Below, piece by piece: positions 1 to 64,000 of a DNA stretch of 64,000 bases. Position numbers and translations under genes: made by a program. Numbering within the stretch: position 1 is the first letter of the stretch; each line of letters starts with the position of its first letter. The DNA comes from an uncultured Actinomycetes bacterium (GTDB lineage Bacteria; Actinomycetota; UBA4738; HRBIN12). Under the pieces are notes generated by a model. It made no database searches. It worked only from the letters and a program-made list of their open reading frames with translations, and was not told the DNA's origin. The stretch spans positions 2,793,234-2,857,233 of the forward strand of contig OY969099.1 of NCBI GenBank assembly GCA_963697875.1, read 5' to 3'.

Positions 1-782
1 ACACGCGCGCCGCGCATGGCCTTGATCTCGACCACGGCCGAGTGCAACGAGTCGCTCGTGTAGATCGGCGCCGAGCATCCCTCGACGTAGTGCACGTACG
101 AGCCCTCGTCGGCGATGATCAGCGTGCGCTCGAACTGCCCCATGTTCTCGGCGTTGATCCGGAAGTACGCCTGCAGCGGGATGTCGACGTGCACGCCCGG
201 CGGCACGTAGATGAACGACCCGCCCGACCAGACGGCGGTGTTCAGCGCCGCGAACTTGTTGTCGTTCGACGGGATCAGCGTGCCGAAGTGCTCCTTGACC
301 AGGTCGGGGTAGAGCCGCACCGCCGAGTCCATGTCGGTGAACAGGACGCCCATCGACTCGAGCTCGTCCTTGATCTTGTGGTAGACGACCTCGCTCTCGT
401 ACTGCGCGCTGACGCCACCGAGGTACTTCTTCTCGGCCTCGGGGATCCCGAGCTTGTCCCACGTGCCTCGGATGTCCTCCGGCAGGTCTTCCCAGCTCTG
501 GGCCTGTTTCTCGGTGGACCGGATGAAGTAGTAGATGTTGTCGAAGTCGATGCCGGACAGGTCGGCACCCCACCACGGCATCGGGCGTGCCTCGAAGTGC
601 TTCAACGCCTTCAGGCGGTACTTCCGCATCCAGTCCGGCTCGTCCTTGAGCGCCGAGATCTCCTCGACGACGGCGGGCGACAGCCCGCGTTTGGGCGTGA
701 AGACCGAATGCTCCGGATCCTTCCAGTCGAACCGGTAGCCCTTGCTGAGCTCCCTCAGGTGTTCTTCCTGGCTGACGGCCAC
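1..782 (-). CDS. sufB: Fe-S cluster assembly protein SufB, N-terminal about 260 aa; the gene runs off the left edge of the window
   Basis: The reverse-strand translation reads ...[116 protein letters not shown]...[61 protein letters not shown]. This matches actinobacterial SufB nearly residue for residue. There is no stop before position 1, so the ORF is absent from the supplied track. The likely start is GTG at 782. Confidence 0.85.
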
Positions 783-912
783 GACCTCATCCCTTTCGGA
801 TCCACGACGTCGGAACGCGAGCCGCGCTCGCGACCTGCTGAAAGTCTACCCGCCCGGTCGGATTCCGAACAGTCGGCCGCGCCTGGAAGCGCCCAGGGCG
901 TTGCGCCCTAGG

Positions 913-1794
913 CTATGCACCGAGCTCGACGGGCGCGCCGACGAGTGAGCCGTACTCGGTCCAGCTGCCGTCGTAGTTCTTGACCTCCGGATACCCGAGC
1001 AGCTCTTGCAGTGCGAACCAGGTGTGTGAGCTGCGCTCCCCGATCCGGCAGTAGGCGATGACCTCCTTGTCGGGGGTGATCCCCTCGCCCTCGTAGAGGG
1101 AGCGGAGCTCGTCCGCGGACTTGAAGGTACCGTCGTCGTTGGCGGCTTTCGCCCACGGGATGTTGGCCGCGCCGGCGATGTGACCCGGAACCTGCGACTG
1201 CTCCTGGGGGAGGTGGTCGGGAGCGAGCTTCTCCCCGCGGAACTCCTCGGGCGAGCGAACGTCGATGAAGCCCGTCCCCGATCCGACCTTGGCGAGCACG
1301 TCGTCGCGAAGCGCACGGATCTCCGAACGCTCGCCGCCCTCGAGCGTGAAGCCCGTGGGCTGGTGAGACTGGACGTCCTGCGTCAGCTCGCGGCTCTCGA
1401 GCTCCCACTTCTTGCGTCCACCGTTCAGCAACTTCACAGCGCCGAAGCCGCGGAGCTTCAACAGCCAATACGCGTAGGCCGCGAACCAGTTGTTGTTGCC
1501 GCCGTAGAGCACCACGGTGGTGCCCGGCCCGACCCCCGCATCGGACAGGAGCTTCGAGAACCCGGCCCGGTCGATGTAGTCGCGGCCCACCGGCGAGTGC
1601 AGATCGGTCGTCCAGTTCCACGCGGCAGCGCCGCTGATGTGGCCCTTCTCGTAGGCAGTCGTGTCCTCGTCGACCTCGATCACGCGGACCGAGGGATCGT
1701 CGAGGTGCTGCTCGAGCCACTCGGTCGACACGAGCACGTCAGGATTCGCGTAGTCACTCACGCTGTTGCCCTCCTCGCTGTAGCTCCAAGACAT
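913..1794 (-). CDS. thiosulfate/3-mercaptopyruvate sulfurtransferase with two tandem rhodanese domains (CysA/SseA family)
   Basis: The ORF 913..1827 matches mycobacterial CysA2 closely, including YGGNNNWFAAYAYW, HLPQEQSQ.PGHI.GA.N.PW and the active-site CRIGERSSHTW. The start is chosen at the second Met (MSWSY). Met 1827 is possible, and a GGCCGCC-CAA-GGCGGCC hairpin lies between the two. Confidence 0.85.
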   Translation of the reverse strand: MSWSYSEEGNSVSDYANPDVLVSTEWLEQHLDDPSVRVIEVDEDTTAYEKGHISGAAAWNWTTDLHSPVGRDYIDRAGFSKLLSDAGVGPGTTVVLYGGNNNWFAAYAYWLLKLRGFGAVKLLNGGRKKWELESRELTQDVQSHQPTGFTLEGGERSEIRALRDDVLAKVGSGTGFIDVRSPEEFRGEKLAPDHLPQEQSQVPGHIAGAANIPWAKAANDDGTFKSADELRSLYEGEGITPDKEVIAYCRIGERSSHTWFALQELLGYPEVKNYDGSWTEYGSLVGAPVELGA

Positions 1795-2024
1795 AAGAAC
1801 GGCCGCCCAAGGCGGCCGCTCGACCATGCATGGCTGGTTCGGATTACGTCGGCCGCTGCATCTGCCCTCGCGCGAGGGCCTGGGGCATCGGACAGCACAG
1901 ACGCGACGGGATCATCGCGCCGACGAGGCCGCGGCACCTGGTGCGGATCACGACTTCCCTACCTCCAGGGTCGGATTTGCAGATGCAATTCAAGCCACCT
2001 GGTCGCGATGCGTCAAGGGAGACC

Positions 2025-2387
2025 TCAGAAGATGCCGAGCGCCGCCTTCGCCTCGTCCGACATCAGCTCGGGGCTCCACGGCGGACGGAGCACCAGCTCG
2101 GGCCGGATCTCTCCGATCCCGTCGATCGGCGCGAGGAAGGCACGGATCTGGTCCTCGATCAGCGGGCCGATCGGGCAGCCCATGGTGGTGAGCGTGTACT
2201 CGATGTCCACGTCGCCGTTGTCCTGGACCGCGATGTCGTAGACGAGCCCGAGATCGACGATGTTGATGCCGAGCTCCGGGTCGTAGACCTGCTTGAGAGC
2301 CTCCTCGACCCGCTCCCTCGTCACGCCTTCGTCCTGGCCGGTGGTCTGGTCCTCGATCGCGACATCCTTCTCGTCCATCTCCACCAT
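2025..2387 (-). CDS. sufT: SufT/DUF59 (MIP18-family) Fe-S assembly protein
   Basis: The C-terminal 110 aa of ORF 2025..2711, [56 protein letters not shown]...[19 protein letters not shown], match Rv1466-like SufT. The upstream part of the ORF is antisense noise. The start is ATG 2387, or 2378 which has a GAGG 8 nt upstream. Confidence 0.8.
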
Positions 2388-2457
2388 CCATCCTCGCGCG
2401 GGCATATCCTTAGGCACCAAGGTTACCTGCCCGAACCTGAACGAGGTGCCGAACCGG

Positions 2458-3102
2458 ATGTCCTCCATCCGCGCCATGATCGTCGACGACCACCCTGTGA
2501 CCCGCGAGGGGCTTCGAACCGCGCTCGAGTTCTCCGACGAGACGGTCGTGGTGGTGGGTGAGGCCGCCAGCGGCGAGGAGGCGGTCGAGCGCGCCCGAGA
2601 GCTTATGCCCGACGTGGTGTTCATGGACGTGCGGATGCCGGGGATGGACGGCATCGAGGCGACCCGACGGATCCGCGAGGCGTCGCCGGAGACGAAGGTC
2701 ATCCTGATCACGATCGACGAGTCGCGAGGAGCGATCTCCGAGGCGATCCAGGCCGGCGTCTCGGGCTACCTCCTGAAGGACGCCTCCCCCGACGCCCTGA
2801 TCGACGCCGCACGGAACGCGGTCGAAGGAAACGCCGTGATCCACCCGCAGCTCGCGAAGACGTTCATCGAGGAGGCCCAAGCGGTCTCCGGCGACGAGCC
2901 CCGGCAGGCGCCCTTGTCCAAGCGCGAGCGCGAGATCCTGCAGAAGGTCGCCGACGGTTCCACGACCCGGCAGGTGGCCAACGAGCTCGGGATCTCGCCG
3001 CACACCGTCAAGACGCACCTCGAGCGGATCTTCGAGAAGCTTGGGGCCAACGACCGGGCGCAGGCGGTCGCGATCGCCATCCGCACCGGGATCGTCCACT
3101 GA
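2458..3102 (+). CDS. two-component response regulator, NarL/FixJ (LuxR HTH) family
   Basis: [19 protein letters not shown]...[20 protein letters not shown]... is a receiver domain. The C-terminal [44 protein letters not shown] is a LuxR-type HTH. GAGGTG lies about 12 nt upstream of ATG 2458. Confidence 0.85.
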
Positions 3103-3168
3103 GTCATTGAGTCGTCCGTTCGGCCTCCCCCGCTCAACCCGGCCGAGCCTCGGCCGATACGCGTAGAG

Positions 3169-4365
3169 ATGGTGTCCAACGTGCTGCTCTGCGACACGAC
3201 CGACGAGATCGCGAGCCTCCAGTACCACCTGCTCCGCGAGGCCCCGGATCTCCTGGTCGAGGTCACCACGGACGCGTTCCGAGCCGTGGAGTCGGCGGCG
3301 CGGGTGCGCCCCGACGTCGTGGTGTGCGATCTCGAGCTCGAAGGGCTCGGGGGCGCGGAGCTCGTCCGGCGGCTCGTCACGGCCTCGCCCGGCTCGCGGG
3401 TGATCGCCCGCTCGGCGAGCCCGGACCCGGGAAGGATCGCCGAGACGCTCGCAGCAGGCGCCTCCGGCTACCTGTTGAAGGACGAGGGGTCCGAACCGGT
3501 GATCGCCGCCGTGCGAGCCGCGCTCGGTGGGAGCGTCGCCCTCAGTCCCGCCGCGGCCGGCCTGCTGGGAGACGAGGTCGCGCGCACCGTCGTTCGGGCC
3601 CGCGAGCTCGAGGACGAGCTCGCGCGGCTGCGCGACGACGTCAGCCAGGGCACCTCGGCCAAGGCCGACTTTCTCGCCAACATCTCGCACGAGCTCCGCA
3701 CCCCCGTCACGGTCGCCAAGGGCATCGCCTACGTGCTGCGCAACCCGAGCGTGCCCGAGGCCGAGCGCATCCAGTTCCTGGAACAGCTCCAGGCCTCCCT
3801 CGACAAGTTGATGGCCATCGTCGACGAGATCATCACGATCGCCGAGCTGGAACGCGGAACCTTCGAACTCGAGGTGACGGAGACCGACCTGGCACCGCTC
3901 GTGCGCCACGCGCTCGACGAGGTGGGGCGTCAGTACCCGTCGATCCCGATCGACGCCGAGGTGCCCGACGAGCTGCTGGCGATCGCCGACGCCTCGCGCG
4001 TGGGCGGAGTCGTCCGTGAGCTGCTCGACAACGCGTGCCGGTACTCTCCCGCAGGGTGCTCGGTGGATCTCGTCGCGCGGAACCTCGAAGAGGGCGTGGT
4101 CGTCGGGATCGCCGACCGGGGCGAGGGTCTCGACCGAGCGGTCGCGATGCAGGCGTTCGAGCAGCCGTTCTCGACCGGCGAGGCAACCCTGCGCAAGGAG
4201 AAGGCGGGGGTCGGCGTCGGGCTGCACCTGGCGCGGCAGATCGTCGTCGAGCACGGCGGGGTCATGTGGGCCGACCCCCTCCCGGGAGGGGGGACCCGCG
4301 TCTCTTTCTGCATCCCTTCCCACGAGGGCGAACGCCTTGCGGCGCCGCCCCTCGGGGCCGCCTGA
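3169..4365 (+). CDS. soluble hybrid sensor histidine kinase (N-terminal receiver-like domain, HisKA, HATPase_c; no TM segment)
   Basis: The N-terminus (VLLCDTTDE...VVVCDLELEGLGGAEL) resembles a REC domain. It is followed by an H-box FLANISHELRTPV and by N/G1/G2 boxes (VRELLDNACRYS, GIADRGEGL, GVGVGLHLARQIVVEHGG). No hydrophobic segments are present. Confidence 0.8.
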   Translation: MVSNVLLCDTTDEIASLQYHLLREAPDLLVEVTTDAFRAVESAARVRPDVVVCDLELEGLGGAELVRRLVTASPGSRVIARSASPDPGRIAETLAAGASGYLLKDEGSEPVIAAVRAALGGSVALSPAAAGLLGDEVARTVVRARELEDELARLRDDVSQGTSAKADFLANISHELRTPVTVAKGIAYVLRNPSVPEAERIQFLEQLQASLDKLMAIVDEIITIAELERGTFELEVTETDLAPLVRHALDEVGRQYPSIPIDAEVPDELLAIADASRVGGVVRELLDNACRYSPAGCSVDLVARNLEEGVVVGIADRGEGLDRAVAMQAFEQPFSTGEATLRKEKAGVGVGLHLARQIVVEHGGVMWADPLPGGGTRVSFCIPSHEGERLAAPPLGAA

Positions 4366-4434
4366 GAGCTCGGAGGCCGATCGCGCGGGCTGGCGTCTCT
4401 GGGGGAGGGGGCGTATCCTCCGCCGGGAAAGCCG

Positions 4435-5142
4435 GTGCGAAGCGTCTTGCTCGGGTTCATCATGATGGTGGCGGCAGCGAGTTGCGCCGCAGCTGATCTA
4501 CAACCCCTGTCGCGACCCGAAGCGGCAGTGCAGATCCGGCCGACGGCGTCACCCTACGTCCATGTGGACGCCGGGGATGTTCACGCTCTCGTGCCGCACG
4601 GATGGCAAGCGGTCCTCGCAACCGGTGACGGGGTCCGAGAGGGGTTCGTGGCCTCACCTAGCCCGACCCGGTGGCGGGCATTCGACGGCGAGACCTACGG
4701 CATGGCCGCCACCTGGATCGACGCGACCCGGGTGGGGGTGCCGAGCGACTTCTACTACCTGGCCGCGACCGGGCCCCTCCTCTCGCGGCTGACATCCACC
4801 CCCGGGTGCACGATGCAGGAGCAGCGGGTCTTCGCGAACCACGTCCCCTCCTACGTCGCATCGGGCTCGGCCGGATCCGCGGGCGACTACGTGGCGCGGG
4901 GCGAAGGCGTCTGCACGAGCGCGAACCATCCGGCGACGCGATGGTCGTACTTCGTGGCCGCGCCGGGCTTCGGGCCGGCGCGGAGCATCGGCATCCCGAG
5001 CTCGGGGCTGTACCTGGTCGTCGCGATGACGCGGGAGTCGCCGAGAGCCCACCGTATCCTCGACCGGTTGCTCGGAAGCATCCGGTTCGGCACGGCCGGG
5101 ATCGTCGACTTCACACACGCCGTCCGTCACCCGACCGTCTGA
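4435..5142 (+). CDS. hypothetical secreted protein with an N-terminal signal peptide
   Basis: MRSVLLGFIMMVAAASCAAADL is a signal-peptide-like N-terminus. No recognisable catalytic motif is present. The composition is ordinary and non-repetitive, and the ORF fills an otherwise empty 0.7 kb gap. Confidence 0.45.
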   Translation: MRSVLLGFIMMVAAASCAAADLQPLSRPEAAVQIRPTASPYVHVDAGDVHALVPHGWQAVLATGDGVREGFVASPSPTRWRAFDGETYGMAATWIDATRVGVPSDFYYLAATGPLLSRLTSTPGCTMQEQRVFANHVPSYVASGSAGSAGDYVARGEGVCTSANHPATRWSYFVAAPGFGPARSIGIPSSGLYLVVAMTRESPRAHRILDRLLGSIRFGTAGIVDFTHAVRHPTV

Positions 5143-5149
5143 GCCGGGT

Positions 5150-6259
5150 TCAGCGCGGGTTGCGATCCACGAACGGCGGACGCACGACCGTCGCCGCCCC
5201 ACGCCTTCCCCGGATGTCCACCTCAACCTCGGCCCCGAGCGCGGCGATGTCGGCCGGCCACAGGTACCCGAGCCCGATCCCCGTCTGCAGCAGCGGGCTG
5301 AAGGTCTCGCTCGTCACCTCGCCGATCAGCTGGTCGGCCACGAGGACCGGGCAGTGGGCGCGAGGGATGTGTCGCCGGTCGTGCATCCGCAGACCGCGGA
5401 GCAGGCTCGGCAGACCCTCGTCGCGCTGGCGCATCAGGGCGTCACGACCGCGGAAGTCGCCCTTCTCGAACGACACGGCCCAGCTCAGGCCGGCTTCCAG
5501 CGCGGTCGAGGATTCGAACAGGTCCTGCCCGTAGAGCGGATAGCCCATCTCGAGCCGGAGGATGTCTCTGGCAGCTAGCGCACAGGGCCGTCCGTCGAAC
5601 GCCGACGCCGCGGTCATCAGGTCGCGCCAGAGGTCGACCGCGACGTCCTGGTACGTGAACAGCTCGTACCCGAGCTCCCCCGTATAGCCCGACCGCGTGA
5701 CGATCACCGGTCGGCGGCGGTACTCCGACTCCTCGCATTGCATGAACCCGAGGTCGGAGGACTCAGGGAACAGCGCGGACACGACATGGGCCGAGTCCGG
5801 CCCCTGGACCGCGAGGAAGCACCAGTCCTGGTGGTACATGAGATGGACGGGCGCGTCGGTGTCAGCGTCGGCGAGGAGCTGAAGCACGCGTTGCGTGTTC
5901 GACGCGTTGGGGACCACGAAGAAGCGCTCGTCGCCGAGGCGGTAGACGATCAGGTCCTCGATCACGCCGCCGCCCTCGTTCAGCACGAGGTTGTACTGCG
6001 CTTCCCCCACCGCGACCGTGCCGACGTCGTTCGTGATCAACCCCTGCAGCAGCCCGAGCGCGCCGGAACCGACGACCTCCACCTTTCCCAGATGGGTCAG
6101 ATCGAACAAGCCGACGCGCTCGCGGACGGCTCGGTGCTCGGCGAGCGCGCCCTCGTACTCGATCGGCATGAGCCAGCCCGCGAACGCGCCCAGCTTCGCG
6201 CCGAGCGAGCGGTGTTCCGCCTCCAGCGGCGTGCGCCTGAGCTCAACCGGCTCGTCCAT
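5150..6259 (-). CDS. gcvT: glycine cleavage system T protein (aminomethyltransferase)
   Basis: RRTPLEAEHRSLGAKLGAFAGWLMPIEYEGALAEHRAVRERVGLFDLTHLGKVEV...YTGELGYELF are GcvT hallmarks. Three in-frame ATGs occur at 6277, 6268 and 6259. The 6259 start (MDEPVEL) has AGGA 8 nt upstream. Confidence 0.85.
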   Translation of the reverse strand: MDEPVELRRTPLEAEHRSLGAKLGAFAGWLMPIEYEGALAEHRAVRERVGLFDLTHLGKVEVVGSGALGLLQGLITNDVGTVAVGEAQYNLVLNEGGGVIEDLIVYRLGDERFFVVPNASNTQRVLQLLADADTDAPVHLMYHQDWCFLAVQGPDSAHVVSALFPESSDLGFMQCEESEYRRRPVIVTRSGYTGELGYELFTYQDVAVDLWRDLMTAASAFDGRPCALAARDILRLEMGYPLYGQDLFESSTALEAGLSWAVSFEKGDFRGRDALMRQRDEGLPSLLRGLRMHDRRHIPRAHCPVLVADQLIGEVTSETFSPLLQTGIGLGYLWPADIAALGAEVEVDIRGRRGAATVVRPPFVDRNPR

Positions 6260-6322
6260 CGACAGCATCCTATGCATCGCCTTCGGGCGTGTCGGACGAG
6301 CGTGGGTAGACTGGCATTCCGT

Positions 6323-7702
6323 ATGGCCGATGCATACGACGTCGTCGTTGTCGGCGCCGGCACGGGGGGCTACTCGACGGCCCTGCGTGCTGCGCAGCTG
6401 GCCAAGCGCGTTGCCATCGTGGAGAAGGACGAGCGGCTCGGTGGCACCTGTCTGCTGCGCGGTTGCATCCCGACGAAGGCGCTCCTGCAGTCCGCCGCCG
6501 TCCTCGACACCGTGAACCGCGCGACCGAGTGGGGCGTGAAGGCGAGCGGCGAGCCCGACTGGGACGCCGTCAAGGCCTTCGAGGACAAGGTCGTCGACAA
6601 GCTCGTCACCGGTCTGACGGGCGTGATCAAGCAGCGACAGATCGACGTGATCGCCGGCACCGCCACCCTCCTCGAGGGTCCCGCGGTGGAGGTCGACGGG
6701 CGCCGCGTCGAGGCGGGCGACGTCGTGATCGCATCCGGCTCGCGTCCCAAGCTGCTCCCGGGCGTGCAGGTCACCGACCGGATCATCACGAGCGACCAGG
6801 CTCTCTGGTACGAGCGGATCCCCGCCTCGGCCGTCGTGATCGGGGCCGGCGCGGTCGGGCTCGAGTTCGCCTCCCTCTACCGGTCGTTCGGGGCCGACGT
6901 GACGCTGCTCGAGGCGTTGCCGCGGCTCGCGCCGCTCGAAGACGACGAGGTGTCGAAAGAGATCGGTCGAGCGTTCCGCAAGCGAGGCATCACCAGCGAT
7001 GCCGGGGCCTCAGTCCAGACGATCGCCGACAACGGCGAGACCGTCGACGTCACCTACGAGGTCGGCGGGAAGACGCAGACGGTCAACGCCGAGGTCTGCC
7101 TGGTGGCGGTCGGACGTGGGCCGGTCACCGACGACCTCGGGCTGGAGGCCGCGGGCGTCACGCTGCACCAGAAGGGCTTCGTCGACGTCGACGGACAGCT
7201 CCGTACCAGCGCCCCACACGTGTGGGCCGTGGGCGACGTCGCCGCGACGCCGCTTCAGCTGGCGCACGTCTCGTTCACCGAAGGCATCGCCGTCGCCGAG
7301 CGCATCGCCGGCATGCCCGTTCCCGACCTCGACTACGTGAACATCCCCCGCGTCACTTACTGCACCCCGGAGATCGCGAGCGTCGGGCTGACCGAGGCGC
7401 AGGCGCGCGAGCAGGGGCGCGAGGTCGTCGTCGAGAAGCTCGACTTCCGCGCGATCGGCAAGGCCAACATCGTCGGCGAGGGCGGGTTCGTGAAGGTGGT
7501 CGCCGAGCCCGACGGTCCGGTCGTCGGCATCCACATGATCGGGCCCCACGTCACCGACCTGATCGCCGAGGGCATGTTGATCACCAGCTGGGAGGCCACC
7601 GCGGCCGACGTCGCGGCGCTGATCCACCCGCATCCGTCCCTGTCCGAAGGTGTCGGTGAGGCGATGCTCGCGCTGGCCGGCAAGGCGCTGCACACCGTCT
7701 AG
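6323..7702 (+). CDS. lpdA: dihydrolipoyl (lipoamide) dehydrogenase, E3 component and L-protein
   Basis: MADAYDVVVVGAGTGGYSTALRAAQLAKRVAIVEKDERLGGTCLLRGCIPTK carries the FAD fold and the redox-active CLLRGC disulfide. The C-terminal HPHPSLSE interface motif is present. The ORF is in frame within the longer track ORF 5738..7702. Confidence 0.9.
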   Translation: MADAYDVVVVGAGTGGYSTALRAAQLAKRVAIVEKDERLGGTCLLRGCIPTKALLQSAAVLDTVNRATEWGVKASGEPDWDAVKAFEDKVVDKLVTGLTGVIKQRQIDVIAGTATLLEGPAVEVDGRRVEAGDVVIASGSRPKLLPGVQVTDRIITSDQALWYERIPASAVVIGAGAVGLEFASLYRSFGADVTLLEALPRLAPLEDDEVSKEIGRAFRKRGITSDAGASVQTIADNGETVDVTYEVGGKTQTVNAEVCLVAVGRGPVTDDLGLEAAGVTLHQKGFVDVDGQLRTSAPHVWAVGDVAATPLQLAHVSFTEGIAVAERIAGMPVPDLDYVNIPRVTYCTPEIASVGLTEAQAREQGREVVVEKLDFRAIGKANIVGEGGFVKVVAEPDGPVVGIHMIGPHVTDLIAEGMLITSWEATAADVAALIHPHPSLSEGVGEAMLALAGKALHTV

Positions 7703-7713
7703 GGGGAAGGAAC

Positions 7714-8772
7714 GTGGCCACGAAGGTGCGACGTGAGGCGGATATGAGCGGTCGGCCGCTGCCGGACGATCGTCTCAAGGAGATCCTGCATCACCTCAAG
7801 CTCGCCCGGTACTTCGACGAGCGCATGGAGGCCCTCTACCGGCAGGGCCGCCTCCCCGGTGCCATCTACTCCGGGCGGGGTCAGGAAGGCACGCACGTCG
7901 GTGTCGCGTTCGCGCTCGAGAAGGACGACTCCCTCTTCCCGACGCATCGAGACCTGACCGCCCAGTTGACGAAGGGCCTCGACCTGAAGCGCGTCATGGC
8001 CCAGTACTGGGGTCGCATCGACGGCTACACGCGTGGCCGCGACGGCAACAGCCACATCGGCGACTGGTTCGGGAACCGCACGTTCACGGTGATCTCGCAC
8101 CTCCCGATCGCCTATCCGGTGGCCGTCGGTGCCGCGCTCGCGTACAAGCGATCGGGCGACCGTCGGGTGGCCATGGCGATCTGCGGCGACGGCTCCACCT
8201 CGAACGGACGCTGGCACGAGGCGATCAACGCGTCGGCGATCCATCGGCTGCCCGTGGTGTGGGTCGTGAACAACAATCAGTGGGCGTATTCGACGCCAAA
8301 CCCCCTCGAGTTCGCCGTGCCGACGATCGCGGAGCGGGCCGTCGCCTACGGCATCCCCGGGGTCCGGGTCGACGGCGGCAACGTGCTCGAGGTCTACGAG
8401 GCCGCACGCGAAGCCGTCGAGCGTGCGCGGGGCGGCGAGGGACCGACCCTGATCGAGTCGGTATCGCTCCGATGGCGCGGGCATGCAGGTCACGACCCCG
8501 CGAAGTACGTGCCCACCGAGATGCTCGAGCACTACATGGCCGAGAAGGACCCGGTCCGGAACTTCGAGGAGTACCTCCTGTCCGAAGGGGTCGTGACGAA
8601 GGAGGAGATCGCCGAGGTGCAGTCGGCCATCGAGAAGGAGTTCGACGAGGGCTACGAGTACGCGCTGGCGAGCCCGTTCCCCGAGCCGGGCGACGTCACG
8701 AAGGGCGTCTGGGTCGAGGACGGCTACTGGACGAGCGAGCCCGGCCGCGGCGGCGGCACGGAGGCCGGCTGA
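7714..8772 (+). CDS. 2-oxo acid (pyruvate or branched-chain) dehydrogenase E1 component, alpha subunit (ThDP-dependent)
   Basis: E1-alpha motifs are present: YRQGRLPGAIYSGRGQEGTHVG, GDGSTSNGRWHEAINASAIHRLPVVWVVNNNQWAYSTP, and RWRGHAGHDP (the phosphorylation loop with its His). A strong GGGGGAAGGAA SD precedes GTG 7714. Confidence 0.85.
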   Translation: MATKVRREADMSGRPLPDDRLKEILHHLKLARYFDERMEALYRQGRLPGAIYSGRGQEGTHVGVAFALEKDDSLFPTHRDLTAQLTKGLDLKRVMAQYWGRIDGYTRGRDGNSHIGDWFGNRTFTVISHLPIAYPVAVGAALAYKRSGDRRVAMAICGDGSTSNGRWHEAINASAIHRLPVVWVVNNNQWAYSTPNPLEFAVPTIAERAVAYGIPGVRVDGGNVLEVYEAAREAVERARGGEGPTLIESVSLRWRGHAGHDPAKYVPTEMLEHYMAEKDPVRNFEEYLLSEGVVTKEEIAEVQSAIEKEFDEGYEYALASPFPEPGDVTKGVWVEDGYWTSEPGRGGGTEAG

Positions 8773-9818
8773 TGGCAACGACCCAGGTGGAGGCGGGGGC
8801 AGCAGGTCATGGCGCGGAACCCCGCGGAAAGCGTACCGAGGACGGCCAGGCAACTTATCTGATCGCGATCGCCGAGGCGCTCTGGGAGGAGATGGAACGC
8901 GACGACCGCGTGTACATGCTGGGCGAGGACATCGGCGTCTACGGGGGGGCGTTCAAGGTCACCGAGGGCTTCATCGAACGCTTCGGCGCCGAGCGCGTGA
9001 TGGACACGCCGATCGCCGAGGAGACCATCGTGGGGATGGCGATCGGCTCGGCGATGGAGGGGTTCCGCCCGGTGGCAGAGTTCCAGTACGCCGACTTCAT
9101 GTCCAGCGGCTTCGACGAGATCACCACGGTACTCGCCCGCTATCACTACCGGAGCGGCGTGCCGCTGCCCGTCGTGCTGCGGGCTCCCTCGGGTGGCGGC
9201 GTCCGTGCTTCGTCCTTCCATTCCACGAACCCGGAGCCCTACTTCTCGCACCCGGGTGGCATCAAGGTCATCTGTCCCGCGTTCCCTGCCGATGCGAAGG
9301 GTCTGCTCAAGTCGGCGATCCGAGACGACAACCCGTGCCTGTTCCTCGAGCACAAGTGGATCTACCGCAGGGTGAAGGAGCAGGTGTCGGAGGAGCCGGA
9401 CTTCCTCGTGCCGATCGGCAGGGCGAACGTCCGCCGGGAGGGGACCGACGTCACGATCGTCAGCTACGGCGCCATGGTGCACAAGGCGCTCGAGGCCGCC
9501 GAGAACCTCGCACACCGCGGAACGTCGGCCGAGGTGGTCGATCTGCGCACGGTCTACCCGCTCGACGAAGAGACCGTGCTGCGCTCGATCGAGAAGACGT
9601 CGCGTGCCGTGGTGGTGTCCGAGTCGTACCGCTTCGGGGGGATCGCGGGTGAGGTCGTCGCTACGATCGCCGAGAAGGCGTTCGAGCACCTCGACGCCCC
9701 GGTCGAGCGGTTGTCTCCGCCGAACATCCCCGTCCCGTTCTCCCCGCCGTTGGAGGACGCGTTCCTGCCGCAGGTGGCCGACATCGAGGCGTCGGTCGAG
9801 CGGCTCTCGGCCTGGTGA
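8772..9818 (+). CDS. 2-oxo acid dehydrogenase E1 component, beta subunit
   Basis: ATG 8772 overlaps the alpha-subunit stop (TGATG). LIAIAEALWEEMERDDRVYMLGEDIGVYGGAFKVTEGF...VMDTPIAEETIVGMAIGSAMEGFRPVAEFQYADFM is a transketolase-like E1-beta. The sequence is in frame within track ORF 8259..9818. Confidence 0.88.
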   Translation: MATTQVEAGAAGHGAEPRGKRTEDGQATYLIAIAEALWEEMERDDRVYMLGEDIGVYGGAFKVTEGFIERFGAERVMDTPIAEETIVGMAIGSAMEGFRPVAEFQYADFMSSGFDEITTVLARYHYRSGVPLPVVLRAPSGGGVRASSFHSTNPEPYFSHPGGIKVICPAFPADAKGLLKSAIRDDNPCLFLEHKWIYRRVKEQVSEEPDFLVPIGRANVRREGTDVTIVSYGAMVHKALEAAENLAHRGTSAEVVDLRTVYPLDEETVLRSIEKTSRAVVVSESYRFGGIAGEVVATIAEKAFEHLDAPVERLSPPNIPVPFSPPLEDAFLPQVADIEASVERLSAW

Positions 9819-9834
9819 GATCGGAGGCTATGCC

Positions 9835-11220
9835 GTGACGCAGGTGCAGATGCCCCAGCTCGGGGAGACGATCGTCGAGGGGACGATCCTCAAGTGGCTC
9901 AAGCACGAGGGCGACAGCGTCGACCGCGACGAGCCGCTGTTCGAGATCTCGACCGACAAGGTTGACACCGAGGTGCCGTCGCCCGTGGCCGGCACCGTGT
10001 CGAAGATCCTCGTCGAAGAAGGCGCTACGGTCGCGGTCGGCACGCCGTTGATGGACATCGACGACGGGAAGAGCGGAGCGGCTGCGCCCGGTGCTCCGAC
10101 TGAGCCTGCTGACGCGGCCCGTGACGCCGGCGGTGTCGCCGCCGGGAAAGAAACGCCCGGCGTCGCCCCCGCCGGCGGTTCCGGGGCTTCGCCCCCATCG
10201 ACCCGCGAGGCACCGGCTGCGGCGTCGGCACCTGCCGCACCCGCCGCCACGGGCGCGATGCCGGATCGGGGACCGAGGTCGCAGATCCTGTCGCCGATCG
10301 TGCGACGGCTGGCCCAGGAACACGGGCTCGACCTGTCGACCGTCGAAGGCACCGGCACCGGGGGTCGCATCACGAAGAAGGACGTCCTCGCCGCTGCCGC
10401 GTCTGGCGGCGCGGCAGCCGCCACGGCGCCGGTGGCGGCGGCGCAGGGCGTTTCTTTCCCTGCGACGACGCCGCCGATAGCTCCGGTCACCCCTACGACA
10501 CCCGCCGGTGTGGGCGAGGACGTCGCGCCGATGACGCACATCCGCAAGGCGATCGCCCAGCACATGCTGGCCTCGGTCCAGCAGACGGCGCGCGCGTGGA
10601 CCATGGTCGAGGTCAACGTCGAGAACCTGGTTCGGCTGCGCACCACGGCGAAGGATCCGTTCGAGGCCGCCCACGGCGCCAAGCTCACCTATCTGCCGTT
10701 CGTGGTCCGCGCGACGATCGAGGCGCTGCAGGCCTTCCCGCTCGTGAACTCGCGGCTGGACGGCGAGAACCTCGTCACGCCGCGGTTCGTGAACATGGGG
10801 ATCGCCGTCAGCTACGACGAGGGATTGATCGTTCCCGTGATCAAGGGGGCGGACGGCATGAACGCCGTCGGCATCGCACGCGCGATCGCGGACCTCGCGT
10901 CGCGGGCCCGCGCACACCAGCTGAGGCCCGACGAGGTGCAGGGCGCCACGTTCACGATCACGAATCCGGGCCCGTACGGGTCACTGATCAGCGTGCCGAT
11001 CATCAGTCAGCCGAACGTGGGCATCCTCTCGCTCGACGCGATCCAGAAACGGCCCGTCGTGGTGGAGGGCGACGCGATCGCGGTGCGGCACATGGTCTAC
11101 GTCTCGATGTCGTGGGACCATCGCGTGATCGACGGCGAGCTCGCCACCCGATTCCTCGCCCGCGTGAAGCAGAACCTCGAGACGTGGGACTTCGCCGAGG
11201 ATCTCGGCCTTCCCCGATGA
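9835..11220 (+). CDS. dihydrolipoamide acyltransferase E2 (single lipoyl domain, peripheral-subunit-binding domain, catalytic domain)
   Basis: The lipoyl domain contains EGDSVDRDEPLFEISTDKVDTEVPSPVAGTV, with the lipoyl-Lys in TDKV. An Ala/Pro linker and the SPIVRRLAQEHGLDL E3-binding domain follow. The catalytic domain ends MVYVSMSWDHRVIDGELATRF (DHR active site). GGAGG lies 7 nt before GTG 9835. Confidence 0.88.
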   Translation: MTQVQMPQLGETIVEGTILKWLKHEGDSVDRDEPLFEISTDKVDTEVPSPVAGTVSKILVEEGATVAVGTPLMDIDDGKSGAAAPGAPTEPADAARDAGGVAAGKETPGVAPAGGSGASPPSTREAPAAASAPAAPAATGAMPDRGPRSQILSPIVRRLAQEHGLDLSTVEGTGTGGRITKKDVLAAAASGGAAAATAPVAAAQGVSFPATTPPIAPVTPTTPAGVGEDVAPMTHIRKAIAQHMLASVQQTARAWTMVEVNVENLVRLRTTAKDPFEAAHGAKLTYLPFVVRATIEALQAFPLVNSRLDGENLVTPRFVNMGIAVSYDEGLIVPVIKGADGMNAVGIARAIADLASRARAHQLRPDEVQGATFTITNPGPYGSLISVPIISQPNVGILSLDAIQKRPVVVEGDAIAVRHMVYVSMSWDHRVIDGELATRFLARVKQNLETWDFAEDLGLPR

Positions 11221-11918
11221 CCCGCCCGGGCTGGCTGGTCCGCCCGGCCGCACCCGTGCCCTACGACGCCGCGAACGACGCCATGCACGCGCTCGCGGAG
11301 CGGCGGCTCGCGGCGGATGTCCCAGACGCCGTGATCCTCCTCGAGCATCCGCCGGTCTTCACGGCGGGCAGACGGGCCAAGCCCGACGAGCTGTTGTGGG
11401 ACGAGGCGCGGGTCGAGGATCGTGGCGGCGCGATCCGGCGGATCGACCGCGGCGGATCGTTCACCTTCCACGGGCCCGGACAGCTGGTCGGCTATCCGAT
11501 CCTCGATCTCGGAACCAGACCCGACGCGAGCCGCTACCTGCGCGCCCTCGAGGAGGTCGTGATCCGTGCCTGCGCAGACCTCGGCGCCGAGGTGCATCGC
11601 CGGGAAGAGGTCCAGACCGGGGTCTGGTCGGGCGACAGGAAGGTATGCGCGATCGGCGTCCGCCTGATGCGGGCGCGCGTCACGCTGCACGGGTTCGCGC
11701 TCAACTGCGACACGGACCTCTCCTGGTTCGGAGGGATCGTCGCGTGCGGGCTGCCCGACCACGGGGTGACGTCGCTCTCCGAGTTGCTCGAGCGCGACGT
11801 GACGATCGGAGAGGTTCGGCCCCTGATCGAGTGGCACCTCGCCGACGTCTTCGATCTCGACCTCCTGCCCGCGCCCGAGGAGGTCGCTACCGCATTCGCC
11901 GAAGCGGCCGCGGTCTGA
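11217..11918 (+). CDS. lipB: lipoyl(octanoyl) transferase LipB
   Basis: ATG 11217 overlaps the E2 stop (ATGA). LEHPPVFTAGRRAKPDELLWDE...IRRIDRGGSFTFHGPGQLVGYPILDL...KVCAIGVRL...GIVACGL are LipB family hallmarks. Confidence 0.88.
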   Translation: MTRPGWLVRPAAPVPYDAANDAMHALAERRLAADVPDAVILLEHPPVFTAGRRAKPDELLWDEARVEDRGGAIRRIDRGGSFTFHGPGQLVGYPILDLGTRPDASRYLRALEEVVIRACADLGAEVHRREEVQTGVWSGDRKVCAIGVRLMRARVTLHGFALNCDTDLSWFGGIVACGLPDHGVTSLSELLERDVTIGEVRPLIEWHLADVFDLDLLPAPEEVATAFAEAAAV

Positions 11919-11931
11919 ACGCGGACCGCGG
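11908..11931. terminator. hairpin (8-bp CCGCGGTC/GACCGCGG stem) between the convergent lipB and methyltransferase genes
   Basis: The inverted repeat is read directly from the sequence. It overlaps the lipB stop codon. There is no U-tract, as is usual in high-GC genomes. Confidence 0.3.
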
Positions 11932-11950
11932 ACGAAGAAGCGGACCCGCG

Positions 11951-12694
11951 CTACGCGTCGGCCGTGAGAGCGACGTGCGGCACCTGTTCGAGCCAGCCCA
12001 GCGGCCACGGCGCCTGCAACCGACGAGCCCACTCGATGTCGCGAAGGCGAGCGATCTGCGCCGATCGCCAGCCGGCCTGATACACAGCGGCGATGACGGG
12101 GGCCGCCGACGTCAACCGAGAGAACGGCAGCGACGCGATGACGTCTTCCGGATACGGCGCATGGTGGCTCTCCGGCACGCTGAGCGCGCGCTTGACCACT
12201 TCGGCGGTGCCGCGCCTGACGCGTGCGGCGACGTCGTCACCTCCGAAGATCGCTTCGAGAAGCACCAGGCGGCCGCCGGGCCGGACGGCCTCACGCCACG
12301 CGCGGAGGGTGGCGAAGGGATCCGGCATCGTCCACAGAACGTGGCGTTCCACGATCGCGTCGAACGGTCCGGCGGGAGGAGCGTCGGCCGGTCCGACGAC
12401 GAACGAGAGCTGCAGACCTCGCTCGGCGGCCTTCTCCTTGGCCCTGGCGAGCATGTCCTCGGCCAGATCGAGCGCCGTCACGTCGTAGCCGAGCTCCGCG
12501 GCGAGCAGGGCGATCGCTCCCGTCCCCGAGCCGACGTCCAGGACGCGCGCCGGAGCAGGCGGCAGGGTTTCGGTCAGGACACGCCGCCACGCCGCCGACT
12601 CGACAGGGTCGGTCATGGCGTGCCCGGGCGCGAGGTCGTACGTCTCGCTGTCGCGGTTCCAGAAGTCCCGGAGACGGTCGTGAACGTCGCCCAT
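11951..12694 (-). CDS. class I SAM-dependent methyltransferase
   Basis: VLDVGSGTGAIALLAAELGYDVTALDLAEDM is SAM motif I. RLVLLE is motif II-like. Confidence 0.75.
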   Translation of the reverse strand: MGDVHDRLRDFWNRDSETYDLAPGHAMTDPVESAAWRRVLTETLPPAPARVLDVGSGTGAIALLAAELGYDVTALDLAEDMLARAKEKAAERGLQLSFVVGPADAPPAGPFDAIVERHVLWTMPDPFATLRAWREAVRPGGRLVLLEAIFGGDDVAARVRRGTAEVVKRALSVPESHHAPYPEDVIASLPFSRLTSAAPVIAAVYQAGWRSAQIARLRDIEWARRLQAPWPLGWLEQVPHVALTADA

Positions 12695-12695
12695 A

Positions 12696-13499
12696 TCAGA
12701 ACAGCGCCGCGGACAGGCGCTTGCGGTACTCGACCACCAGGTCGTCCTCGTCGCCGAGCACGGCGAAGACCGTGACCATCGCCTGGCGTGCCGCGTCGCG
12801 GTCGTCCTGGACGGCGGCGAGCATCCCGTCCAGCGCCTCGCGCCACTTCCCCTGCGCAGCGAGGCGCTTCGCCGAAGCGAGCGTTCCGGGCTGGGGGTCT
12901 TCGACCCACTCCTGCACCTCGATCGCGGCGTGCAACCGCTCCGCCTCGGGGTCGGGCAGATGCTTCATCACAAGGGGACGCGCCTCGTCGATCGCGCCGC
13001 GCGACACGAGGATGCGCGCGAGCCCGAGGGCGGCCTCACGGTTGTCTGGCTCTTTCTGGAGCGCTTCGCGGAAGCCTTCCTCCGCCGCCGCGACGTCGCC
13101 CGACTCGGCGACGGCCTCCGCCTGCATCGCCTCACGGTCGGCCTCGGTCGGCAGGACCGAGTCGACGAACGCGTTGACCTCCGACTCCGGGTAGGCGCCG
13201 ATGAACATACTCACCGGTTGCCCGTCGCGGAACGCGACCACCGTGGGGATGCCCTGGCTGCGGACCGCCTGCAGCAGCGCCTGGCCCACCCCGTTCGCGT
13301 CGACGTCGACCTTCGCGAGCAGGAACTCGCCCTTGCGCTCTCCGGCCACTTTCTCGAGAACCGGGCTCAAGGACTTGCACGGGCCGCACCAGTCCGCCCA
13401 GAGATCCACCACGACCGGTCGGTCCTTCGAACCCTCGATCACCACGCGTTCGAAGTCCTCGTCGGTGACGTCGACGACGTGTTCCGCAGTCATGCTCAT
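12696..13499 (-). CDS. thioredoxin-domain protein with a C-terminal TPR-like domain (YbbN/CnoX-like chaperedoxin)
   Basis: VVVDLWADWCGPCKSLSPVLE is a thioredoxin WCGPC active site. A helical Ala/Glu-rich TPR-like tail follows. The start is MSM at 13499, with GGAGGA upstream. The longer track ORF extends spuriously to 13643. Confidence 0.8.
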   Translation of the reverse strand: MSMTAEHVVDVTDEDFERVVIEGSKDRPVVVDLWADWCGPCKSLSPVLEKVAGERKGEFLLAKVDVDANGVGQALLQAVRSQGIPTVVAFRDGQPVSMFIGAYPESEVNAFVDSVLPTEADREAMQAEAVAESGDVAAAEEGFREALQKEPDNREAALGLARILVSRGAIDEARPLVMKHLPDPEAERLHAAIEVQEWVEDPQPGTLASAKRLAAQGKWREALDGMLAAVQDDRDAARQAMVTVFAVLGDEDDLVVEYRKRLSAALF

Positions 13500-13633
13500 G
13501 GGGTAGGTCCGTCCTCCGTTCGCACGTTCGCTTCCACGCAAGTCTCGGCGAGGACCGCGCGAGTGACAACGTGGGGCGCATCCCCCGTTCGGACCCCGGT
13601 GTAGACTCGCCCCACGGTGCGAGGAACTGCGCA

Positions 13634-14641
13634 GTGGCGACACGGGTGACGCAGACCCCTCACGGGGCGCTCGGTCTGTCGGGGGACGATCTCCTCGCGA
13701 TGCATCGCACGATGCTCGAGGCGCGCCTGATCGACGAGGCCTCCTTGCGGCAGAACCGGATGGGCCGTGCTCCCTTCGTCGTGCCGGTGTCGGGGCACGA
13801 GGGATGTCAGATCGGCACCGCCTGGGCGATGCGGCGCGGTCCCGACGTCTGGGTCCCCTACTACCGGGACCTCGGCGTCGTGCTCGTGGCCGGGATGACC
13901 GCCGAGGAGGTCTTCCTCGGCCTCTTCTCCAAGGCGGCCGACCCGTCCTCAGCGGGACGGCAGATGCCCAACCACTGGGGCTCGGAGGCTCTCAACATCG
14001 TGTCGCACTCCTCGCCGATCGCCACCCAGGTGCCCCACGCGGCGGGCATCGCGTACGCGATGAAGTACCGCGGCGAAGACGGTGTGACGGGCTGCTGGTT
14101 CGGCGAGGGTGCGACCAGCGAAGGCGACTGGCACGAGGGCGTGAACTTCGCCAGCATCCACAGGCTCCCCGTCATCTTCGTCTGCGAGAACAACGAGTAC
14201 GCGATCAGCGTGCATCAGACGAAGCAGATGGCGGTGAAGGACGTCGCGAGCCGCGCTGAGGGATACGGCATGCCCGGTGTCGTCGTCGACGGCAACGACG
14301 TCCTGGCGTGCTACGACGCGATGAAGCAGGCGCACGATCGCGCAAGGGGCGGCGACGGCCCCACCCTGATCGAGTGCAAGACGTACCGGTTCCTGCCCCA
14401 CACGTCCGACGACGACGACAAGACCTACCGCTCACGCGAAGAGGTCGAGGAACACAAGCACCTCGATCCGCTGGTCCGCTTCGGCGCGTACCTGAAGCAG
14501 CACGAGCTGGCCGACGACGCGTCGCTCGACGCGCTGCGCGCCGAGGTCAAGGGGCAGATCGACGAAGCGATCCAGTCGGCCTGGGACGCCCCCGATCCCG
14601 ACCCGGCGAGCGCGACCCGGTACGTGTTCGCGGAAGGATGA
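13634..14641 (+). CDS. second 2-oxo acid dehydrogenase E1 alpha subunit (acetoin/branched-chain type paralog)
   Basis: HRTMLEARLIDEASLRQNRMGRAPFVVPVSGHEGCQIG...GDWHEGVNFASIHRLPVIFVCENNEYAIS...YRFLPHTSDDDD is a paralog of the gene at 7714. GTG 13634 has GAGGAA 7 nt upstream. GTG 13571 is an alternative start. Confidence 0.82.
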   Translation: MATRVTQTPHGALGLSGDDLLAMHRTMLEARLIDEASLRQNRMGRAPFVVPVSGHEGCQIGTAWAMRRGPDVWVPYYRDLGVVLVAGMTAEEVFLGLFSKAADPSSAGRQMPNHWGSEALNIVSHSSPIATQVPHAAGIAYAMKYRGEDGVTGCWFGEGATSEGDWHEGVNFASIHRLPVIFVCENNEYAISVHQTKQMAVKDVASRAEGYGMPGVVVDGNDVLACYDAMKQAHDRARGGDGPTLIECKTYRFLPHTSDDDDKTYRSREEVEEHKHLDPLVRFGAYLKQHELADDASLDALRAEVKGQIDEAIQSAWDAPDPDPASATRYVFAEG

Positions 14642-14642
14642 C

Positions 14643-15632
14643 GTGAGCGAGAAGAACCTCGTCACCGCGATCCGCGACACGCTGCACGACGAGATGGCGG
14701 CCGACGACCGGCTGATCCTTCTCGGCGAGGACGTGGGTGCACGCGGCGGCGTCTTCAAGATCTCCGAGGGATTCCTCGACGAGTTCGGGGGCATGCGCGT
14801 GCTGGACACGCCGCTTGCCGAATCAGGGATCGTGGGGGTCGCGATCGGGATGGCGCTGCACGGCTTGCTTCCGGTAGCCGAGATCGAGTTCGCGGACTTC
14901 ATCCATCCTGCGTTCGATCAGATCGTGTCGGAGGCTGCGCGCATGCGCTATCGGACCAACGGCACGATCGGCGTTCCGATGGTGATCCGCGCACCGTGCG
15001 GGGGCGGCATCCACGGTGCCCTCTACCATTCGCAGTCGATCGAAGCGTTCTACGCGCACGTGCCCGGGATCAAGGTCGTCTTGCCGTCGACGCCCGCCGA
15101 CGCCGCCGGGTTGCTGCGTTCCGCGATCCACGACCCGGACCCCGTGCTGTTCCTCGAGCACAAGAAGTGCTACCGGCTGATCAAGGGTGAGGTGCCCGAC
15201 GATGCGGGGACCACGCCGATCGGGAAGGCCGACGTGAAGCGGGAGGGATCCGACCTGACCGTGGTGACCTACGGCTACGACCTCCACCGGTGCCTCGACG
15301 CAGCGGAGCGCCTGGCGGCCGACGAAGGTGTCGACGCGGAGGTCGTGGACGTGCGAACGCTGGCACCCCTGGACACCGAGACGATCCTGGCGTCGGTGCG
15401 CAAGACCACCAAGGCGATGGTCGTCTACGAGGACAACCGCACGTACGGGGCCGGGGCCGAGATCGCCGCGACGATCGCCGAGGAGACCATGTTCGACCTC
15501 GACGCCCCGATCGTGCGGGTGGGTGGCCCCGACATCCCGGCGATGCCCTTCGCAGCAGGGCTCGAGCACTACTACATGGAGCCCGAGCCGGACCACATCT
15601 ACCGGCGCATGCTCGACCTGGCACGGTTCTGA
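14643..15632 (+). CDS. second 2-oxo acid dehydrogenase E1 beta subunit
   Basis: VSEKNLVTAIRDTLHDEMAADDRLILLGEDVGARGGVFKISEGF...VLDTPLAESGIVGVAIGMALHGLLPVAEIEFADF is an E1-beta. GTG 14643 lies 1 nt after the alpha-subunit stop, with GGAAGGA 4 nt upstream. Confidence 0.85.
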   Translation: MSEKNLVTAIRDTLHDEMAADDRLILLGEDVGARGGVFKISEGFLDEFGGMRVLDTPLAESGIVGVAIGMALHGLLPVAEIEFADFIHPAFDQIVSEAARMRYRTNGTIGVPMVIRAPCGGGIHGALYHSQSIEAFYAHVPGIKVVLPSTPADAAGLLRSAIHDPDPVLFLEHKKCYRLIKGEVPDDAGTTPIGKADVKREGSDLTVVTYGYDLHRCLDAAERLAADEGVDAEVVDVRTLAPLDTETILASVRKTTKAMVVYEDNRTYGAGAEIAATIAEETMFDLDAPIVRVGGPDIPAMPFAAGLEHYYMEPEPDHIYRRMLDLARF

Positions 15633-15671
15633 GTTCAGGCCGCACCGGCCGCACCCGATACTGCGCAAGAG

Positions 15672-18600
15672 ATGCGCGTTCGAGCGGGGCCGCGTGGAAG
15701 GCGGCGGCGATCCGGCACCCGGGACCTCATGGTCCTCCTCGTGGCGGTCGCAGCGTTCTTCGCGCTGGGTGCTGCCCTCGGCGTGTTCGTGGACCTCTGG
15801 CGACGCCTCGCCGATGCACCCGCCCTGGCGAACCTGTTCGGGGCGGCCGTGCTGCTCCTCGTGACCGCCGCGGTGCTGGGGTTGCGTCAGTGGGGGCAGG
15901 TCGAGGGCGAGCGGGCGCTGCGCGTGGACGCCGAGGCGAAGTTCCGTGCGCTCGTCGAGGAGTCACCAGCCGTGTCGTACACGTGGGACCCGGTCCGCCG
16001 CCGCCACCTGTACGTCAGCCCCCAGATCGCGAACGTCCTCGGGTACACGGCGAGCGGATGGGCCGACGACGACGACCTGTGGTTCGAGGTCATCGACGAG
16101 GGGCATCGAGACGCGGTGCTCGCCGCGTCCAGAGAGGCCGACCGCACCGGCCGGCCGTTCCTGCAGGAATACCGGATGCGCGCGAAGGACGGGCGCACGG
16201 TGTGGATCCGCGACGAGTCCAACTACGTCTCGTTCTCGGCGACGGGCAAGCCGCTGCTGGCGCAGGGCGTGATGTACGACATCACACGTCAGAAGGAGGC
16301 CGAGGAGCGGGCCTTCGCGGCCGAGGAGCGGTACCGGCAGCTGATCGAACACCTCCCGGTGGCCGTCTATACCGACGCGGTCGACGAGGTGAGCACGGCG
16401 CTGTACATCAGCCCGCAGTACGAAGACCTCACCGGCTACACCCCGGAGCAGCGCCTCCTCGACCCCACCCTGTGGACGACGATGCTCCACCCCGAGGACA
16501 GGGACCGCGTGCTCGCCGAATCGAAGCGCACGAACGAGAGCGGCGACCCGTTCGACATCGAGTATCGGATCGTTCGCGCCGACCGGCGGATCGCGTGGCT
16601 CCACGACCACGCGATGCTCGTGGGTGGTCCCGGCGGCAAGCCGATCTGGCAGGGCGTGCTGCAGGACGTCACCGAGCGACGCCAGGCACAGGACGCCCTC
16701 GCGCGCCGCGACGCGATCCTGCAGGCGACCGGGTTCGCCGCAGAGCGGTTCCTCCGCTCGCCGTCGTGGCGCTCGGTGATCGCCGACGCGCTCGAACGCA
16801 TGGGACGGGCGAGCGGAGCAGGCCGGACGACGCTCTGGGCGAACCAGCGGGGCGAGGACGAGGACCTGCGTGTCAGTCAGCTCGCCTCGTGGTGCGCACC
16901 CGGCGTCCCGATCGAAGGCGACGAGAAGCGCACCCGCGGCTTCTCGTGGCTCGCCGGGGGGTTCGGGCGCTGGATGGAGCTGTTGGGGGCGGGCGAGATC
17001 GTGCACGGGCACGTCCACGACCTTCCCGGGCCCGAGCGCGAGCTGCTCGAACGGGACCCGTTCGAGATCCACGCGCTCCTCGCCATCCCCGTCTTCGTGG
17101 AGGACGACTGGTGGGGCTACCTGGGGTTCGAGCAGGGCGAGGCCGGACGCACCTGGCACGAGGTGGAGATCGAGGCCCTGATGGTGACGGCGAACACGCT
17201 CGGGGCGGCGATCGCGCGTGAACGCGCGGCCGGCGAGCTCGCCGAGACACAGCGCCGCTACCAGACCCTCGTGGAGCAGATCCCCGCGATGACCTACATC
17301 GAGCGCGCGTTCCAAGGCGGCGCGATCTACACGAGCCCGCAGACCCGTGAGGTGCTCGGCTACGCGGAGGACGAGTGGAACCGCAACGAGCACTGGGTCC
17401 GTGCGCTCCATCCGGACGACCGCGACCGCGTGGTCGCAGAGGACACGCGAACCAACGAGACGGGCGAGCCTTTCCGCGCCGAGTATCGGCTGCTCGCGAA
17501 GGACGGCCACGTGGTGTGGGTCCGCGACGAGGCGGTCCTGGTACGCGCGGACGACGGCTCACCGCTCTACTGGCAGGGCGTGCGATTCGACATCACCGCA
17601 GAGAAGGAGTCGGAGGAACAGCTGCGCGCGGCGGAGGAGCGCTACCGGGGGATCGTGGAGCACGTGCCGGCCGCGATCTACCTCGATCGGCCCGATGCGA
17701 GCATGCAGAGCGTCTACGTGAGTCCGCAGATCGAGGAGATCACGGGTGTAGGCGCCGATCGGTGGATGGAGGAGCCGGAGCTCTGGCTCGAGCTCGCGCA
17801 CCCGGATGATCGCCAGCGCGTCCGCACGTCGTATCTGGCGGCCGCGCGCGAGCACACGCCGTGGAGCGCGGAGTACCGCATGCGCACGCCGGACGGCCGG
17901 ACGATCTGGGTCCACGACGAGACGACCTTCTTGCACGACACGGAAGGCACGCCCGTCTACATGCAGGGCGTCATCTTCGACATCACCGAGCAGAAGCTCG
18001 CGGAGCAGGCGCTGCGTGAGAGCGAGCGGCGCGAGCGCGAGGCAGCCGAGCGCCTGCGTTCTCTCGACGTGATGAAGAACACCTTCCTCGCGGCCGTGTC
18101 GCACGAGTTGCGGAGCCCGCTCACGTCGATCCTCGGGCTCTCGCTGACCCTCGAGCGGGGATCCGAGATCGGCGCCGACGACCGGCAGGACCTGCTGCGG
18201 CGGCTCGCCGGGAACGCCAGGAAGCTCGATCGGTTGCTTCGTGATCTCCTCGACATCGACAGGCTGAACCGAGGGATCGTCGAGCCTCAGTACCGGGTGA
18301 CCGACATCGGCACGCTCGCTCGCAGGACGGTCGAGAGCCTGGACGTCCTCGCCGGGCGGGACGTGATCGTCCAGACCGACGCCGTCGTCCTGGCCGTCGA
18401 CCCACCGAAGGTCGAACGCATCGTGGAGAACCTGCTCGCCAACGCGGTCCGGCATACGGAGCCCGACCGCAGGATCTGGCTCAAGGTGCAGCCGCGCGAT
18501 GCGGGGGCGATCATCACCGTGGAGGACGACGGTCCCGGGGTCGACGAAGGGATGCGCGACGCCATCTTCGAGCCGTTCCGTCAGGGACCCACCGCCTCTC

Positions 18601-18809
18601 CCCACGCGCCGGGCACGGGCATCGGCCTGTCGCTCGTGGCGCGGTTCGCCGAGCTGCACGGCGGCCGTGCCTGGGTCGAGGAGCGGCGCGGCGGCGGCGC
18701 CTCGTTCCGCGTGTTCCTGCCGGGCCGCCAGGCGACCCTTGACCTGCGCCAGCCCGATCCCGTCGAGGGTGCGTCCGTCCACCTGCCGCGCGCGGACGCC
18801 GCGGGCTGA
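15672..18809 (+). CDS. membrane-anchored multi-sensor histidine kinase (N-terminal TM, about four PAS domains, GAF-like domain, HisKA, HATPase_c)
   Basis: An N-terminal hydrophobic segment (LMVLLVAVAAFFALGAALGVFV) is followed by repeated PAS signatures: ...YTWDP...RMRAKDGRTVWIRDE...; ...DIEYRIVRADRRIAWLHDH...; ...RAEYRLLAKDGHVVWVRDE...; ...EYRMRTPDGRTIWVHDE.... The H-box FLAAVSHELRSPLTSI and the N/G boxes (NLLANAVRHT, TVEDDGPGV, GTGIGLSLV) follow. An alternative start is ATG 15729. Confidence 0.85.
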   Translation: MRVRAGPRGRRRRSGTRDLMVLLVAVAAFFALGAALGVFVDLWRRLADAPALANLFGAAVLLLVTAAVLGLRQWGQVEGERALRVDAEAKFRALVEESPAVSYTWDPVRRRHLYVSPQIANVLGYTASGWADDDDLWFEVIDEGHRDAVLAASREADRTGRPFLQEYRMRAKDGRTVWIRDESNYVSFSATGKPLLAQGVMYDITRQKEAEERAFAAEERYRQLIEHLPVAVYTDAVDEVSTALYISPQYEDLTGYTPEQRLLDPTLWTTMLHPEDRDRVLAESKRTNESGDPFDIEYRIVRADRRIAWLHDHAMLVGGPGGKPIWQGVLQDVTERRQAQDALARRDAILQATGFAAERFLRSPSWRSVIADALERMGRASGAGRTTLWANQRGEDEDLRVSQLASWCAPGVPIEGDEKRTRGFSWLAGGFGRWMELLGAGEIVHGHVHDLPGPERELLERDPFEIHALLAIPVFVEDDWWGYLGFEQGEAGRTWHEVEIEALMVTANTLGAAIARERAAGELAETQRRYQTLVEQIPAMTYIERAFQGGAIYTSPQTREVLGYAEDEWNRNEHWVRALHPDDRDRVVAEDTRTNETGEPFRAEYRLLAKDGHVVWVRDEAVLVRADDGSPLYWQGVRFDITAEKESEEQLRAAEERYRGIVEHVPAAIYLDRPDASMQSVYVSPQIEEITGVGADRWMEEPELWLELAHPDDRQRVRTSYLAAAREHTPWSAEYRMRTPDGRTIWVHDETTFLHDTEGTPVYMQGVIFDITEQKLAEQALRESERREREAAERLRSLDVMKNTFLAAVSHELRSPLTSILGLSLTLERGSEIGADDRQDLLRRLAGNARKLDRLLRDLLDIDRLNRGIVEPQYRVTDIGTLARRTVESLDVLAGRDVIVQTDAVVLAVDPPKVERIVENLLANAVRHTEPDRRIWLKVQPRDAGAIITVEDDGPGVDEGMRDAIFEPFRQGPTASPHAPGTGIGLSLVARFAELHGGRAWVEERRGGGASFRVFLPGRQATLDLRQPDPVEGASVHLPRADAAG

Positions 18810-18812
18810 CCC

Positions 18813-20000
18813 TCAGGGTTTGCCGCGGCGTCGCTCGAACCACCGGCGGCGCTGACCGGACTCGACGCTCGGCTCCTCGCCCGTGACCGCCTGTGTCGTG
18901 AGCTCGGAGGTGATGACCTCGTGGCGCTGGACGTAGGTGCTGATCACGGCCTGGACGATGGCGGCGGCGGGCAGGGCGAGGAAGGCGCCCACCACGCCGT
19001 AGAGACTGGCGCCCGCGATCGCGGCGCCGAACGCGAGCGCAGGGTGCAGGTTCATCGTCCGCGCCGCGACGTGAGGGCTGAGGATGTAGTTCTCCAACTG
19101 CTGATAAAGGGTGAAGAAGATCAGCAGGACAAGGGCATCCCACGGATCCTTGGCCACGGCAACGAGCAAGGGCAGCGCCATCGCGATGTACGTCCCGATC
19201 GTGGGGATGAACTGGGACACGAGGCCCATCCAGACCGAGAGCGGGAGGGCGAAGTCGATGCCCAGGATCATCAGGGCCGTGAACGTGGCGATCCCGGAGA
19301 ACATCGCCAGCAGCAGCCGCGAGTAGAGGAACCCACCGGTCTTATCGATCGCCACCTCCCACGTGTCGAGCACGCGTTGCTGCTGCCGCGGAGGCAGCAT
19401 CGAGCAGATCTGTCGCCGGAACCGAGGGCCATCGGCCACGATGTAGAAGGTGAACAGGGCGATCGCCAGCAGCTTGAACACGGTCGCGAGGAGCGCCAGG
19501 CCGATGCCGAACACGTTGCCTGCGATGTTCGAGGCGAAATCGGTCAGCCGAGAGTTCGCGCTCTGGAGCCCGCTCTGGATCTGGTCCGGTGAGAGGTTGA
19601 GGTGGAAGACGCGTTTGCCCCACTGGGTGACGCTGTCGAAGATCCCCGGGGCCGCCTCGACGAGCGCCTGCAGCTGCCGCACGAAGACCGGCACCATGGA
19701 GGCCACCAGGAGCACGCCGAGGACGACGACACCCAACAGGATCACGAACGTGGCGAACCCGCGACGCATGCCGTGACGCGACAGGTACGCGACGGCGGGC
19801 TCCAGCGCAAACGAGAGGAACAGGGAGACGACCACGATCTCGATCAGGTCCTTGAGACCCCGCAGGACGTTGAACACCAACATCCCGAGCAGCACCGCCG
19901 CGACGACCGAGGCGAGGAGCTTCCAGATCCAGATCCATGACGGGAGCGCCGGGGCGCGCTCCGTCATCCGCTCGTCGGTTTCCTTCGGGTTCGACGCCAT
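18813..20000 (-). CDS. AI-2E family transporter (PerM/YhhT, UPF0118)
   Basis: The polytopic membrane protein shows AI-2E patterns such as FALPLSVWMGLVSQFIPTIGTYIAMALPLLVA and LALPAAAIVQ. The gene is convergent with the kinase, and the two stops are 3 bp apart. Confidence 0.75.
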   Translation of the reverse strand: MASNPKETDERMTERAPALPSWIWIWKLLASVVAAVLLGMLVFNVLRGLKDLIEIVVVSLFLSFALEPAVAYLSRHGMRRGFATFVILLGVVVLGVLLVASMVPVFVRQLQALVEAAPGIFDSVTQWGKRVFHLNLSPDQIQSGLQSANSRLTDFASNIAGNVFGIGLALLATVFKLLAIALFTFYIVADGPRFRRQICSMLPPRQQQRVLDTWEVAIDKTGGFLYSRLLLAMFSGIATFTALMILGIDFALPLSVWMGLVSQFIPTIGTYIAMALPLLVAVAKDPWDALVLLIFFTLYQQLENYILSPHVAARTMNLHPALAFGAAIAGASLYGVVGAFLALPAAAIVQAVISTYVQRHEVITSELTTQAVTGEEPSVESGQRRRWFERRRGKP

Positions 20001-20044
20001 CTGCGGCGAAGCCTAGTCGCGATGCGGCCCGGGGCGGCTAAGGC

Positions 20045-20473
20045 TCACGGACCGGTGGGCCGGCCGCACCCGAGGTCCCCCGCGATCGCCTGGTAGGCCG
20101 CGCCGAGGCGCTGGCGGGCATCGGCGATGTCGGCGGCCACCGCTGTGGCCGGGTCGTCGTCGCCCACGTTCGCGATCGCGCCAGAGTACGCCGTCCGTGC
20201 GTCTTCGAGCTCGCCTCGAAGCGCCTCGGGCACCAGCGGGGAGCGGACGATCTCGTCGACCGTCGGATCGAGCTTCTCGAGTGCGGACCGGACCTGCCCG
20301 ACGGTCGCGTCCAGCGGCGGACGAGCCACCAGCTCGACCGTCTGCCGCAGATGAAGGAGGTCCTCGCACAGCGACGCAACCGGGTCCTCCCGCGTGGCCG
20401 ATCCGCATGCGACACACACCACGGCGAGGGCCGCCACGAGCGCGACGAGCTCGGCGCGCCCGGGCCTCCGCAT
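20045..20473 (-). CDS. hypothetical lipoprotein
   Basis: The start is at MRRPGRAELVALVAALAVVCVACGS, a signal peptide with a lipobox-like VAC. The mature protein is helical and Ala/Asp-rich. The longer track ORF adds 25 aa at the N-terminus. Confidence 0.5.
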   Translation of the reverse strand: MRRPGRAELVALVAALAVVCVACGSATREDPVASLCEDLLHLRQTVELVARPPLDATVGQVRSALEKLDPTVDEIVRSPLVPEALRGELEDARTAYSGAIANVGDDDPATAVAADIADARQRLGAAYQAIAGDLGCGRPTGP

Positions 20474-20497
20474 CGCCCGAGCGTACACTCGACGTCG

Positions 20498-21484
20498 ATG
20501 GTCTCCGTGGGAGAACGCGACCACAATCCGTCCAAGCGGCGGCTGCACCTGCCGATCCTCGGCGTCACGAACGGACCCGGCGACGCACGCGGGGTCAACG
20601 TGCCCGGGGAGCGGAAGCCTCCCTGGTTGAAGGTGCGCCTCGCGAGCGGTCCGAACTACTCGGCCCTGAAGGGCCTGATGCGCGGCAAGGCGCTACACAC
20701 CGTGTGTGAAGAGGCGATGTGCCCGAACATCGGCGAGTGCTGGGAGGAGCGTGAGGCCACGTTCCTGCTGCTCGGTTCGAAGTGCACCCGCCGGTGTGGC
20801 TTCTGCGACGTGATGACGGCCAAGCCCGACCCGGTCGACGAGGACGAGCCGCGCCGGATCGCCGAGGCCGTCGCCGAGATGGGGCTGCGGCACGTGGTCC
20901 TGACCGGCGTTGCCCGCGACGACCTGCCCGACGGAGGCGCGCGGATCTGGGCGGCTGCGATCCGCGCATGCAGGGACGCGGTTGCGGGGGTCGCCGTGGA
21001 GGTGCTGCCGTCCGATCTCAAGGGCGGCGAGGACGACGTTGCCACGGTGCTCGACGCCGAGCCCGACGTGTTCGCGCACAACCTCGAGACCGTGCGGCGG
21101 CTTCACGACCGGATCCGGCCCGCGTTCGGCTATGACCGATCTCTTGACGTCCTGCGCTTCGCGAAGCGTCACCGCCCGGGACAGGTTACGAAGTCGAACC
21201 TGATCCTGGGGATGGGCGAGCGCCCCGATGAGGTCGCCGACGCCATGCGCGACGTCGCGGACGCGGACGTCGACATCCTCACGATGGGTCAGTATCTGCA
21301 GCCCACCCCGTACCACCTGCCGGTCGATCGGTGGGTGACGCCCGATGAGTTCGCCGAGCACACGCGTGTGGGCGAAGGCCTCGGCATCGCCCACGTGGAG
21401 GCGGGACCGCTCGTGCGATCGAGCTACCACGCCGGCCGGCAGCTGAGGCGCGCCGTCGAAGCGGGCGCCGTCGCGGCCGGGTAG
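20498..21484 (+). CDS. lipA: lipoyl synthase LipA (radical SAM)
   Basis: CEEAMCPNIGECW is the auxiliary cluster motif. CTRRCGFCDV is the radical-SAM CxxxCxxC. ...RSSYHAG is the C-terminal motif. The ORF is in frame within track ORF 20351..21484, with ATG at 20498. Confidence 0.9.
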   Translation: MVSVGERDHNPSKRRLHLPILGVTNGPGDARGVNVPGERKPPWLKVRLASGPNYSALKGLMRGKALHTVCEEAMCPNIGECWEEREATFLLLGSKCTRRCGFCDVMTAKPDPVDEDEPRRIAEAVAEMGLRHVVLTGVARDDLPDGGARIWAAAIRACRDAVAGVAVEVLPSDLKGGEDDVATVLDAEPDVFAHNLETVRRLHDRIRPAFGYDRSLDVLRFAKRHRPGQVTKSNLILGMGERPDEVADAMRDVADADVDILTMGQYLQPTPYHLPVDRWVTPDEFAEHTRVGEGLGIAHVEAGPLVRSSYHAGRQLRRAVEAGAVAAG

Positions 21485-21495
21485 ACGAGGTCGCG

Positions 21496-22044
21496 TCACC
21501 CCGACGCGCACGCGACGAGCCGCAGCTCCGCGAACCGGATCGCGAGATCGTCGACCTGATGGTGGGCGTTCAACCCGCTCGGGTTGGGCAGCACCCAAAG
21601 GGCGGCAGCCTCGAGCTCCTCGACTTGCCGGCCGAGCAGCGCGGCGCGGCGGTCGAACGCCGAGCGGTACGCGGTGATGCCGAGCACGGCGACCGCGGCC
21701 GGACGAAACCGCCGAACCTTCCGCGCGAGCGAGAACGCACCGGCGCGGAGCTCCTCGGCCGAGAGCTCGCTCGCGACGGGAGTCGGACGCGCCACCAGGT
21801 TCGTGATCCCGACACCGAACGCCGGCAGTGTCGCGTCCTCGGTCGCGTCGAGCACGCGATCGGTGAACCCACCGAGATGTAAGGCCCTCCAGAACCGGTT
21901 CCCGGGCCGGGCGAAGTGATGTCCAACCGCGGCCGAGTACAGCCCGGGATTGATGCCGACGAACAGCACGTCCAGATCCTCGGCGAGGACGTCGGGAACG
22001 CCGCGCGTTCGCGCGGCCTCGAGCTCTTCTCGCGTCGGCCCCAC
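21496..22044 (-). CDS. mug: G/U mismatch-specific DNA glycosylase (Mug/TDG, UDG family 2)
   Basis: VLFVGINPGLYSAAVGHHFARPGNRFW matches the Mug active-site motif. ...WVLPNPSGLN is the C-terminal motif. The track ORF extends to 22152, but that N-terminal extension overlaps the rnpB 3' end. The start is placed at GTG about 22044. Confidence 0.75.
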   Translation of the reverse strand: MGPTREELEAARTRGVPDVLAEDLDVLFVGINPGLYSAAVGHHFARPGNRFWRALHLGGFTDRVLDATEDATLPAFGVGITNLVARPTPVASELSAEELRAGAFSLARKVRRFRPAAVAVLGITAYRSAFDRRAALLGRQVEELEAAALWVLPNPSGLNAHHQVDDLAIRFAELRLVACASG

Positions 22045-22082
22045 CGACGAGAGCGTAGCGGCAGGGGGTGTGGAGGAGCCGG

Positions 22083-22493
22083 CCTGTAAGCCGGATCCTG
22101 TGCGCGGGGCTCGCGCCCCGCCGGCGACCATCTCTCTCGGCTGCGCGCTCACGCGCCCGCCGCGTCGCGGTTCGCCCGCGCCGTGCGGCCTACCCGGGAG
22201 CTCGAACGGGCCGCCCTCCTCGGTGGGGCTACCGCGTCGCTGCGTGAGCCCCGCCGAACGCTCCCTGCTTGGCCTTGCTCCGGGTGGGGGTTGCCGAGCC
22301 GCGCCGGTCGCCCGACGCGCTGGTGAGCTCTTACCTCACCGTTGCACCCTTGCCCGCTCGCGCGGGCGGTCTGTTCTCTGTGGCCCTGTCCGCGAGGTCA
22401 CCCCCGCCTGGCTCTCGCCAGCACCCTGCCCTTCGGAGTCCGGACTTTCCTCGACCGCGCGAACGCGGCCGCGGCCGCCCGGCCGGCTCCTCC
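22083..22493 (-). ncRNA. rnpB: RNase P RNA (bacterial type A), rnpB
   Basis: The reverse complement reads GGAGCCGGCCGGGCGGCC...GGUCGAGGAAAGUCCGGACUCCGAAGGGCAGGGUGCUGGCGAGAGCCAGG...ACAGAGAACAGACCGCCCG...GGUAAGAGCUCACCAGCG...ACAGGAUCCGGCUUACAGGCCGGCUCC. It contains the universal GAAAGUCCGG (P4 region). The 5' GAGCCGGCC pairs with the 3' GGCCGGCUC to form P1. The ends are approximate to within about 10 nt. Confidence 0.85.
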
Positions 22494-22506
22494 GCGCTCC
22501 ACGCTA

Positions 22507-22920
22507 CTACCGATGCTCGTACCAGACGTCGGCGCCGAGGTTCGCGAGCCGGTCCGCCTCGGTGTTCTGCGCCCGAGGCACGTGCTCGTAGCTGACGCGG
22601 TCGAACCCGGCGGCGAGCGAACGGATCCTCCGGTGGAGCGGTTGCAGGTGCGGTGTCTTCACACGATAGACGCCGCTCAGCTGGTTGACGAGCAGCTGGC
22701 TGTCGGTGCGCAGCGTGACCTCGGTGGCGCCCAGCTCCGCGGCCCGCTCCAGCCCGCGGATCGCGGCCGTGTACTCGGCGACGTTGTTCGTGGTCTCGCC
22801 GAGCCCCTCGGCGATCTCGGCCAGCACCTCACCGTCGGGAGCCGTGATCTGGACCCCGATGCCGGCGCGGCCCGGGTTGCCCCGCGCGGCCCCGTCGGTG
22901 TGAACGATCACCCGCGTCAC
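22507..22920 (-). CDS. rnhA: ribonuclease HI
   Basis: VHTDGAARGNPGRAGIG...TNNVAEYTAAIRGLE...VTLRTDSQLLVNQ...NTEADRLAN carries the RNase H DEDD residues and fold. Confidence 0.85.
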   Translation of the reverse strand: MTRVIVHTDGAARGNPGRAGIGVQITAPDGEVLAEIAEGLGETTNNVAEYTAAIRGLERAAELGATEVTLRTDSQLLVNQLSGVYRVKTPHLQPLHRRIRSLAAGFDRVSYEHVPRAQNTEADRLANLGADVWYEHR

Positions 22921-23627
22921 AGCACGAGGATCCGTCGGCAGTGGTCGCAGCGCGGGATCTCACCGGAGTGCTTGACGCGGTCGAGCTCGACCGACGAGAG
23001 CTGCTCGTGGCATCCCTGGCACACGCCGTCCACGAGGGCGGCCGCGCCGACCCCTTTCTTGTGCGCGCGAAGGTCCTCGTAAAGCTCGAGGACCTCTGGC
23101 TCGATCTGCGGAACGAGAACCGAGCGTCGCGTACCCAGGTCCACCAGCTCGGCCCGCACCCGGAGGAGCTCCTCGCTGGCATCCGATGCCACGTTGTCGA
23201 CGTTCGAGCGCAGTTCGGTGGCCACACCCTCGGCCTGCTTCGCGCGGTCCTCGACCTCCTCGCGCTGCTCGAGGAGGGCCAGCAGCTCGTCTTCCCGGTC
23301 GGATCTGCGCCGCTTGAGGTTCTCAACCTCGTGACGGATCGCCTCGAGCTCCTTGGCGTTGGCGACCGATCCGTCGTACATGCGCGCCTCCTCGGCCGCG
23401 GCCTTCTGCGACAGGGTGTCGATCTCGTGTTCGAGCCTCGTACCGTCACGGTCGAAGACGTCGAGCTGCAGGCGAAGCTCCCCCAGCGCCGTCTCGGCCT
23501 CGTCCGCGGTATTCCGTGCGGCGGCCAGCTCGCTCTCCCCCTCGAGTGCACGCTGGCGCGCGGCGAGCCGGTCGATCGCCGAGTCGATCGCCTGGAGGTC
23601 GAGCAGCCGGTGGGTCACCTTCGCCAT
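22917..23627 (-). CDS. zinc-ribbon (C4) coiled-coil protein, Rv2229c-like (DUF164)
   Basis: A long coiled-coil is followed by the C-terminal CQGCHEQL...IPRCDHCRRIL, a C-x2-C...C-x2-C motif. The stop overlaps the rnhA start, matching the conserved actinobacterial gene pairing. Confidence 0.75.
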   Translation of the reverse strand: MAKVTHRLLDLQAIDSAIDRLAARQRALEGESELAAARNTADEAETALGELRLQLDVFDRDGTRLEHEIDTLSQKAAAEEARMYDGSVANAKELEAIRHEVENLKRRRSDREDELLALLEQREEVEDRAKQAEGVATELRSNVDNVASDASEELLRVRAELVDLGTRRSVLVPQIEPEVLELYEDLRAHKKGVGAAALVDGVCQGCHEQLSSVELDRVKHSGEIPRCDHCRRILVL

Positions 23628-23667
23628 GGAACGCGAGGGTAGTCGATGGCCCGATCGGCGCGCGGCG

Positions 23668-24666
23668 CTAGCCGACGAGCGTCAGCTGCTCCGGCGGCTC
23701 GTCGCGCCGCCCTGCCGAGGGTTCGCCGCGCCAGAAGGGCTCCGGTTCGACGGACGGGCGGAGACCGCCCATCGCGCGGATCAGCGACGTCACCCGCGCC
23801 GAGAGCTCGCCCCGAGCACCCCCTGACGCGTAGGAACGCGGGTACATCGCCGCGTATCTCGGCACGAGATCCGGGTACTCGCGCTGGAGCCACGGCAGGA
23901 ACTCTTCGCGGACGCCCGGCCGAAGGTGCAGCAGCACCGGAGACACGTGGGTCGCACCGGCGTCGATCGCTGCGGCGACCACCTCGCGGAGCTGACGCGG
24001 GGCGTCGCTGATGCCGGGCAGCACCGGCGCAAGCAGCACGCCGGTCGGGATACCCGCCTCGACGAGTGCCCGGACCGCTTCCATGCGCGCCTTCGGATGA
24101 GGCGTGCCGGGCTCCGTGCGCTTCCAGACCTGCTCGTCCATCGTTCCGATCGAGAAGGCGGCCGACACCGACGCGTGGCCGGAGGCCTCCCGCAGCAGGT
24201 CGACGTCACGCAGGATCAGCGTGCCCTTCGTGAGGATGGAGAACGGGTTGCGCGCGTCACGGAGCGCCTCGAGGATCTCCCGCATCAACCGGTAACGCCC
24301 CTCCGCGCGCTGGTACGGGTCGGTGTTCGTTCCCATCGCGATGTGGTCGCCCTTCCACGATCGCCTGGCGAGCTCGCGGCGCAGCACCTCGGGCGCGTTG
24401 ACCTTGACCACGATCTTCGACTCGAAGTCACGCCCCGCGTCCATCTCGAGGTAGGTGTGCGTCGGCCGCGCGAAGCAGTAGACGCACGCATGCGAGCATC
24501 CCCGGTAGGGGTTGATCGTGTAGTCGAACGGCATGCGCGATGCGGCCGGCACCTTGTTGATGACGGACTTGGCCTCGACCTCGATGAAGGTCATGCCACG
24601 GAACTCGGGCGTATCGAACGTCCGGCGGCGCAGCTCGAACAGGCGCTCGGGAGCCATCAGGCCCAC
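23668..24666 (-). CDS. radical SAM protein, DNA-repair photolyase-like (SplB/COG1533 family, Rv2578c-like)
   Basis: INPYRGCSHACVYCFARPTH is a CxxxCxxC cluster motif in the SplB-like context. The conserved downstream blocks GTNTDPYQ and FSILTKGTLILRD are present. Confidence 0.8.
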   Translation of the reverse strand: MGLMAPERLFELRRRTFDTPEFRGMTFIEVEAKSVINKVPAASRMPFDYTINPYRGCSHACVYCFARPTHTYLEMDAGRDFESKIVVKVNAPEVLRRELARRSWKGDHIAMGTNTDPYQRAEGRYRLMREILEALRDARNPFSILTKGTLILRDVDLLREASGHASVSAAFSIGTMDEQVWKRTEPGTPHPKARMEAVRALVEAGIPTGVLLAPVLPGISDAPRQLREVVAAAIDAGATHVSPVLLHLRPGVREEFLPWLQREYPDLVPRYAAMYPRSYASGGARGELSARVTSLIRAMGGLRPSVEPEPFWRGEPSAGRRDEPPEQLTLVG

Positions 24667-24744
24667 GAGACTAGAACATATGTTCGACTCCGGTCAACCT
24701 CTTGTCATCCGGCCGTGGCGGGGCCGCCGCTAGGCTGTGCCGTC

Positions 24745-25524
24745 ATGGAGCGGGAGTCCGACGGGCGGGTCGCGCTGGTCACCGGGGCCGGCTCGCCGAC
24801 GGGAATCGGGTTCGCGGCGGCCCGGGCCTTGGGACGCGACGGCGCGGTCCTGGCCATCGCTTCCACGACCGATCGGATCCACGAGCGTGCCGGCGAGCTC
24901 GTCGGGATGGGCTTCGACGCGGCGGGGTTCGTGGCCGACCTCACCGATCGCGAACGCGTGCGGTCGATGGTCGACGCCGTGACGCAGACCTTCGGACGCA
25001 TCGACATCCTGGTGAACAACGCCGGCATGGTCCACGTCGGCATGGGGGCGCAGGTCGGCGCGACGTTCGTCGATCTGGACGACGCCGACTGGGACCTGGA
25101 GATCGCGCTCAACCTCCACACGGCCTACAACGTGACCCGGGCCGTGGTTCCCGGCATGGTCGAGCGCGGATGGGGCCGCGTGGTCATGGTCTCGTCCGTC
25201 ACCGGCACGATCGCCACGAATCCCGCATCGACCGGCTACAGCGCAGCGAAGGCGGCGATGGACGGGCTGATGCGCGGGGTCGCGATCGACGTCGGCCCCG
25301 CGGGCGTGACGGTCAACTCGGTCGCACCCGGGTGGATTGCCACCGGCTCGCAACTGCCGGAGGAGGCCGTCGCCGGGATGCACACCCCGCTGGGACGCTC
25401 CGGCACGCCGGAGGAGGTCGCCGAGGTGATCGCGTTCCTGGCCAGCGACCGTGCCTCCTACGTGACTGGATCGGTGGTCGTCGTCGACGGCGGCAACACC
25501 CTGCAGGAGACCAAGGCCTCCTGA
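24745..25524 (+). CDS. short-chain dehydrogenase/reductase (SDR) family oxidoreductase
   Basis: VALVTGAGSPTGIGFAAARAL is a TGxxxGxG Rossmann motif. NNAG is present. YSAAKAA is the catalytic YxxxK. The ORF is in frame within the track ORF 23926..25524, whose upstream part is an antisense shadow. Confidence 0.85.
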   Translation: MERESDGRVALVTGAGSPTGIGFAAARALGRDGAVLAIASTTDRIHERAGELVGMGFDAAGFVADLTDRERVRSMVDAVTQTFGRIDILVNNAGMVHVGMGAQVGATFVDLDDADWDLEIALNLHTAYNVTRAVVPGMVERGWGRVVMVSSVTGTIATNPASTGYSAAKAAMDGLMRGVAIDVGPAGVTVNSVAPGWIATGSQLPEEAVAGMHTPLGRSGTPEEVAEVIAFLASDRASYVTGSVVVVDGGNTLQETKAS

Positions 25525-25569
25525 GGACGGAGTCCCGGACAGGGCAGCGCGCCCGGATATCCTCGAGCG

Positions 25570-26349
25570 GTGGCGCGATCCCGCACCCGTTCGATCCTTC
25601 TGCTCCTGGTCGCCCTCTCGGTGGCGGGGGTCTGCGTCCGGCTGGGCATCTGGCAGTTGCACCGTCTCGCGACGCGACGGGCGTTCAACGCTGCGGTGCT
25701 GACGGGGACCTCGTCCTCACCCGCGCCGGTCGCCGCCCTCGCGCACGGCACAGACGCCGCGTACCGAAGGGCAGAGGCCACGGGTCGGTACGACCCCGCG
25801 CGCGAGGTCATCTTCTACGGCCGCAGCAACGCCGACGGAGACCCCGGCAACGAGGTGCTCACGCCTCTTCTGCTGGACGACGGCGGCGCGATCCTCGTCG
25901 ACCGGGGCTGGATCCCGTTCGACGCGAACCAGCCGGTACCCGTGGCCGGGGCCGGGGCCGCTCCCGACGGCACGGTCATCGTCACCGGCGTGCTGTTCCC
26001 CCCGGATTCCTCGACGGCCCCGGCCGCCGGGGCCACTTCGGTCACCTACGTCCGGCACGTGGACCTCGTCCAGATCGGCGCACAGCTGCCGTACCGGCTG
26101 CTGCCCTACTACCTGCTGCTTCAGGAGCAGGCGCCCGCTCAGACGGAGGGGTTGCCCTCGCCCGCACCGTTGCCGGAGCTGTCGGAGGGTCCTCACCTCT
26201 CGTACGCGATCCAGTGGTTCACGTTCGCGGGGATCGCGATCCTCGGGTATGGTCTGCTCCTTCACCGCGACCTGCGCGCGAAGCGCGGTCCATCGGCGCG
26301 CTCCGGCGAAGGCGAAAGCAAAGGCGCACGCGCACAGGAGGGTGCCTGA
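25570..26349 (+). CDS. SURF1-family cytochrome oxidase assembly protein
   Basis: An N-terminal TM helix is followed by LGIWQLHRLATRRAFN (SURF1 LGxWQL.R motif). A periplasmic domain and a C-terminal TM helix containing LSYAIQWFTFAGIAILGY follow. Confidence 0.75.
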   Translation: MARSRTRSILLLLVALSVAGVCVRLGIWQLHRLATRRAFNAAVLTGTSSSPAPVAALAHGTDAAYRRAEATGRYDPAREVIFYGRSNADGDPGNEVLTPLLLDDGGAILVDRGWIPFDANQPVPVAGAGAAPDGTVIVTGVLFPPDSSTAPAAGATSVTYVRHVDLVQIGAQLPYRLLPYYLLLQEQAPAQTEGLPSPAPLPELSEGPHLSYAIQWFTFAGIAILGYGLLLHRDLRAKRGPSARSGEGESKGARAQEGA

Positions 26350-26627
26350 TGGGCTGTCTGCTGGTGCTGTTCTCCCTGATCACGCCGCGGTTCGTCCTCG
26401 TCGTCATGTGGTTGTTCACGGACTACCTCTCCCGAGCCTACGGGGGCTGGTTCTGGCCGACGCTCGGCTTCCTCTTCCTGCCGACCACGACGATCGCCTA
26501 CGCGATCGCCCAGAACGCGTTCTCGCCCAGGGGCGCGATCAACGCCGCCGGTGTGGTCATCATCGTGCTGGGCGTGGCGGTCGACCTCGGGCTGGTGGGC
26601 GGGAGCGCGCGCTCGCGCCGGCGGTAA
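26349..26627 (+). CDS. small two-TM membrane protein (hypothetical), translationally coupled to SURF1
   Basis: ATG 26349 overlaps the SURF1 stop (TGATG). Two clear hydrophobic helices are present: MGCLLVLFSLITPRFVLVVMWLF and AAGVVIIVLGVAVDLGLVGG. Confidence 0.55.
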   Translation: MGCLLVLFSLITPRFVLVVMWLFTDYLSRAYGGWFWPTLGFLFLPTTTIAYAIAQNAFSPRGAINAAGVVIIVLGVAVDLGLVGGSARSRRR

Positions 26628-26634
26628 CGCCGCG

Positions 26635-27015
26635 TCAGACGTTGCGCATCGCCTCGGCGGCCATCGCGAAGTACTCGTCGAAGGCCGTGCGGATCGGCTC
26701 GGCGGGCTCCAGCGCGTCGAGCGCCGCCGTCATGTGGGTGAGCCAGCGGTCGCGTTCCTCCGGGCCGATCACGAAGGGCGCGTGGCGCATCCGGAGCCGG
26801 GGGTGACCTCGTTCCTCGCTGTACGTGCCGGGTCCCCCCCAGTATTGGGCCAGGAACAGGGCGAGCTTGCGGCGGGCGCTCGAGAGGTCGCCCGGCTCCG
26901 GGTACAGGCGCAGGAGCGCGCGGTCGGCGGCCACCCCGTCGTAGAAGCGGTCGACGAGTTCCACGAAGAAACCCATGCCGCCGACCGCATCGTAGACGCT
27001 GCTCGTCTCGAGCAC
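26635..27015 (-). CDS. glbO: group II truncated haemoglobin (GlbO/trHbO)
   Basis: SVYDAVGGMGFFVELVDRFYDGVAAD..LRLYPE.DL..A...L.LFLAQYWGGPGTYSEERGHPRLRMRHAPF matches M. tuberculosis GlbO closely. The start is GTG about 27015. Track Met 27090 gives an Arg-rich extension that is unlikely to be translated. Confidence 0.85.
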   Translation of the reverse strand: MLETSSVYDAVGGMGFFVELVDRFYDGVAADRALLRLYPEPGDLSSARRKLALFLAQYWGGPGTYSEERGHPRLRMRHAPFVIGPEERDRWLTHMTAALDALEPAEPIRTAFDEYFAMAAEAMRNV

Positions 27016-27106
27016 GCGACCGAGTCTACGAGCGCGATCGAGCCCCCCTCGTCGCCGCCGCCGTTCGCCGCACGATCCTGTCCTGATCACGCGTACGCTG
27101 GGGTCG

Positions 27107-27751
27107 ATGCAGGAGCCTCAGCGTCCTCGCCTGCGCGGCCGGATCCACCAGTTCGCGTTCTTCGGGTCACTCCCCTGCGGGGCCGCGCTCGCCGCCCTCG
27201 CGGCCACCGGCGTCGCCCGTGTTGCGGCCGTCATCTTCGCGGCCGGGTTGACCGGGGTCTTCGGGGTCAGCGCCGCCTATCACCGTGGGCGATGGACCGT
27301 GCAAGGACGCCGCCGCATGCGGCGCCTCGACCACTCGATGATCTACGTGCTGATCGCGGCCACATACACGCCCTTCTGCCTGTTGGCATTCCCGGGACGG
27401 TGGGGATACGCCCTGCTGGCCGCGGTGTGGGCCGGCTCCATCACCGGCATCGCGATCAAGCTCGTGAGCCTCGAACGGCTGGCCAGGGTGACCGCCGCGC
27501 TGTACGTGGTGCTCGGATGGCTGGCGGTCCTAGCGATCCCGATCATGATCACCCACCTACCGCCGGCGGCGTTCGTGTTGATCGTGTGCGGCGGCCTCCT
27601 CTACACGGTCGGCGCGGTCATCTTCGCCGCCGGACGTCCGAACCCGCGGCCCGGGGTCTTCGGGTACCACGAGATGTTCCACGCGTTCGGCGTGGTCGCC
27701 GGGGCGTGCCACTACGTCGCGGTGCTGCTGGTGGTCGTCGCCGCGCGCTGA
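27107..27751 (+). CDS. hemolysin III / PAQR (YqfA) family membrane protein
   Basis: Seven TM helices are present, with HlyIII motifs: FGVSAAYH, RRLDHSMIYVLIAATYTPF and GYHEMFHAFGVVAGACHYVAV. Confidence 0.8.
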   Translation: MQEPQRPRLRGRIHQFAFFGSLPCGAALAALAATGVARVAAVIFAAGLTGVFGVSAAYHRGRWTVQGRRRMRRLDHSMIYVLIAATYTPFCLLAFPGRWGYALLAAVWAGSITGIAIKLVSLERLARVTAALYVVLGWLAVLAIPIMITHLPPAAFVLIVCGGLLYTVGAVIFAAGRPNPRPGVFGYHEMFHAFGVVAGACHYVAVLLVVVAAR

Positions 27752-27947
27752 CGCGCCTCCGTTGGGGCGACGTCTCAGGCGGCGCCGGGTTCCCCTGTGT
27801 CGGTCAGGTCGACAGCCGCCGGGGTCGGTGGGAAGTACTCGACGATGCCCAGGTCGTTCCCGTCCCCGAGCTCAGGGAAGAGCTCCACGAAGCCGGACTC
27901 GGTCACCGCGAGGCCGGGCGTCTCGAGTTCGCCGGAGCCCTCGTGTT

Positions 27948-28175
27948 TCACGCGACCCTGGGCTCGTCAGCCCGGCGGCGGGGCGCCGGCATCACGACCG
28001 GGACGAGTTCCGTATGCGTCCAGCAGGTCGTTCCGCGGTTGTAGACCGACAACCGGGTGCTGCACCCGGGCTCCGAGCACGAACGGTCCTCGGCGAACCG
28101 CTTGGGCGCCTGACCGTGGGAGGTGACGCCTCGCCCTCGGAACGCCTGTTGACCTGCCCTGATCGCGGATGCCAT
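27948..28175 (-). CDS. small basic Cys/His-containing protein (putative zinc-finger-like), divergent from cspA
   Basis: A strong GGGGAGGAA SD lies 5 nt before ATG. The protein is MASAIRAGQQAFRGRGVTSHGQAPKRFAEDRSCSEPGCSTRLSVYNRGTTCWTHTELVPVVMP..., with a C-x4-C...C-x2-H arrangement. Only the C-terminal 75 aa of track ORF 27948..28313 is supported. Confidence 0.45.
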   Translation of the reverse strand: MASAIRAGQQAFRGRGVTSHGQAPKRFAEDRSCSEPGCSTRLSVYNRGTTCWTHTELVPVVMPAPRRRADEPRVA

Positions 28176-28405
28176 ACGGTTCCTCCCCTTCGTGCAAGGA
28201 CTTCGGTGTCTCGGCGATACCCGAGGGCTCCTAGGCCCAAACGCGATCGTGTGAGGCAAAGGCAGGCGGCGCCTGGTAGCGTTGCGGCCGAGGGTTCCGG
28301 TCGAAAGTTGCACTTGCGAGCAGTTCCCTCACGCCGGCGGTTGTCCAGCCGGCCGCCCAAGGGCAGCACCAAGGCCCGGACGGCGAAAGGAAGGAGGGAT
28401 CGCCA

Positions 28406-28609
28406 GTGGCAACCGGTACCGTGAAGTGGTTCAACCCCGAGAAGGGGTTCGGCTTCATCACCCCCGAGGACGGCAGCGCAGACGTGTTCGTGCACTTCAG
28501 CGCGATCGCGGGGACGGGGTACCGCAACCTGGAGGAGGGTCAGCGCGTCGAGTACGACGTGACCCAGGGCCAAAAGGGCCCCCAGGCTGCGAACGTTCGC
28601 GGCGTCTGA
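28406..28609 (+). CDS. cspA: cold-shock protein (CspA family)
   Basis: [34 protein letters not shown] carries the RNP1 and RNP2 motifs. An AAGGAGGGA SD precedes the start. The gene has a long 5' leader. Confidence 0.95.
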
Positions 28610-28628
28610 GATACGCGGACGACGGGTT

Positions 28629-28660
28629 GGACGGGGCTCGGCGCACGCGCCGGGCCCCGT
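28629..28660 (+). terminator. strong intrinsic-terminator-like hairpin downstream of cspA
   Basis: The GACGGGGCTCGGCG / CGCCGGGCCCCGTC stem is 14 bp with one G-U pair and a 4-nt loop. It lies 20 nt after the cspA stop. Confidence 0.5.
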
Positions 28661-28787
28661 CGCCGTTCACGAGCCCGGCAGCGTGACGTCCGCCGACATG
28701 CCCTCGCCGCCACCCGTCTCGATCCGTAAGGTCCCCCGAGCTCTGAGATCGCCCTCGAACGTCATCACCCGGCCCTAAGCTGTCTCG

Positions 28788-31631
28788 ATGACCTGTGGGG
28801 TCTGTGGACAGCTCTTGCCGGACGGGGCACGTTTCTGCCCGAACTGCGGGACCCCTGTGCCCACCTCGGTGGGCACCGAAGAGCGGAAGCTCGTCACGGT
28901 GATGTTCGCCGATCTCGTCGACTCGACAGGTCTGACGCAACGCCTCGATGCCGAGCGGACCCGGGAGGTTCTCGGCCGCTTCTACGACGAGGCCACCGAG
29001 GAGATCCTCGCGCTGCGCGGTCGGCCCGAGAAGTTCATCGGCGATGCGGTGATGGCGGTCTTCGGTCTGCCACAGGTGCACGAGGACGACGCGGTTCGAG
29101 CGGTGCGGGCCGGGCTCGCCGTGCGCGACCGAGTGCGCCGGATGTGCTCCGTCCTGGGGCTCCCGGACGAGCTCGAGGTGCGAGTGGGGATCGAGACCGG
29201 CGAGGCCGCGACCGGTGAGGGGCCTACCGGTCAGCTCCTGGTCACGGGTCCCGTGGTGAACGCCGCCGCCCGGCTGCAGGACGCCGCGGCGCCGGGCCAG
29301 GTGCTCGCCGGCGCCACCACGCACCAGCTGACGCAGGCGGCCGTCTCGTTCGAGGAACGACGCACGGTGCGAGCCAAAGGATTCTCCGACGGGCTCGCGG
29401 CCCATCCGATCCTCGAGCTCACCACGCGGTCGGCACGGCGCACCATCCCGGTCGTCGGGCGAGCGGGTGAGCTGTCGACCCTGCGCGACGCCTACGCGCG
29501 TGCGGTCGCCGGGGCGCGGCCGGTTCTCGTCACGCTGCTCGGCGAGCCCGGGATCGGCAAGTCGCGGCTCATCGAGGAGTTCGTCGCCGGCCTGGAGCCC
29601 GACGTGCTCGTCCTGACCGGACACGGCCGCACGTACTCGGACAGCGCCACCTTCGCCCCGGTCGCCGCGATGGTGCGTGAGCTCGCAGGCATCGACGACG
29701 GCGAGGTGTCGGAGGGTTCCGTGCAGACGCTCCGCGTGCTCGCCGCACGATGTTGCGATCCGACCGAGGCCAAGCACGTCGCCGAGCGGCTCGCGCTCAC
29801 GCTCGGGATCGGCGAGCCGCGACGCGACGAGTCGGCCTTCGTCCAGGAGGTGCAGGGCGGCTTCTTGGCGCTGGCGGAAGGGCTGGCGGCCGAGGCGCCG
29901 CTCGTCCTCGTGTTCGACGACGCGCATGCGCTGCGACCGCCGATGCTCGACCTGATCGAACGGCTGGCCGGCAGGGCCGGCACACGCCCGGGCGCAGCCT
30001 TGATCGTCGTCGTGGCACGCCCCCACCTCGTCGAGTCCCGCGCGTCGTGGGGCGCGGCGTCGGCCGATCACACCGTGATCCGCATCGACCCGCTGCCGAC
30101 GCCCGACGCCATCGAGTTGGCGCGCGAGTCGAGCGGCGGTCGCGTCGACGCCCCGACCGCGGCGCAGATCGCCGAGCGCACGGGTGGGAACCCGTTCTTC
30201 ATCGTCGAGATCACGGGCATGCTCCTTCGGGCCGGCGACGGGGCGCAGCCGGGCGACGCGATCCCGCCCACCGTGCAATCGGTGGTGGCCGCGCGCCTCG
30301 ACTCCCTCTCTCCCACGCTTCGCGAGCTCGTGCGGCAAGTGTCCGTGTTCCTCTACAACTTCGACCCGGTCGAGCTCGAGTACATCGGCCTCGGCGCCGG
30401 CGTGGTCCCCGCCCTCGACGAGCTGATGGACGAGGAGGTGCTCGTCCGGGTCGACGGCGCCGAGCCGCGTTGGCGCTTCCGGCACGAGATGCTTCGCGAC
30501 GTCGCGTACGCCAGCCTGCCCAAGCGCGAGCGCGTCCGCCTGCACCTGGCGATCGTCGACGGGCTCCGACGAGCCAGGCACGAGCACGAGCACGTCACGT
30601 ACGCCGCCGAACACCTCGAGCGTGCGGCGATCGCCTCGCTCGACCTCGCGCCCGACGACCGCGCGATCCCCGAACGCGCCGTCGATGCACTGGCCGCGGC
30701 CGGCGACCGGTCGCGCCGGCGCATGGAGAGCCGCTCCGCCGTCGACTTCTACCTGCGAGCGCTCGCACTCGCAGGTTCCGAGGACGCGTGGGGCACCCGC
30801 GAGGCACGTATCCTCGCCGGTATCGGCGAGTCTCGGTACTGGCTGAGCGAGTATGCGGCGGCGATCGACGTCCTCGATCGGGCGCTGCAGGTCGATGCCG
30901 ACGACGCGTGGACGGTCGCGCTCGCGCTCCGGTTCCGGGGGGATGTCGCGCTCAACTACGAGGGCGACCTCAACATGGCCGAGGAGATGTTCGACCGGTC
31001 GCTCGAGGCCGCCGAACGCTTGGGTGACCCGTTCGCGGTCGATCGCACCCTGCTGTTCGCCGGGTGGGTGCCGTGGGCGCGCCAGGACTTCGAGGCGGCC
31101 GACCGGGTGTGGAAGCGCGCGCTCGCGTTGTCCGAGGAGCACGCCGACCCGTGGGCTCGCGCGAGGGCTCTGACCGCCCTGTCGATCAACCGGTCCGATC
31201 AGGGCGGCCACCAGGAGGCCGTCCGGCTGATCGAGGAAGCCGCGTCCGTCGCCCAAGACCTCGGCGACCAGTTCAGCTCCGCGGTCGCCGCCGTGCAGCG
31301 CGGGCGCCTTCATCAGGAGGCCAACGAGGGACGTGAGGCGATCGACCGCTTCGACGGCGCGATACGAACCTTCTCCGAGCTCGGGGCGCGATGGGAGCTC
31401 GCCGACGCCACCGCCGAGCGCGGGATCTCCTATCGCGAGCTGGGCCAGCTGGACCGGGCGGAAGCCGACCTCAAGCGGGCGATCCAGATCTCGGAGGAGC
31501 TCGGCGAGCGTCAGCTCGCCAGGTGGAGCTGGCGCGCGCTCGCGCGCGTCTCCGAGCAGCGGGGCGACGGCGCCGAGGCGCAGGCGCGCTTGCGCCGCGC
31601 CGATGAAGAAGAGGCGCGGAAGCCCCAGTAG
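28788..31631 (+). CDS. multidomain signalling protein: N-terminal zinc ribbon, class III adenylate/guanylate cyclase domain, AAA/STAND ATPase, C-terminal TPR
   Basis: The N-terminus is CGVCGQLLPDGARFCPNCG. The cyclase core is KLVTVMFADLVDSTGLTQRL...FIGDAVMAVFGLPQVHEDDAVRAVRAGL. The Walker A is LLGEPGIGKSRL and the Walker B is LVLVFDDAH. A long TPR-like C-terminal region follows. The architecture resembles mycobacterial Rv0386/Rv1358, but there is no LuxR HTH. Confidence 0.8.
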   Translation: MTCGVCGQLLPDGARFCPNCGTPVPTSVGTEERKLVTVMFADLVDSTGLTQRLDAERTREVLGRFYDEATEEILALRGRPEKFIGDAVMAVFGLPQVHEDDAVRAVRAGLAVRDRVRRMCSVLGLPDELEVRVGIETGEAATGEGPTGQLLVTGPVVNAAARLQDAAAPGQVLAGATTHQLTQAAVSFEERRTVRAKGFSDGLAAHPILELTTRSARRTIPVVGRAGELSTLRDAYARAVAGARPVLVTLLGEPGIGKSRLIEEFVAGLEPDVLVLTGHGRTYSDSATFAPVAAMVRELAGIDDGEVSEGSVQTLRVLAARCCDPTEAKHVAERLALTLGIGEPRRDESAFVQEVQGGFLALAEGLAAEAPLVLVFDDAHALRPPMLDLIERLAGRAGTRPGAALIVVVARPHLVESRASWGAASADHTVIRIDPLPTPDAIELARESSGGRVDAPTAAQIAERTGGNPFFIVEITGMLLRAGDGAQPGDAIPPTVQSVVAARLDSLSPTLRELVRQVSVFLYNFDPVELEYIGLGAGVVPALDELMDEEVLVRVDGAEPRWRFRHEMLRDVAYASLPKRERVRLHLAIVDGLRRARHEHEHVTYAAEHLERAAIASLDLAPDDRAIPERAVDALAAAGDRSRRRMESRSAVDFYLRALALAGSEDAWGTREARILAGIGESRYWLSEYAAAIDVLDRALQVDADDAWTVALALRFRGDVALNYEGDLNMAEEMFDRSLEAAERLGDPFAVDRTLLFAGWVPWARQDFEAADRVWKRALALSEEHADPWARARALTALSINRSDQGGHQEAVRLIEEAASVAQDLGDQFSSAVAAVQRGRLHQEANEGREAIDRFDGAIRTFSELGARWELADATAERGISYRELGQLDRAEADLKRAIQISEELGERQLARWSWRALARVSEQRGDGAEAQARLRRADEEEARKPQ

Positions 31632-31812
31632 CCGGGGGTGCTACCCGATCCCCGGTACCAGCCTCTACCCGCGCATCGAGCCTCGGTCATCCGGTCCACT
31701 GCGAACGGGACGTTCGGTGCGTGCGCCTGGCCGTATGGCCGATGAGCAGCCGTCGCGGTGCGCGCATCATCGAACGCAGGGCTCCACGGACGGACTCGGA
31801 TCGAGGGTGACG

Positions 31813-31983
31813 ATGCGAACCTTGTTCACCGGCTGCGTGCAATGCGGGATCCTCACCACCAACGTCGAGGGCTACTGTCGCGACTGCGAAGCGGCGCGGG
31901 CGGCCCGGCGACGCGACGCCGCGACCGCACAGCGTCGCGTGCACGTGCCGAAGACCACGCGCTCGGCCACCGTGCATCGTTGA
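31813..31983 (+). CDS. small zinc-ribbon protein (hypothetical)
   Basis: MRTLFTGCVQCGILTTNVEGYCRDCEAARAARRRD... has C-x2-C-x12-C-x2-C. GAGGG lies 6 to 10 nt upstream of ATG. The ORF is in frame at the end of the implausible Arg-rich track ORF 31333..31983. Confidence 0.35.
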   Translation: MRTLFTGCVQCGILTTNVEGYCRDCEAARAARRRDAATAQRRVHVPKTTRSATVHR

Positions 31984-31992
31984 CCGGGCGGC

Positions 31993-32889
31993 TCAGGGCA
32001 GCACGAGCACGCAGGTGACCGGGGGCAGGGTCGCCGCCGCCTGCTCCCACGAGGAGCCGCGATCGCTCGAGACGAACACGCGCCCGTCCGACGTGCCGAA
32101 GGCAGCGACGTCGCCTCCGGGCGGCGCGTCGAGGCAATGGCTGTCGATGTTGTCGTCGAACCACTCCGGGAGCCCGGCGCGGCATCGCTCGAACGGGCCG
32201 CCGTTGAGACTGCTCCGGTAGACGCCGCTGCGACCGCCTCGCGGTCCGTTCGACGCCGAGACGAGGACGACGTCCCCGCTCACGGCAACCGCACGGCTGT
32301 AGCGAGCCTCGAGCCCGTCGGCGCGGATCGTCCACGTCTCGCCCCGATCCACGCTGCCCGCCAACCCGCGGGCGCATGCGGCGAGCACGACGCCCCCCTC
32401 GGCCGTCGTCACCCGGTGGACGTCGGCGTCGACATCGATCGTCGGCTGCCAGGTCGCGCCTCGATCCACCGTGCGGAGGATCCCCCCGACGTGGACGTTG
32501 ACGTAGACGGACTCGTCCCACTCGGAGATCGAGCGCGTGTCCGGCGGACCTCCCCACGGCGTGTACCAGCCGGCGCGACCATCGGCCCTGTCGAAGCCGT
32601 CGACCGGTTCGGCGGCTCGCTCCACCACCCGGAACAGCCGCGCCTCCGATGAACCGACGAACACGTCGTCGTCCGTGGCGGCGATGCACGTGGCCCATAC
32701 GCCTTCGAGATCCGCGACATGGTCCCAATCGTCGCCGCCCGCCCCATGCCAGATCTCCGAGCGATCCACGATCGCCCACAGCTCGTCGCGATACGGCGCG
32801 AGGGCGGTCACGTGGCGGCCGGCGAACGCGGGCACGCCGCCGTCCAACGCGAGCAATCCGTTGCGCGTCGCGACGAGGATCCGAGGCAT
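31993..32889 (-). CDS. BNR/Asp-box repeat protein (sialidase / Ycf48-like beta-propeller)
   Basis: The protein carries three SxDxGxTW BNR (Asp-box) motifs: TVDRGATWQ, SVDRGETWT and SSDRGSSWEQ. Confidence 0.7.
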   Translation of the reverse strand: MPRILVATRNGLLALDGGVPAFAGRHVTALAPYRDELWAIVDRSEIWHGAGGDDWDHVADLEGVWATCIAATDDDVFVGSSEARLFRVVERAAEPVDGFDRADGRAGWYTPWGGPPDTRSISEWDESVYVNVHVGGILRTVDRGATWQPTIDVDADVHRVTTAEGGVVLAACARGLAGSVDRGETWTIRADGLEARYSRAVAVSGDVVLVSASNGPRGGRSGVYRSSLNGGPFERCRAGLPEWFDDNIDSHCLDAPPGGDVAAFGTSDGRVFVSSDRGSSWEQAAATLPPVTCVLVLP

Positions 32890-32953
32890 ACATCGATCGT
32901 CTCACGTCGACAGTGAAGGTCCTGCGGACAAGCACGTCCGTACACTTGGCATC

Positions 32954-34156
32954 GTGAGTCGCACGGACCACGTCGGGATCCGCGAGGTGCTCCGCATCCC
33001 CGAGATCCGGGCGGCGATGCTCGGCACATTCGTGATCATGCTGGGATTCGGCATCCTGGCGCCGGTCCTCCCCAACTACGCCCGCAGCTTCGGGGTCGGC
33101 TACGACGCGGTTGGCTTGCTGATCTCCGCGTTCTCGTTCATGAGACTGGTGTCCGACCCGTTCGTCGGCCGGTTCATCGACCGCTACGGGGAACGGGCGA
33201 TGTCGACCCTGGGTGCGGCCTGGGTGGGCCTCTCCTCGATCGCAGCCGGCCTCGCGCCGACGTTCCCCTTGCTCGTCCTTTTCCGCGCGCTCGGCGGCGC
33301 CGGAAGTGCGCTGTTCTTCGCCGCCCTCCTCTCGTTCCTGCTGCGCTCGATCCCGGCGGAGCGAACTGGCCGCGTGATGGGCGTGTACTACGCGGCGTTC
33401 AACATCGGGTTCATCGCGGGCGGCCCGCTCGGCGGCGTCACCGCCGGGTGGTTCGGCTTGGCGAGCCCACTGTTCGTGTACGCAGGCGCGTGCCTGGTGG
33501 CCGCCGTCGCGTTCTGGCGGACGCTGCGTGACCCGCCGCGCCACGAGTCGGAGGTGCGCCGCGGCGGGCTCCGGCAGCTGCCCTGGAACCGTCCCTTCAT
33601 CACGGTCCTGATCGTGAACTGCGCCTACCTGTGGATCATCGGGGCGGTCTTCCAGACGCTGGTGCCCGTGTTCGGCACGAGCGCGGACGTCGGGCTCGGC
33701 ATCGAGGGAGTGGGCTTCGCCCTGGGCGTGGCCACCGCGACCGAGCTCGTCGCCCTCTACCCGGCCGGCAGGGCGAGCGACCGCCGCGGCCGGCGCGCCG
33801 TCCTGATCCCGGCCCTGGCCGGGCTCGCGCTGATGACCGCGCTGATCGGGCAGGCGTCCACCCCGCTCACGTTCATCCTCGCGCTCGGTGGGCTCGGGAT
33901 CACGAGCGCCTACTCGGGCGTCCCGCCGGCGCCGATGCTCTCCGACGTCGCACCCGAAGCGCTCAAGGGAACTGCCGTCGGCGTGTTCCGATTCGTCGGC
34001 GACATCGGTTTCGTGCTCGGACCGCTCGTTGCCGGCTGGTCGACGAGCGCGTTCGGGTTCGGGACCGCGTTCGCCGTCACAGCGCTTCCCGCGCTGGTTG
34101 CCGTGGCGTTCGTGGTCTCGATCCGCGAAACGATGATCGGCCAGCGGCAGAGATAG
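32954..34156 (+). CDS. MFS transporter
   Basis: Twelve hydrophobic helices are present. MFS motif A-like sequences are GRFIDRYGER and PAGRASDRRGRR. The likely start is GTG 32954 or ATG 33017. The upstream part of track ORF 32537..34156 is antisense to the BNR gene. Confidence 0.8.
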   Translation: MSRTDHVGIREVLRIPEIRAAMLGTFVIMLGFGILAPVLPNYARSFGVGYDAVGLLISAFSFMRLVSDPFVGRFIDRYGERAMSTLGAAWVGLSSIAAGLAPTFPLLVLFRALGGAGSALFFAALLSFLLRSIPAERTGRVMGVYYAAFNIGFIAGGPLGGVTAGWFGLASPLFVYAGACLVAAVAFWRTLRDPPRHESEVRRGGLRQLPWNRPFITVLIVNCAYLWIIGAVFQTLVPVFGTSADVGLGIEGVGFALGVATATELVALYPAGRASDRRGRRAVLIPALAGLALMTALIGQASTPLTFILALGGLGITSAYSGVPPAPMLSDVAPEALKGTAVGVFRFVGDIGFVLGPLVAGWSTSAFGFGTAFAVTALPALVAVAFVVSIRETMIGQRQR

Positions 34157-34181
34157 GGTCGATCCGGGCTCGCCCTCGCCA

Positions 34182-35612
34182 CTACCAGTGGAAGCCGGGC
34201 GGAGACGGCGAGCATGCCGCCCGCGCCCTCCGCATAAGGCGACGCTTCACACCTGCCAGCGATGGATCGCGCCGGCGATCGGTGAGCTCGTGCGGATCCG
34301 TCCTGTAGTCGTAGAGCTCGGAGCGCCCATTGGCGTAGCGAATGTAGAGGTAGCGAAGCGTCCGCCAGCCGCAGTACGGGGGACGGGCTACGTTCGTCCC
34401 GTTGCCGCCTGGTGGGTTGGCCGCCGCGGCCTCCATGACGAAGCCGTGTCGTCGCCATACGGTCAACAGGTTCTTCCCCTCGACCGGGCTCGTCGGTGCC
34501 CTTGCGGCGGCGGCGATCGTCACCGGCACGTCCACGTTGAGAGCGATCCTGTCGTCCACACGACCCGGCTTCAGGCGACGGCTCCACCGCATCGCGAGCG
34601 GCACGTGCGTCGCCCCCGCGTAGGGAAGGAACTTGCCGATGGCCCGATGCTCGCCCCACATGTCGCCGTTGTCCGACATGAGGATGATCAACGTGTTGCG
34701 CAGCCGGGATCTGGCTCGCTGCACCCTCATGATCGCGTGAACCGCGCGGTCCACGGCCTGCAGCGATCGATACTGTTCGACTCGGCTCACCTCGATCGCC
34801 TGACGTGACACGAGCGGCAACGCGCGGATCCAGGCCGGCTTGTCGCTCACGTTGGCCTCGTTGAAGTCGGGAGGTGAGAACGGGGCGAGGTGCACCGGCA
34901 GGTTGACGTCGCCGGGCGCCGGCGTCGCCGGGCCGTGCGGCGCGAAAGGGGCGAAGTAGAGGAAGAGCGGCCGCGAGGCAGGGCTCGACCGCAGGAACCG
35001 GGTCGCGTAGTCCTTGAGGACGTTCGTCGAGTAGTCCTGCGGCGCGGAACCGTAGGACGTGACGGACCCGTTCGAGTTGAGGATCTGATAGTCGTAGTAG
35101 CTCCCGTTGCCTCCGATGAAGGAGTGCCAGCGCTTCCACCCCCGAGGCGGTAACGAGCCCGTGAACCCGTTCAGGTACTTGCCCACCAGAGCTGTCCGAT
35201 AGCCGGCTCGGGACAGCCACACCGCCACGGTCCTCGCTTGGTTCCCCGCCGCCTTGAACGCCTTCCATCCGTCGGCGTTGGACCAGACCTTCGTGCCGTG
35301 GGCGAACCGGCCGGTCAGCAACGAGGCACGGGACGGACAGCACACCGATGTCGGCACCATGGCCTCGGAGAACCGCTCGCCACGGCGAACGATGCCGTTC
35401 CACACATGCGGCATCCACGGGAGGGTCCCGTAGCGCGCGTCGTCGGTGACGATCAGGATGATGTCGGGCCGGGTCGGACGTCGCACCGCCGCGGTCGCCC
35501 GGTGCACCGTCGCCTCTCGGGAGGCCACCAGCGAGGCCGCGACGAGCGCGACGAGCGCGGCCGCTCGCCGTGCTGCGTCAGAAGGTCGACCAGGGCAGGC
35601 GGGTTTCTGCAC
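34182..35612 (-). CDS. secreted Cys-type sulfatase (arylsulfatase family)
   Basis: A signal peptide is followed by TDDARYGTLPW and the sulfatase signature CCPSRASLLTGR (C-x-P-x-R formylglycine site). GKYLNG and MSDNGDMWGEH are sulfatase motifs. Confidence 0.85.
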   Translation of the reverse strand: MQKPACPGRPSDAARRAAALVALVAASLVASREATVHRATAAVRRPTRPDIILIVTDDARYGTLPWMPHVWNGIVRRGERFSEAMVPTSVCCPSRASLLTGRFAHGTKVWSNADGWKAFKAAGNQARTVAVWLSRAGYRTALVGKYLNGFTGSLPPRGWKRWHSFIGGNGSYYDYQILNSNGSVTSYGSAPQDYSTNVLKDYATRFLRSSPASRPLFLYFAPFAPHGPATPAPGDVNLPVHLAPFSPPDFNEANVSDKPAWIRALPLVSRQAIEVSRVEQYRSLQAVDRAVHAIMRVQRARSRLRNTLIILMSDNGDMWGEHRAIGKFLPYAGATHVPLAMRWSRRLKPGRVDDRIALNVDVPVTIAAAARAPTSPVEGKNLLTVWRRHGFVMEAAAANPPGGNGTNVARPPYCGWRTLRYLYIRYANGRSELYDYRTDPHELTDRRRDPSLAGVKRRLMRRARAACSPSPPGFHW

Positions 35613-35643
35613 GGAGCAACGCTATGCCCTGTTCCACGAGGCG

Positions 35644-36747
35644 TCAACAGCCGAGCCCAGGCGCCTCGCATGTCGAGTCGAGGAGCTCCCGTACGGCCCC
35701 GAAGAACAGGTCGGCAGACCGGCTCCAGGTCGGCAGCGTCTGGCCTCGTCGGCGAGCCCCCGCCGCAAGCCGTTCGCGCGCGATCGGATCCGTGGTGATG
35801 GTCCGGAGGGCGGCCGCAAGCCCCTGATGGTCCCCCGGCTCGGGCATCAGGCCTTCCCGTTCGTGCCCTGCGAGGCGCGGCAGGTTCGCAGCTCGCCATC
35901 CGATCACCGGCAGGCCGGCCGCGAGCGCCTCCGCCCACGCCGTCCCGTACGCATCGACGAGCGAGCACAGAGCGAAGACGTCGGCCGATCGGTAGAGGCG
36001 TCCCACCTCACCGATCGGGGCGGGCCCGCACACGACCACGCGCCCGGACAGATCGGGGGACGAGATCCTCCGGCGCACGCGCTCGGCGTACGCTCGATCC
36101 GGATCGGTGGCTCCCACGAGCCAGAGCGTCGCCGCATCCTCGGGCAGCAAGGCGAACGCGTCCAGCAATTCGACGATGCCCTTGCTCCGTGTCCAGTTCG
36201 CGACGCACAGCACGGCGGTCGCGCGACCTCGACGGAGGTCGAGGGGCGGTCCGAACGTGTCCGGTACATCGCTGCCCGGTGGGACGACGCGGATCCGCTG
36301 CTCCGGTACGCCCGATCCACGCAGGTCGTCCACGAGGCTCTCGCTCGCCGCGATGACGCCCCTCGCACGGCGGTAGGCGAGCCCGTCGAGCGCTCCCTGC
36401 GTCCTCGAGCGCACCCATCCGTGATCCACCCCTCCGGGCACTTGATGCACGATCGCGATGACCGTCACGCCGGTCCGAGCGATCCACGGCGCCGCGAGCG
36501 CGGCCGCGATGCTGTCGAGCAAGACGCAGTCCGCGGACACCGAGGCGCCGCGGACCGCGGATGCCGCCGGCCGGATGCCGGCCGGCCAAGGAAGGGTCGG
36601 GATCGACGTGAACCGGATCTCCGCTGCGTGGGCCGTGGCAGCCCGAGCCATCATCCGGTGATAGCGGTAGCCGCCCGTCAGCCGGCCCGGATCGCCGACC
36701 GTCACGAGTGAGAGCCGGAGTCGCTTGCCGGCCTCACAACCGTTCAC
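35644..36747 (-). CDS. glycosyltransferase family 4 (GT-B)
   Basis: GT4 C-terminal domain signatures are present: ...LVGATDPDRAYAERV..., VFALCSLVDAYGTAWAEALAAGLPVIG and EREGLMPEPGD (EX7E-like). The start overlaps the upstream PTPS-like gene. Confidence 0.75.
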   Translation of the reverse strand: MNGCEAGKRLRLSLVTVGDPGRLTGGYRYHRMMARAATAHAAEIRFTSIPTLPWPAGIRPAASAVRGASVSADCVLLDSIAAALAAPWIARTGVTVIAIVHQVPGGVDHGWVRSRTQGALDGLAYRRARGVIAASESLVDDLRGSGVPEQRIRVVPPGSDVPDTFGPPLDLRRGRATAVLCVANWTRSKGIVELLDAFALLPEDAATLWLVGATDPDRAYAERVRRRISSPDLSGRVVVCGPAPIGEVGRLYRSADVFALCSLVDAYGTAWAEALAAGLPVIGWRAANLPRLAGHEREGLMPEPGDHQGLAAALRTITTDPIARERLAAGARRRGQTLPTWSRSADLFFGAVRELLDSTCEAPGLGC

Positions 36748-37102
36748 GGATGCCTCCGAACGCGTCCTCCGACTCCCACACCCGCACCGCTAGGGATTCG
36801 GCGCCGTCCCTCCTGAGGGGCGCGGCCAACTGTCCGTGCATCCACGCGGCAAGGACCTCCACGGTCACGACCTCCGTCCCGCACACGTCGGCGAGGTCGC
36901 GGTCGCTCGCGCGGGCGACCGCGTCGCCAAGACGTTCGGTGACGACGTCGAGATCGCACACCATCCCCCGCTCGTCGAGACTCGCCCGTTCGGCCACGAC
37001 CTCGACGCGGTAGTCGTGCGGATGTCGCTCGTTCTCGGGCGGGGGCTGCGACGGCATGCTGTGGAACGCACGGAACGAGGCCGTCGCCCCCACCTCGAAC
37101 AT
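36734..37102 (-). CDS. 6-pyruvoyl-tetrahydropterin synthase (PTPS)/QueD-family protein
   Basis: The C-terminal 122 aa of track ORF 36734..37381 is MFEVGATASFRAFHSMPSQPPPENERHPHDYRVEVVAERASLDERGMVCDLDVV..., with the PTPS fold and the zinc-His pattern H..H. ATG 37102 overlaps the upstream gene stop (TGATG). Confidence 0.7.
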   Translation of the reverse strand: MFEVGATASFRAFHSMPSQPPPENERHPHDYRVEVVAERASLDERGMVCDLDVVTERLGDAVARASDRDLADVCGTEVVTVEVLAAWMHGQLAAPLRRDGAESLAVRVWESEDAFGGIRERL

Positions 37103-38094
37103 CAGTACCTCAGCTCGACGTGCATGACTCCGGCCTCGCCCCGGTCCAGGGCGGCGTAGCCGTCCGCGGCCCGGCCGAACGGGACCTCGTCCGACGTCAG
37201 GAGCTTCACGGGAAGATCGCCGAGCAGCTCTGCGGCGACCCGGCGACGCCGAGCGATGTCCCACCGCGCGGCGAGGCGTGCGGGGATCGTCGAGACCTGT
37301 GTGCTCCTGATCTGCAGCCGGCGGCGGTGGAACTCCCTCCCGAGCGGCAGCGACACCTCCTTGGTCCCGTACCAGCTGCACACGAGCACCTCGCCCTCGT
37401 GGCCGAGGAGTTCCAGAGCGCGCGCCAGGGCGGGCGGGTGCCCTGAGGCTTCCACCACGAGCGGCACGCCCGTGCCCGACGTCATCCGATCCACGAGCGA
37501 ATCGATCTCGGCGGCATCGACGGCACGGATCCCGAACCGACCCGCCACCTCACGGCGGTCCCGCCGGACGTCGACGCCGACCACATCGGCCCCCGACCGT
37601 TCCAGCAGCGCGACCGACAGGATCCCCACCGGGCCGAGCCCGAACACCACCACGGGCTGGCCCAATCGAGGACCCGCGTCGAGCGCCACCTGAAGGGCCG
37701 TTTCGACCAACGGGAAGAGCGTCGCCGCGCGCGCGTCGATCTTGTCGACCGGCACGACATCGCCGCCCTCGATGCAGAACAGATCCTGGTGCGGATGGAA
37801 GGCGAAGACCGTCGCGCCCTCGTCCAGACCTTCGGTGTGGGAGACCACGACCTCCCCCACGCAGCTGTAGCCGTAGGCGAACGGGTACGCGAACGTGCCG
37901 CCGAGCGAGCCGATCGTGTCGTCGCGGCTCCAGGCCGGGTCGAGCTCGCCTCGGTACGCCAGCAGTTCGGTGCCTCCGCTGATGCCGGACCACCGCGTCC
38001 TGACGAGGATCTCTCCCTCGGTCGGGGCCGCGACCTCGACGTCCGCGTGCTCCACACGGCGTGGAGCCACGAACCGCAAGACGCGCCCCCTCAT
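37102..38094 (-). CDS. medium-chain dehydrogenase/reductase (zinc-ADH-like, BchC/sorbitol-DH-like)
   Basis: The GroES-like domain is ...VRTRWSGISGGTELLAYRG.... The Rossmann domain is VVVFGLGPVGILSVALLERSGADVVGVDV. The canonical catalytic-zinc Cys are not evident. Confidence 0.75.
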   Translation of the reverse strand: MRGRVLRFVAPRRVEHADVEVAAPTEGEILVRTRWSGISGGTELLAYRGELDPAWSRDDTIGSLGGTFAYPFAYGYSCVGEVVVSHTEGLDEGATVFAFHPHQDLFCIEGGDVVPVDKIDARAATLFPLVETALQVALDAGPRLGQPVVVFGLGPVGILSVALLERSGADVVGVDVRRDRREVAGRFGIRAVDAAEIDSLVDRMTSGTGVPLVVEASGHPPALARALELLGHEGEVLVCSWYGTKEVSLPLGREFHRRRLQIRSTQVSTIPARLAARWDIARRRRVAAELLGDLPVKLLTSDEVPFGRAADGYAALDRGEAGVMHVELRY

Positions 38095-38169
38095 GGGTGG
38101 CTCCTACCCCGAGGCACCGTCGTCCAATCGACGGTTGAAGGGGGTGCCGGGAGGGAAAGCCGCGGATAC

Positions 38170-39510
38170 ATGCCATCCACGACGGTCGCTCCCACCGAGG
38201 TCGCGCGTCTCAGCTTGCCTACCCCGTTCGGAGAATGGCAGATGCGTGCGTTCGACTGGCGGGGCACCGTGCACCTCTGCCTCTCGCGGGGCGAGGTCGG
38301 CGATGGCGAGAACGTCCTCGCGCGCATGCACTCTGAATGTCTGACGGGCGACGTGCTCGGCTCCCTCCGGTGCGACTGCGGGGTTCAACTCCGGCAAGCG
38401 ATGCGGGTGATCGCGGCGGAGGGCCGTGGCGTGCTCGTGTATTCGACCGGCCACGAAGGCCGAGGCATCGGTCTGGCCAACAAGCTGCGTGCGTACATGC
38501 TTCAGGACGACGGACTCGACACCGTGCAGGCGAACCAACACCTCGGATTCCCGGTCGATCGGCGGACGTTCGCCGACGCTGCAGCCTGCCTCCAGACGCT
38601 CGGGGTTCGGTCGGTTCGCCTGTTGTCGAACAACCCGGCGAAGGCGCGAGGCTTGGAAGATGGCGGCATCCGCGTCCTCCGCGTCATGGGCCTGGCGACG
38701 GCGGCCCACACGCGCAACCTGCGATACCTGACGACGAAGCAAGACCTGATGGGCCACGTGGTTCCGATGGGGCTTCCGCTCGACGATCACCTCGGCCCGC
38801 CGGCCGACGTCGGAGCGCTCCTGGGAGCGGTGCGTCCTTCCGGAACGAAGCCCTACGTGGTCCTCAAGTACGCACAGACGCTCGACGGAAGGATCGCCAC
38901 CTCCACCGGGGACTCTCGATGGATCAGTGGCGACGAGGAGCGGCGCATCTCGCATGCGCTCCGTGCGTCGTGCGACGCGGTCCTGGTCGGGGTCGGAACG
39001 GTATTGAGCGACGATCCGCAGCTGACGGTCCGGATGATCCCGGGGGCCTCGCCGATCCGTGTCGTGCTCGATTCGACCCTTCGCGTCCCCGACGGCTCGC
39101 GGCTCCTTGCTGACGACATGGCCACCACGATCGTCATCACCACCGACGCGTCACCGGCCGAGCGTCGTGACGAGCTTCGGCGGAACCGAGTCTCCGTGCT
39201 CGTCGTGCCCGCCGGCCCGTTCGGCGTCGACCCCTCCGCCGCCCTCGAAGCGCTCCACCAAGCTGGGATCCGGTCGTTGCTGGTGGAAGGTGGTGCGCGT
39301 GTGATCACGTCGTTCCTGTCGCTGGGTCTCGCGGACCGGCTGATCGTCGGGATCGCCCCTCGGGTCCTCGGCAACGGAACGGACGCCGTCATGGATCTCG
39401 GGGTCACGGAGGTCTCGAACTCGCTCCGGCTCGAGCGCCGGGCTGTTCACCTGGCGGGCGACGACGTCCTGATCGCCGGCGACGTCGTGCTCTCTAGCCG
39501 GACGGCTTAG
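38170..39510 (+). CDS. GTP cyclohydrolase II (RibA) fused to a RibD C-terminal-type reductase domain; no deaminase domain
   Basis: RMHSECLTGDVLGSLRCDCGVQL is the GCHII zinc motif. VYSTGHEGRGIGLANKLRAY is a GCHII hallmark. The C-terminal half (KPYVVLKYAQTLDGRIATSTGDSRWISGDEERRISHALRASCDAVLVGVGTVLSDDPQL...LLVEGGARV) is a RibD_C/DHFR-like reductase. ATG 38170 is in frame within track ORF 37789..39510. Confidence 0.8.
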   Translation: MPSTTVAPTEVARLSLPTPFGEWQMRAFDWRGTVHLCLSRGEVGDGENVLARMHSECLTGDVLGSLRCDCGVQLRQAMRVIAAEGRGVLVYSTGHEGRGIGLANKLRAYMLQDDGLDTVQANQHLGFPVDRRTFADAAACLQTLGVRSVRLLSNNPAKARGLEDGGIRVLRVMGLATAAHTRNLRYLTTKQDLMGHVVPMGLPLDDHLGPPADVGALLGAVRPSGTKPYVVLKYAQTLDGRIATSTGDSRWISGDEERRISHALRASCDAVLVGVGTVLSDDPQLTVRMIPGASPIRVVLDSTLRVPDGSRLLADDMATTIVITTDASPAERRDELRRNRVSVLVVPAGPFGVDPSAALEALHQAGIRSLLVEGGARVITSFLSLGLADRLIVGIAPRVLGNGTDAVMDLGVTEVSNSLRLERRAVHLAGDDVLIAGDVVLSSRTA

Positions 39511-39959
39511 CCGGGCTTCTCCTCTTGTCCCTTGGAGAATCTGCCGTGGAGCTTGCCTTCCGGGTGGTGCTCGATCTCCTCTTGGCCCTCCGCGAACTCA
39601 CCCTCGTGTACTTCCTCGTGCCCGGGCAGATCCTCGTGCTGTCCCCGAGCGAAGTCGGGCTGCACCAGCCGTTCGGGATCGTCCGGCAGGTCCTCCTGCC
39701 CGCGAGCGAAGTCCGGGCGGGCGGTCGACTGCGGCTCGTCGCCGGGGACCGGCGGGACCACGGGCTCGACGTCGTTCGGATCGACCTCCACGTCCATCGC
39801 TACAACGATCTCTTCCTCCACAACCATCTCTTCGTCGACAGGGGACTCGTCGGTTGGCTCGCGCGGGTCCATCGTCGTGCCTCCTCCCGGGGCGGCCTCG
39901 TTGCCGACCTCTAAGGTGAAGCTTCCCGGGGCGGAGCCGCGGCAAACGACGACCGCCAT
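39507..39959 (-). CDS. acidic, His-rich repeat protein (hypothetical)
   Basis: About 150 aa with pI well below 5. It carries an imperfect tandem motif: PDFARGQEDLPDDPERLVQ / PDFARGQHEDLPGHEEVHEG / EFAEGQEEIEHHPEGKLHGRFSKGQEEKPG. The corresponding approximate DNA repeats are visible. The true start may be Met 29 (about 39875). Confidence 0.5.
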   Translation of the reverse strand: MAVVVCRGSAPGSFTLEVGNEAAPGGGTTMDPREPTDESPVDEEMVVEEEIVVAMDVEVDPNDVEPVVPPVPGDEPQSTARPDFARGQEDLPDDPERLVQPDFARGQHEDLPGHEEVHEGEFAEGQEEIEHHPEGKLHGRFSKGQEEKPG

Positions 39960-39989
39960 CCCGGTGATGGACCCGAGATCTCTGCGACG

Positions 39990-41078
39990 TCAGGAGCCGC
40001 CGAGGCGGAACGCCCGCGGCGCGCGCGTCCGGTCGCCCGACCGATCCGACGACCAGGGCGCAGAGGGCGCGGCCACGATGTTGGCGAGCGCGAGCAAGAC
40101 CGTGTCGTAGTTCACGCGCCAGCCCGCGAAGTCGCGCCACGCCTGATCCCGGTCGGTCCTCAGCCGAACGCCCTCCGCCTCGAGCGCGTCGACGACCGCC
40201 TGCCACTCGTCGCGCGAGACCGAGATCGGGTCGTCGGGCCCCGGATCGGGATCGAACGGCACCTTGAAGAACCGCGCGATCCTGCGCAGGCACAGGTACC
40301 CGGCACGCAGGCAGAACTCCGCCTGCACGTCCCTGGGCCAGTCCACCGTCGAGAGGGTGAACGCGGCGCTGTCGAGCACGGCCCCCGCCGCCGTCACCCA
40401 GTTGTGCTGCGGCTGCGGCGATCGGAAGAACACGAGCGCCGGCAACGAGCTATGGGTCTCCTCCACGTCGACGAACCAGCGCTCCCACTCCATCCACACG
40501 GCGCCGAGCTCGCCCATGCGCTCGAGCGCCCAATGCCGCCAGACCATCTCGCGTGCCGATGGCGGCGATCCCGCGCGCACCTCGAGAGCGGTGACGCCGA
40601 CCTCCCGGCGCGAGTAGGCCGAGTAGATCGCCGGCAGGTACGTGATCAGCAGCGCGAGCAGGAAGAGCCCCATCGCCGCTTCCGTGAACGTGAGGATCGT
40701 GACCGGGAGCCCGGAGGGGTGGGCAAAGCCGAGCGTGAACAGCGAGGAGCCGGAGAGGGTGAAGGCATCGCGCAGCGACAGGCCCTCGACGCCGACGAAT
40801 ACGAGCGTGTACCCGGCGAGCATCAGGATCAGCCACACGGCCAGCGTCACCGTGAGGCTGATCGGAGCGTACGAGGCAAGCCGACGGTCGCGGCGCTCGT
40901 AGTCGAGCCCTCGTGGCGCGATCACCAGGAAGACCCGTCGCATCGTGAGGAAGACCCATCGAGTGATCGAGGACGCCGATGCGCGCGGTAGGACCACCGT
41001 CTTGATCGCCGAGCCCAGGGTCGCCAAGACGATGACAAGGCCCGCCGCCGTGGCGAGCACGCGTAGGAAGGACTCCAT
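39990..41078 (-). CDS. hypothetical membrane protein with a pore-loop-like segment (possible ion-channel family)
   Basis: The start is at MESFLRVLATAAGLVIVLATLG (ATG 41078). Three to four TM helices are present. Between two helices lies LRDAFTLSGSSLFTLGFAHPSGLP, resembling a pore helix and selectivity loop (compare TxGYG). A cytoplasmic roughly 180-aa C-terminal domain follows. The rest of the 683-aa track ORF is antisense to the protease gene. Confidence 0.5.
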   Translation of the reverse strand: MESFLRVLATAAGLVIVLATLGSAIKTVVLPRASASSITRWVFLTMRRVFLVIAPRGLDYERRDRRLASYAPISLTVTLAVWLILMLAGYTLVFVGVEGLSLRDAFTLSGSSLFTLGFAHPSGLPVTILTFTEAAMGLFLLALLITYLPAIYSAYSRREVGVTALEVRAGSPPSAREMVWRHWALERMGELGAVWMEWERWFVDVEETHSSLPALVFFRSPQPQHNWVTAAGAVLDSAAFTLSTVDWPRDVQAEFCLRAGYLCLRRIARFFKVPFDPDPGPDDPISVSRDEWQAVVDALEAEGVRLRTDRDQAWRDFAGWRVNYDTVLLALANIVAAPSAPWSSDRSGDRTRAPRAFRLGGS

Positions 41079-41249
41079 TGGGGCGGATGCTAGTGGGAAC
41101 GCCCGTGTCGAGCGCCTCGCGACCGGCAAGGCCCGCCGCCTCTCGCACCAGGAAGCGATCGAAGGCCACCAAGGCTCGTCCCTTGCGGCCCCGAACAGCC
41201 CGCGGATAGGCTGAACAACCCCACCCAGGAAGACTCCCAAGGAGGATCG

Positions 41250-42023
41250 ATGAGGCGTTTCCTCGTGATCGGCGCAGCCACGTTGTTGTGTGCCCTGGCC
41301 CCCGGATCGGCCGGCGCCATCACGGGCGGACAGAAGGACATACAGAACCGGTATCCGTTCGTCGGCCTGCTCGCCTTCTACGATGCCGGGGGCGATTACC
41401 TGCATCGATGCTCCGGCACCCTCATCTCGCCGACGGTGGTGCTCACCGCGGCTCACTGCACGGAGGGAACCGCCACGGCATACGTCTATTTCTCGGTCGA
41501 CGTGCCCGCTGACTTCAGGGAGAACCCCTCGGGCGTCCTCGGCACGACGTACACCGATCCGAACTTCAACCCCAACACGCTGACCAACGACGTGGGGGTC
41601 GTGGTCCTCGAGCAGGCAGTCAGTCGCAGCGAGTACCCGGTCCTTGCGCCGATGGGGTTCCTCAGCGATCTGAAGGCTCAGGGCGAGATCAAGGACGACA
41701 CCTTCGTGAACGTCGGCTACGGCCTCTTGGCAGGATGGCCCCCCTCGACCCTGGTGGACAACGAGAGCCGCTGGTTCTCCACCTCTCCCTATCGAGGGCT
41801 GACGCACCAGAAGCTGCACCTGCTCCAGAACCCCGAAGCGACGGGCCAGGGCGGGACGTGTTTCGGCGACTCGGGTGGTCCGCACTTCTGGGAGGACACG
41901 TTGGTCATCGTGTCCGTGACGAGCTGGGGCGACGCGATCTGCCGCTCCAACGACATGACCCAGCGGGTCGACATCGGATCGGTGCTGGATTGGCTGGAGC
42001 AGTTCGGGCCCACGCCGGGCTGA
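41250..42023 (+). CDS. secreted trypsin-like serine protease (S1 family)
   Basis: A signal peptide is present. The catalytic triad is TAAHC (His), NDVGVV (Asp) and GDSGGP (Ser). An AAGGAGGA SD lies 6 nt upstream. Confidence 0.85.
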   Translation: MRRFLVIGAATLLCALAPGSAGAITGGQKDIQNRYPFVGLLAFYDAGGDYLHRCSGTLISPTVVLTAAHCTEGTATAYVYFSVDVPADFRENPSGVLGTTYTDPNFNPNTLTNDVGVVVLEQAVSRSEYPVLAPMGFLSDLKAQGEIKDDTFVNVGYGLLAGWPPSTLVDNESRWFSTSPYRGLTHQKLHLLQNPEATGQGGTCFGDSGGPHFWEDTLVIVSVTSWGDAICRSNDMTQRVDIGSVLDWLEQFGPTPG

Positions 42024-42102
42024 GAAGAGCTCGCTTCCCACGCTCGGGACACCCGAACCGAACGCGGCTCATGCGGATGACCGATCGGCTGGTGAAGGCC
42101 CC

Positions 42103-43239
42103 TTGACGGTCTCGTCGTTGATCGACCGCCACCAATACCCAACGCTGCAGAAGTGCGTCTATCTCAACCAGGCTTCCCTGGGCCTGATCGCGAACCCGGC
42201 CGTCGACGCTATCCACGATCTGCTCGAGCGAGTCGTGCGCCACGGCAATCTCTACATGTCCGACGAGGACGAGACGGGCTTCCTCGACAACCTGCGTGAG
42301 CGCGCGGCCCGGTTGTTGTCGGTAGGCGACGGCAGGATCGCGATCCTGAACAGCGCGAGCGAGCTGTTGGGCCAGGCACCCTTCCTGCTGGCGCCTCGAC
42401 AGGGCTCCAAGGTGATCGCCGTGGCTACGGACTTCCCGGCGATCACACGGCCCTGGCTGCGTCTGGAAGAGCGTGGTGAGTGCCGCGTCGAGTTCGTCGA
42501 GGATGGCCTCGAGTCCGACCTGACGGCCGATCTCATCGCCCGGATCGATGATCGCACGTCGGTGGTCGCCGTCGGGTGGGTCCAATACGCGACGGGGACT
42601 GTGGTCGATGTTCCCCGGCTACGAGCGGCCACCGAGGAGGCCGGCGTCAGGCTCGTCCTCGACGCCACGCAGGGGGCCGGCGCGATGAGGTGCGACGGGG
42701 GCACCTGGCGCGCCGACCTCATGGTGTCCAGCGGGTACAAGTGGCTCGGCGGCCCCGGCGGGGTGGCGATCGGGGCGCTCGCTCCCGATCTCATCGACCA
42801 GATACCGCCGCTGCCGGGGTGGATGGGCGCCCCCTCCCCCTTCGCGTTCGACGCCACTCGGATCGCTCAGGCCGAAGGTGCCAGGCGGTTCACGCAGTCG
42901 ACGATGTCCTACCTCTCGGTGGCCGGCTTGACCACGGCGATCGATCAGCTCCTGGCGGTCGGCCTGGACCGCGTCGAGCAGCACGCGACACGACTGCACG
43001 AGCTCTTGCTCCGTTCGGTCGAGGACCGCGGCTGGCTGCCGTTCCGCCGTCCCACCGACCCCGCATCCGCGCCGCACATCGTCTCGCTCGGCCGTCCGGG
43101 CACGGAGTCCGCGGACGTCCAGCTGCGGCTGCGCGAAGCGGGGATCGTATGCAGCCTTCGCGGAGACCGGCTGCGCGTGTCCTTGTCGCCCTACAACGAC
43201 GAGGAGGACATCGCCGCTCTTGCGACGGGACTCGCATAG
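42103..43239 (+). CDS. PLP-dependent aminotransferase class V (cysteine desulfurase / isopenicillin-N-epimerase-like)
   Basis: The protein has a fold-type I pattern. MVSSGYKWLGGPGG is a PLP-Lys region. Confidence 0.7.
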   Translation: MTVSSLIDRHQYPTLQKCVYLNQASLGLIANPAVDAIHDLLERVVRHGNLYMSDEDETGFLDNLRERAARLLSVGDGRIAILNSASELLGQAPFLLAPRQGSKVIAVATDFPAITRPWLRLEERGECRVEFVEDGLESDLTADLIARIDDRTSVVAVGWVQYATGTVVDVPRLRAATEEAGVRLVLDATQGAGAMRCDGGTWRADLMVSSGYKWLGGPGGVAIGALAPDLIDQIPPLPGWMGAPSPFAFDATRIAQAEGARRFTQSTMSYLSVAGLTTAIDQLLAVGLDRVEQHATRLHELLLRSVEDRGWLPFRRPTDPASAPHIVSLGRPGTESADVQLRLREAGIVCSLRGDRLRVSLSPYNDEEDIAALATGLA

Positions 43240-43520
43240 AGCGTCCGGCGACGCCGGATGCGCTCGGGCGATCAGGACACCGGACTCCGGGGGCTCGGAC
43301 GGCAAGCTCTCAGGCCGTCGGTCGATAGGTCGCGAGGATGACTCCGCCATAGCCGGGTCGTCGCCCTTGGCCCACCCACCATGGGCAAAGCCTCCGCGCG
43401 TGTCTTCGTTGGCACGCGCCGGGCTTTGCATGACCCCATCGAGGCTGACGTGGTTGAGGACAACGAGTTCCACGATCGATGGTGCCAGAGCGTTCCTTCT
43501 CGCGCCAAGCGCCACTCAGG

Positions 43521-44060
43521 CTAGGTCCGCAGAATGAGCCGCCCAGGCGGCGCAAGCCTCGCTACTGTCGTGCCCGGGATCAGCGCGAGCGTGCCAACCG
43601 CCGCGGCGAGACGGCCGGGACCGATCCAACCGGGTCGCTCGGACGTGGTGCGACGTACGAAACGCACCAATCGGAGACGCATCACGACATGCGTGAAGAA
43701 GTAGAGCGACAGCCCGCCACACAACGTCACGGCCGGGACGGTCGCCAGCGGGTCGCGGACATCGTGCATCGCGATCTTCAAGCCCAGCGCGAACAGGACG
43801 ATCCCCGCGATCATCGGCATGTGCAGGTAGCTGTAATGGTCCCGAGAGAGGCGCGCACGGGTCACGCCGCTCGTCTCCGATAGCTGGCGTTCGGCCAGCA
43901 CGGCGTAGACGTCGAAGTACGCCCACCAGAGCGCGGCGCTCACGGCGAGACCGAGGACCGCGTAAGGACGATAAAGGAGCTGTGCGAGGCCGACCTTGCG
44001 CCGAAGACGTAGACCGGTCGTCGACGCCCGCACCTGAATCCCCTCTCTCAGCGGAGCCAC
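43521..44060 (-). pseudogene. truncated low-temperature-requirement A (LtrA)-family membrane protein gene; only the C-terminal roughly 180-aa half is present
   Basis: WWAYFDVYAV...RDHYSYLHMPMIAGIVLFALGLK resembles the LtrA C-terminal half. No room for the N-terminal half exists before the tRNA remnant and the epimerase gene. Confidence 0.4.
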
Positions 44061-44074
44061 AGGTCAAACGCAGT

Positions 44075-44113
44075 GAGCGCTGAGGGGCTCGAACCCCCGA
44101 CCCTCTGCGTGAG
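44075..44113 (-). tRNA. tRNA 3'-end remnant (T-arm plus 3' acceptor strand), probably an att-site scar; no intact tRNA
   Basis: The reverse complement reads ...CACGCAGAGGGTC GGGGG TTCGAGC CCCCT CAGCGCT C A. GGTTCGAGCCCC is a canonical T-stem-loop followed by a 7-nt acceptor strand. The 5' half cannot be folded into a cloverleaf. Confidence 0.4.
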
Positions 44114-44141
44114 CGGCCTCCTCGGCGGAGTACTCGCTATG

Positions 44142-45086
44142 TCATTCGCCGCGAAACCAGGTGACCGTGCGGCGGATCCCCTCGCGGATCGGGACGCGGG
44201 GCTCGTAGCCGAGGAGCTCCCCGGCGAGCGAGATGTCGGCCTCCGAGCGCAGGATGTCGCCCTCGCGGGGCGGCGTGAACCTCGGATCCGGGGAGGCCCC
44301 GCACTCGCCCGCGATCAGCTCGAGCAGCGCCTTCACCGAGGTCGGTGTGGCGCCCCCGCCGACGTTGAAGGCCCGTCCGAACGCTTGCTCGTCCGCGCGG
44401 ATCGCGAGCAGGTTCGCGTCGACGACGTCGTCGACGTACGTGAAGTCGCGCGACTGCGACCCGTCGCCGTGGATCACCGGCCGTTCGCTCGTCAGACAGG
44501 CCACGATGAACCGCGGGACCACGGCGGCATACTCGCTCGCCGGGTCCTGCCCCGGCCCGTAGACGTTGAAGTAGCGCAGCGAGATCGTCGGGACGCGGTA
44601 GGCGGTCCACGCGGTCATCGCGTACAGCTCGGCCGACGCCTTGGCCGCCGCGTACGGCGAGCGCGGCAACACCGGCATCGTCTCCCGCAGCGGGAACTCG
44701 TCCTGATCGCCGTAGACCGAGGAGGACGACGCCTCTACCACGACGGCGCCCGCGTCGCGCGCCGCGAGCATCACGTTGAGGCTTCCGCGCAGGTTCACGT
44801 CGGTGACGAGGCCCGGTTCGCGGATCGAGAAGGGGACCGAGCGTATCGCAGCCTGGTGCAGGATCGCGTCGCAGCCGCGCGCGGCGTCGGCGACCGCCGC
44901 CTCGTCGCGCACGTCCGCTTCGACGAACCGGACCTCCGGCACGTCCCGGAGCGCCTCGAGTGATCCGGCGGACAGGTCGTCGAGGCCCACCACCTGCACG
45001 CCGTCGGCGACCAGACGGCGGCACAGGTGGGCGCCGACGAACCCGGCCGCCCCCGTCACCAGCATCCGTCGCACGTCTCGATCCAT
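44142..45086 (-). CDS. NAD-dependent sugar epimerase/dehydratase (UDP-glucose 4-epimerase family)
   Basis: MLVTGAAGFVGAHLCRRL is a Rossmann GxxGxxG. SSSSVYGD is present. YAAAKAS is the catalytic YxxxK. The start is Met 91 of track ORF 44142..45356. Confidence 0.85.
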   Translation of the reverse strand: MDRDVRRMLVTGAAGFVGAHLCRRLVADGVQVVGLDDLSAGSLEALRDVPEVRFVEADVRDEAAVADAARGCDAILHQAAIRSVPFSIREPGLVTDVNLRGSLNVMLAARDAGAVVVEASSSSVYGDQDEFPLRETMPVLPRSPYAAAKASAELYAMTAWTAYRVPTISLRYFNVYGPGQDPASEYAAVVPRFIVACLTSERPVIHGDGSQSRDFTYVDDVVDANLLAIRADEQAFGRAFNVGGGATPTSVKALLELIAGECGASPDPRFTPPREGDILRSEADISLAGELLGYEPRVPIREGIRRTVTWFRGE

Positions 45087-45217
45087 CAGCCGTTGCACCG
45101 TAGCCGCCGCGAACCGGAAGCGTAGAGAGAACACCGCATGCGGCGTATGCCCTCCGACGCCCCCCTCCGTACGATCGGAGGCACCAGGATCCGCATCCGG
45201 GACCAGGAGGTCTTCGC

Positions 45218-45745
45218 GTGCCGACCGAGACCGAGACCGAGACCGAGCATCGAGGCATCGATCGTCGTCAACTCCTGAAGCGGGCTGCCGCCGCGGGCGT
45301 CGTCGTATGGACCGTGCCTGCCGTCCAGACGCTGAACATGCCGGCGGCGCTCGCACAGGTCGGCTCGCCGGGCGAGACCTGTTACACGATCAAGATCCTC
45401 TCGAACTCCAGCTGCAGCTCCCCGAACGCGAACGAGAACGTGGCGTCCACGCTGAAGTGCCTCTACGCCTTCGACCCGGACCTGATCCTCCGCAACACGG
45501 GGATCGGGTGCCAGTTCGCGAAGCTCGTGTCGACCGACGTCGACGAGCTCGGGACCTGGCAGGTCAACCTCGAGCCCGGCTGTCGTCTCATTGCCGGGTT
45601 CGCGCGCTCGGGCACCGGTCAGGGTACGTGCATCCAGGCGTCCGATGCCGGCGGCGACCCGGTCGGAGAGGGCGCGACCGGTTCGATCTTCTTCCGCGGG
45701 CAGCCCGTGAACCATGTCGAGATAACGTTCTGCTGCAAGCCGTGA
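45218..45745 (+). CDS. Tat-signal secreted Cys-containing protein (paralog A)
   Basis: GGAGG lies 7 nt before GTG 45218. The N-terminus is MPTETETETEHRGIDRRQLLKRAAAAGVVVWTVPAVQTLNMPAALAQ, with a twin-arginine RRQLLK, an h-region and AxA. The mature region begins VGSPGETCY... and has about seven Cys. It is homologous to the 46950..47435 product. Confidence 0.6.
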   Translation: MPTETETETEHRGIDRRQLLKRAAAAGVVVWTVPAVQTLNMPAALAQVGSPGETCYTIKILSNSSCSSPNANENVASTLKCLYAFDPDLILRNTGIGCQFAKLVSTDVDELGTWQVNLEPGCRLIAGFARSGTGQGTCIQASDAGGDPVGEGATGSIFFRGQPVNHVEITFCCKP

Positions 45746-45752
45746 GCGCAGG

Positions 45753-46004
45753 TCACCACACGAGCCCTCGCTCGACGTCGTCCAGCATCACGATCGCGGC
45801 CCGGTAGCGCCTCAGCAGGTCGTCGCGGTCCTGGTCGCCGATCGCCCTGAGCTCGTCCTCGGAGCATTCGGACACGATGTCTGCGGCGACGACGAGCTCG
45901 TCCCGGACCCGCCCTGCGATCGCGCGCGCCTGCACCGCAGCGGTCACGGCGCGCGCCACGGTCCTAGGCCCGCGTTCGGTTGCGTTGCCGATCGCAGCGT
46001 TCAC
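45753..46004 (-). CDS. small protein (83 aa), translationally coupled downstream of the HprK-like kinase (possible PqqD/RRE-like partner; unverified)
   Basis: ATG 46004 overlaps the kinase stop (ATGA). GC3 is high. No motif is recognised. Confidence 0.4.
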   Translation of the reverse strand: MNAAIGNATERGPRTVARAVTAAVQARAIAGRVRDELVVAADIVSECSEDELRAIGDQDRDDLLRRYRAAIVMLDDVERGLVW

Positions 46005-46873
46005 GTCGATCCGCCTCCCATCAGGTCCTCGATCAGCCGGACGGCGGCATCGAGGTTACCCACCGTCAGCCGATAGCACGCCGCGCCGCGCAGCACGCCC
46101 GCGAGGCGCTCCACGCCGCGGCCGCCGACGACCTCCAGGTTGAACGTTTGCTCCAGCAGGAGCGACAGCATCTCCGCCCGCGACACCGCGCGGAGCTCCG
46201 TGGGGGACCCCTCCTCGAACCGCGGCGCGATGATGTACCGAAGCTCGCACGGCTCGCCCAGGCACCCTGGGCGAAGCGCGCCCGGTGGGATCAGGAAGTC
46301 GAGGTTCCGCACGCGCTCGGCCCACCCGGGCAAGGACGCCCGGAGATCGGGGAACAATGCCATCGAGTCGGGCGCGAGGAGCAGCGGCCGGGTGAACGGA
46401 TACACGAGACCGTCTTGGAGCCCGATCAGCGCGGACTCGTCCGACAGGAATTCGAACCCCGTGCGGACGAGTCCTATCGTGGTCGTCGTCTTGCCGTGAT
46501 CCGGCGGCGCCGGCAGCGCAACCCCCACGCCACCCTTGCTCACGACGCCGGCGTGCACCGCGACGTGAGTAGCCACGCGCATCAATGAGGCGCGAGCGAC
46601 GTCCGCGATGACCCAGGTGAGCATCGTGCCGGGCGGGTTGCCTCGTTGCACCGACCTCCCGTTCATGAGGAGTTCGGGCTGGCCGTTCTGACCGGTGCCC
46701 AGCACTTCGTAGGTGGTGCGATGGGCAGGCGTCACGCGGGGATCGACCCAATCCGCGAACAGCGACGCCGCGGCCTCCGCTACATCGCGCGAGTCGGTGG
46801 TGACGACGAAACGGAATCCAGCCACGTGGAACGACATCGTCGACGCGACGGAACCTGGCGCCGACACGCTCAC
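46001..46873 (-). CDS. HprK-related serine kinase (HPr kinase/phosphorylase C-terminal-domain-like P-loop protein)
   Basis: THVAVHAGVVSKGGVGVALPAPPDHGKTTTTIGLVRTGFEFLSDE is an HprK-type P-loop (GxxGxGKS/T-like PDHGKTTTT) with downstream conserved blocks. The N-terminal HPr-binding domain is absent. Confidence 0.65.
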   Translation of the reverse strand: MSVSAPGSVASTMSFHVAGFRFVVTTDSRDVAEAAASLFADWVDPRVTPAHRTTYEVLGTGQNGQPELLMNGRSVQRGNPPGTMLTWVIADVARASLMRVATHVAVHAGVVSKGGVGVALPAPPDHGKTTTTIGLVRTGFEFLSDESALIGLQDGLVYPFTRPLLLAPDSMALFPDLRASLPGWAERVRNLDFLIPPGALRPGCLGEPCELRYIIAPRFEEGSPTELRAVSRAEMLSLLLEQTFNLEVVGGRGVERLAGVLRGAACYRLTVGNLDAAVRLIEDLMGGGST

Positions 46874-46949
46874 GACGAGCCTCCTCCGGCGCGCCGATGC
46901 CTGGTCCGGTCCGGACCGGGCATCGCGGAGAACGGCCGCGCGACCGCCC

Positions 46950-47435
46950 CTACGGGCAGTTCGCGCGCGGCGGCGAGGTGTTTACCGGCCGACCGGGCCT
47001 TCCGATCGTCACCTGGCAGTTCTCGGTACCCGAGCAGTAGAGGAAGTTCGTGAAGGGCCCCCGCTGGTAGGCGGGGAGCGCCGGATTGTGGCCTGCCCCG
47101 TTGGAGGAGTTGTACCCGCTCTGCCACTTGCACCAGTTCTCGCAGTCGTCCGCCGTGTTCTGACCGGGGTCGACGAAGGCGTCGGGTTGGCCGTAGTTCT
47201 TGACGATGTTCCCGCTGCCATCCGGCGTGTAGCAGTAGCAGGCGGAGCACTCGCCCGGGCTCGGGCCGTAGGCCGCGGCCGCTTTCATCCCGACGGTCTG
47301 GATCGTCGGGGCCGCCCAGAGCAGAGCTCCGCCCACGATCGCGGAGCGCCGCAGCAGGTCGCGTCGCGACATCCCGATCTCGGACTCCACGTCGATCGAA
47401 CGCTTCTTGGGCTCGAGCTCGTCGTCCACGGTCAC
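46950..47435 (-). CDS. Tat-signal secreted Cys-rich protein (paralog B)
   Basis: ...MSRRDLLRRSAIVGGALLWAAPTIQTVGMKAAAAYGPSPGECSACYCY... is a twin-arginine motif with signal region and an N-terminus homologous to paralog A. The mature part has about nine Cys. The start is GTG 47435 or ATG 47372. Confidence 0.6.
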   Translation of the reverse strand: MTVDDELEPKKRSIDVESEIGMSRRDLLRRSAIVGGALLWAAPTIQTVGMKAAAAYGPSPGECSACYCYTPDGSGNIVKNYGQPDAFVDPGQNTADDCENWCKWQSGYNSSNGAGHNPALPAYQRGPFTNFLYCSGTENCQVTIGRPGRPVNTSPPRANCP

Positions 47436-47549
47436 TCCACCTCGATCCGGGTCGATGGGGACACGCTAGCGACGGCCGGACGGCCGCAGATGCGCCGTCG
47501 ACCGTATCTTTCGCCCACACGGCGTACGTAGGCGGTCTGCGTACCCGGG

Positions 47550-48716
47550 TCACGGCCGCGCCGCCTCGATCGCCCGCCCCACACGGTCGACGTCTTCGAC
47601 CGCCATGCCGTTCCACAACGGCAACGTGAGGGCCTGCCGCGCGGCCCGTTCGGTCTCGGGCAGGTCCGCGACGTGACCGTTCAGGTGCGCGTACGCCTTC
47701 ATCCGGTGCACCGGCGGGTGGTAGTAGCGGCGCGTCTCGATCCCCCAGGCGGCGAGCGCCGCCGCCAGCGCGTCGGCGTCGATCCCGAAGCGGTCCGGGT
47801 CGATCAAGACGGTGAGGTCCTTATAGGTGCTTCGATCGCCGTCGGGCACGACCGGGAACCGGATCCCGCCGATCCCGCCGAGGCGCTCGCGGTACCGGCC
47901 GGCGATCGCGTTGCGCTCGTCCAGCCGCTCGTCCAGGTCCTCGAACGAGGCGAGGGCCACCGCGGCGTGGAGCTCGGAGAGACGCGCGTTCAGCCCCACG
48001 AACAGGCAGTCGTAGTCGCCGGGGTTGCCGTAGTCCCGGGCGATGCGCAGGCGCTCGGCGAGCAGGTCGTCGTCGGTCGAGACCAACCCGCCCTCGGCGG
48101 CCACGAGCACCTTCGTCGGGGACATGCTGAAGACCTCGGCGTCGCCGAGCCCGCCGACCCGGACGCCGCCGGACGAGGACCCGAACGCGTGGGCGGCGTC
48201 GAAGAACAGGCGCAGGCCGTTCACGCCGGCGAGCGCCCGGAGCGCGTCGACGTCGCACGGCGTGCCGTAGACGTGCGTCGCGAGGATCGCCGCGGTGCGG
48301 GCACCGAGGACGCGGTCGACGGCCTCCGGGCTGAGGGTGAGCGTGTCGGGGTCGACGTCGGCGAACACGGGCCGCAGGCCGTTCCACGCCACCGCGTGGG
48401 CCGTGGCCGCGAACGTGAACGACGGCACGATCACGTCGCCGTCGAGCTCGGCGCACCGGAGCACGAGCATCAACCCGGCCGTGCAGGACGAGACCGCGAC
48501 CACGTGCCGGACCCCCAGGTACGCCGCGGCGGCCGCCTCGAGCCGCCGGACCGTGGGGCCGTTCGTCAGGACCCCGCTCCGCAGGATCGTCTCGACCTCG
48601 GCCGCGACGCGCGCGGGGTCGGCGAGGCGGGGGCGCGCGAGCGGCAGCGGTGTGGCCGGACCGAGCGCCGGGATGGACCGACGCGCCTGGGTGGCGTCGA
48701 GCGGGTGGGTACTCAT
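47550..48716 (-). CDS. DegT/DnrJ/EryC1/StrS-family sugar aminotransferase (PLP-dependent)
   Basis: The start is MSTHPLD (ATG 48716). ...GVLTNGPTVRRLEAAAAAYLGVRHVVAVSSCTAGL...VIVPSFTFAATAHAV...FSMSPTKVL carries the PLP-Lys motif. Confidence 0.85.
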   Translation of the reverse strand: MSTHPLDATQARRSIPALGPATPLPLARPRLADPARVAAEVETILRSGVLTNGPTVRRLEAAAAAYLGVRHVVAVSSCTAGLMLVLRCAELDGDVIVPSFTFAATAHAVAWNGLRPVFADVDPDTLTLSPEAVDRVLGARTAAILATHVYGTPCDVDALRALAGVNGLRLFFDAAHAFGSSSGGVRVGGLGDAEVFSMSPTKVLVAAEGGLVSTDDDLLAERLRIARDYGNPGDYDCLFVGLNARLSELHAAVALASFEDLDERLDERNAIAGRYRERLGGIGGIRFPVVPDGDRSTYKDLTVLIDPDRFGIDADALAAALAAWGIETRRYYHPPVHRMKAYAHLNGHVADLPETERAARQALTLPLWNGMAVEDVDRVGRAIEAARP

Positions 48717-49675
48717 CGGGGCTCCTCTCGTGGACGCGGGATCGGGCGGGCGGCCGTCAGCAGCCAACCGGTGCACGCGACGCCCGCGCCGGCCGCCGCG
48801 GCGAGGGCCGACGCCGGCTGGAGCCGGGCGACCGCCTGCGCACCGAGCGCGAGGAGCGCGCCGCAGGCCCAGCAGGCGAGCGTCGAGGCTGTCCGGCTCC
48901 CGAGCGCCTCGGCCAGCCGGTCGTACGCGTGCTCGCGGTCGCCGAGGACGGCCGGAGCCGACGACCACCGCCGCCGGACCACCGTGGACGCCAGCTCGAC
49001 GAGGAAGAAGCCGAGGCACACCGCCGCCGCGAACAGGCCCGGCCAGTCGGTCGCCGCGGTGGCCGAGGCGACCACCAGGAGCACGCCGAGTGCGTAGGCG
49101 CCTCCGTCTCCGAGGAACGCGCGCGCCGGAGGGCGGTTCCACGCCAAGAACCCGAGCGCCGCGCCGGCGGTTGCTGTGGCCACCGCCGTCGACATTCCGG
49201 CCGCGGCCGCGACCCCGGCGAGGCCGGCCGCAGCGAACGCTCCCAGCCCGGTCGCCAACCCGTCCTGACCGTCGACCATGTTCACCGCGTTGCAGGCGGC
49301 GACGGTCGCGATCACGACCGCGACGCCACCGAGCGGGCCGAGCGGCGCGAACGTGAGGCCGCCGGCCGCGAGGCACACCCCCGCGAGCACCTGCGCGGCG
49401 AGCCGGATCCACGGCGAGATCGGACGGATGTCGTCCACCAAGCCGGCGGCGAGCGCCACGACCACGGCGACCACGAACCACATCCGGCGCTCGCCGCCGA
49501 GCCACGGCCACGCGCCGGCCAGCGCGCCGGCCGCGACCGCCGCCCCGGCGAGCGCCACGGGCCTCGCGTGCAGCTTCAGCGCGCCCGGCCGATCCACCAG
49601 ACCGAGCCGCGGCCCGACGCGGACGAGCACCGCCGTCCCGACCAGCGAGACGGCGAGCGCGATCACGAACGGCAC
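48713..49675 (-). CDS. polyprenyl-phosphate N-acetylhexosamine-1-phosphate transferase (WecA/TagO/MraY GT4-PNPT family); initiating transferase
   Basis: Ten TM helices are present. DDIRPISPWIRL is a motif of the family. NAVNMVDGQDGLA is the NxxNxxDGxDGL active site. The stop overlaps the aminotransferase start. Confidence 0.85.
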   Translation of the reverse strand: MPFVIALAVSLVGTAVLVRVGPRLGLVDRPGALKLHARPVALAGAAVAAGALAGAWPWLGGERRMWFVVAVVVALAAGLVDDIRPISPWIRLAAQVLAGVCLAAGGLTFAPLGPLGGVAVVIATVAACNAVNMVDGQDGLATGLGAFAAAGLAGVAAAAGMSTAVATATAGAALGFLAWNRPPARAFLGDGGAYALGVLLVVASATAATDWPGLFAAAVCLGFFLVELASTVVRRRWSSAPAVLGDREHAYDRLAEALGSRTASTLACWACGALLALGAQAVARLQPASALAAAAGAGVACTGWLLTAARPIPRPREEPR

Positions 49676-51423
49676 GACGCCACCCAGACGGTGCTCTCGA
49701 CGCCGTCGTGCACGGCGATCGTGCCGACCCGCTCGAACCCGAGCGCGGCGTAGAAGGCGTTCGCCCCGTCGTTGTCGGCGCCGACGACCGCCTTGCAGCG
49801 ATCGGCCCCGCGACGCGCCAGGCCTGACAGGACCGCCCCCGCGAGGGCGCGGCCGGCCCCGGTCCCCCGGGCCCGCTCGTCGACCGCGATCGCCAGCAGC
49901 TCCGCGTCGGGAAGGTCGGCGCGCCGGCCGGGGTAGCGGGCGGTCTCGCCGGCGCGTGCGCGGACCGACGCATCCCGAAGGCGCGGCGCGGCCGCGAGGG
50001 CCGCCCGGACGCCCCGCCGGAACGCGAACCGACGGTAGAAGGCGCCGAGCGATGGCACGCCGGACGCGAACCCCAGCACCTCACCCCCCCGCTCGGCGAC
50101 GAACACCGTGGCGGCGCGATCGCCGATCAGCCCGGCGTGCAGCTGCGTGAGGAACCGCGCCCCGAGCCAGGGCAGGAACGCCGTGGGCATCGTCGCGATG
50201 TGCAGCCGCGCGATCGCCCGGGCGTCCGATCGCCGCGCCGGCCGTACGACCGTCGCGTCCCGGTTCCCCCGGACGATCCCCCTGGCTCGCAGCAGGCGCT
50301 CGGTGACGCCGACAACCGTGGCGACCACCCGCTCCTGGTCGAACTCGGCCTCGGCCCGGCGCCTCGCGGCCGCGCCCATCCTCCGTCGCAGTGCGCCGTC
50401 CTCCAGGACCCGGACGAGCGCCGAGGCCAGCGCGCCCGCGTCGCGGACCGGCACGAGCAGCCCCTGCACGCCGTCGGTCACGACCTCCCGGCAGCCGCGG
50501 ATGTCGGTGAGCACGAGCGGAAGCCCGCTCGCCGCGGCCTCGATCGCCGAGCGCGGCATCCCCTCGCGCCACGACGGCAGCGCGAACACGTCCATCACGG
50601 CCATCAGCTCGGCCACGTCCTCGCGCCACCCCGTGAACACCACGTCCTTGCTCGCCGCCTCGATCTCGGCGGCCTCGATCGCGTCGGGCTTATCCGGGTC
50701 ACCCTGCCCGACCACGAGGAACCGCGCCGCGGGCACCCGCGCCCGGACCCGACGCGCCGCCTCGAACAGCTCGAGGAAGCCCTTCTCGCGAACCATCCTC
50801 CCGACGGTCCCGACGACCAGCTCGTCCTCGCCGATCCCGAGCTCGGCGCGGAGCTTCCGCGCCGCCTCCGAGCCGGCGCGCTCGGGCGCGAACCGCGCCA
50901 CGTCGATCCCGTTGCCCAGCTGGATCGCCCTGCCGCGGCGGACGACCCGCAGGCGTCGCGCCCACGCGAGGTCCTCTCCCGACTGGTACAGCTCGAGGTC
51001 CGAGCAGCGGGATGCGAGCGCCTCCACCGCCAGGACCGGCCCGCGCTTCCCGAGCCGGTCCTCCGGCGTCGCCCAGAGCCCGTGGACCGTGTTCAGCACG
51101 ACCGGCACGCCGAGCAGGCGGGCGGCCACGCGCCCCATCGCGCCGGGCTTCGGGTTGTGCGTGTGGACGGCGTTGAACCGCTCGCGCCGGAGGATCCGGA
51201 CCAGCTCGCGGAGGGCCCGCACGTCCGCCCGCGGGTTCCACGCCCGCGTCACGGTCGTCCACGCCACGTACCGGATCCCCTCGGCCTCGACGTCGCCGAC
51301 CCACGGGCCCGGCGCGCCGATCGCCGTCACGTCGTGCCCCTTCTCGCGGAGCCCCACGAGCTGCGGCAGCAGCAGGAACCGGTGCGTCAGGTCGACCGTG
51401 GCCACGTGTGCGATCTTCGCCAT
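49663..51423 (-). CDS. bifunctional glycosyltransferase family 4 with a C-terminal GNAT N-acetyltransferase domain
   Basis: The start is MAKIAHVATVD (ATG 51423). The GT4 domain is ...GRMVREKGFLELFEAA...FALPSWREGMPRSAIEAAASGLPLVLTDIRGCREVV.... The reading frame then continues uninterrupted into the GNAT fold ...VFVAERGGEVLGFASGV...LLAIAVDERARGTGAGRALAGAV...GANAFYAALGFERVG. Confidence 0.75.
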   Translation of the reverse strand: MAKIAHVATVDLTHRFLLLPQLVGLREKGHDVTAIGAPGPWVGDVEAEGIRYVAWTTVTRAWNPRADVRALRELVRILRRERFNAVHTHNPKPGAMGRVAARLLGVPVVLNTVHGLWATPEDRLGKRGPVLAVEALASRCSDLELYQSGEDLAWARRLRVVRRGRAIQLGNGIDVARFAPERAGSEAARKLRAELGIGEDELVVGTVGRMVREKGFLELFEAARRVRARVPAARFLVVGQGDPDKPDAIEAAEIEAASKDVVFTGWREDVAELMAVMDVFALPSWREGMPRSAIEAAASGLPLVLTDIRGCREVVTDGVQGLLVPVRDAGALASALVRVLEDGALRRRMGAAARRRAEAEFDQERVVATVVGVTERLLRARGIVRGNRDATVVRPARRSDARAIARLHIATMPTAFLPWLGARFLTQLHAGLIGDRAATVFVAERGGEVLGFASGVPSLGAFYRRFAFRRGVRAALAAAPRLRDASVRARAGETARYPGRRADLPDAELLAIAVDERARGTGAGRALAGAVLSGLARRGADRCKAVVGADNDGANAFYAALGFERVGTIAVHDGVESTVWVASCRS

Positions 51424-52169
51424 CAGCCCTTCCCCCACGGTCCCCGTCCGAGCGCGCGGTAGACCCACGCCTCGGTGTCCAGCTGCCCGGCCGCCTTCCG
51501 CCGGAAGAAGAAGTCCCCGTCGGAGCGCAGCACCGGCACCCGCCCCAGCCGGTACCGGTCGGTTCGGCCGGCGCGGTTCGTCCGCCACGCGTCCCGGGCG
51601 GCCGAGACGAACAGCCGCCGCGCAGCGCGGTCGGCGGCGGCCCCGCCGACGGCCCAGGGGTACGCGAAGTGCCGGCACGCCGCGCCGAGCCGGTCCTCGA
51701 TCAGGTCCCGGGACCGCCGCATCTCCGCGTCCGCCTGTTCCTCGCTCACGTCCGCGAGGTTCGCGTGCGAATGGGTGTGCGACCCGACCTCCACGAGCCC
51801 GCTCGCGACGCACTCCCCCAGCTGCCGCCACGTCAGCCCGTCGCCGCCGACCCCGCCGGTGGCGAGGTACAGCAGCGCCGGTACCCGGTGCCGCTCCAGC
51901 AACGGCAGCGCGCGCTCGGCGAAGTCGGGCGTCCCGTCGTCGAACGTGACCACCACTCCGCCGCGGCCGGCGAGCGCCTCGTCCAGCGTGATCGCGTGTG
52001 GCGCCACGTGCGCGAGCTGCCGGTCGAGCACGTCCTCGGGCAGCTCGATCTCCGAGGTCCCGTCGCCGACCCGGTGGTACAGCAGGATCACGACGTCGTC
52101 CGCCGCGCGCCGACCGGGCAGCCCGAACGGCAGCACCGCCGCCTTCGAGAGGGTCCGGACCGCGCTCAC
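51423..52169 (-). CDS. polysaccharide deacetylase (NodB/CE4 family)
   Basis: GTG 52169 overlaps the upstream stop (GTGA). ...VVILLYHRV..., ...VVVTFDDGTPD... (the DD metal motif) and ...GSHTHSH... are CE4 blocks. Confidence 0.7.
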   Translation of the reverse strand: MSAVRTLSKAAVLPFGLPGRRAADDVVILLYHRVGDGTSEIELPEDVLDRQLAHVAPHAITLDEALAGRGGVVVTFDDGTPDFAERALPLLERHRVPALLYLATGGVGGDGLTWRQLGECVASGLVEVGSHTHSHANLADVSEEQADAEMRRSRDLIEDRLGAACRHFAYPWAVGGAAADRAARRLFVSAARDAWRTNRAGRTDRYRLGRVPVLRSDGDFFFRRKAAGQLDTEAWVYRALGRGPWGKG

Positions 52170-53221
52170 TCCCACCCGTCCTCGCGCCGCGGCACGAGCG
52201 CCGTCCCGAACAGTGCGGCCACGACCAGCACCACGGCCGGCGTGTGCAGCACGTAATCGACGCAGGCGTGCGCCCCGACAACCGCGACCGCCGCCGCGCC
52301 GAGCGCGGTCACCGCGTCGGGGCGAGGCACGGCCAGGAGCCGTACGAAGGCCCACCCGAAGACCGCGACCATCAGGAGCAGGCCCAGGACGCCGAGCTCC
52401 GCGCCGCGCTCGAGGAACTCGTGGTGCGCCTGGAACGCGTCGCGGTCCGAGCGGGCCGTCGGGCTCACCCGGGCGAACGTCCCGAGCCCGTTGCCGCGCG
52501 GCTCGGCCGTCGTCGCGTCCCACGCGTCGTGCCACAGGGCCAGTCGGCGTTCGGTGAGCCCCGCGTCCACCAGGCGTTCGGCGACCCCGGTCGGGCCGGC
52601 CGTGGGGTCGTACGTAGCCGCGAGCCAAACCGTCGCCGAAAGCGAGACCACGAACACGGCGGCCATCGCCGCGATCGCTACGCGCGAGGCCCGCGGACCC
52701 ACGAGCGCGATCGCGAGCGCCACGAACGCCAGCCCGACCACCGCCGCCGCCTCGGCGCTTCGGACCGCGACCGCCGAGGGCGCCAGCGCCACGGCGACCG
52801 TCACCACGATCGCCGGCCACCGCCGGAGCGCGCCGCCCGTCATCAGCCACGCAACCGCGGCCGCCGCCAGGAACGCCCCGCTCGCGTTCCGGTAGCCGAA
52901 CGGTCCGCCGAGCGGCCCGGTCGTCAGGTCGAGCCGCCATCGCCACGCGAACCAGGTCGCGCCCACCGCGACGACGGCCGGCACCAGCGCCCGGTGCGTC
53001 CGCGCGCCGACAACCGCCGAGACGACGACCACCCCGGCGACGGCGCCGAGCAGCGCCACGAACGACCCCGCGTCGGTCCCGGTGCGGAGCCCCACGAGCA
53101 GGGCCACGAGCGCCAGCGCGCCCACCAGCACGAGGCCGGCCACGTCCAGCCCCGGCCGGAGCTCCTCGTGGACCCGCGTCGTGACGACGGCCCGGTCACG
53201 CCAGCGGCTCAGCGCCTGCAT
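52166..53221 (-). CDS. O-antigen ligase/polymerase-like (Wzy_C domain) polytopic membrane protein
   Basis: About ten TM helices are present, with a large loop containing ...RNGLGTFARVSPT...AHHEFLERGAELGVLGLLLMVAVFG, which is Wzy_C-like. Confidence 0.6.
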   Translation of the reverse strand: MQALSRWRDRAVVTTRVHEELRPGLDVAGLVLVGALALVALLVGLRTGTDAGSFVALLGAVAGVVVVSAVVGARTHRALVPAVVAVGATWFAWRWRLDLTTGPLGGPFGYRNASGAFLAAAAVAWLMTGGALRRWPAIVVTVAVALAPSAVAVRSAEAAAVVGLAFVALAIALVGPRASRVAIAAMAAVFVVSLSATVWLAATYDPTAGPTGVAERLVDAGLTERRLALWHDAWDATTAEPRGNGLGTFARVSPTARSDRDAFQAHHEFLERGAELGVLGLLLMVAVFGWAFVRLLAVPRPDAVTALGAAAVAVVGAHACVDYVLHTPAVVLVVAALFGTALVPRREDGWE

Positions 53222-54569
53222 GCTCCACCTCCCGTACCTCGGGGTGCCGCTCCCACCACACGGGCGTGGGAACCGCCAGCAGCACCAGGAAGAACGGCAG
53301 CACCTGCGAGCGCTGCCGCGCGAGGATCCCGAAGTTCGCGATGCTCGAGAACCCGAACACGAACACCGCCACGAACACGATCGCCACGGCCACGTAGGGC
53401 TGCCGGCGGATCGACGTCGCGGCCTCCCAGATCCACCGCCACCGCCAGACCGACCACGCGAGCAGCGCCGTCCCCTCGAGCGCCGCGAGGAACCCCTGGA
53501 CGTTCTTCGCCTCCGGAAGCAGCGGCCGGAAGAGCACCGTCACAGCCGCGAGCGGCGCGCGCGTGGGGCTGTCGAGCACCGACGCCTGGAACGACGAGCC
53601 GCCCTGCTGGGTGCGGAACTCCGTGTTCTGCAGCGTCGCGCTCACGCCGCCCTCGTCGTTCACCCCCGCCTGCGCCAGGAAGTCGTTCGTCATCCGGACG
53701 AGGAAGAGCGTCCCGACCGCGAGCGCCGCGAGCACGGCGACCTTCGCGAGGAGCCCGACCTCGCGGTGCTCGGGCCGCGTCGGCCGCACCACGTACCCGG
53801 CCACCGTCGCGATCGCGACCATCGCCGCGATATGGGGCCGGACGACCGCGAGCGCCGCCACGCCCAGCACCACCGGCAACGCGGCGCCCCTGATCCCGGT
53901 CGTCAACAGCCGCGCGATGCCGAACGCCGCGAGCCCCAGCCCGAAGAGCATCCATGCCTCCTTGCCGACGCTCGACGGCCAGAACAGCAGCGACGGCATG
54001 AAGAAGACGAGCCGCGCGTACGTGCGACGGCGGCCCTCCGGGACCGCGATCGCGAACGCCCGATAGAAGAGGAAGAGGCCCCAGAACGCGATCCACGAGA
54101 AGACGAGGAAGGCCCCGACCTGGGTCGGCCACGTGAACGAGTAGACGACCCCCGTCAGGAGACCGGGGAACCCGGTCCCGGTGACGCTGCCCGTCATCGT
54201 GAAGTCGAGGCGATGGAACCGCGCCGCGAACGACGTGCCTTCCTGCAGGTACCGCGCCGCGTCGGCCACCCCCCCGTAGACGCCGAACGCGACGTAGTAG
54301 CGGGCGAGCGATGCGCCGAGCTTCAGCAGCAGGGCCCAGACCAGGATCGTGAACACGCGCGGCTCGTCCTCGCGTGCCGCCTGGCGCCGGAGCGCCGGCA
54401 GCGACACGAGGATCAGGACCGGCGCCACGAGCACCGCGCCCCACGTGTCGTACGTGGACCGATCCATAAGGAGCAAGAGCCAGGCGCTGAGCCCGGCGAG
54501 GAGCGCGAGCCACAGCAGCCCGAGGGGCTGCGTCCGGATCAGGAGTCTGCGGTCGGCAGTGGTCGCCAC
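53196..54569 (-). CDS. polytopic membrane protein (12 or more TM helices), candidate glycan polymerase or flippase
   Basis: The hydrophobicity pattern shows 12 or more TM helices. No soluble catalytic motif is present. The gene sits inside the glycan cluster and overlaps both neighbours. Confidence 0.5.
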   Translation of the reverse strand: MATTADRRLLIRTQPLGLLWLALLAGLSAWLLLLMDRSTYDTWGAVLVAPVLILVSLPALRRQAAREDEPRVFTILVWALLLKLGASLARYYVAFGVYGGVADAARYLQEGTSFAARFHRLDFTMTGSVTGTGFPGLLTGVVYSFTWPTQVGAFLVFSWIAFWGLFLFYRAFAIAVPEGRRRTYARLVFFMPSLLFWPSSVGKEAWMLFGLGLAAFGIARLLTTGIRGAALPVVLGVAALAVVRPHIAAMVAIATVAGYVVRPTRPEHREVGLLAKVAVLAALAVGTLFLVRMTNDFLAQAGVNDEGGVSATLQNTEFRTQQGGSSFQASVLDSPTRAPLAAVTVLFRPLLPEAKNVQGFLAALEGTALLAWSVWRWRWIWEAATSIRRQPYVAVAIVFVAVFVFGFSSIANFGILARQRSQVLPFFLVLLAVPTPVWWERHPEVREVEHAGAEPLA

Positions 54570-54570
54570 C

Positions 54571-55587
54571 TCAGAACACCTCCAGGTCCCCGAGCGCGAG
54601 CGCCCACGACGACGCGCGCAGCGGATCGACCGGGATCGGGCGGAGCGGGTTTGCCACGAGGGTCAGCCCCTCCGGCGACGGCAGGAACCCGGCCCGGCGC
54701 ACTGCGCGACGAGCCTCGGACCCGGGCGGGAAGCTGCACGTGACGTGGTCGGCCGCCGCCGCCCCGACGGCCGCGCGCAACGCTCCGCGCACCGACCGCA
54801 CGTCGCCCGGCGCCGCGAAGACTTCCGCCACCGTCGTCTCCCAGAGCCGCCCGCGCGGCCGAACGCGGAAGATCGCGATCGCGTCCGGGCGTGACCGGTT
54901 GCCCAGTGCGACCGCCCGGTAGTCCAGGAGCGGTGCCTCCCCGTACCGCCACCGGAGGTACTCGACGGAGCGGTCCGTCACGAGCCGCCCGGCCTCAGCC
55001 GCGGGGAGCAGCGGCGCCACGGCGTCGCCGTCGGCGAGCAGGGAGCCGGCCGGCGGTGCGGACACCGTCGGCGCGGTGCCCGCGTCGGCGTGCAGCTCGT
55101 CACGCGACCGCATCCCTCTCGCGAAGCGGAGCGGCCGGCGGATCCGGACCTCGATCGGCACGTCGGCGATCCGCCGCCATCCCATCTTCAGGTAGCCGGC
55201 GAGGCTCTGGTCGTTCGGCGTGTTGAAGACCAGGTCGGTGTCCGCGCGGAGCTCGTCGACCGCCGAGAGCGTCAACCGCCGAAAGATCCCCTGCCCCTGG
55301 TAATCGGGGTGCGTCGCGGTATCGACGGCCCGCACCGCCGAGACCGGCTTCCCGTCCACGAGGAACCGCCACCGCATGAAGGTCCGGAACCCGACGACGC
55401 GGTCGCCGTGCTCGGCCAGGATCGCGAACGACCGACCGAACGGGTTCGACGCGTGCTTCCACCGGAAGAACGCCGGCGAGCGGCTGCCGGCCGGGCCGCC
55501 GCCGAGCGACGCGTCGAGCAGCCCGAGAACCGCCGCCTCGTCCTCGTCGCGGTAGGGCCGCACGTCCAATGCGATCCGAAGGCTCAT
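54571..55587 (-). CDS. GNAT-family acetyltransferase (FemAB-like double-GNAT possible)
   Basis: ...FAILAEHGDRVVGFRTFMRW..AVDTATHPDYQGQGIFRRLTLSAVDE... is a GNAT core. The protein is about 338 aa, allowing two GNAT-like halves. Confidence 0.6.
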   Translation of the reverse strand: MSLRIALDVRPYRDEDEAAVLGLLDASLGGGPAGSRSPAFFRWKHASNPFGRSFAILAEHGDRVVGFRTFMRWRFLVDGKPVSAVRAVDTATHPDYQGQGIFRRLTLSAVDELRADTDLVFNTPNDQSLAGYLKMGWRRIADVPIEVRIRRPLRFARGMRSRDELHADAGTAPTVSAPPAGSLLADGDAVAPLLPAAEAGRLVTDRSVEYLRWRYGEAPLLDYRAVALGNRSRPDAIAIFRVRPRGRLWETTVAEVFAAPGDVRSVRGALRAAVGAAAADHVTCSFPPGSEARRAVRRAGFLPSPEGLTLVANPLRPIPVDPLRASSWALALGDLEVF

Positions 55588-56690
55588 GCCAGCACCTCTC
55601 CGTACACCTGCTCGATCCGTCGGACGGCGACGCGGATGTCGAACTCGGCGGCACGCGCGCGGCCCGCCTCGCCGAGATGGGCGCGGAGCGCGGGGTCGTC
55701 CAGCAGCCGGACGATCGCGGCCGCGAGCGCCCGATCGTCGGCCGGCGGCACGACCAGTCCCTCACGGTCGTCCCGTACGACCTCGCCGAGCCCGCCGACG
55801 TCGGGCACCACCGCCGGCCGGCCGAGTGCGAGCGCCTCGATCAGCGCGATCGAGAGCCCCTCGTGCTCGGAGGACAACGCGAACACGTCGAACGCCGCGG
55901 CCAGCCGCTGCGCGTCCTGGCGGAACCCCAGGAACAGCACCGTCCCGTCGAGACCCATCCGTGTCGACATGTGCCGCAGCTCGTCCTCGAGCTGCCCAGA
56001 CCCGACGAGGAGGAACCGGACGTCGGGGTACTCGGCGCGGACGATCGTCGCCGCGTGGAGCAGCCGGTCGATGCGCTTGTGCTCCTTCAGGTTCGCGACG
56101 GTCCCGACGATCGGCGCGCCGGCCGGGATCGCGAGCTCCTCGCGGACCCCGTCGGCTTCGCCCTGCCCGCGGACGGCCTCCAGGTCGATCCCGTGGTAGC
56201 GCGTCTCGACCGGCGGCCTCGGCAGGGCCCGCAGCGCACCGGGGAGGACGATCGAGTCCCGGACGTGATCGGAGACGGCGAGCACACGGTCGCTCCGCCA
56301 AAAGGTGAGCGCGTTCGCCCAATACGTGGCCGGGTGGTAGCGCTCCCACACGTTGTGCTCGGTGTAGACGCGTCGCGGCCGGGCACCCCAGCAGGCGAGC
56401 CGCGCCCCGACCGCCGGCACCGGTGACTGCGCGTGGATCAGGTCGATCCGCTGCTCGCGGACGAGCGACCGCAGACGCGGCACCCACCCGATCCCACGCC
56501 CGCCCTGCAGGCAATGCACCGGTACGCCCTGGTCCGCGATCTCCTTCACGAAGGCGTCCTTCCACGGCAGGAGGTAGGCGACCTCGTAGTCGAATCGGGT
56601 CCGGTCGAGGTGCGGGATTGAGCTGGCGAGGATCTGCTCCGCTCCTCCCCGGCCGAGGCCCTTGATGAGGAGGAGGACTCGATGCCTCAT
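55584..56690 (-). CDS. glycosyltransferase family 4
   Basis: The start is MRHRVLLLIKGLGRGGAEQ (ATG 56690, overlapping the upstream stop as ATGA). ...FALSSEHEGLSIALIEALALGRPAVVPDVGGLGEVV... is the EX7E region. Confidence 0.8.
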   Translation of the reverse strand: MRHRVLLLIKGLGRGGAEQILASSIPHLDRTRFDYEVAYLLPWKDAFVKEIADQGVPVHCLQGGRGIGWVPRLRSLVREQRIDLIHAQSPVPAVGARLACWGARPRRVYTEHNVWERYHPATYWANALTFWRSDRVLAVSDHVRDSIVLPGALRALPRPPVETRYHGIDLEAVRGQGEADGVREELAIPAGAPIVGTVANLKEHKRIDRLLHAATIVRAEYPDVRFLLVGSGQLEDELRHMSTRMGLDGTVLFLGFRQDAQRLAAAFDVFALSSEHEGLSIALIEALALGRPAVVPDVGGLGEVVRDDREGLVVPPADDRALAAAIVRLLDDPALRAHLGEAGRARAAEFDIRVAVRRIEQVYGEVLA

Positions 56691-57793
56691 CGTCCCGCGG
56701 CGACCTCCTCGTAGACCGCCAGGTACCGGGCGGCGATCGCCCTGATGTCGAACGCGCTCGCGTGCGCCGGCGCCTCGGCACGGATCCGCGCCACGAGGTC
56801 CCGGTCGTCGAGCAGTCGGCCGGCGGCATCGGTGAGCGCGTCGACGTCGCCGTGCGTCACGAGCAGGCCGCTTCGACACGGGCAGACGACCTCCCCGATC
56901 CCGGCCACGTCGTAGCCGGCAAGGGGGAGTCCGAGCATGGCCGCTTCGATAGCTACGGCCGGCATCCCCTCCATCCCGTCCGGCCGGCTCGCGAACAGCA
57001 GGACGTCGCTCGCCGCGATCAGGTCGCCGACGTCCCGGCGTGATCCGAGGATCCGCGTCACCTGCGGATCGGCCGAGATGAGCACCTCGCCACGCTTCGG
57101 CCCGTCGCCGGCCATCAGATGGACCAGGCCGGGTCGCGTCGCCGCCAACCGCCGCGCGACCTCCACGTGAACCAGCGGATCCTTCTCCCAGCTCAGCGCG
57201 CCGATCGAGAGCACGACCGGGACCTCCGGATCGATCCCGAGCGCCGAACGGACCTCCTCCCGGGAGCGCCGCGGCGCGATCCGAGCGCGATCCACGCCGT
57301 TCGGAATCGTGACGACCTTCTCCGGCTCCAGCCCGAACTCCTCGATCGTCTCCTCGCGGAGCCGGTCGGCGACGGCGACGACCCGTGCGGCGCGTCGCAT
57401 CACCCTCCTGTAGAGGCCGCGGAGAACTCGGCTGCCGAGCTGCGGAGGTGATCCGCCTATCCGCCGATAAACGATCCGCGTTCCTCGTGAAGCTATCGAG
57501 GAGTACTTCAGGGCTTCACCCCCGTGCGCCTGGATCACGTCTGGCTCGAGCTCGGCCACGAGCGACCGAAGCCGAACCCCGGGGGTCTGAAGTGCCGCAC
57601 GCGACACCTTCGCCGGCATCACCTGGTGGGTGGGCGCTTCGAACGAGAGCTCCTGTGGACCCGATCGGAGAATAGCGACCGCCTGCTGTCCTCCGCCCCG
57701 CGCGATCTCGCCGACCAGGTCGGCCGCGAATACCTCGGCGCCGCGACGTCGTCCCGACGCTACGACGTGGAGCACGCGCCCCTGATCATTCAT
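56687..57793 (-). CDS. glycosyltransferase family 4
   Basis: MNDQGRVLHVVASGRRRGAEV... and ...LFASRPDGMEGMPAVAIEAAMLGLPLAGYDVAGIGEVV... are GT4 patterns. Confidence 0.8.
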   Translation of the reverse strand: MNDQGRVLHVVASGRRRGAEVFAADLVGEIARGGGQQAVAILRSGPQELSFEAPTHQVMPAKVSRAALQTPGVRLRSLVAELEPDVIQAHGGEALKYSSIASRGTRIVYRRIGGSPPQLGSRVLRGLYRRVMRRAARVVAVADRLREETIEEFGLEPEKVVTIPNGVDRARIAPRRSREEVRSALGIDPEVPVVLSIGALSWEKDPLVHVEVARRLAATRPGLVHLMAGDGPKRGEVLISADPQVTRILGSRRDVGDLIAASDVLLFASRPDGMEGMPAVAIEAAMLGLPLAGYDVAGIGEVVCPCRSGLLVTHGDVDALTDAAGRLLDDRDLVARIRAEAPAHASAFDIRAIAARYLAVYEEVAAGR

Positions 57794-58937
57794 ATTGCGC
57801 GTGCTCTAGGTGTTCGCTATGCCGCGCGATAGCTTCATCGACCAACGCCTCGAATCGGCGCGTGACGGTCCCGGGGTCCAGCTCGTCGCGTCGGCTGTGC
57901 TCCATCGCGCGTGCCGAAAGTTCTTCATACCTCGACTCGTCATCCCAGACCTCTGCAAGGGCGCGGATCCACCCGTCGAGCGGCGCGCCCGGGTCGACCA
58001 GGACCCCTCCGCCGCCGACCGATTCCGGCAGCCCCCCCAAAGCGCTCGTGATGCTCGGGATCCCGTTGACTTGCGCCTCCGAGACGACCCGACACCAGGC
58101 TTCCTCATCCATGCTCGGGACCAAGACCAACCGGCAGTCCCCGTACAGCTCCCCGGGATCGCTCGTCGCCGGGCGAACCTCCATGTTGCCGAGAGCGCGT
58201 GCCCGCTCGCGCACGTCACGGAGCGCGCCTCGCCTCATCCGCCAGCTCAGCCGGATCACGAACGGGATGTCGCGCCGCGCCGACGCGATACCGAAGGCGA
58301 TCTCGATCCCCTTCCGCGGGGTCGGGTTCACGAACAACACCTTCTCGCGTCGAGTTTGAACCTCGTACGTGGACCTGGGGAAGAGAGATGGGAGGAACGT
58401 CGCCTCACGCCCAGCGAGATGGACACATCGCGCTGTGAAGGAAGAGTTCGCGATCACGACATCGGCGTGGATCGTCGATCCGGCCGCTTCGGCAGATCTA
58501 GCGTCCCTCACGTAAAGGATGCTGGGGCGATCGGTCGTCGCGTTGAGGCAGGCTCGCGCGAATCGAGGATCTCCACAGGTCACGACCACGACGTCGGCCG
58601 CAGTCTCGCTGGCAACGGCCCCGACCGCCGCAACCGGGTCGTGCACACGCCTCGTCGGGTATCCGAGCGACAGGTCGAGGCGAGGAGCAAGACGGCGGCC
58701 GAGGCCGTCAGCCGCCCAGGCCAGCGAACCAGCAAGCGATCTCCTTGGGAGGCGTGTCAAGACGGACACCTCGTCCCCTGCTGCTTGGAGACAAGCCGCG
58801 AGATGGTGGGTACTGACCTCCGACCCGCCCACGTAGGGCAGATGGTTCTTGCCGACGAACAGCACGCGACGCGCAGGTAGCTCAGCGCGCCGACGCGTCT
58901 CGACGTCTGAGATCGCGGAACGACGGGCCGTCATCAT
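57786..58937 (-). CDS. glycosyltransferase family 4
   Basis: VLFVGKNHLPYVGGSEV... and ...LVPSMDEEAWCRVVSEAQVNGIPSITSALGGLPESV... are GT4 patterns. The local GC is lower than in the core. Confidence 0.75.
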   Translation of the reverse strand: MMTARRSAISDVETRRRAELPARRVLFVGKNHLPYVGGSEVSTHHLAACLQAAGDEVSVLTRLPRRSLAGSLAWAADGLGRRLAPRLDLSLGYPTRRVHDPVAAVGAVASETAADVVVVTCGDPRFARACLNATTDRPSILYVRDARSAEAAGSTIHADVVIANSSFTARCVHLAGREATFLPSLFPRSTYEVQTRREKVLFVNPTPRKGIEIAFGIASARRDIPFVIRLSWRMRRGALRDVRERARALGNMEVRPATSDPGELYGDCRLVLVPSMDEEAWCRVVSEAQVNGIPSITSALGGLPESVGGGGVLVDPGAPLDGWIRALAEVWDDESRYEELSARAMEHSRRDELDPGTVTRRFEALVDEAIARHSEHLEHAQYE

Positions 58938-60067
58938 CGCCCCACCTCAGAGGTCGGCCTCTGCGAGAGCGCGTCGACCGCATCCTGCCAGATAACCGAC
59001 CACCTCAGATCTGCCACCGCATCCCGATTGGCGATACCCGCGTCAACGGCACGCGACCTGTCAGCCAGGTATCCGGTGACTGCTTGGGCGAACGGCTCCG
59101 GGTCGTCGCACACGCGGAGGCCCGTCGATCCGGCGATGCCGGCGGCCGCCCACGATGTGGCGACGACAGGACGTGAGGACGCCATCCCCTCGACCACCTT
59201 GATCTTCGTGCCCCCGCCGCCGAACAAAGGAGCCACGACGACCGTTGCTGCCTCGTACTCGGGCACGAGAGAACGAACGAACCCGGAGTACGACACAGAG
59301 TTGTCGCCTCGTCCGTTCCACCCTGGACCGACGACGCGGAGCCGAGCGCCGGGAACGCGCTCCCGAACCGTCGGCCAGACCATGTTCACGAACCAGTCCA
59401 GACCGGACCGGTTCGCCGCGTAGTTCCCGGGACCGACGAAGAGACAGACGGATGCGCCGTTGGACGGCGGGCTGACCGACCACAACTCGTCGGTGGCACC
59501 GTTCGGGATCGTCCGCGCGGTGAGGTTCGGTAGGGACCTGGTGAGCCGCAAGCGCTCTTCCTCCGATACGAACCAGGCCTCGTCACATCGACGGAGGACG
59601 CGCTGCTGCCAACGCGCGTACTTCATGGCCGACAGCCGTGTCGAAACCCGAGCGATCCACGGGGTGCTCAAAGCTGCAAGCGACCCCAACCGTGCGGCGT
59701 CGTCGTCGTGGAGGACCACGATCCGTCGCGAAGTGTCGAGCCTCAGCGCTGCCGGCCAGACCGCGGTGGTCTCCGCCTGGACGACGTCGTACGTTCCCCG
59801 AAGGTCTCCGCGGGCTCGATCGACGTTCCATGCGAGCGGGGGGTCCGCGGATAGGTGGCAGCGCACCGGATGCGGTCGAACCTCGATGTCGACATAGCCA
59901 TCTAGCAGCGATGCCTCTTCCTGGGTCAGGGGGTGCTCGTGCCTCCGTCGGAAGTGGTACACGTCGACCTCGAAACCGGCACCCTTGTAGTAGCGGAGCA
60001 TGGCGGTCACGCGCGTTGCGAACCCCGTCCCCCGAAGCGACCGGGCGACGACAATCGCGACCCTCAC
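58934..60067 (-). CDS. glycosyltransferase family 4
   Basis: ...VVAPLFGGGGTKIKVVEGMASSRPVVATSWAAAGI... is a GT4 C-terminal domain. Confidence 0.7.
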   Translation of the reverse strand: MRVAIVVARSLRGTGFATRVTAMLRYYKGAGFEVDVYHFRRRHEHPLTQEEASLLDGYVDIEVRPHPVRCHLSADPPLAWNVDRARGDLRGTYDVVQAETTAVWPAALRLDTSRRIVVLHDDDAARLGSLAALSTPWIARVSTRLSAMKYARWQQRVLRRCDEAWFVSEEERLRLTRSLPNLTARTIPNGATDELWSVSPPSNGASVCLFVGPGNYAANRSGLDWFVNMVWPTVRERVPGARLRVVGPGWNGRGDNSVSYSGFVRSLVPEYEAATVVVAPLFGGGGTKIKVVEGMASSRPVVATSWAAAGIAGSTGLRVCDDPEPFAQAVTGYLADRSRAVDAGIANRDAVADLRWSVIWQDAVDALSQRPTSEVGR

Positions 60068-61047
60068 GTTGTGACCAACGCTCTCGTCAGGTGCTTCTTC
60101 GCCCGGCTAGCCCGTACGTGGATACCCCGCATGGCCACCCTCGTTGCTCCCCGTACACGGGTAGTTGCAGGAAGCGTCGGAAGACCGCGCTCGTACCCAA
60201 GCTCCGTCAGCAGCGACCCGGCGACCGACTCGAACACCTCCAGGTCGCTTCTGGTCATCTGCTCGCGCCAGTCCCTGGTCGAACGTTGCGGAGGCAACAA
60301 CGCGTTCATGTGGAAGCGCTCGAGGTCACTGGGAACCTCCAGCCGGTCGCGCGCGGTTCGGTGGTACTCAAGCATCGACGGAACGAACTCCAGCCCGAGG
60401 AAGGCGCATACATCGCGCAGCTTCCCCGGCGGGTCATCGACCAGATCCTCGTAACGAAGCTCGAGGTAGCGACTGGACCCGAGTGCCGCTCCCGCACGTA
60501 ATCCTGCGCTCACCCACTCGCGCCACCTCCACGATGCTTCCCAGATCCCTCCCTTGAAGGAGCGCATCTCCAGGTAGGAGAGCGCAACGTTGCGCCCATC
60601 CCTGATCAGGTGGACGAATCGCGCCCTCGGGAAGAGCACGGCCAAGTGACGCATCGACAACACATAGATCGGCGTCTTGTCTCCCCACCGTGGCTTGCCG
60701 TGAAGCGTCGCGTACGCTCTGAACGGCGCTGCGACCACGTCCGCGAACCCGACGTCGGGGCGCGACGGGGCTGCCTCCCGAATTGCCTCAGCCGGCACGC
60801 CCCAGGTCGCGAGGTTCGGGTCCGAAACGACGTCTTCCAGAAGCCGGTCCGGATGGAAGAACCCCTCCGACCAGTACCGGCGGCGCCCATCCCAGAGACT
60901 GCGGATGAAGTTGGACTCCCCAGGGATGGCGAGCTCGGGATGCGAGTCGAGCATCAGGCGAAGGAGGGTCGTGCCAGATCTCCCGCACCCGACCACGAAT
61001 ACTGGATCGTTCTCGACCGGGGGCCGCCCTTCCGTCAACACGCCCAC
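60064..61047 (-). CDS. sulfotransferase-family protein (PAPS-dependent; Stf0-like carbohydrate sulfotransferase)
   Basis: VFVVGCGRSGTTLL is the 5'-PSB P-loop motif. ...HLIRDGRNVALS... is 3'-PB-like (RDxR). Confidence 0.7.
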   Translation of the reverse strand: MGVLTEGRPPVENDPVFVVGCGRSGTTLLRLMLDSHPELAIPGESNFIRSLWDGRRRYWSEGFFHPDRLLEDVVSDPNLATWGVPAEAIREAAPSRPDVGFADVVAAPFRAYATLHGKPRWGDKTPIYVLSMRHLAVLFPRARFVHLIRDGRNVALSYLEMRSFKGGIWEASWRWREWVSAGLRAGAALGSSRYLELRYEDLVDDPPGKLRDVCAFLGLEFVPSMLEYHRTARDRLEVPSDLERFHMNALLPPQRSTRDWREQMTRSDLEVFESVAGSLLTELGYERGLPTLPATTRVRGATRVAMRGIHVRASRAKKHLTRALVTT

Positions 61048-62168
61048 CCCACATCGCTCGGTGCCGACGCCTCGAGCAGTCGCTCGTAGAACCTAAGCAG
61101 CTGCGGCATGACAACTCCGATGTCGAACGCGCGCATCGCCTCTCGACCTGCTGTGCCCAGTGAGCGACGGAGGTCAACGTCATCGACGAGCGCACGAAGA
61201 TGCACCGCCGCGACATCGGGTCGATGGACCGGGAAAGTGAGTGCCCCCGGCACTCGCCCAGTTAGTTCTCGCAACCCAGGAATATCGGCAGACACGACCG
61301 GCAGTGCTAGAGCCATGCCCTCCATGGCGACGCGACACCAACTCTCCTGAAGCGACGGGATGAGCAGGACGTCCATCTCTCGATAGGCCGTTTCGACGTC
61401 GTCGACGACACCGCGCCACTCGATTCGATCACGGAGGCCGGCCGCGACAAGTCGATCAATGCATGAACGGACGTATGCAGAGGACGAGTCTGGTTTCACG
61501 CCGAAGATGACCCATTCGACATTGTCGTCTGCCATCTGCCGCGCCACATCGACCACAATGTGGAGTCCCTTTCGCCTCGAACCTGAACCGACAAAGCCAA
61601 TCCGCATCGGTAGATCATTCCGGGGGAGGACTGAATGCGACGGGACTTCGATGGGGTTCGGCAGGATCTCTTCAGTCATGGGACCAAGGCCGGCATCGAC
61701 AAGAACCGCTTTCGCTCGCGTTGAGACGGGGTGGAGTTCCAAGCGAACGCCGAGTTGCATCCAGAGCTTCGCTAGAACTCGAGCGCGATAGCCAATCTCA
61801 GAGCCGTGGAAGTGAACGAGGACAGGAATCGACCTCCTCAACGCGATTGGTGCGATGAGGTTCAGTGCGGACAGTCCGTTCGCATGGATCACGTCGGGGA
61901 CGCAGCCACGAGCAATGTAGCCTGACAGCGCACGACTCCCTTTGAGCCAAGATCTCACTCGCGACCTCTGCAGAGGCAGTTGAAGCGACCCGACTTGAGG
62001 CAGCTCTTCAACCGATGTAAGGATGACGCCGCCTGCTGCAGCGACGTCAAGTTCGCACACATTCGCTACCTGGGAAGCAAAAGCCGCCATCGTTCGGTCG
62101 GGCCCGCGTAATCCTCCAAGCGGGTGGACCATCAGAACACGCACGGTCAGTCGGAACCCGCAACCCAC
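61035..62168 (-). CDS. glycosyltransferase family 4
   Basis: ...VLVHFHGSEIG... and ...LLIPSLQESWCRVAMEGMALALPVVSADIPGLRELT... are GT4 patterns. GC is markedly lower here. Confidence 0.75.
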   Translation of the reverse strand: MGCGFRLTVRVLMVHPLGGLRGPDRTMAAFASQVANVCELDVAAAGGVILTSVEELPQVGSLQLPLQRSRVRSWLKGSRALSGYIARGCVPDVIHANGLSALNLIAPIALRRSIPVLVHFHGSEIGYRARVLAKLWMQLGVRLELHPVSTRAKAVLVDAGLGPMTEEILPNPIEVPSHSVLPRNDLPMRIGFVGSGSRRKGLHIVVDVARQMADDNVEWVIFGVKPDSSSAYVRSCIDRLVAAGLRDRIEWRGVVDDVETAYREMDVLLIPSLQESWCRVAMEGMALALPVVSADIPGLRELTGRVPGALTFPVHRPDVAAVHLRALVDDVDLRRSLGTAGREAMRAFDIGVVMPQLLRFYERLLEASAPSDVGWAC

Positions 62169-62422
62169 GATGTTGGTGTCTTCTCGTTTGAACGTAGGTC
62201 CGTCCAGGCTCCTTCGAACACGACGGGTCCCAGTTCGGCTCCAATCGCATCCAGGTGGGCAGCCTCGAAAGCGACGGAGCGATCCAATTTCCCGGGGTCG
62301 ACGATCGCGCCCTCGACCGACAATGCGCAGATCACGGGGAAGTACGCACCCGGCCGCAGAGAGAGATTCTCAATCCGCCAACGCACCATTCGAGCATGCA
62401 TTCGGCTTTCGATCGGCTTCAT
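62147..62422 (-). CDS. small hypothetical ORF (91 aa) coupled to the upstream hydrolase gene
   Basis: The start overlaps the hydrolase stop. No motif is recognised. Confidence 0.25.
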   Translation of the reverse strand: MKPIESRMHARMVRWRIENLSLRPGAYFPVICALSVEGAIVDPGKLDRSVAFEAAHLDAIGAELGPVVFEGAWTDLRSNEKTPTSWVAGSD

Positions 62423-63363
62423 GCGCCATCCCAGTTCAGTCGACCGACCCAGTCGCGTACCAGTTCCAAGACCGTGTCCTGGGACTCCATCGTTCCGAAA
62501 CCGTGGATAGATCCACCGACGCGCCTGAGCTCCACTCTGGCTGAAGGAAGCGAGAGAGAGGACTCGAACAGAGGCTGAGCGCGCAGGTAGTCATCAAACA
62601 GATCGTCCTGCTCCCCATACACAATCAGCGTCGGCACGCCGCGCTCCGCGAGCCACTTGAGGGACCCCAGGAACGAATTGCTGACAGGGCCTACACCGTG
62701 AGCTACGGACTCCTGTTTCGAGTGTTGGAGCCGGTCCATCTTCGAGGCAAAGATCTTCCTGTAGGTGGTTCGACGATTGGGTGACAGGAATCCTCGGATT
62801 ACGCGAGGTTTCGCCGCTCGCCACAGAAGCTGGTTCACCGGTAGCTCCGCCATCCTGGTCGAAACGCGCTGGCCCATCTCGAAGTCGCGAACGGGCGGGC
62901 ACAGAAGGACAAGTCCAGCCAGGTGTTCCACCGCTGGAGCTGCTGACAGAGCTGTCCGCGCTCCGAAGCAGCTGCCGATGAGGAGCACCTCGTCCAGGCC
63001 AAGCGTCTCAAGGTGATGTATGGCCCCGAGCAGATCTTTGGTGAACGGCTCTGCGAGGTCGAATCGGTCAAGTTCACCGGTACTCTCCCCGACGCCGTGG
63101 TAATCGAACCGGAAGGCCGCCAGGCCTCTTTCCGCCGATCCCCTGCTAAGCCGAACCCATATGTCGTTGACACTCGTCGATAGCGGAGTGCCGCCGCTTG
63201 ACAAGCTGACGACCACGCCTCGGGGAACGGGTCGATCACCTTTCCCTTCGGAGAGAAGACCAAAGAGCCTCTCCTGACCGGCTTCGAAGTACATCGGGGT
63301 TTCCCGAACGGAGAGCATCCCTATTCCTTGTGAGAGAGGCGTCGGAGGCCGCCCAAGATCCAA
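62419..63363 (-). CDS. alpha/beta-hydrolase fold protein
   Basis: FDYHGVGESTG is an HG-x-G-x-S oxyanion region. LLIGSCFGARTALSAA is the nucleophile elbow. Confidence 0.65.
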   Translation of the reverse strand: MDLGRPPTPLSQGIGMLSVRETPMYFEAGQERLFGLLSEGKGDRPVPRGVVVSLSSGGTPLSTSVNDIWVRLSRGSAERGLAAFRFDYHGVGESTGELDRFDLAEPFTKDLLGAIHHLETLGLDEVLLIGSCFGARTALSAAPAVEHLAGLVLLCPPVRDFEMGQRVSTRMAELPVNQLLWRAAKPRVIRGFLSPNRRTTYRKIFASKMDRLQHSKQESVAHGVGPVSNSFLGSLKWLAERGVPTLIVYGEQDDLFDDYLRAQPLFESSLSLPSARVELRRVGGSIHGFGTMESQDTVLELVRDWVGRLNWDGA

Positions 63364-64000
63364 TCAGCCGTCGCCTTCACGCATCCCGCCGTCAAACGAG
63401 TGTGGGCGTCTCGCTCCTCCTGTATGCCGCGCGACCACCACGAAACCTCTTCACCCAAGACGTCGAACTCGACCTGGAACCCCTTCTCGCCCCAAACCTC
63501 GGCGGCGGAGGCATAGTCCGGTCGGGCCTTGCCGCGGCCGAACTGCACGATCTTCAATGGCCGCGGTGTGTCGCCGAGGACCTCCGGCAGGGAGTGATCG
63601 AGACTCTGGAGGAGGACCCGCCGAACGGGGTATCCATGCACGTCGACGAGACCGCGCCTGTCTAGCTCGGTAGCCGCGTCGGACCCACTCGACCGGTCAC
63701 GCGTGTCGCCAGCGAGACTTGCGAACCGCAGAGCTCGCTTCGCCTCCAGCAAGTAGCTCTCTGACGTCATGACGGGCGACCACAGCACCAAGGGGGCTCG
63801 AGGATGCTCGGAGGCGACGGCGGCAGCCACGTAACCGCCAAGACGGCTTCCGACGAAGCACAGCTGCTTCGCGTTGAACCGCTCCCGCATCAGTTGGATG
63901 ACTGTGCAAGCGTCGTGGGTCATCGTGGCAAACGTCATCTGCTGGGGATCCCCCCAGCTATGTCCTATACCCCGGTAATGGAGGCGTGCGGTCGCGACAC
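63321..64000 (-). CDS. alpha/beta-hydrolase fold protein, paralog of the previous; partial, as the N-terminus lies beyond the window
   Basis: The frame is open to the window edge: ...LHYRGIGHSWGDPQQMTFATM...LCFVGSRLGGYVAAAVA... shows the same block order as the neighbouring hydrolase. Track ORF 63321..63938 begins at an internal Met. Confidence 0.6.
   Translation of the reverse strand, partial: VATARLHYRGIGHSWGDPQQMTFATMTHDACTVIQLMRERFNAKQLCFVGSRLGGYVAAAVASEHPRAPLVLWSPVMTSESYLLEAKRALRFASLAGDTRDRSSGSDAATELDRRGLVDVHGYPVRRVLLQSLDHSLPEVLGDTPRPLKIVQFGRGKARPDYASAAEVWGEKGFQVEFDVLGEEVSWWSRGIQEERDAHTRLTAGCVKATADWILGGLRRLSHKE

Follow-up and report, generated by a model that had tools for sequence, protein, structure and literature searches.

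The window analyzed here, the whole 64-kb stretch of DNA (64,000 nucleotides), carries near its end a minus-strand open reading frame of 327 residues (ST; 60064..61047, start codon GTG at 61047) that is, judging by its sequence, a real and intact PAPS-type sulfotransferase gene with predicted enzyme activity. Pfam assigns it to Sulfotransfer_3 (PF13469; 134.3 bits, E=9.6e-39), a family match far above chance given the cut-off of 27, with residues 15-221 aligned to positions 1-214 of the 216-position profile, and the only Pfam families matching the protein were Sulfotransfer_3 and Sulfotransfer_1. The public gene call (P0001, 296 aa) starts at Met32, so that the PAPS loop is cut off; since this loop is carried by all of the aligned homologs (34/34), the longer ORF of 327 residues is supported. 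GTG 61041 and TTG 61038 are alternative in-frame starts. The protein has 0 transmembrane segments and 0 signal peptide, and it ends in a basic helix (residues 294-326) with a net charge of +9.

The residues expected to bind PAPS are intact. The predicted 5'-phosphosulfate-binding (5'-PSB) loop, V19-G-C-G-R23-S-G-T-T27 (VGCGRSGTT, residues 19-27; 60967..60993, minus strand), comes after a strand at residues 16-20 in the AF2 model, and homolog alignment showed R23, S24, G25 and T27 to be invariant in 34 homologs. The predicted 3'-phosphate-binding (3'-PB) motif, R149-D-G-R-N-V-A-L-S157 (RDGRN, residues 149-153; 60577..60603, minus strand), was recognized in the same alignment, with R149, D150, G151, V154 and S157 invariant, and its RDGR aligns with the RDGR motif of tyrosylprotein sulfotransferases (TPSTs). 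Glu44 (60916..60918, minus strand) and Lys124 (60676..60678, minus strand), the latter in an invariant D-K-T-P motif, are both invariant in the 34 homologs and are, by homology only, the candidate catalytic base and transition-state lysine: Glu44 aligns with the second Glu of the human TPST2 CGEET motif, which we take to be the catalytic Glu99, and Lys124 with the Lys of the TPST N-K-D-P motif. Furthermore, the AF2 model (pLDDT 93.2, pTM 0.90) found only sulfotransferase-fold proteins among its best 50 Foldseek matches in the PDB (50/50), and no kinase was present among these 50. Because this confident model (pLDDT 93) matches sulfotransferases alone, as do the family assignments and the PDB sequence matches, a P-loop kinase was ruled out. 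The earlier note had described a PAPS-type sulfotransferase with VGCGRSGTT and RDGRN, and Pfam, motifs and fold all agree with it; the possibility it had raised, that the PAPS-binding residues would be missing and the protein prove to be a P-loop kinase, was not borne out by the alignment. TPSTs and the acyl-ACP sulfotransferases OLS/CurM are the nearest solved structures (20-25% identity, TM 0.56-0.69), and no carbohydrate sulfotransferase was among the nearest ones by PDB sequence or fold.

Gene layout supports the view that ST lies within a glycan-assembly operon, to which it is translationally coupled. Its start codon sits 13 bp within the 3' end of the upstream gene (61035..62168, minus strand), which also contains both alternative starts, and its stop codon TGA (60064-60066) overlaps the GTG start at 60067 of the downstream gene (58934..60067, minus strand) in the sequence GTGA. 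Both flanking genes encode GT4 glycosyltransferases according to Pfam, and the overlaps at both ends of ST uphold the operon coupling that had been proposed earlier. These genes belong to a run of overlapping minus-strand genes of about 15 kb that, in addition to ST, contains six GT4s, two GNATs, a deacetylase, a Wzy_C protein, a WecA-like primer and a DegT aminotransferase, and each junction examined from 62168 to 47550 was either an overlap or a 1-bp gap. No promoter or terminator scored above shuffled sequences in 59800..64000, and no terminator was found between ST and its neighbors.

Downstream of ST, all on the minus strand, the GT4 at 58934..60067 (best NCBIfam match stp1, an XrtA-system glycosyltransferase, under the cut-off) is followed by two more GT4s (57786..58937 and 56687..57793), by a further one whose start was taken as ATG 56690, overlapping the upstream stop (55584..56690), and by a GNAT acetyltransferase of 338 aa assigned by Pfam (54571..55587). 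Next come a polytopic membrane protein of 457 aa with about 10 hydrophobic segments (53196..54569), which matches no Pfam or NCBIfam family, has homologs in the relative loci L085 and L034 and might serve as a flippase or polymerase partner, and a Wzy_C membrane protein of the O-antigen ligase/polymerase type (52166..53221; 41.6 bits, cut-off 31.7). The run is completed by a NodB-type polysaccharide deacetylase (51423..52169), a 586-aa GT4 with a C-terminal GNAT domain fused to it (49663..51423), a Glycos_transf_4 (WecA/MraY-family) polyprenyl-phosphate sugar-1-phosphate transferase that is likely the priming enzyme (48713..49666, GTG 49666 overlapping the upstream stop) and a DegT/DnrJ/EryC1 sugar aminotransferase (47550..48716), whose ATG 48716 overlaps the upstream stop and is preceded by GAGAGGAG. 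An NAD-dependent sugar epimerase/dehydratase (44142..45086, minus strand), syntenic with DegT in L085 and L034, probably supplies the amino-sugar precursor. On the other side of the run lie two minus-strand alpha/beta-fold proteins, one with Cys at the nucleophile elbow (GSCFG; 62419..63363) and one with Arg at the nucleophile position (GSRLG; 63321..63998), with 'hydrolase 1, exosortase A system-associated' and 'hydrolase 2, exosortase A system-associated' as their respective best NCBIfam matches, both under the cut-off. The frame of the second stays open upstream nearly to the window edge, and the glycan cluster may run on beyond 64000. Pfam recognized no Wzx flippase, chain-length regulator/co-polymerase or export component in the cluster, and scans of the 64-kb window, mainly with Pfam, found no APS kinase or ATP sulfurylase (cysC, cysD, cysN).

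The closest relatives of ST (50-60% identity) retain an ST-GT4-GT4-GT4 module. In L082 and L084, ST is followed collinearly by orthologs of the three GT4s next to it here, and in L083 the same genes are rearranged; across these three loci identities span 47-58% (48-51% for 58934..60067, whose counterpart adjoins ST, 49-58% for 57786..58937 and 47-51% for 56687..57793), and L083 also has a relative of the GT4 at 55584..56690 with 62-65% identity. In L085 a Bac_transf priming phosphoglycosyl transferase carries the ST domain as an N-terminal fusion, and its gene lies within a block (membrane protein, Wzy_C, deacetylase and GT4, then GNAT, epimerase and DegT) that corresponds to 44-54.5 kb of the window. 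Sugar-nucleotide or polysaccharide genes were present in all contexts of the 50-60% homologs (9/9), and a glycosyltransferase or priming transferase in 8/9.

More widely, the ST family is large, with some 11,000 cluster representatives matching at E<=1e-10, roughly 1,200 of which are close. GTDB species representatives contain at least 569 of its loci, and it is very common in uncultured soil Actinomycetota. From these loci, 80 with 35-50% identity to ST were kept for context analysis, and a relative of GT4, the priming transferase, Wzy_C, the deacetylase or DegT was present in only 25 of them. Their immediate neighbors, counted approximately because genes in the relative loci were called with a crude GC-by-codon-position filter, were PQQ-type beta-propellers (17/140), FlgD_ig proteins (9/140), GT2 (7/140), GT4 (7/140) and sulfatases (6/140). 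Since the neighbors of distant homologs are mixed, membership in the ST family does not by itself imply a glycan substrate. Tandem sets of 2-8 ST paralogs were also found in relatives, with arrays of up to eight in some of the Actinomycetota lineages in the set. With E. coli CysC and CysD sequences as queries (alignments of 42-51% identity, E down to 1e-91), APS kinase (cysC) homologs were detected within 10 kb of ST homologs in 19/88 loci and CysD in 6/88, a finding in favor of PAPS as the family's donor.

The reading that we favor, and regard as reasonably probable, is that ST would be a soluble cytoplasmic PAPS-dependent Sulfotransfer_3 enzyme, co-translated with glycosyltransferases, that sulfates a lipid-linked glycan intermediate; sulfation of a cell-surface glycan by the organism is probable. 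This reading combines the family, intact motifs, fold, gene overlaps, synteny and fusion observed in ST and its relatives with an acceptor that we infer from gene context only, as we do the order of steps and the supply of PAPS. The dehydratase, the DegT aminotransferase and a GNAT would make an amino-sugar precursor, and the WecA-like enzyme would load the N-acetylated amino sugar onto polyprenyl phosphate. The resulting lipid-linked oligosaccharide could then be lengthened by the six GT4 enzymes at the cytoplasmic membrane face, where a sugar hydroxyl of the lipid-linked intermediate would receive, through ST, the sulfuryl group of PAPS, with the 5'-phosphosulfate held by R23-S-G-T-T27, the 3'-phosphate by R149 and S157, Glu44 deprotonating the acceptor and Lys124 stabilizing the transition state. 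Export and polymerization or ligation of the unit might proceed via the Wzy_C protein and the 10-segment membrane protein, with further trimming by the deacetylase and perhaps acylation by the alpha/beta-fold pair. More tentatively, with an expectation somewhat below even, ST, the ST-GT4x3 module and the alpha/beta-fold pair, one member with a Cys nucleophile and the other nucleophile-less, may define an uncharacterized pathway, widespread in Actinomycetota, for a sulfated and perhaps acylated envelope polysaccharide or exopolysaccharide assembled on polyprenyl.

Other acceptors have to be weighed against a lipid-linked glycan. It seems unlikely to us that ST acts, instead of on a polymer repeat unit, on a lipid, a small glycolipid or an intermediate bound to an acyl carrier, like the OLS/CurM domains or mycobacterial Stf0, with the acyl part coming from the alpha/beta-fold pair and, in relatives, from an adenylating enzyme together with a carrier protein, even though the top PDB sequence match is the olefin synthase ST domain (4gox, E=9e-17), the CurM ST matches too, and the pair adjoins ST in the window, in L082, the P0014 contig, L086/87, L088/89, L090 and L034, with genes for an adenylation enzyme and a carrier protein ahead of it in two of these, L082 and the P0014 contig. 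KS, AT and KR domains are absent nearby and ST is a stand-alone protein rather than part of an ACP-ST-TE module; it overlaps GT4 genes but is separated from the hydrolase pair by a 250-bp gap, the tandem paralogs of relatives better match multi-site sugar sulfation, and what ST is fused to in L085 is a priming glycosyl-phosphate transferase. Still less probable, in our judgement, is a protein or peptide tyrosine sulfotransferase (TPST/RaxST-like) placed in a glycan cluster by chance. TPSTs are the leading fold matches (8w5z, 3ap1 and 5wri; E down to 8e-14) and align with ST at the catalytic Glu, Lys and Arg positions, one relative of 50% identity has a RiPP-like context of PqqD, NTP_transf_5 and an ABC transporter, and secreted-type beta-propeller proteins often adjoin more distant homologs. 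However, TPST identity to ST is only 20-24%, and both the conserved ST-GT4x3 module and the way ST is translationally coupled to GT4s indicate a sugar pathway. The window neighbors of ST are GT4s, GNATs and membrane proteins, and no precursor peptide, transporter or RaxA/B-type secretion genes were found flanking it in the window, which speaks against the TPST/RaxST class.

A different question is whether ST has a partner in the sulfatase encoded some 25 kb from it at 34182..35612 (minus strand), since the earlier note had seen in the two together a sign that the organism both makes and remodels or scavenges sulfated glycans. The sulfatase was confirmed as such: the ORF exists, contains SVCCPSRASLLTGR and matches PF00884 (114 bits) and SGSH_C, and the C-x-P-x-R ... 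LTGR signature (CxPSR..LTGR) is present as CCPSRASLLTGR, so that by sequence it is a genuine S1-family Cys-type sulfatase. A single N-terminal hydrophobic segment (residues 18-36), placed after an RR pair, resembles a signal peptide. The solved structures most closely related to this protein are those of carbohydrate sulfatases, for example the GlcNAc-6-sulfatase 5g2v, and sulfatase-family genes fill 6 of the 140 neighbor slots of ST homologs and also flank L086, which would suit such a pairing. Yet the link itself did not stand, and we consider a make-and-remodel model, with both enzymes acting on the same sulfated glycan, very improbable. The sulfatase gene comes at the end of what seems to be an operon of its own (Zn-ADH, PTPS, GT4, sulfatase; 34182..38103) that lies 8.5 kb past the last plausible gene of the glycan cluster, with opposite-strand riboflavin, protease and aminotransferase genes between them. 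Furthermore, the sulfatases near ST homologs elsewhere share only 31-33% identity with this one, which led us to reject orthology and argues that there is no conserved ST-sulfatase partnership, and no match to a formylglycine-generating enzyme (FGE-sulfatase) or SPASM radical-SAM protein was found among the scanned ORFs of the window.

Taken purely as a sequence finding, ST is a family member of the expected kind, and its public annotation is a standard one. The locus is nevertheless a clean candidate, with one intact sulfotransferase in a glycan operon and, in relatives, a retained module and one fusion to a priming transferase. Confirmation of the product would make sulfated envelope glycans a likely common feature of uncultured soil Actinomycetota, of relevance to sulfur cycling in soils, to the binding of metals and to interactions with phages or hosts, and if the reading as a widespread pathway is true, the synthesis of sulfated polysaccharides would extend far beyond cyanobacteria into abundant uncultured soil lineages. 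Recent papers have treated bacterial sulfated polysaccharides as in essence a cyanobacterial trait, with a sulfotransferase-bearing EPS cluster of Actinoplanes as a first hint for actinomycetes (PMC8205485, PMC13390465). The earlier view that sulfated glycoconjugates are rare in bacteria, with few known cases, is too narrow, as the ST family is so abundant and sulfated LPS (LpsS), K-antigen (KpsS) and the cyanobacterial EPS synechan are also known (PMC12445080, PMC11625862, PMC8205485).

Among characterized proteins, the closest solved folds to ST are those of human TPST1/2 and tick TPST (TM 0.58-0.69), which have in common with it the GxxRSGTT loop, the Glu base, the Lys and the RDGR..S 3'-phosphate motif. 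TPSTs are Golgi type-II membrane proteins, whereas ST is predicted to be cytoplasmic and soluble, lacks a peptide substrate context and has an extra basic C-terminal helix. The OLS/CurM ST domains (4gox, 4gbm), which give the best sequence match among solved structures, have the same PAPS motifs and resemble ST in the carrier-protein and alpha/beta-hydrolase genes found near it in relatives; they belong to ACP-ST-TE polyketide synthase modules, in contrast to the stand-alone ST with its glycosyltransferase neighbors, and no PKS domains (KS, AT, KR) occur in the window. The cluster also recalls the EPS loci of the PEP-CTERM/exosortase A (XrtA) system, since several proteins have XrtA-locus families as their best NCBIfam matches (hydrolase 1, hydrolase 2, the stp1 and stp2 glycosyltransferases and, in L082, the acyl ligase). 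Membership in these loci was rejected because every score is far under its curated cut-off (68, 45, 98 and 159 bits for hydrolase 1, hydrolase 2, stp1 and stp2, against 168, 203, 317 and 409). Additionally, no exosortase or PEP-CTERM protein was found in the window, the cluster comes from a Gram-positive-type lineage, and to our knowledge XrtA loci are not defined by a sulfotransferase.

PAPS-using sulfation of LPS, trehalose and capsular polysaccharide is known in bacteria from LpsS and the Stf0 family and from KpsS (PMC12445080, PMC11625862). LpsS is annotated as Stf0 family, whereas ST belongs to Sulfotransfer_3/Sulfotransfer_1, and the mycobacterial enzymes Stf1 and Stf9 match its fold less well (TM about 0.4). 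The predicted activity has a parallel in the rhizobial Nod factor enzymes NodH and NoeE, which use PAPS to sulfate a sugar hydroxyl of a lipid-bearing oligosaccharide; NodH, a GlcNAc-6-O sulfotransferase, is assigned to PF13469 like ST and has a PSB loop of the R-x-G type (PMC11625862). NoeE (NF052394) is the sole NCBIfam model that matches ST, but equivalog identity was rejected (46.4 bits over residues 197-289 only, far under the cut-off of 500), and in contrast to the rhizobial systems ST stands in a Wzy_C/WecA-type polymer operon without nod genes, in an actinobacterial-type genome. A comparable layout is that of synechan (xss, Synechocystis 6803) and of Actinoplanes wps-1, in which sulfotransferase genes lie amid many glycosyltransferases and a Wzy-type polymerase, as ST does here amid GT4s with the Wzy_C protein at 52166..53221. 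Those clusters have two sulfotransferases instead of one, which in Actinoplanes are of other families (Gal/GlcNAc and heparan-sulfate types), and the present one is known from genes alone, with Wzx, PCP and OPX not recognized in it. In the synechan model the lipid-linked repeat unit is sulfated on the cytoplasmic side (PMC8205485), and the wps-1 cluster suggests the same possibility for actinomycetes (PMC13390465).

The ORF at 60064..61047(-), which starts with GTG and is 327 aa long, is by its sequence an intact PAPS-type sulfotransferase (ST), whose activity is predicted. The motifs on which the earlier note had based this assignment, VGCGRSGTT (residues 19-27) and RDGRN (residues 149-153), were both found, and the protein matched Pfam Sulfotransfer_3 over nearly the full profile (134.3 bits, E=9.6e-39), with Sulfotransfer_1 as second match (42 bits). 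The sole NCBIfam match was NoeE, the Nod-factor fucose sulfotransferase, at 46 bits against a cut-off of 500. Sequence matches in the PDB were the olefin-synthase (OLS) ST domain 4gox (E=9e-17), tick and human tyrosylprotein sulfotransferases (TPSTs; 2e-15 to 4e-12), the CurM ST (7e-10) and one other sulfotransferase. In a 34-sequence alignment R23, S24, G25, T27, E44, K124, T125, R149, D150, G151 and S157 were invariant; these positions map to the 5'-phosphosulfate loop and the 3'-phosphate motif, the Glu aligned with the TPST catalytic base and the Lys belongs to the DKTP/NKDP motif. The AlphaFold model built from this alignment was confident (pLDDT 93.2, pTM 0.90), and Foldseek against the PDB ranked TPSTs at the top (TM 0.58-0.69), followed by the OLS and CurM STs and, lower down, mycobacterial Stf9 and Stf1 and cytosolic SULTs, with no kinase among the top 50 matches. 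Since the Pfam, PDB and Foldseek matches were all sulfotransferases, a P-loop kinase, the identity that the note had named as fatal to its claim, is excluded. The protein has no transmembrane-like hydrophobic segment or N-terminal signal-like sequence, and its C-terminus (residues 294-326, net charge +9) forms a long, basic helix. As called in the public record (P0001), it is 296 aa long and starts at Met32, thereby losing the PAPS loop; because this loop is present in all homologs, we take the longer ORF to be correct, with a start at or near GTG 61047 (region concerned, 60954..61047).

When essentially every plausible ORF of the window was scanned against Pfam and NCBIfam, ST fell within a continuous minus-strand array from 63998 down to 47550. 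Transcribed first is an alpha/beta-fold protein (63321..63998), then a second one (62419..63363) and, after a 250-bp gap, a family 4 glycosyltransferase (GT4; 61035..62168, stop TGA 61035-61037), ST, further GT4s (58934..60067, 57786..58937, 56687..57793 and 55584..56690), a GNAT (54571..55587), a 457-aa membrane protein (53196..54569), Wzy_C (52166..53221), a NodB-type deacetylase (51423..52169), a GT4-GNAT fusion (49663..51423), a WecA/MraY-family primer (48713..49666) and a DegT aminotransferase (47550..48716), beyond which lies a sugar dehydratase/epimerase (44142..45086). ST is translationally coupled to GT4s on both sides, in agreement with the operon coupling described in the earlier note: its GTG 61047 sits 13 bp within the upstream GT4, as do the other in-frame starts (GTG 61041, TTG 61038) within the same gene, and its stop TGA 60064-60066 overlaps, as GTGA, with GTG 60067, where the downstream GT4 starts. 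Each junction examined from 62168 to 47550 was an overlap or a 1-bp gap, and no terminator-like site was found between ST and its neighbours. The window has 70% G+C, but the array is uneven, with 0.76-0.78 at 48-53 kb and a drop to 0.61 at 61-63 kb; this drop, together with the resemblance of its halves to different relatives (44-54.5 kb to locus L085, 55-62 kb to L082, L083 and L084), suggests a mosaic origin of the array (48000..63000).

Several other features of the array were recorded. The 457-aa membrane protein, which has about 10 hydrophobic segments and no Pfam or NCBIfam match, could be a flippase or polymerase component that has escaped recognition; L085 and L034 conserve it beside Wzy_C or GT4 genes. 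Just downstream of DegT, two ORFs gave no Pfam match: 46950..47465(-), a small protein that has a Tat-like signal MSRRDLLRRSAIVGGALLWAAP, is rich in Cys in its C-terminal part and has a partial homolog adjoining DegT in L085, and 46001..46981(-), of 326 aa with an HGKTTTT P-loop. The alpha/beta-fold pair recurs beside ST homologs in L082, L086, L088, L090 and L034, and is preceded in L082 and the P0014 contig by a DltA-like adenylating enzyme and a carrier protein. In one member the nucleophile elbow (G-S/T-C-F-G) invariably holds Cys; in the other that position is always Arg or Lys, which leaves it without a nucleophile; the best NCBIfam matches of the pair, below cut-off, were 'hydrolase 1' and 'hydrolase 2, exosortase A system-associated'.

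The gene context of ST homologs varies with their distance from the query. L082 and L084, with ST homologs 50-60% identical, are collinear with the window in a gene like the upstream GT4, ST and three GT4 orthologs, whereas L083 has the same set rearranged; the three downstream GT4s are 47-58% identical to the window genes in these loci. In L085 the ST domain is fused N-terminally to a Bac_transf priming phosphoglycosyl transferase, in a block (membrane protein, Wzy_C, deacetylase, GT4, then GNAT, epimerase and DegT) whose counterpart at window 44-54.5 kb is 40-63% identical. The ST-GT4 module is kept in orthologs, one of them fused to a priming enzyme. In addition, the P0014 contig, L088/89, L090 and L091 contribute GT4, GT2, Bac_transf, ABC-type polysaccharide exporter, UDP-glucose dehydrogenase and carbamoyltransferase genes. 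L086/87 have UDP-glucose dehydrogenase and an ABC exporter, yet also PqqD and NTP_transf_5 (at L086 12550..15983 and in L087 these, with the ABC transporter, lie beside a 50%-identical ST pair), with two flanking sulfatase-family genes. Altogether, all nine close contexts (50-60% identity) held sugar-polymer genes and eight of the nine a GT or primer. Among 80 distant GTDB loci (35-50% identity) only 25 held any relative of the window GT4, primer, Wzy_C, deacetylase or DegT, and the immediate neighbours (n=140) were mixed: PQQ_2 beta-propellers (17), FlgD_ig (9), GT2 (7), GT4 (7), luciferase-like (6), sulfatase (6), PIG-L (5) and Wzy_C (4). The acceptor is therefore not readable from family membership, and its assignment rests on local and near-ortholog synteny.

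On this basis, ST probably transfers sulfate to a sugar hydroxyl of a polyprenyl-diphosphate-linked oligosaccharide, and this acceptor, jointly with sulfation on the cytoplasmic face ahead of export and Wzy_C-dependent polymerisation or ligation, is the arrangement we favour as reasonably likely. Working at the membrane surface would fit both the basic C-terminal helix and the ortholog that is fused to a monotopic priming transferase. The resemblance of ST to OLS/CurM, and the recurring alpha/beta-fold pair, accompanied in relatives by the adenylating enzyme and carrier protein, prompt the alternative of a lipid or acyl-carrier-linked acceptor, which we consider unlikely. More improbable still is a peptide or protein acceptor, with which the TPST fold likeness and one RiPP-like context among relatives are consistent; that context, in L086/L087, hints that some members of the family may act on peptides.

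The earlier note had also joined ST to a Cys-type sulfatase in a scheme of making and remodelling or scavenging sulfated glycans, and only the identity of the sulfatase held. The ORF 34182..35612(-) carries SVCCPSRASLLTGR, matches PF00884 (114 bits) and SGSH_C, has at its N-terminus an RR pair ahead of a hydrophobic segment, and has carbohydrate sulfatases as closest solved relatives, Bacteroides GlcNAc-6-sulfatase 5g2v first; judged from these features, it is a genuine S1 sulfatase. The partnership fails: the sulfatase is the last gene of its own apparent minus-strand operon, after a Zn-dependent dehydrogenase (37102..38103), a 6-pyruvoyl-tetrahydropterin synthase-like gene (36734..37100) and a GT4 (35644..36747), plus-strand RibA/RibD, trypsin-like and aminotransferase genes and an LtrA fragment lie between it and the glycan array, and it shares only 31-33% identity with the sulfatases that adjoin ST homologs in other loci. 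Neither the window context nor the ST-homolog loci gave evidence that the sulfatase takes the ST cluster's product as substrate. This operon (34182..38103) diverges from a GTP cyclohydrolase II/RibD_C fusion (37447..39510(+)), an odd gene combination.

The ST gene is of an already-known type, its relatives being labelled 'sulfotransferase' in public records. Searched in full with HMMER, a set of 1.84 billion cluster representatives gave 32,278 at E<=1e-3, 10,967 at E<=1e-10 and 1,182 at E<=1e-30, and a word-indexed protein search at least 4,469 matches, the closest non-self one 63% identical. The HMMER matches include single proteins in which two to four ST domains are fused in tandem, with lengths of up to 1298 aa. 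GTDB species representatives held at least 569 loci, nearly all in uncultured Actinomycetota (Acidimicrobiia, Gaiellales, Solirubrobacterales, Thermoleophilia), with a few proteobacterial, cyanobacterial and Rhodothermaceae ones. Several Solirubrobacterales, Conexibacteraceae and related loci have six to eight paralogs per 20 kb; the observation of tandem Sulfotransfer_3 arrays and multi-domain proteins covers the MAG loci L021, L025, L046, L058 and L079 and proteins P0130-P0135. APS kinase, ATP sulfurylase, PAPS reductase and FGE were not found within the window; of the 88 loci fetched, 19 had an APS kinase (cysC) homolog no more than 10 kb from an ST homolog (for example L041, L042, L056, L059 and L039, where 9489..9947 directly adjoins ST), and six had a CysD homolog (49-50% identical to the E. 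coli protein) near one. A widespread actinobacterial sulfated-polysaccharide pathway behind the ST cluster is a possibility that we raise tentatively. A sulfated glycan in Actinomycetota would still be experimentally unusual, and the cluster offers a well-defined test case.

Compared with known systems, several cluster proteins have hydrolase 1, hydrolase 2, stp1 and stp2 of PEP-CTERM/exosortase A EPS loci as best NCBIfam matches, but all fall below cut-off and the window has no exosortase, so the likeness is one of resemblance, not membership. By structure TPSTs and the OLS/CurM ST domains are closest to ST; by family, NodH, a member of PF13469 (PMC11625862), is the nearest of the characterised carbohydrate enzymes. 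The closest functional analogues of the cluster are Actinoplanes wps-1, for which a sulfated EPS is proposed but unverified (PMC13390465), and the cyanobacterial xss (synechan) cluster, in which STs also lie among GTs and Wzy (PMC8205485).
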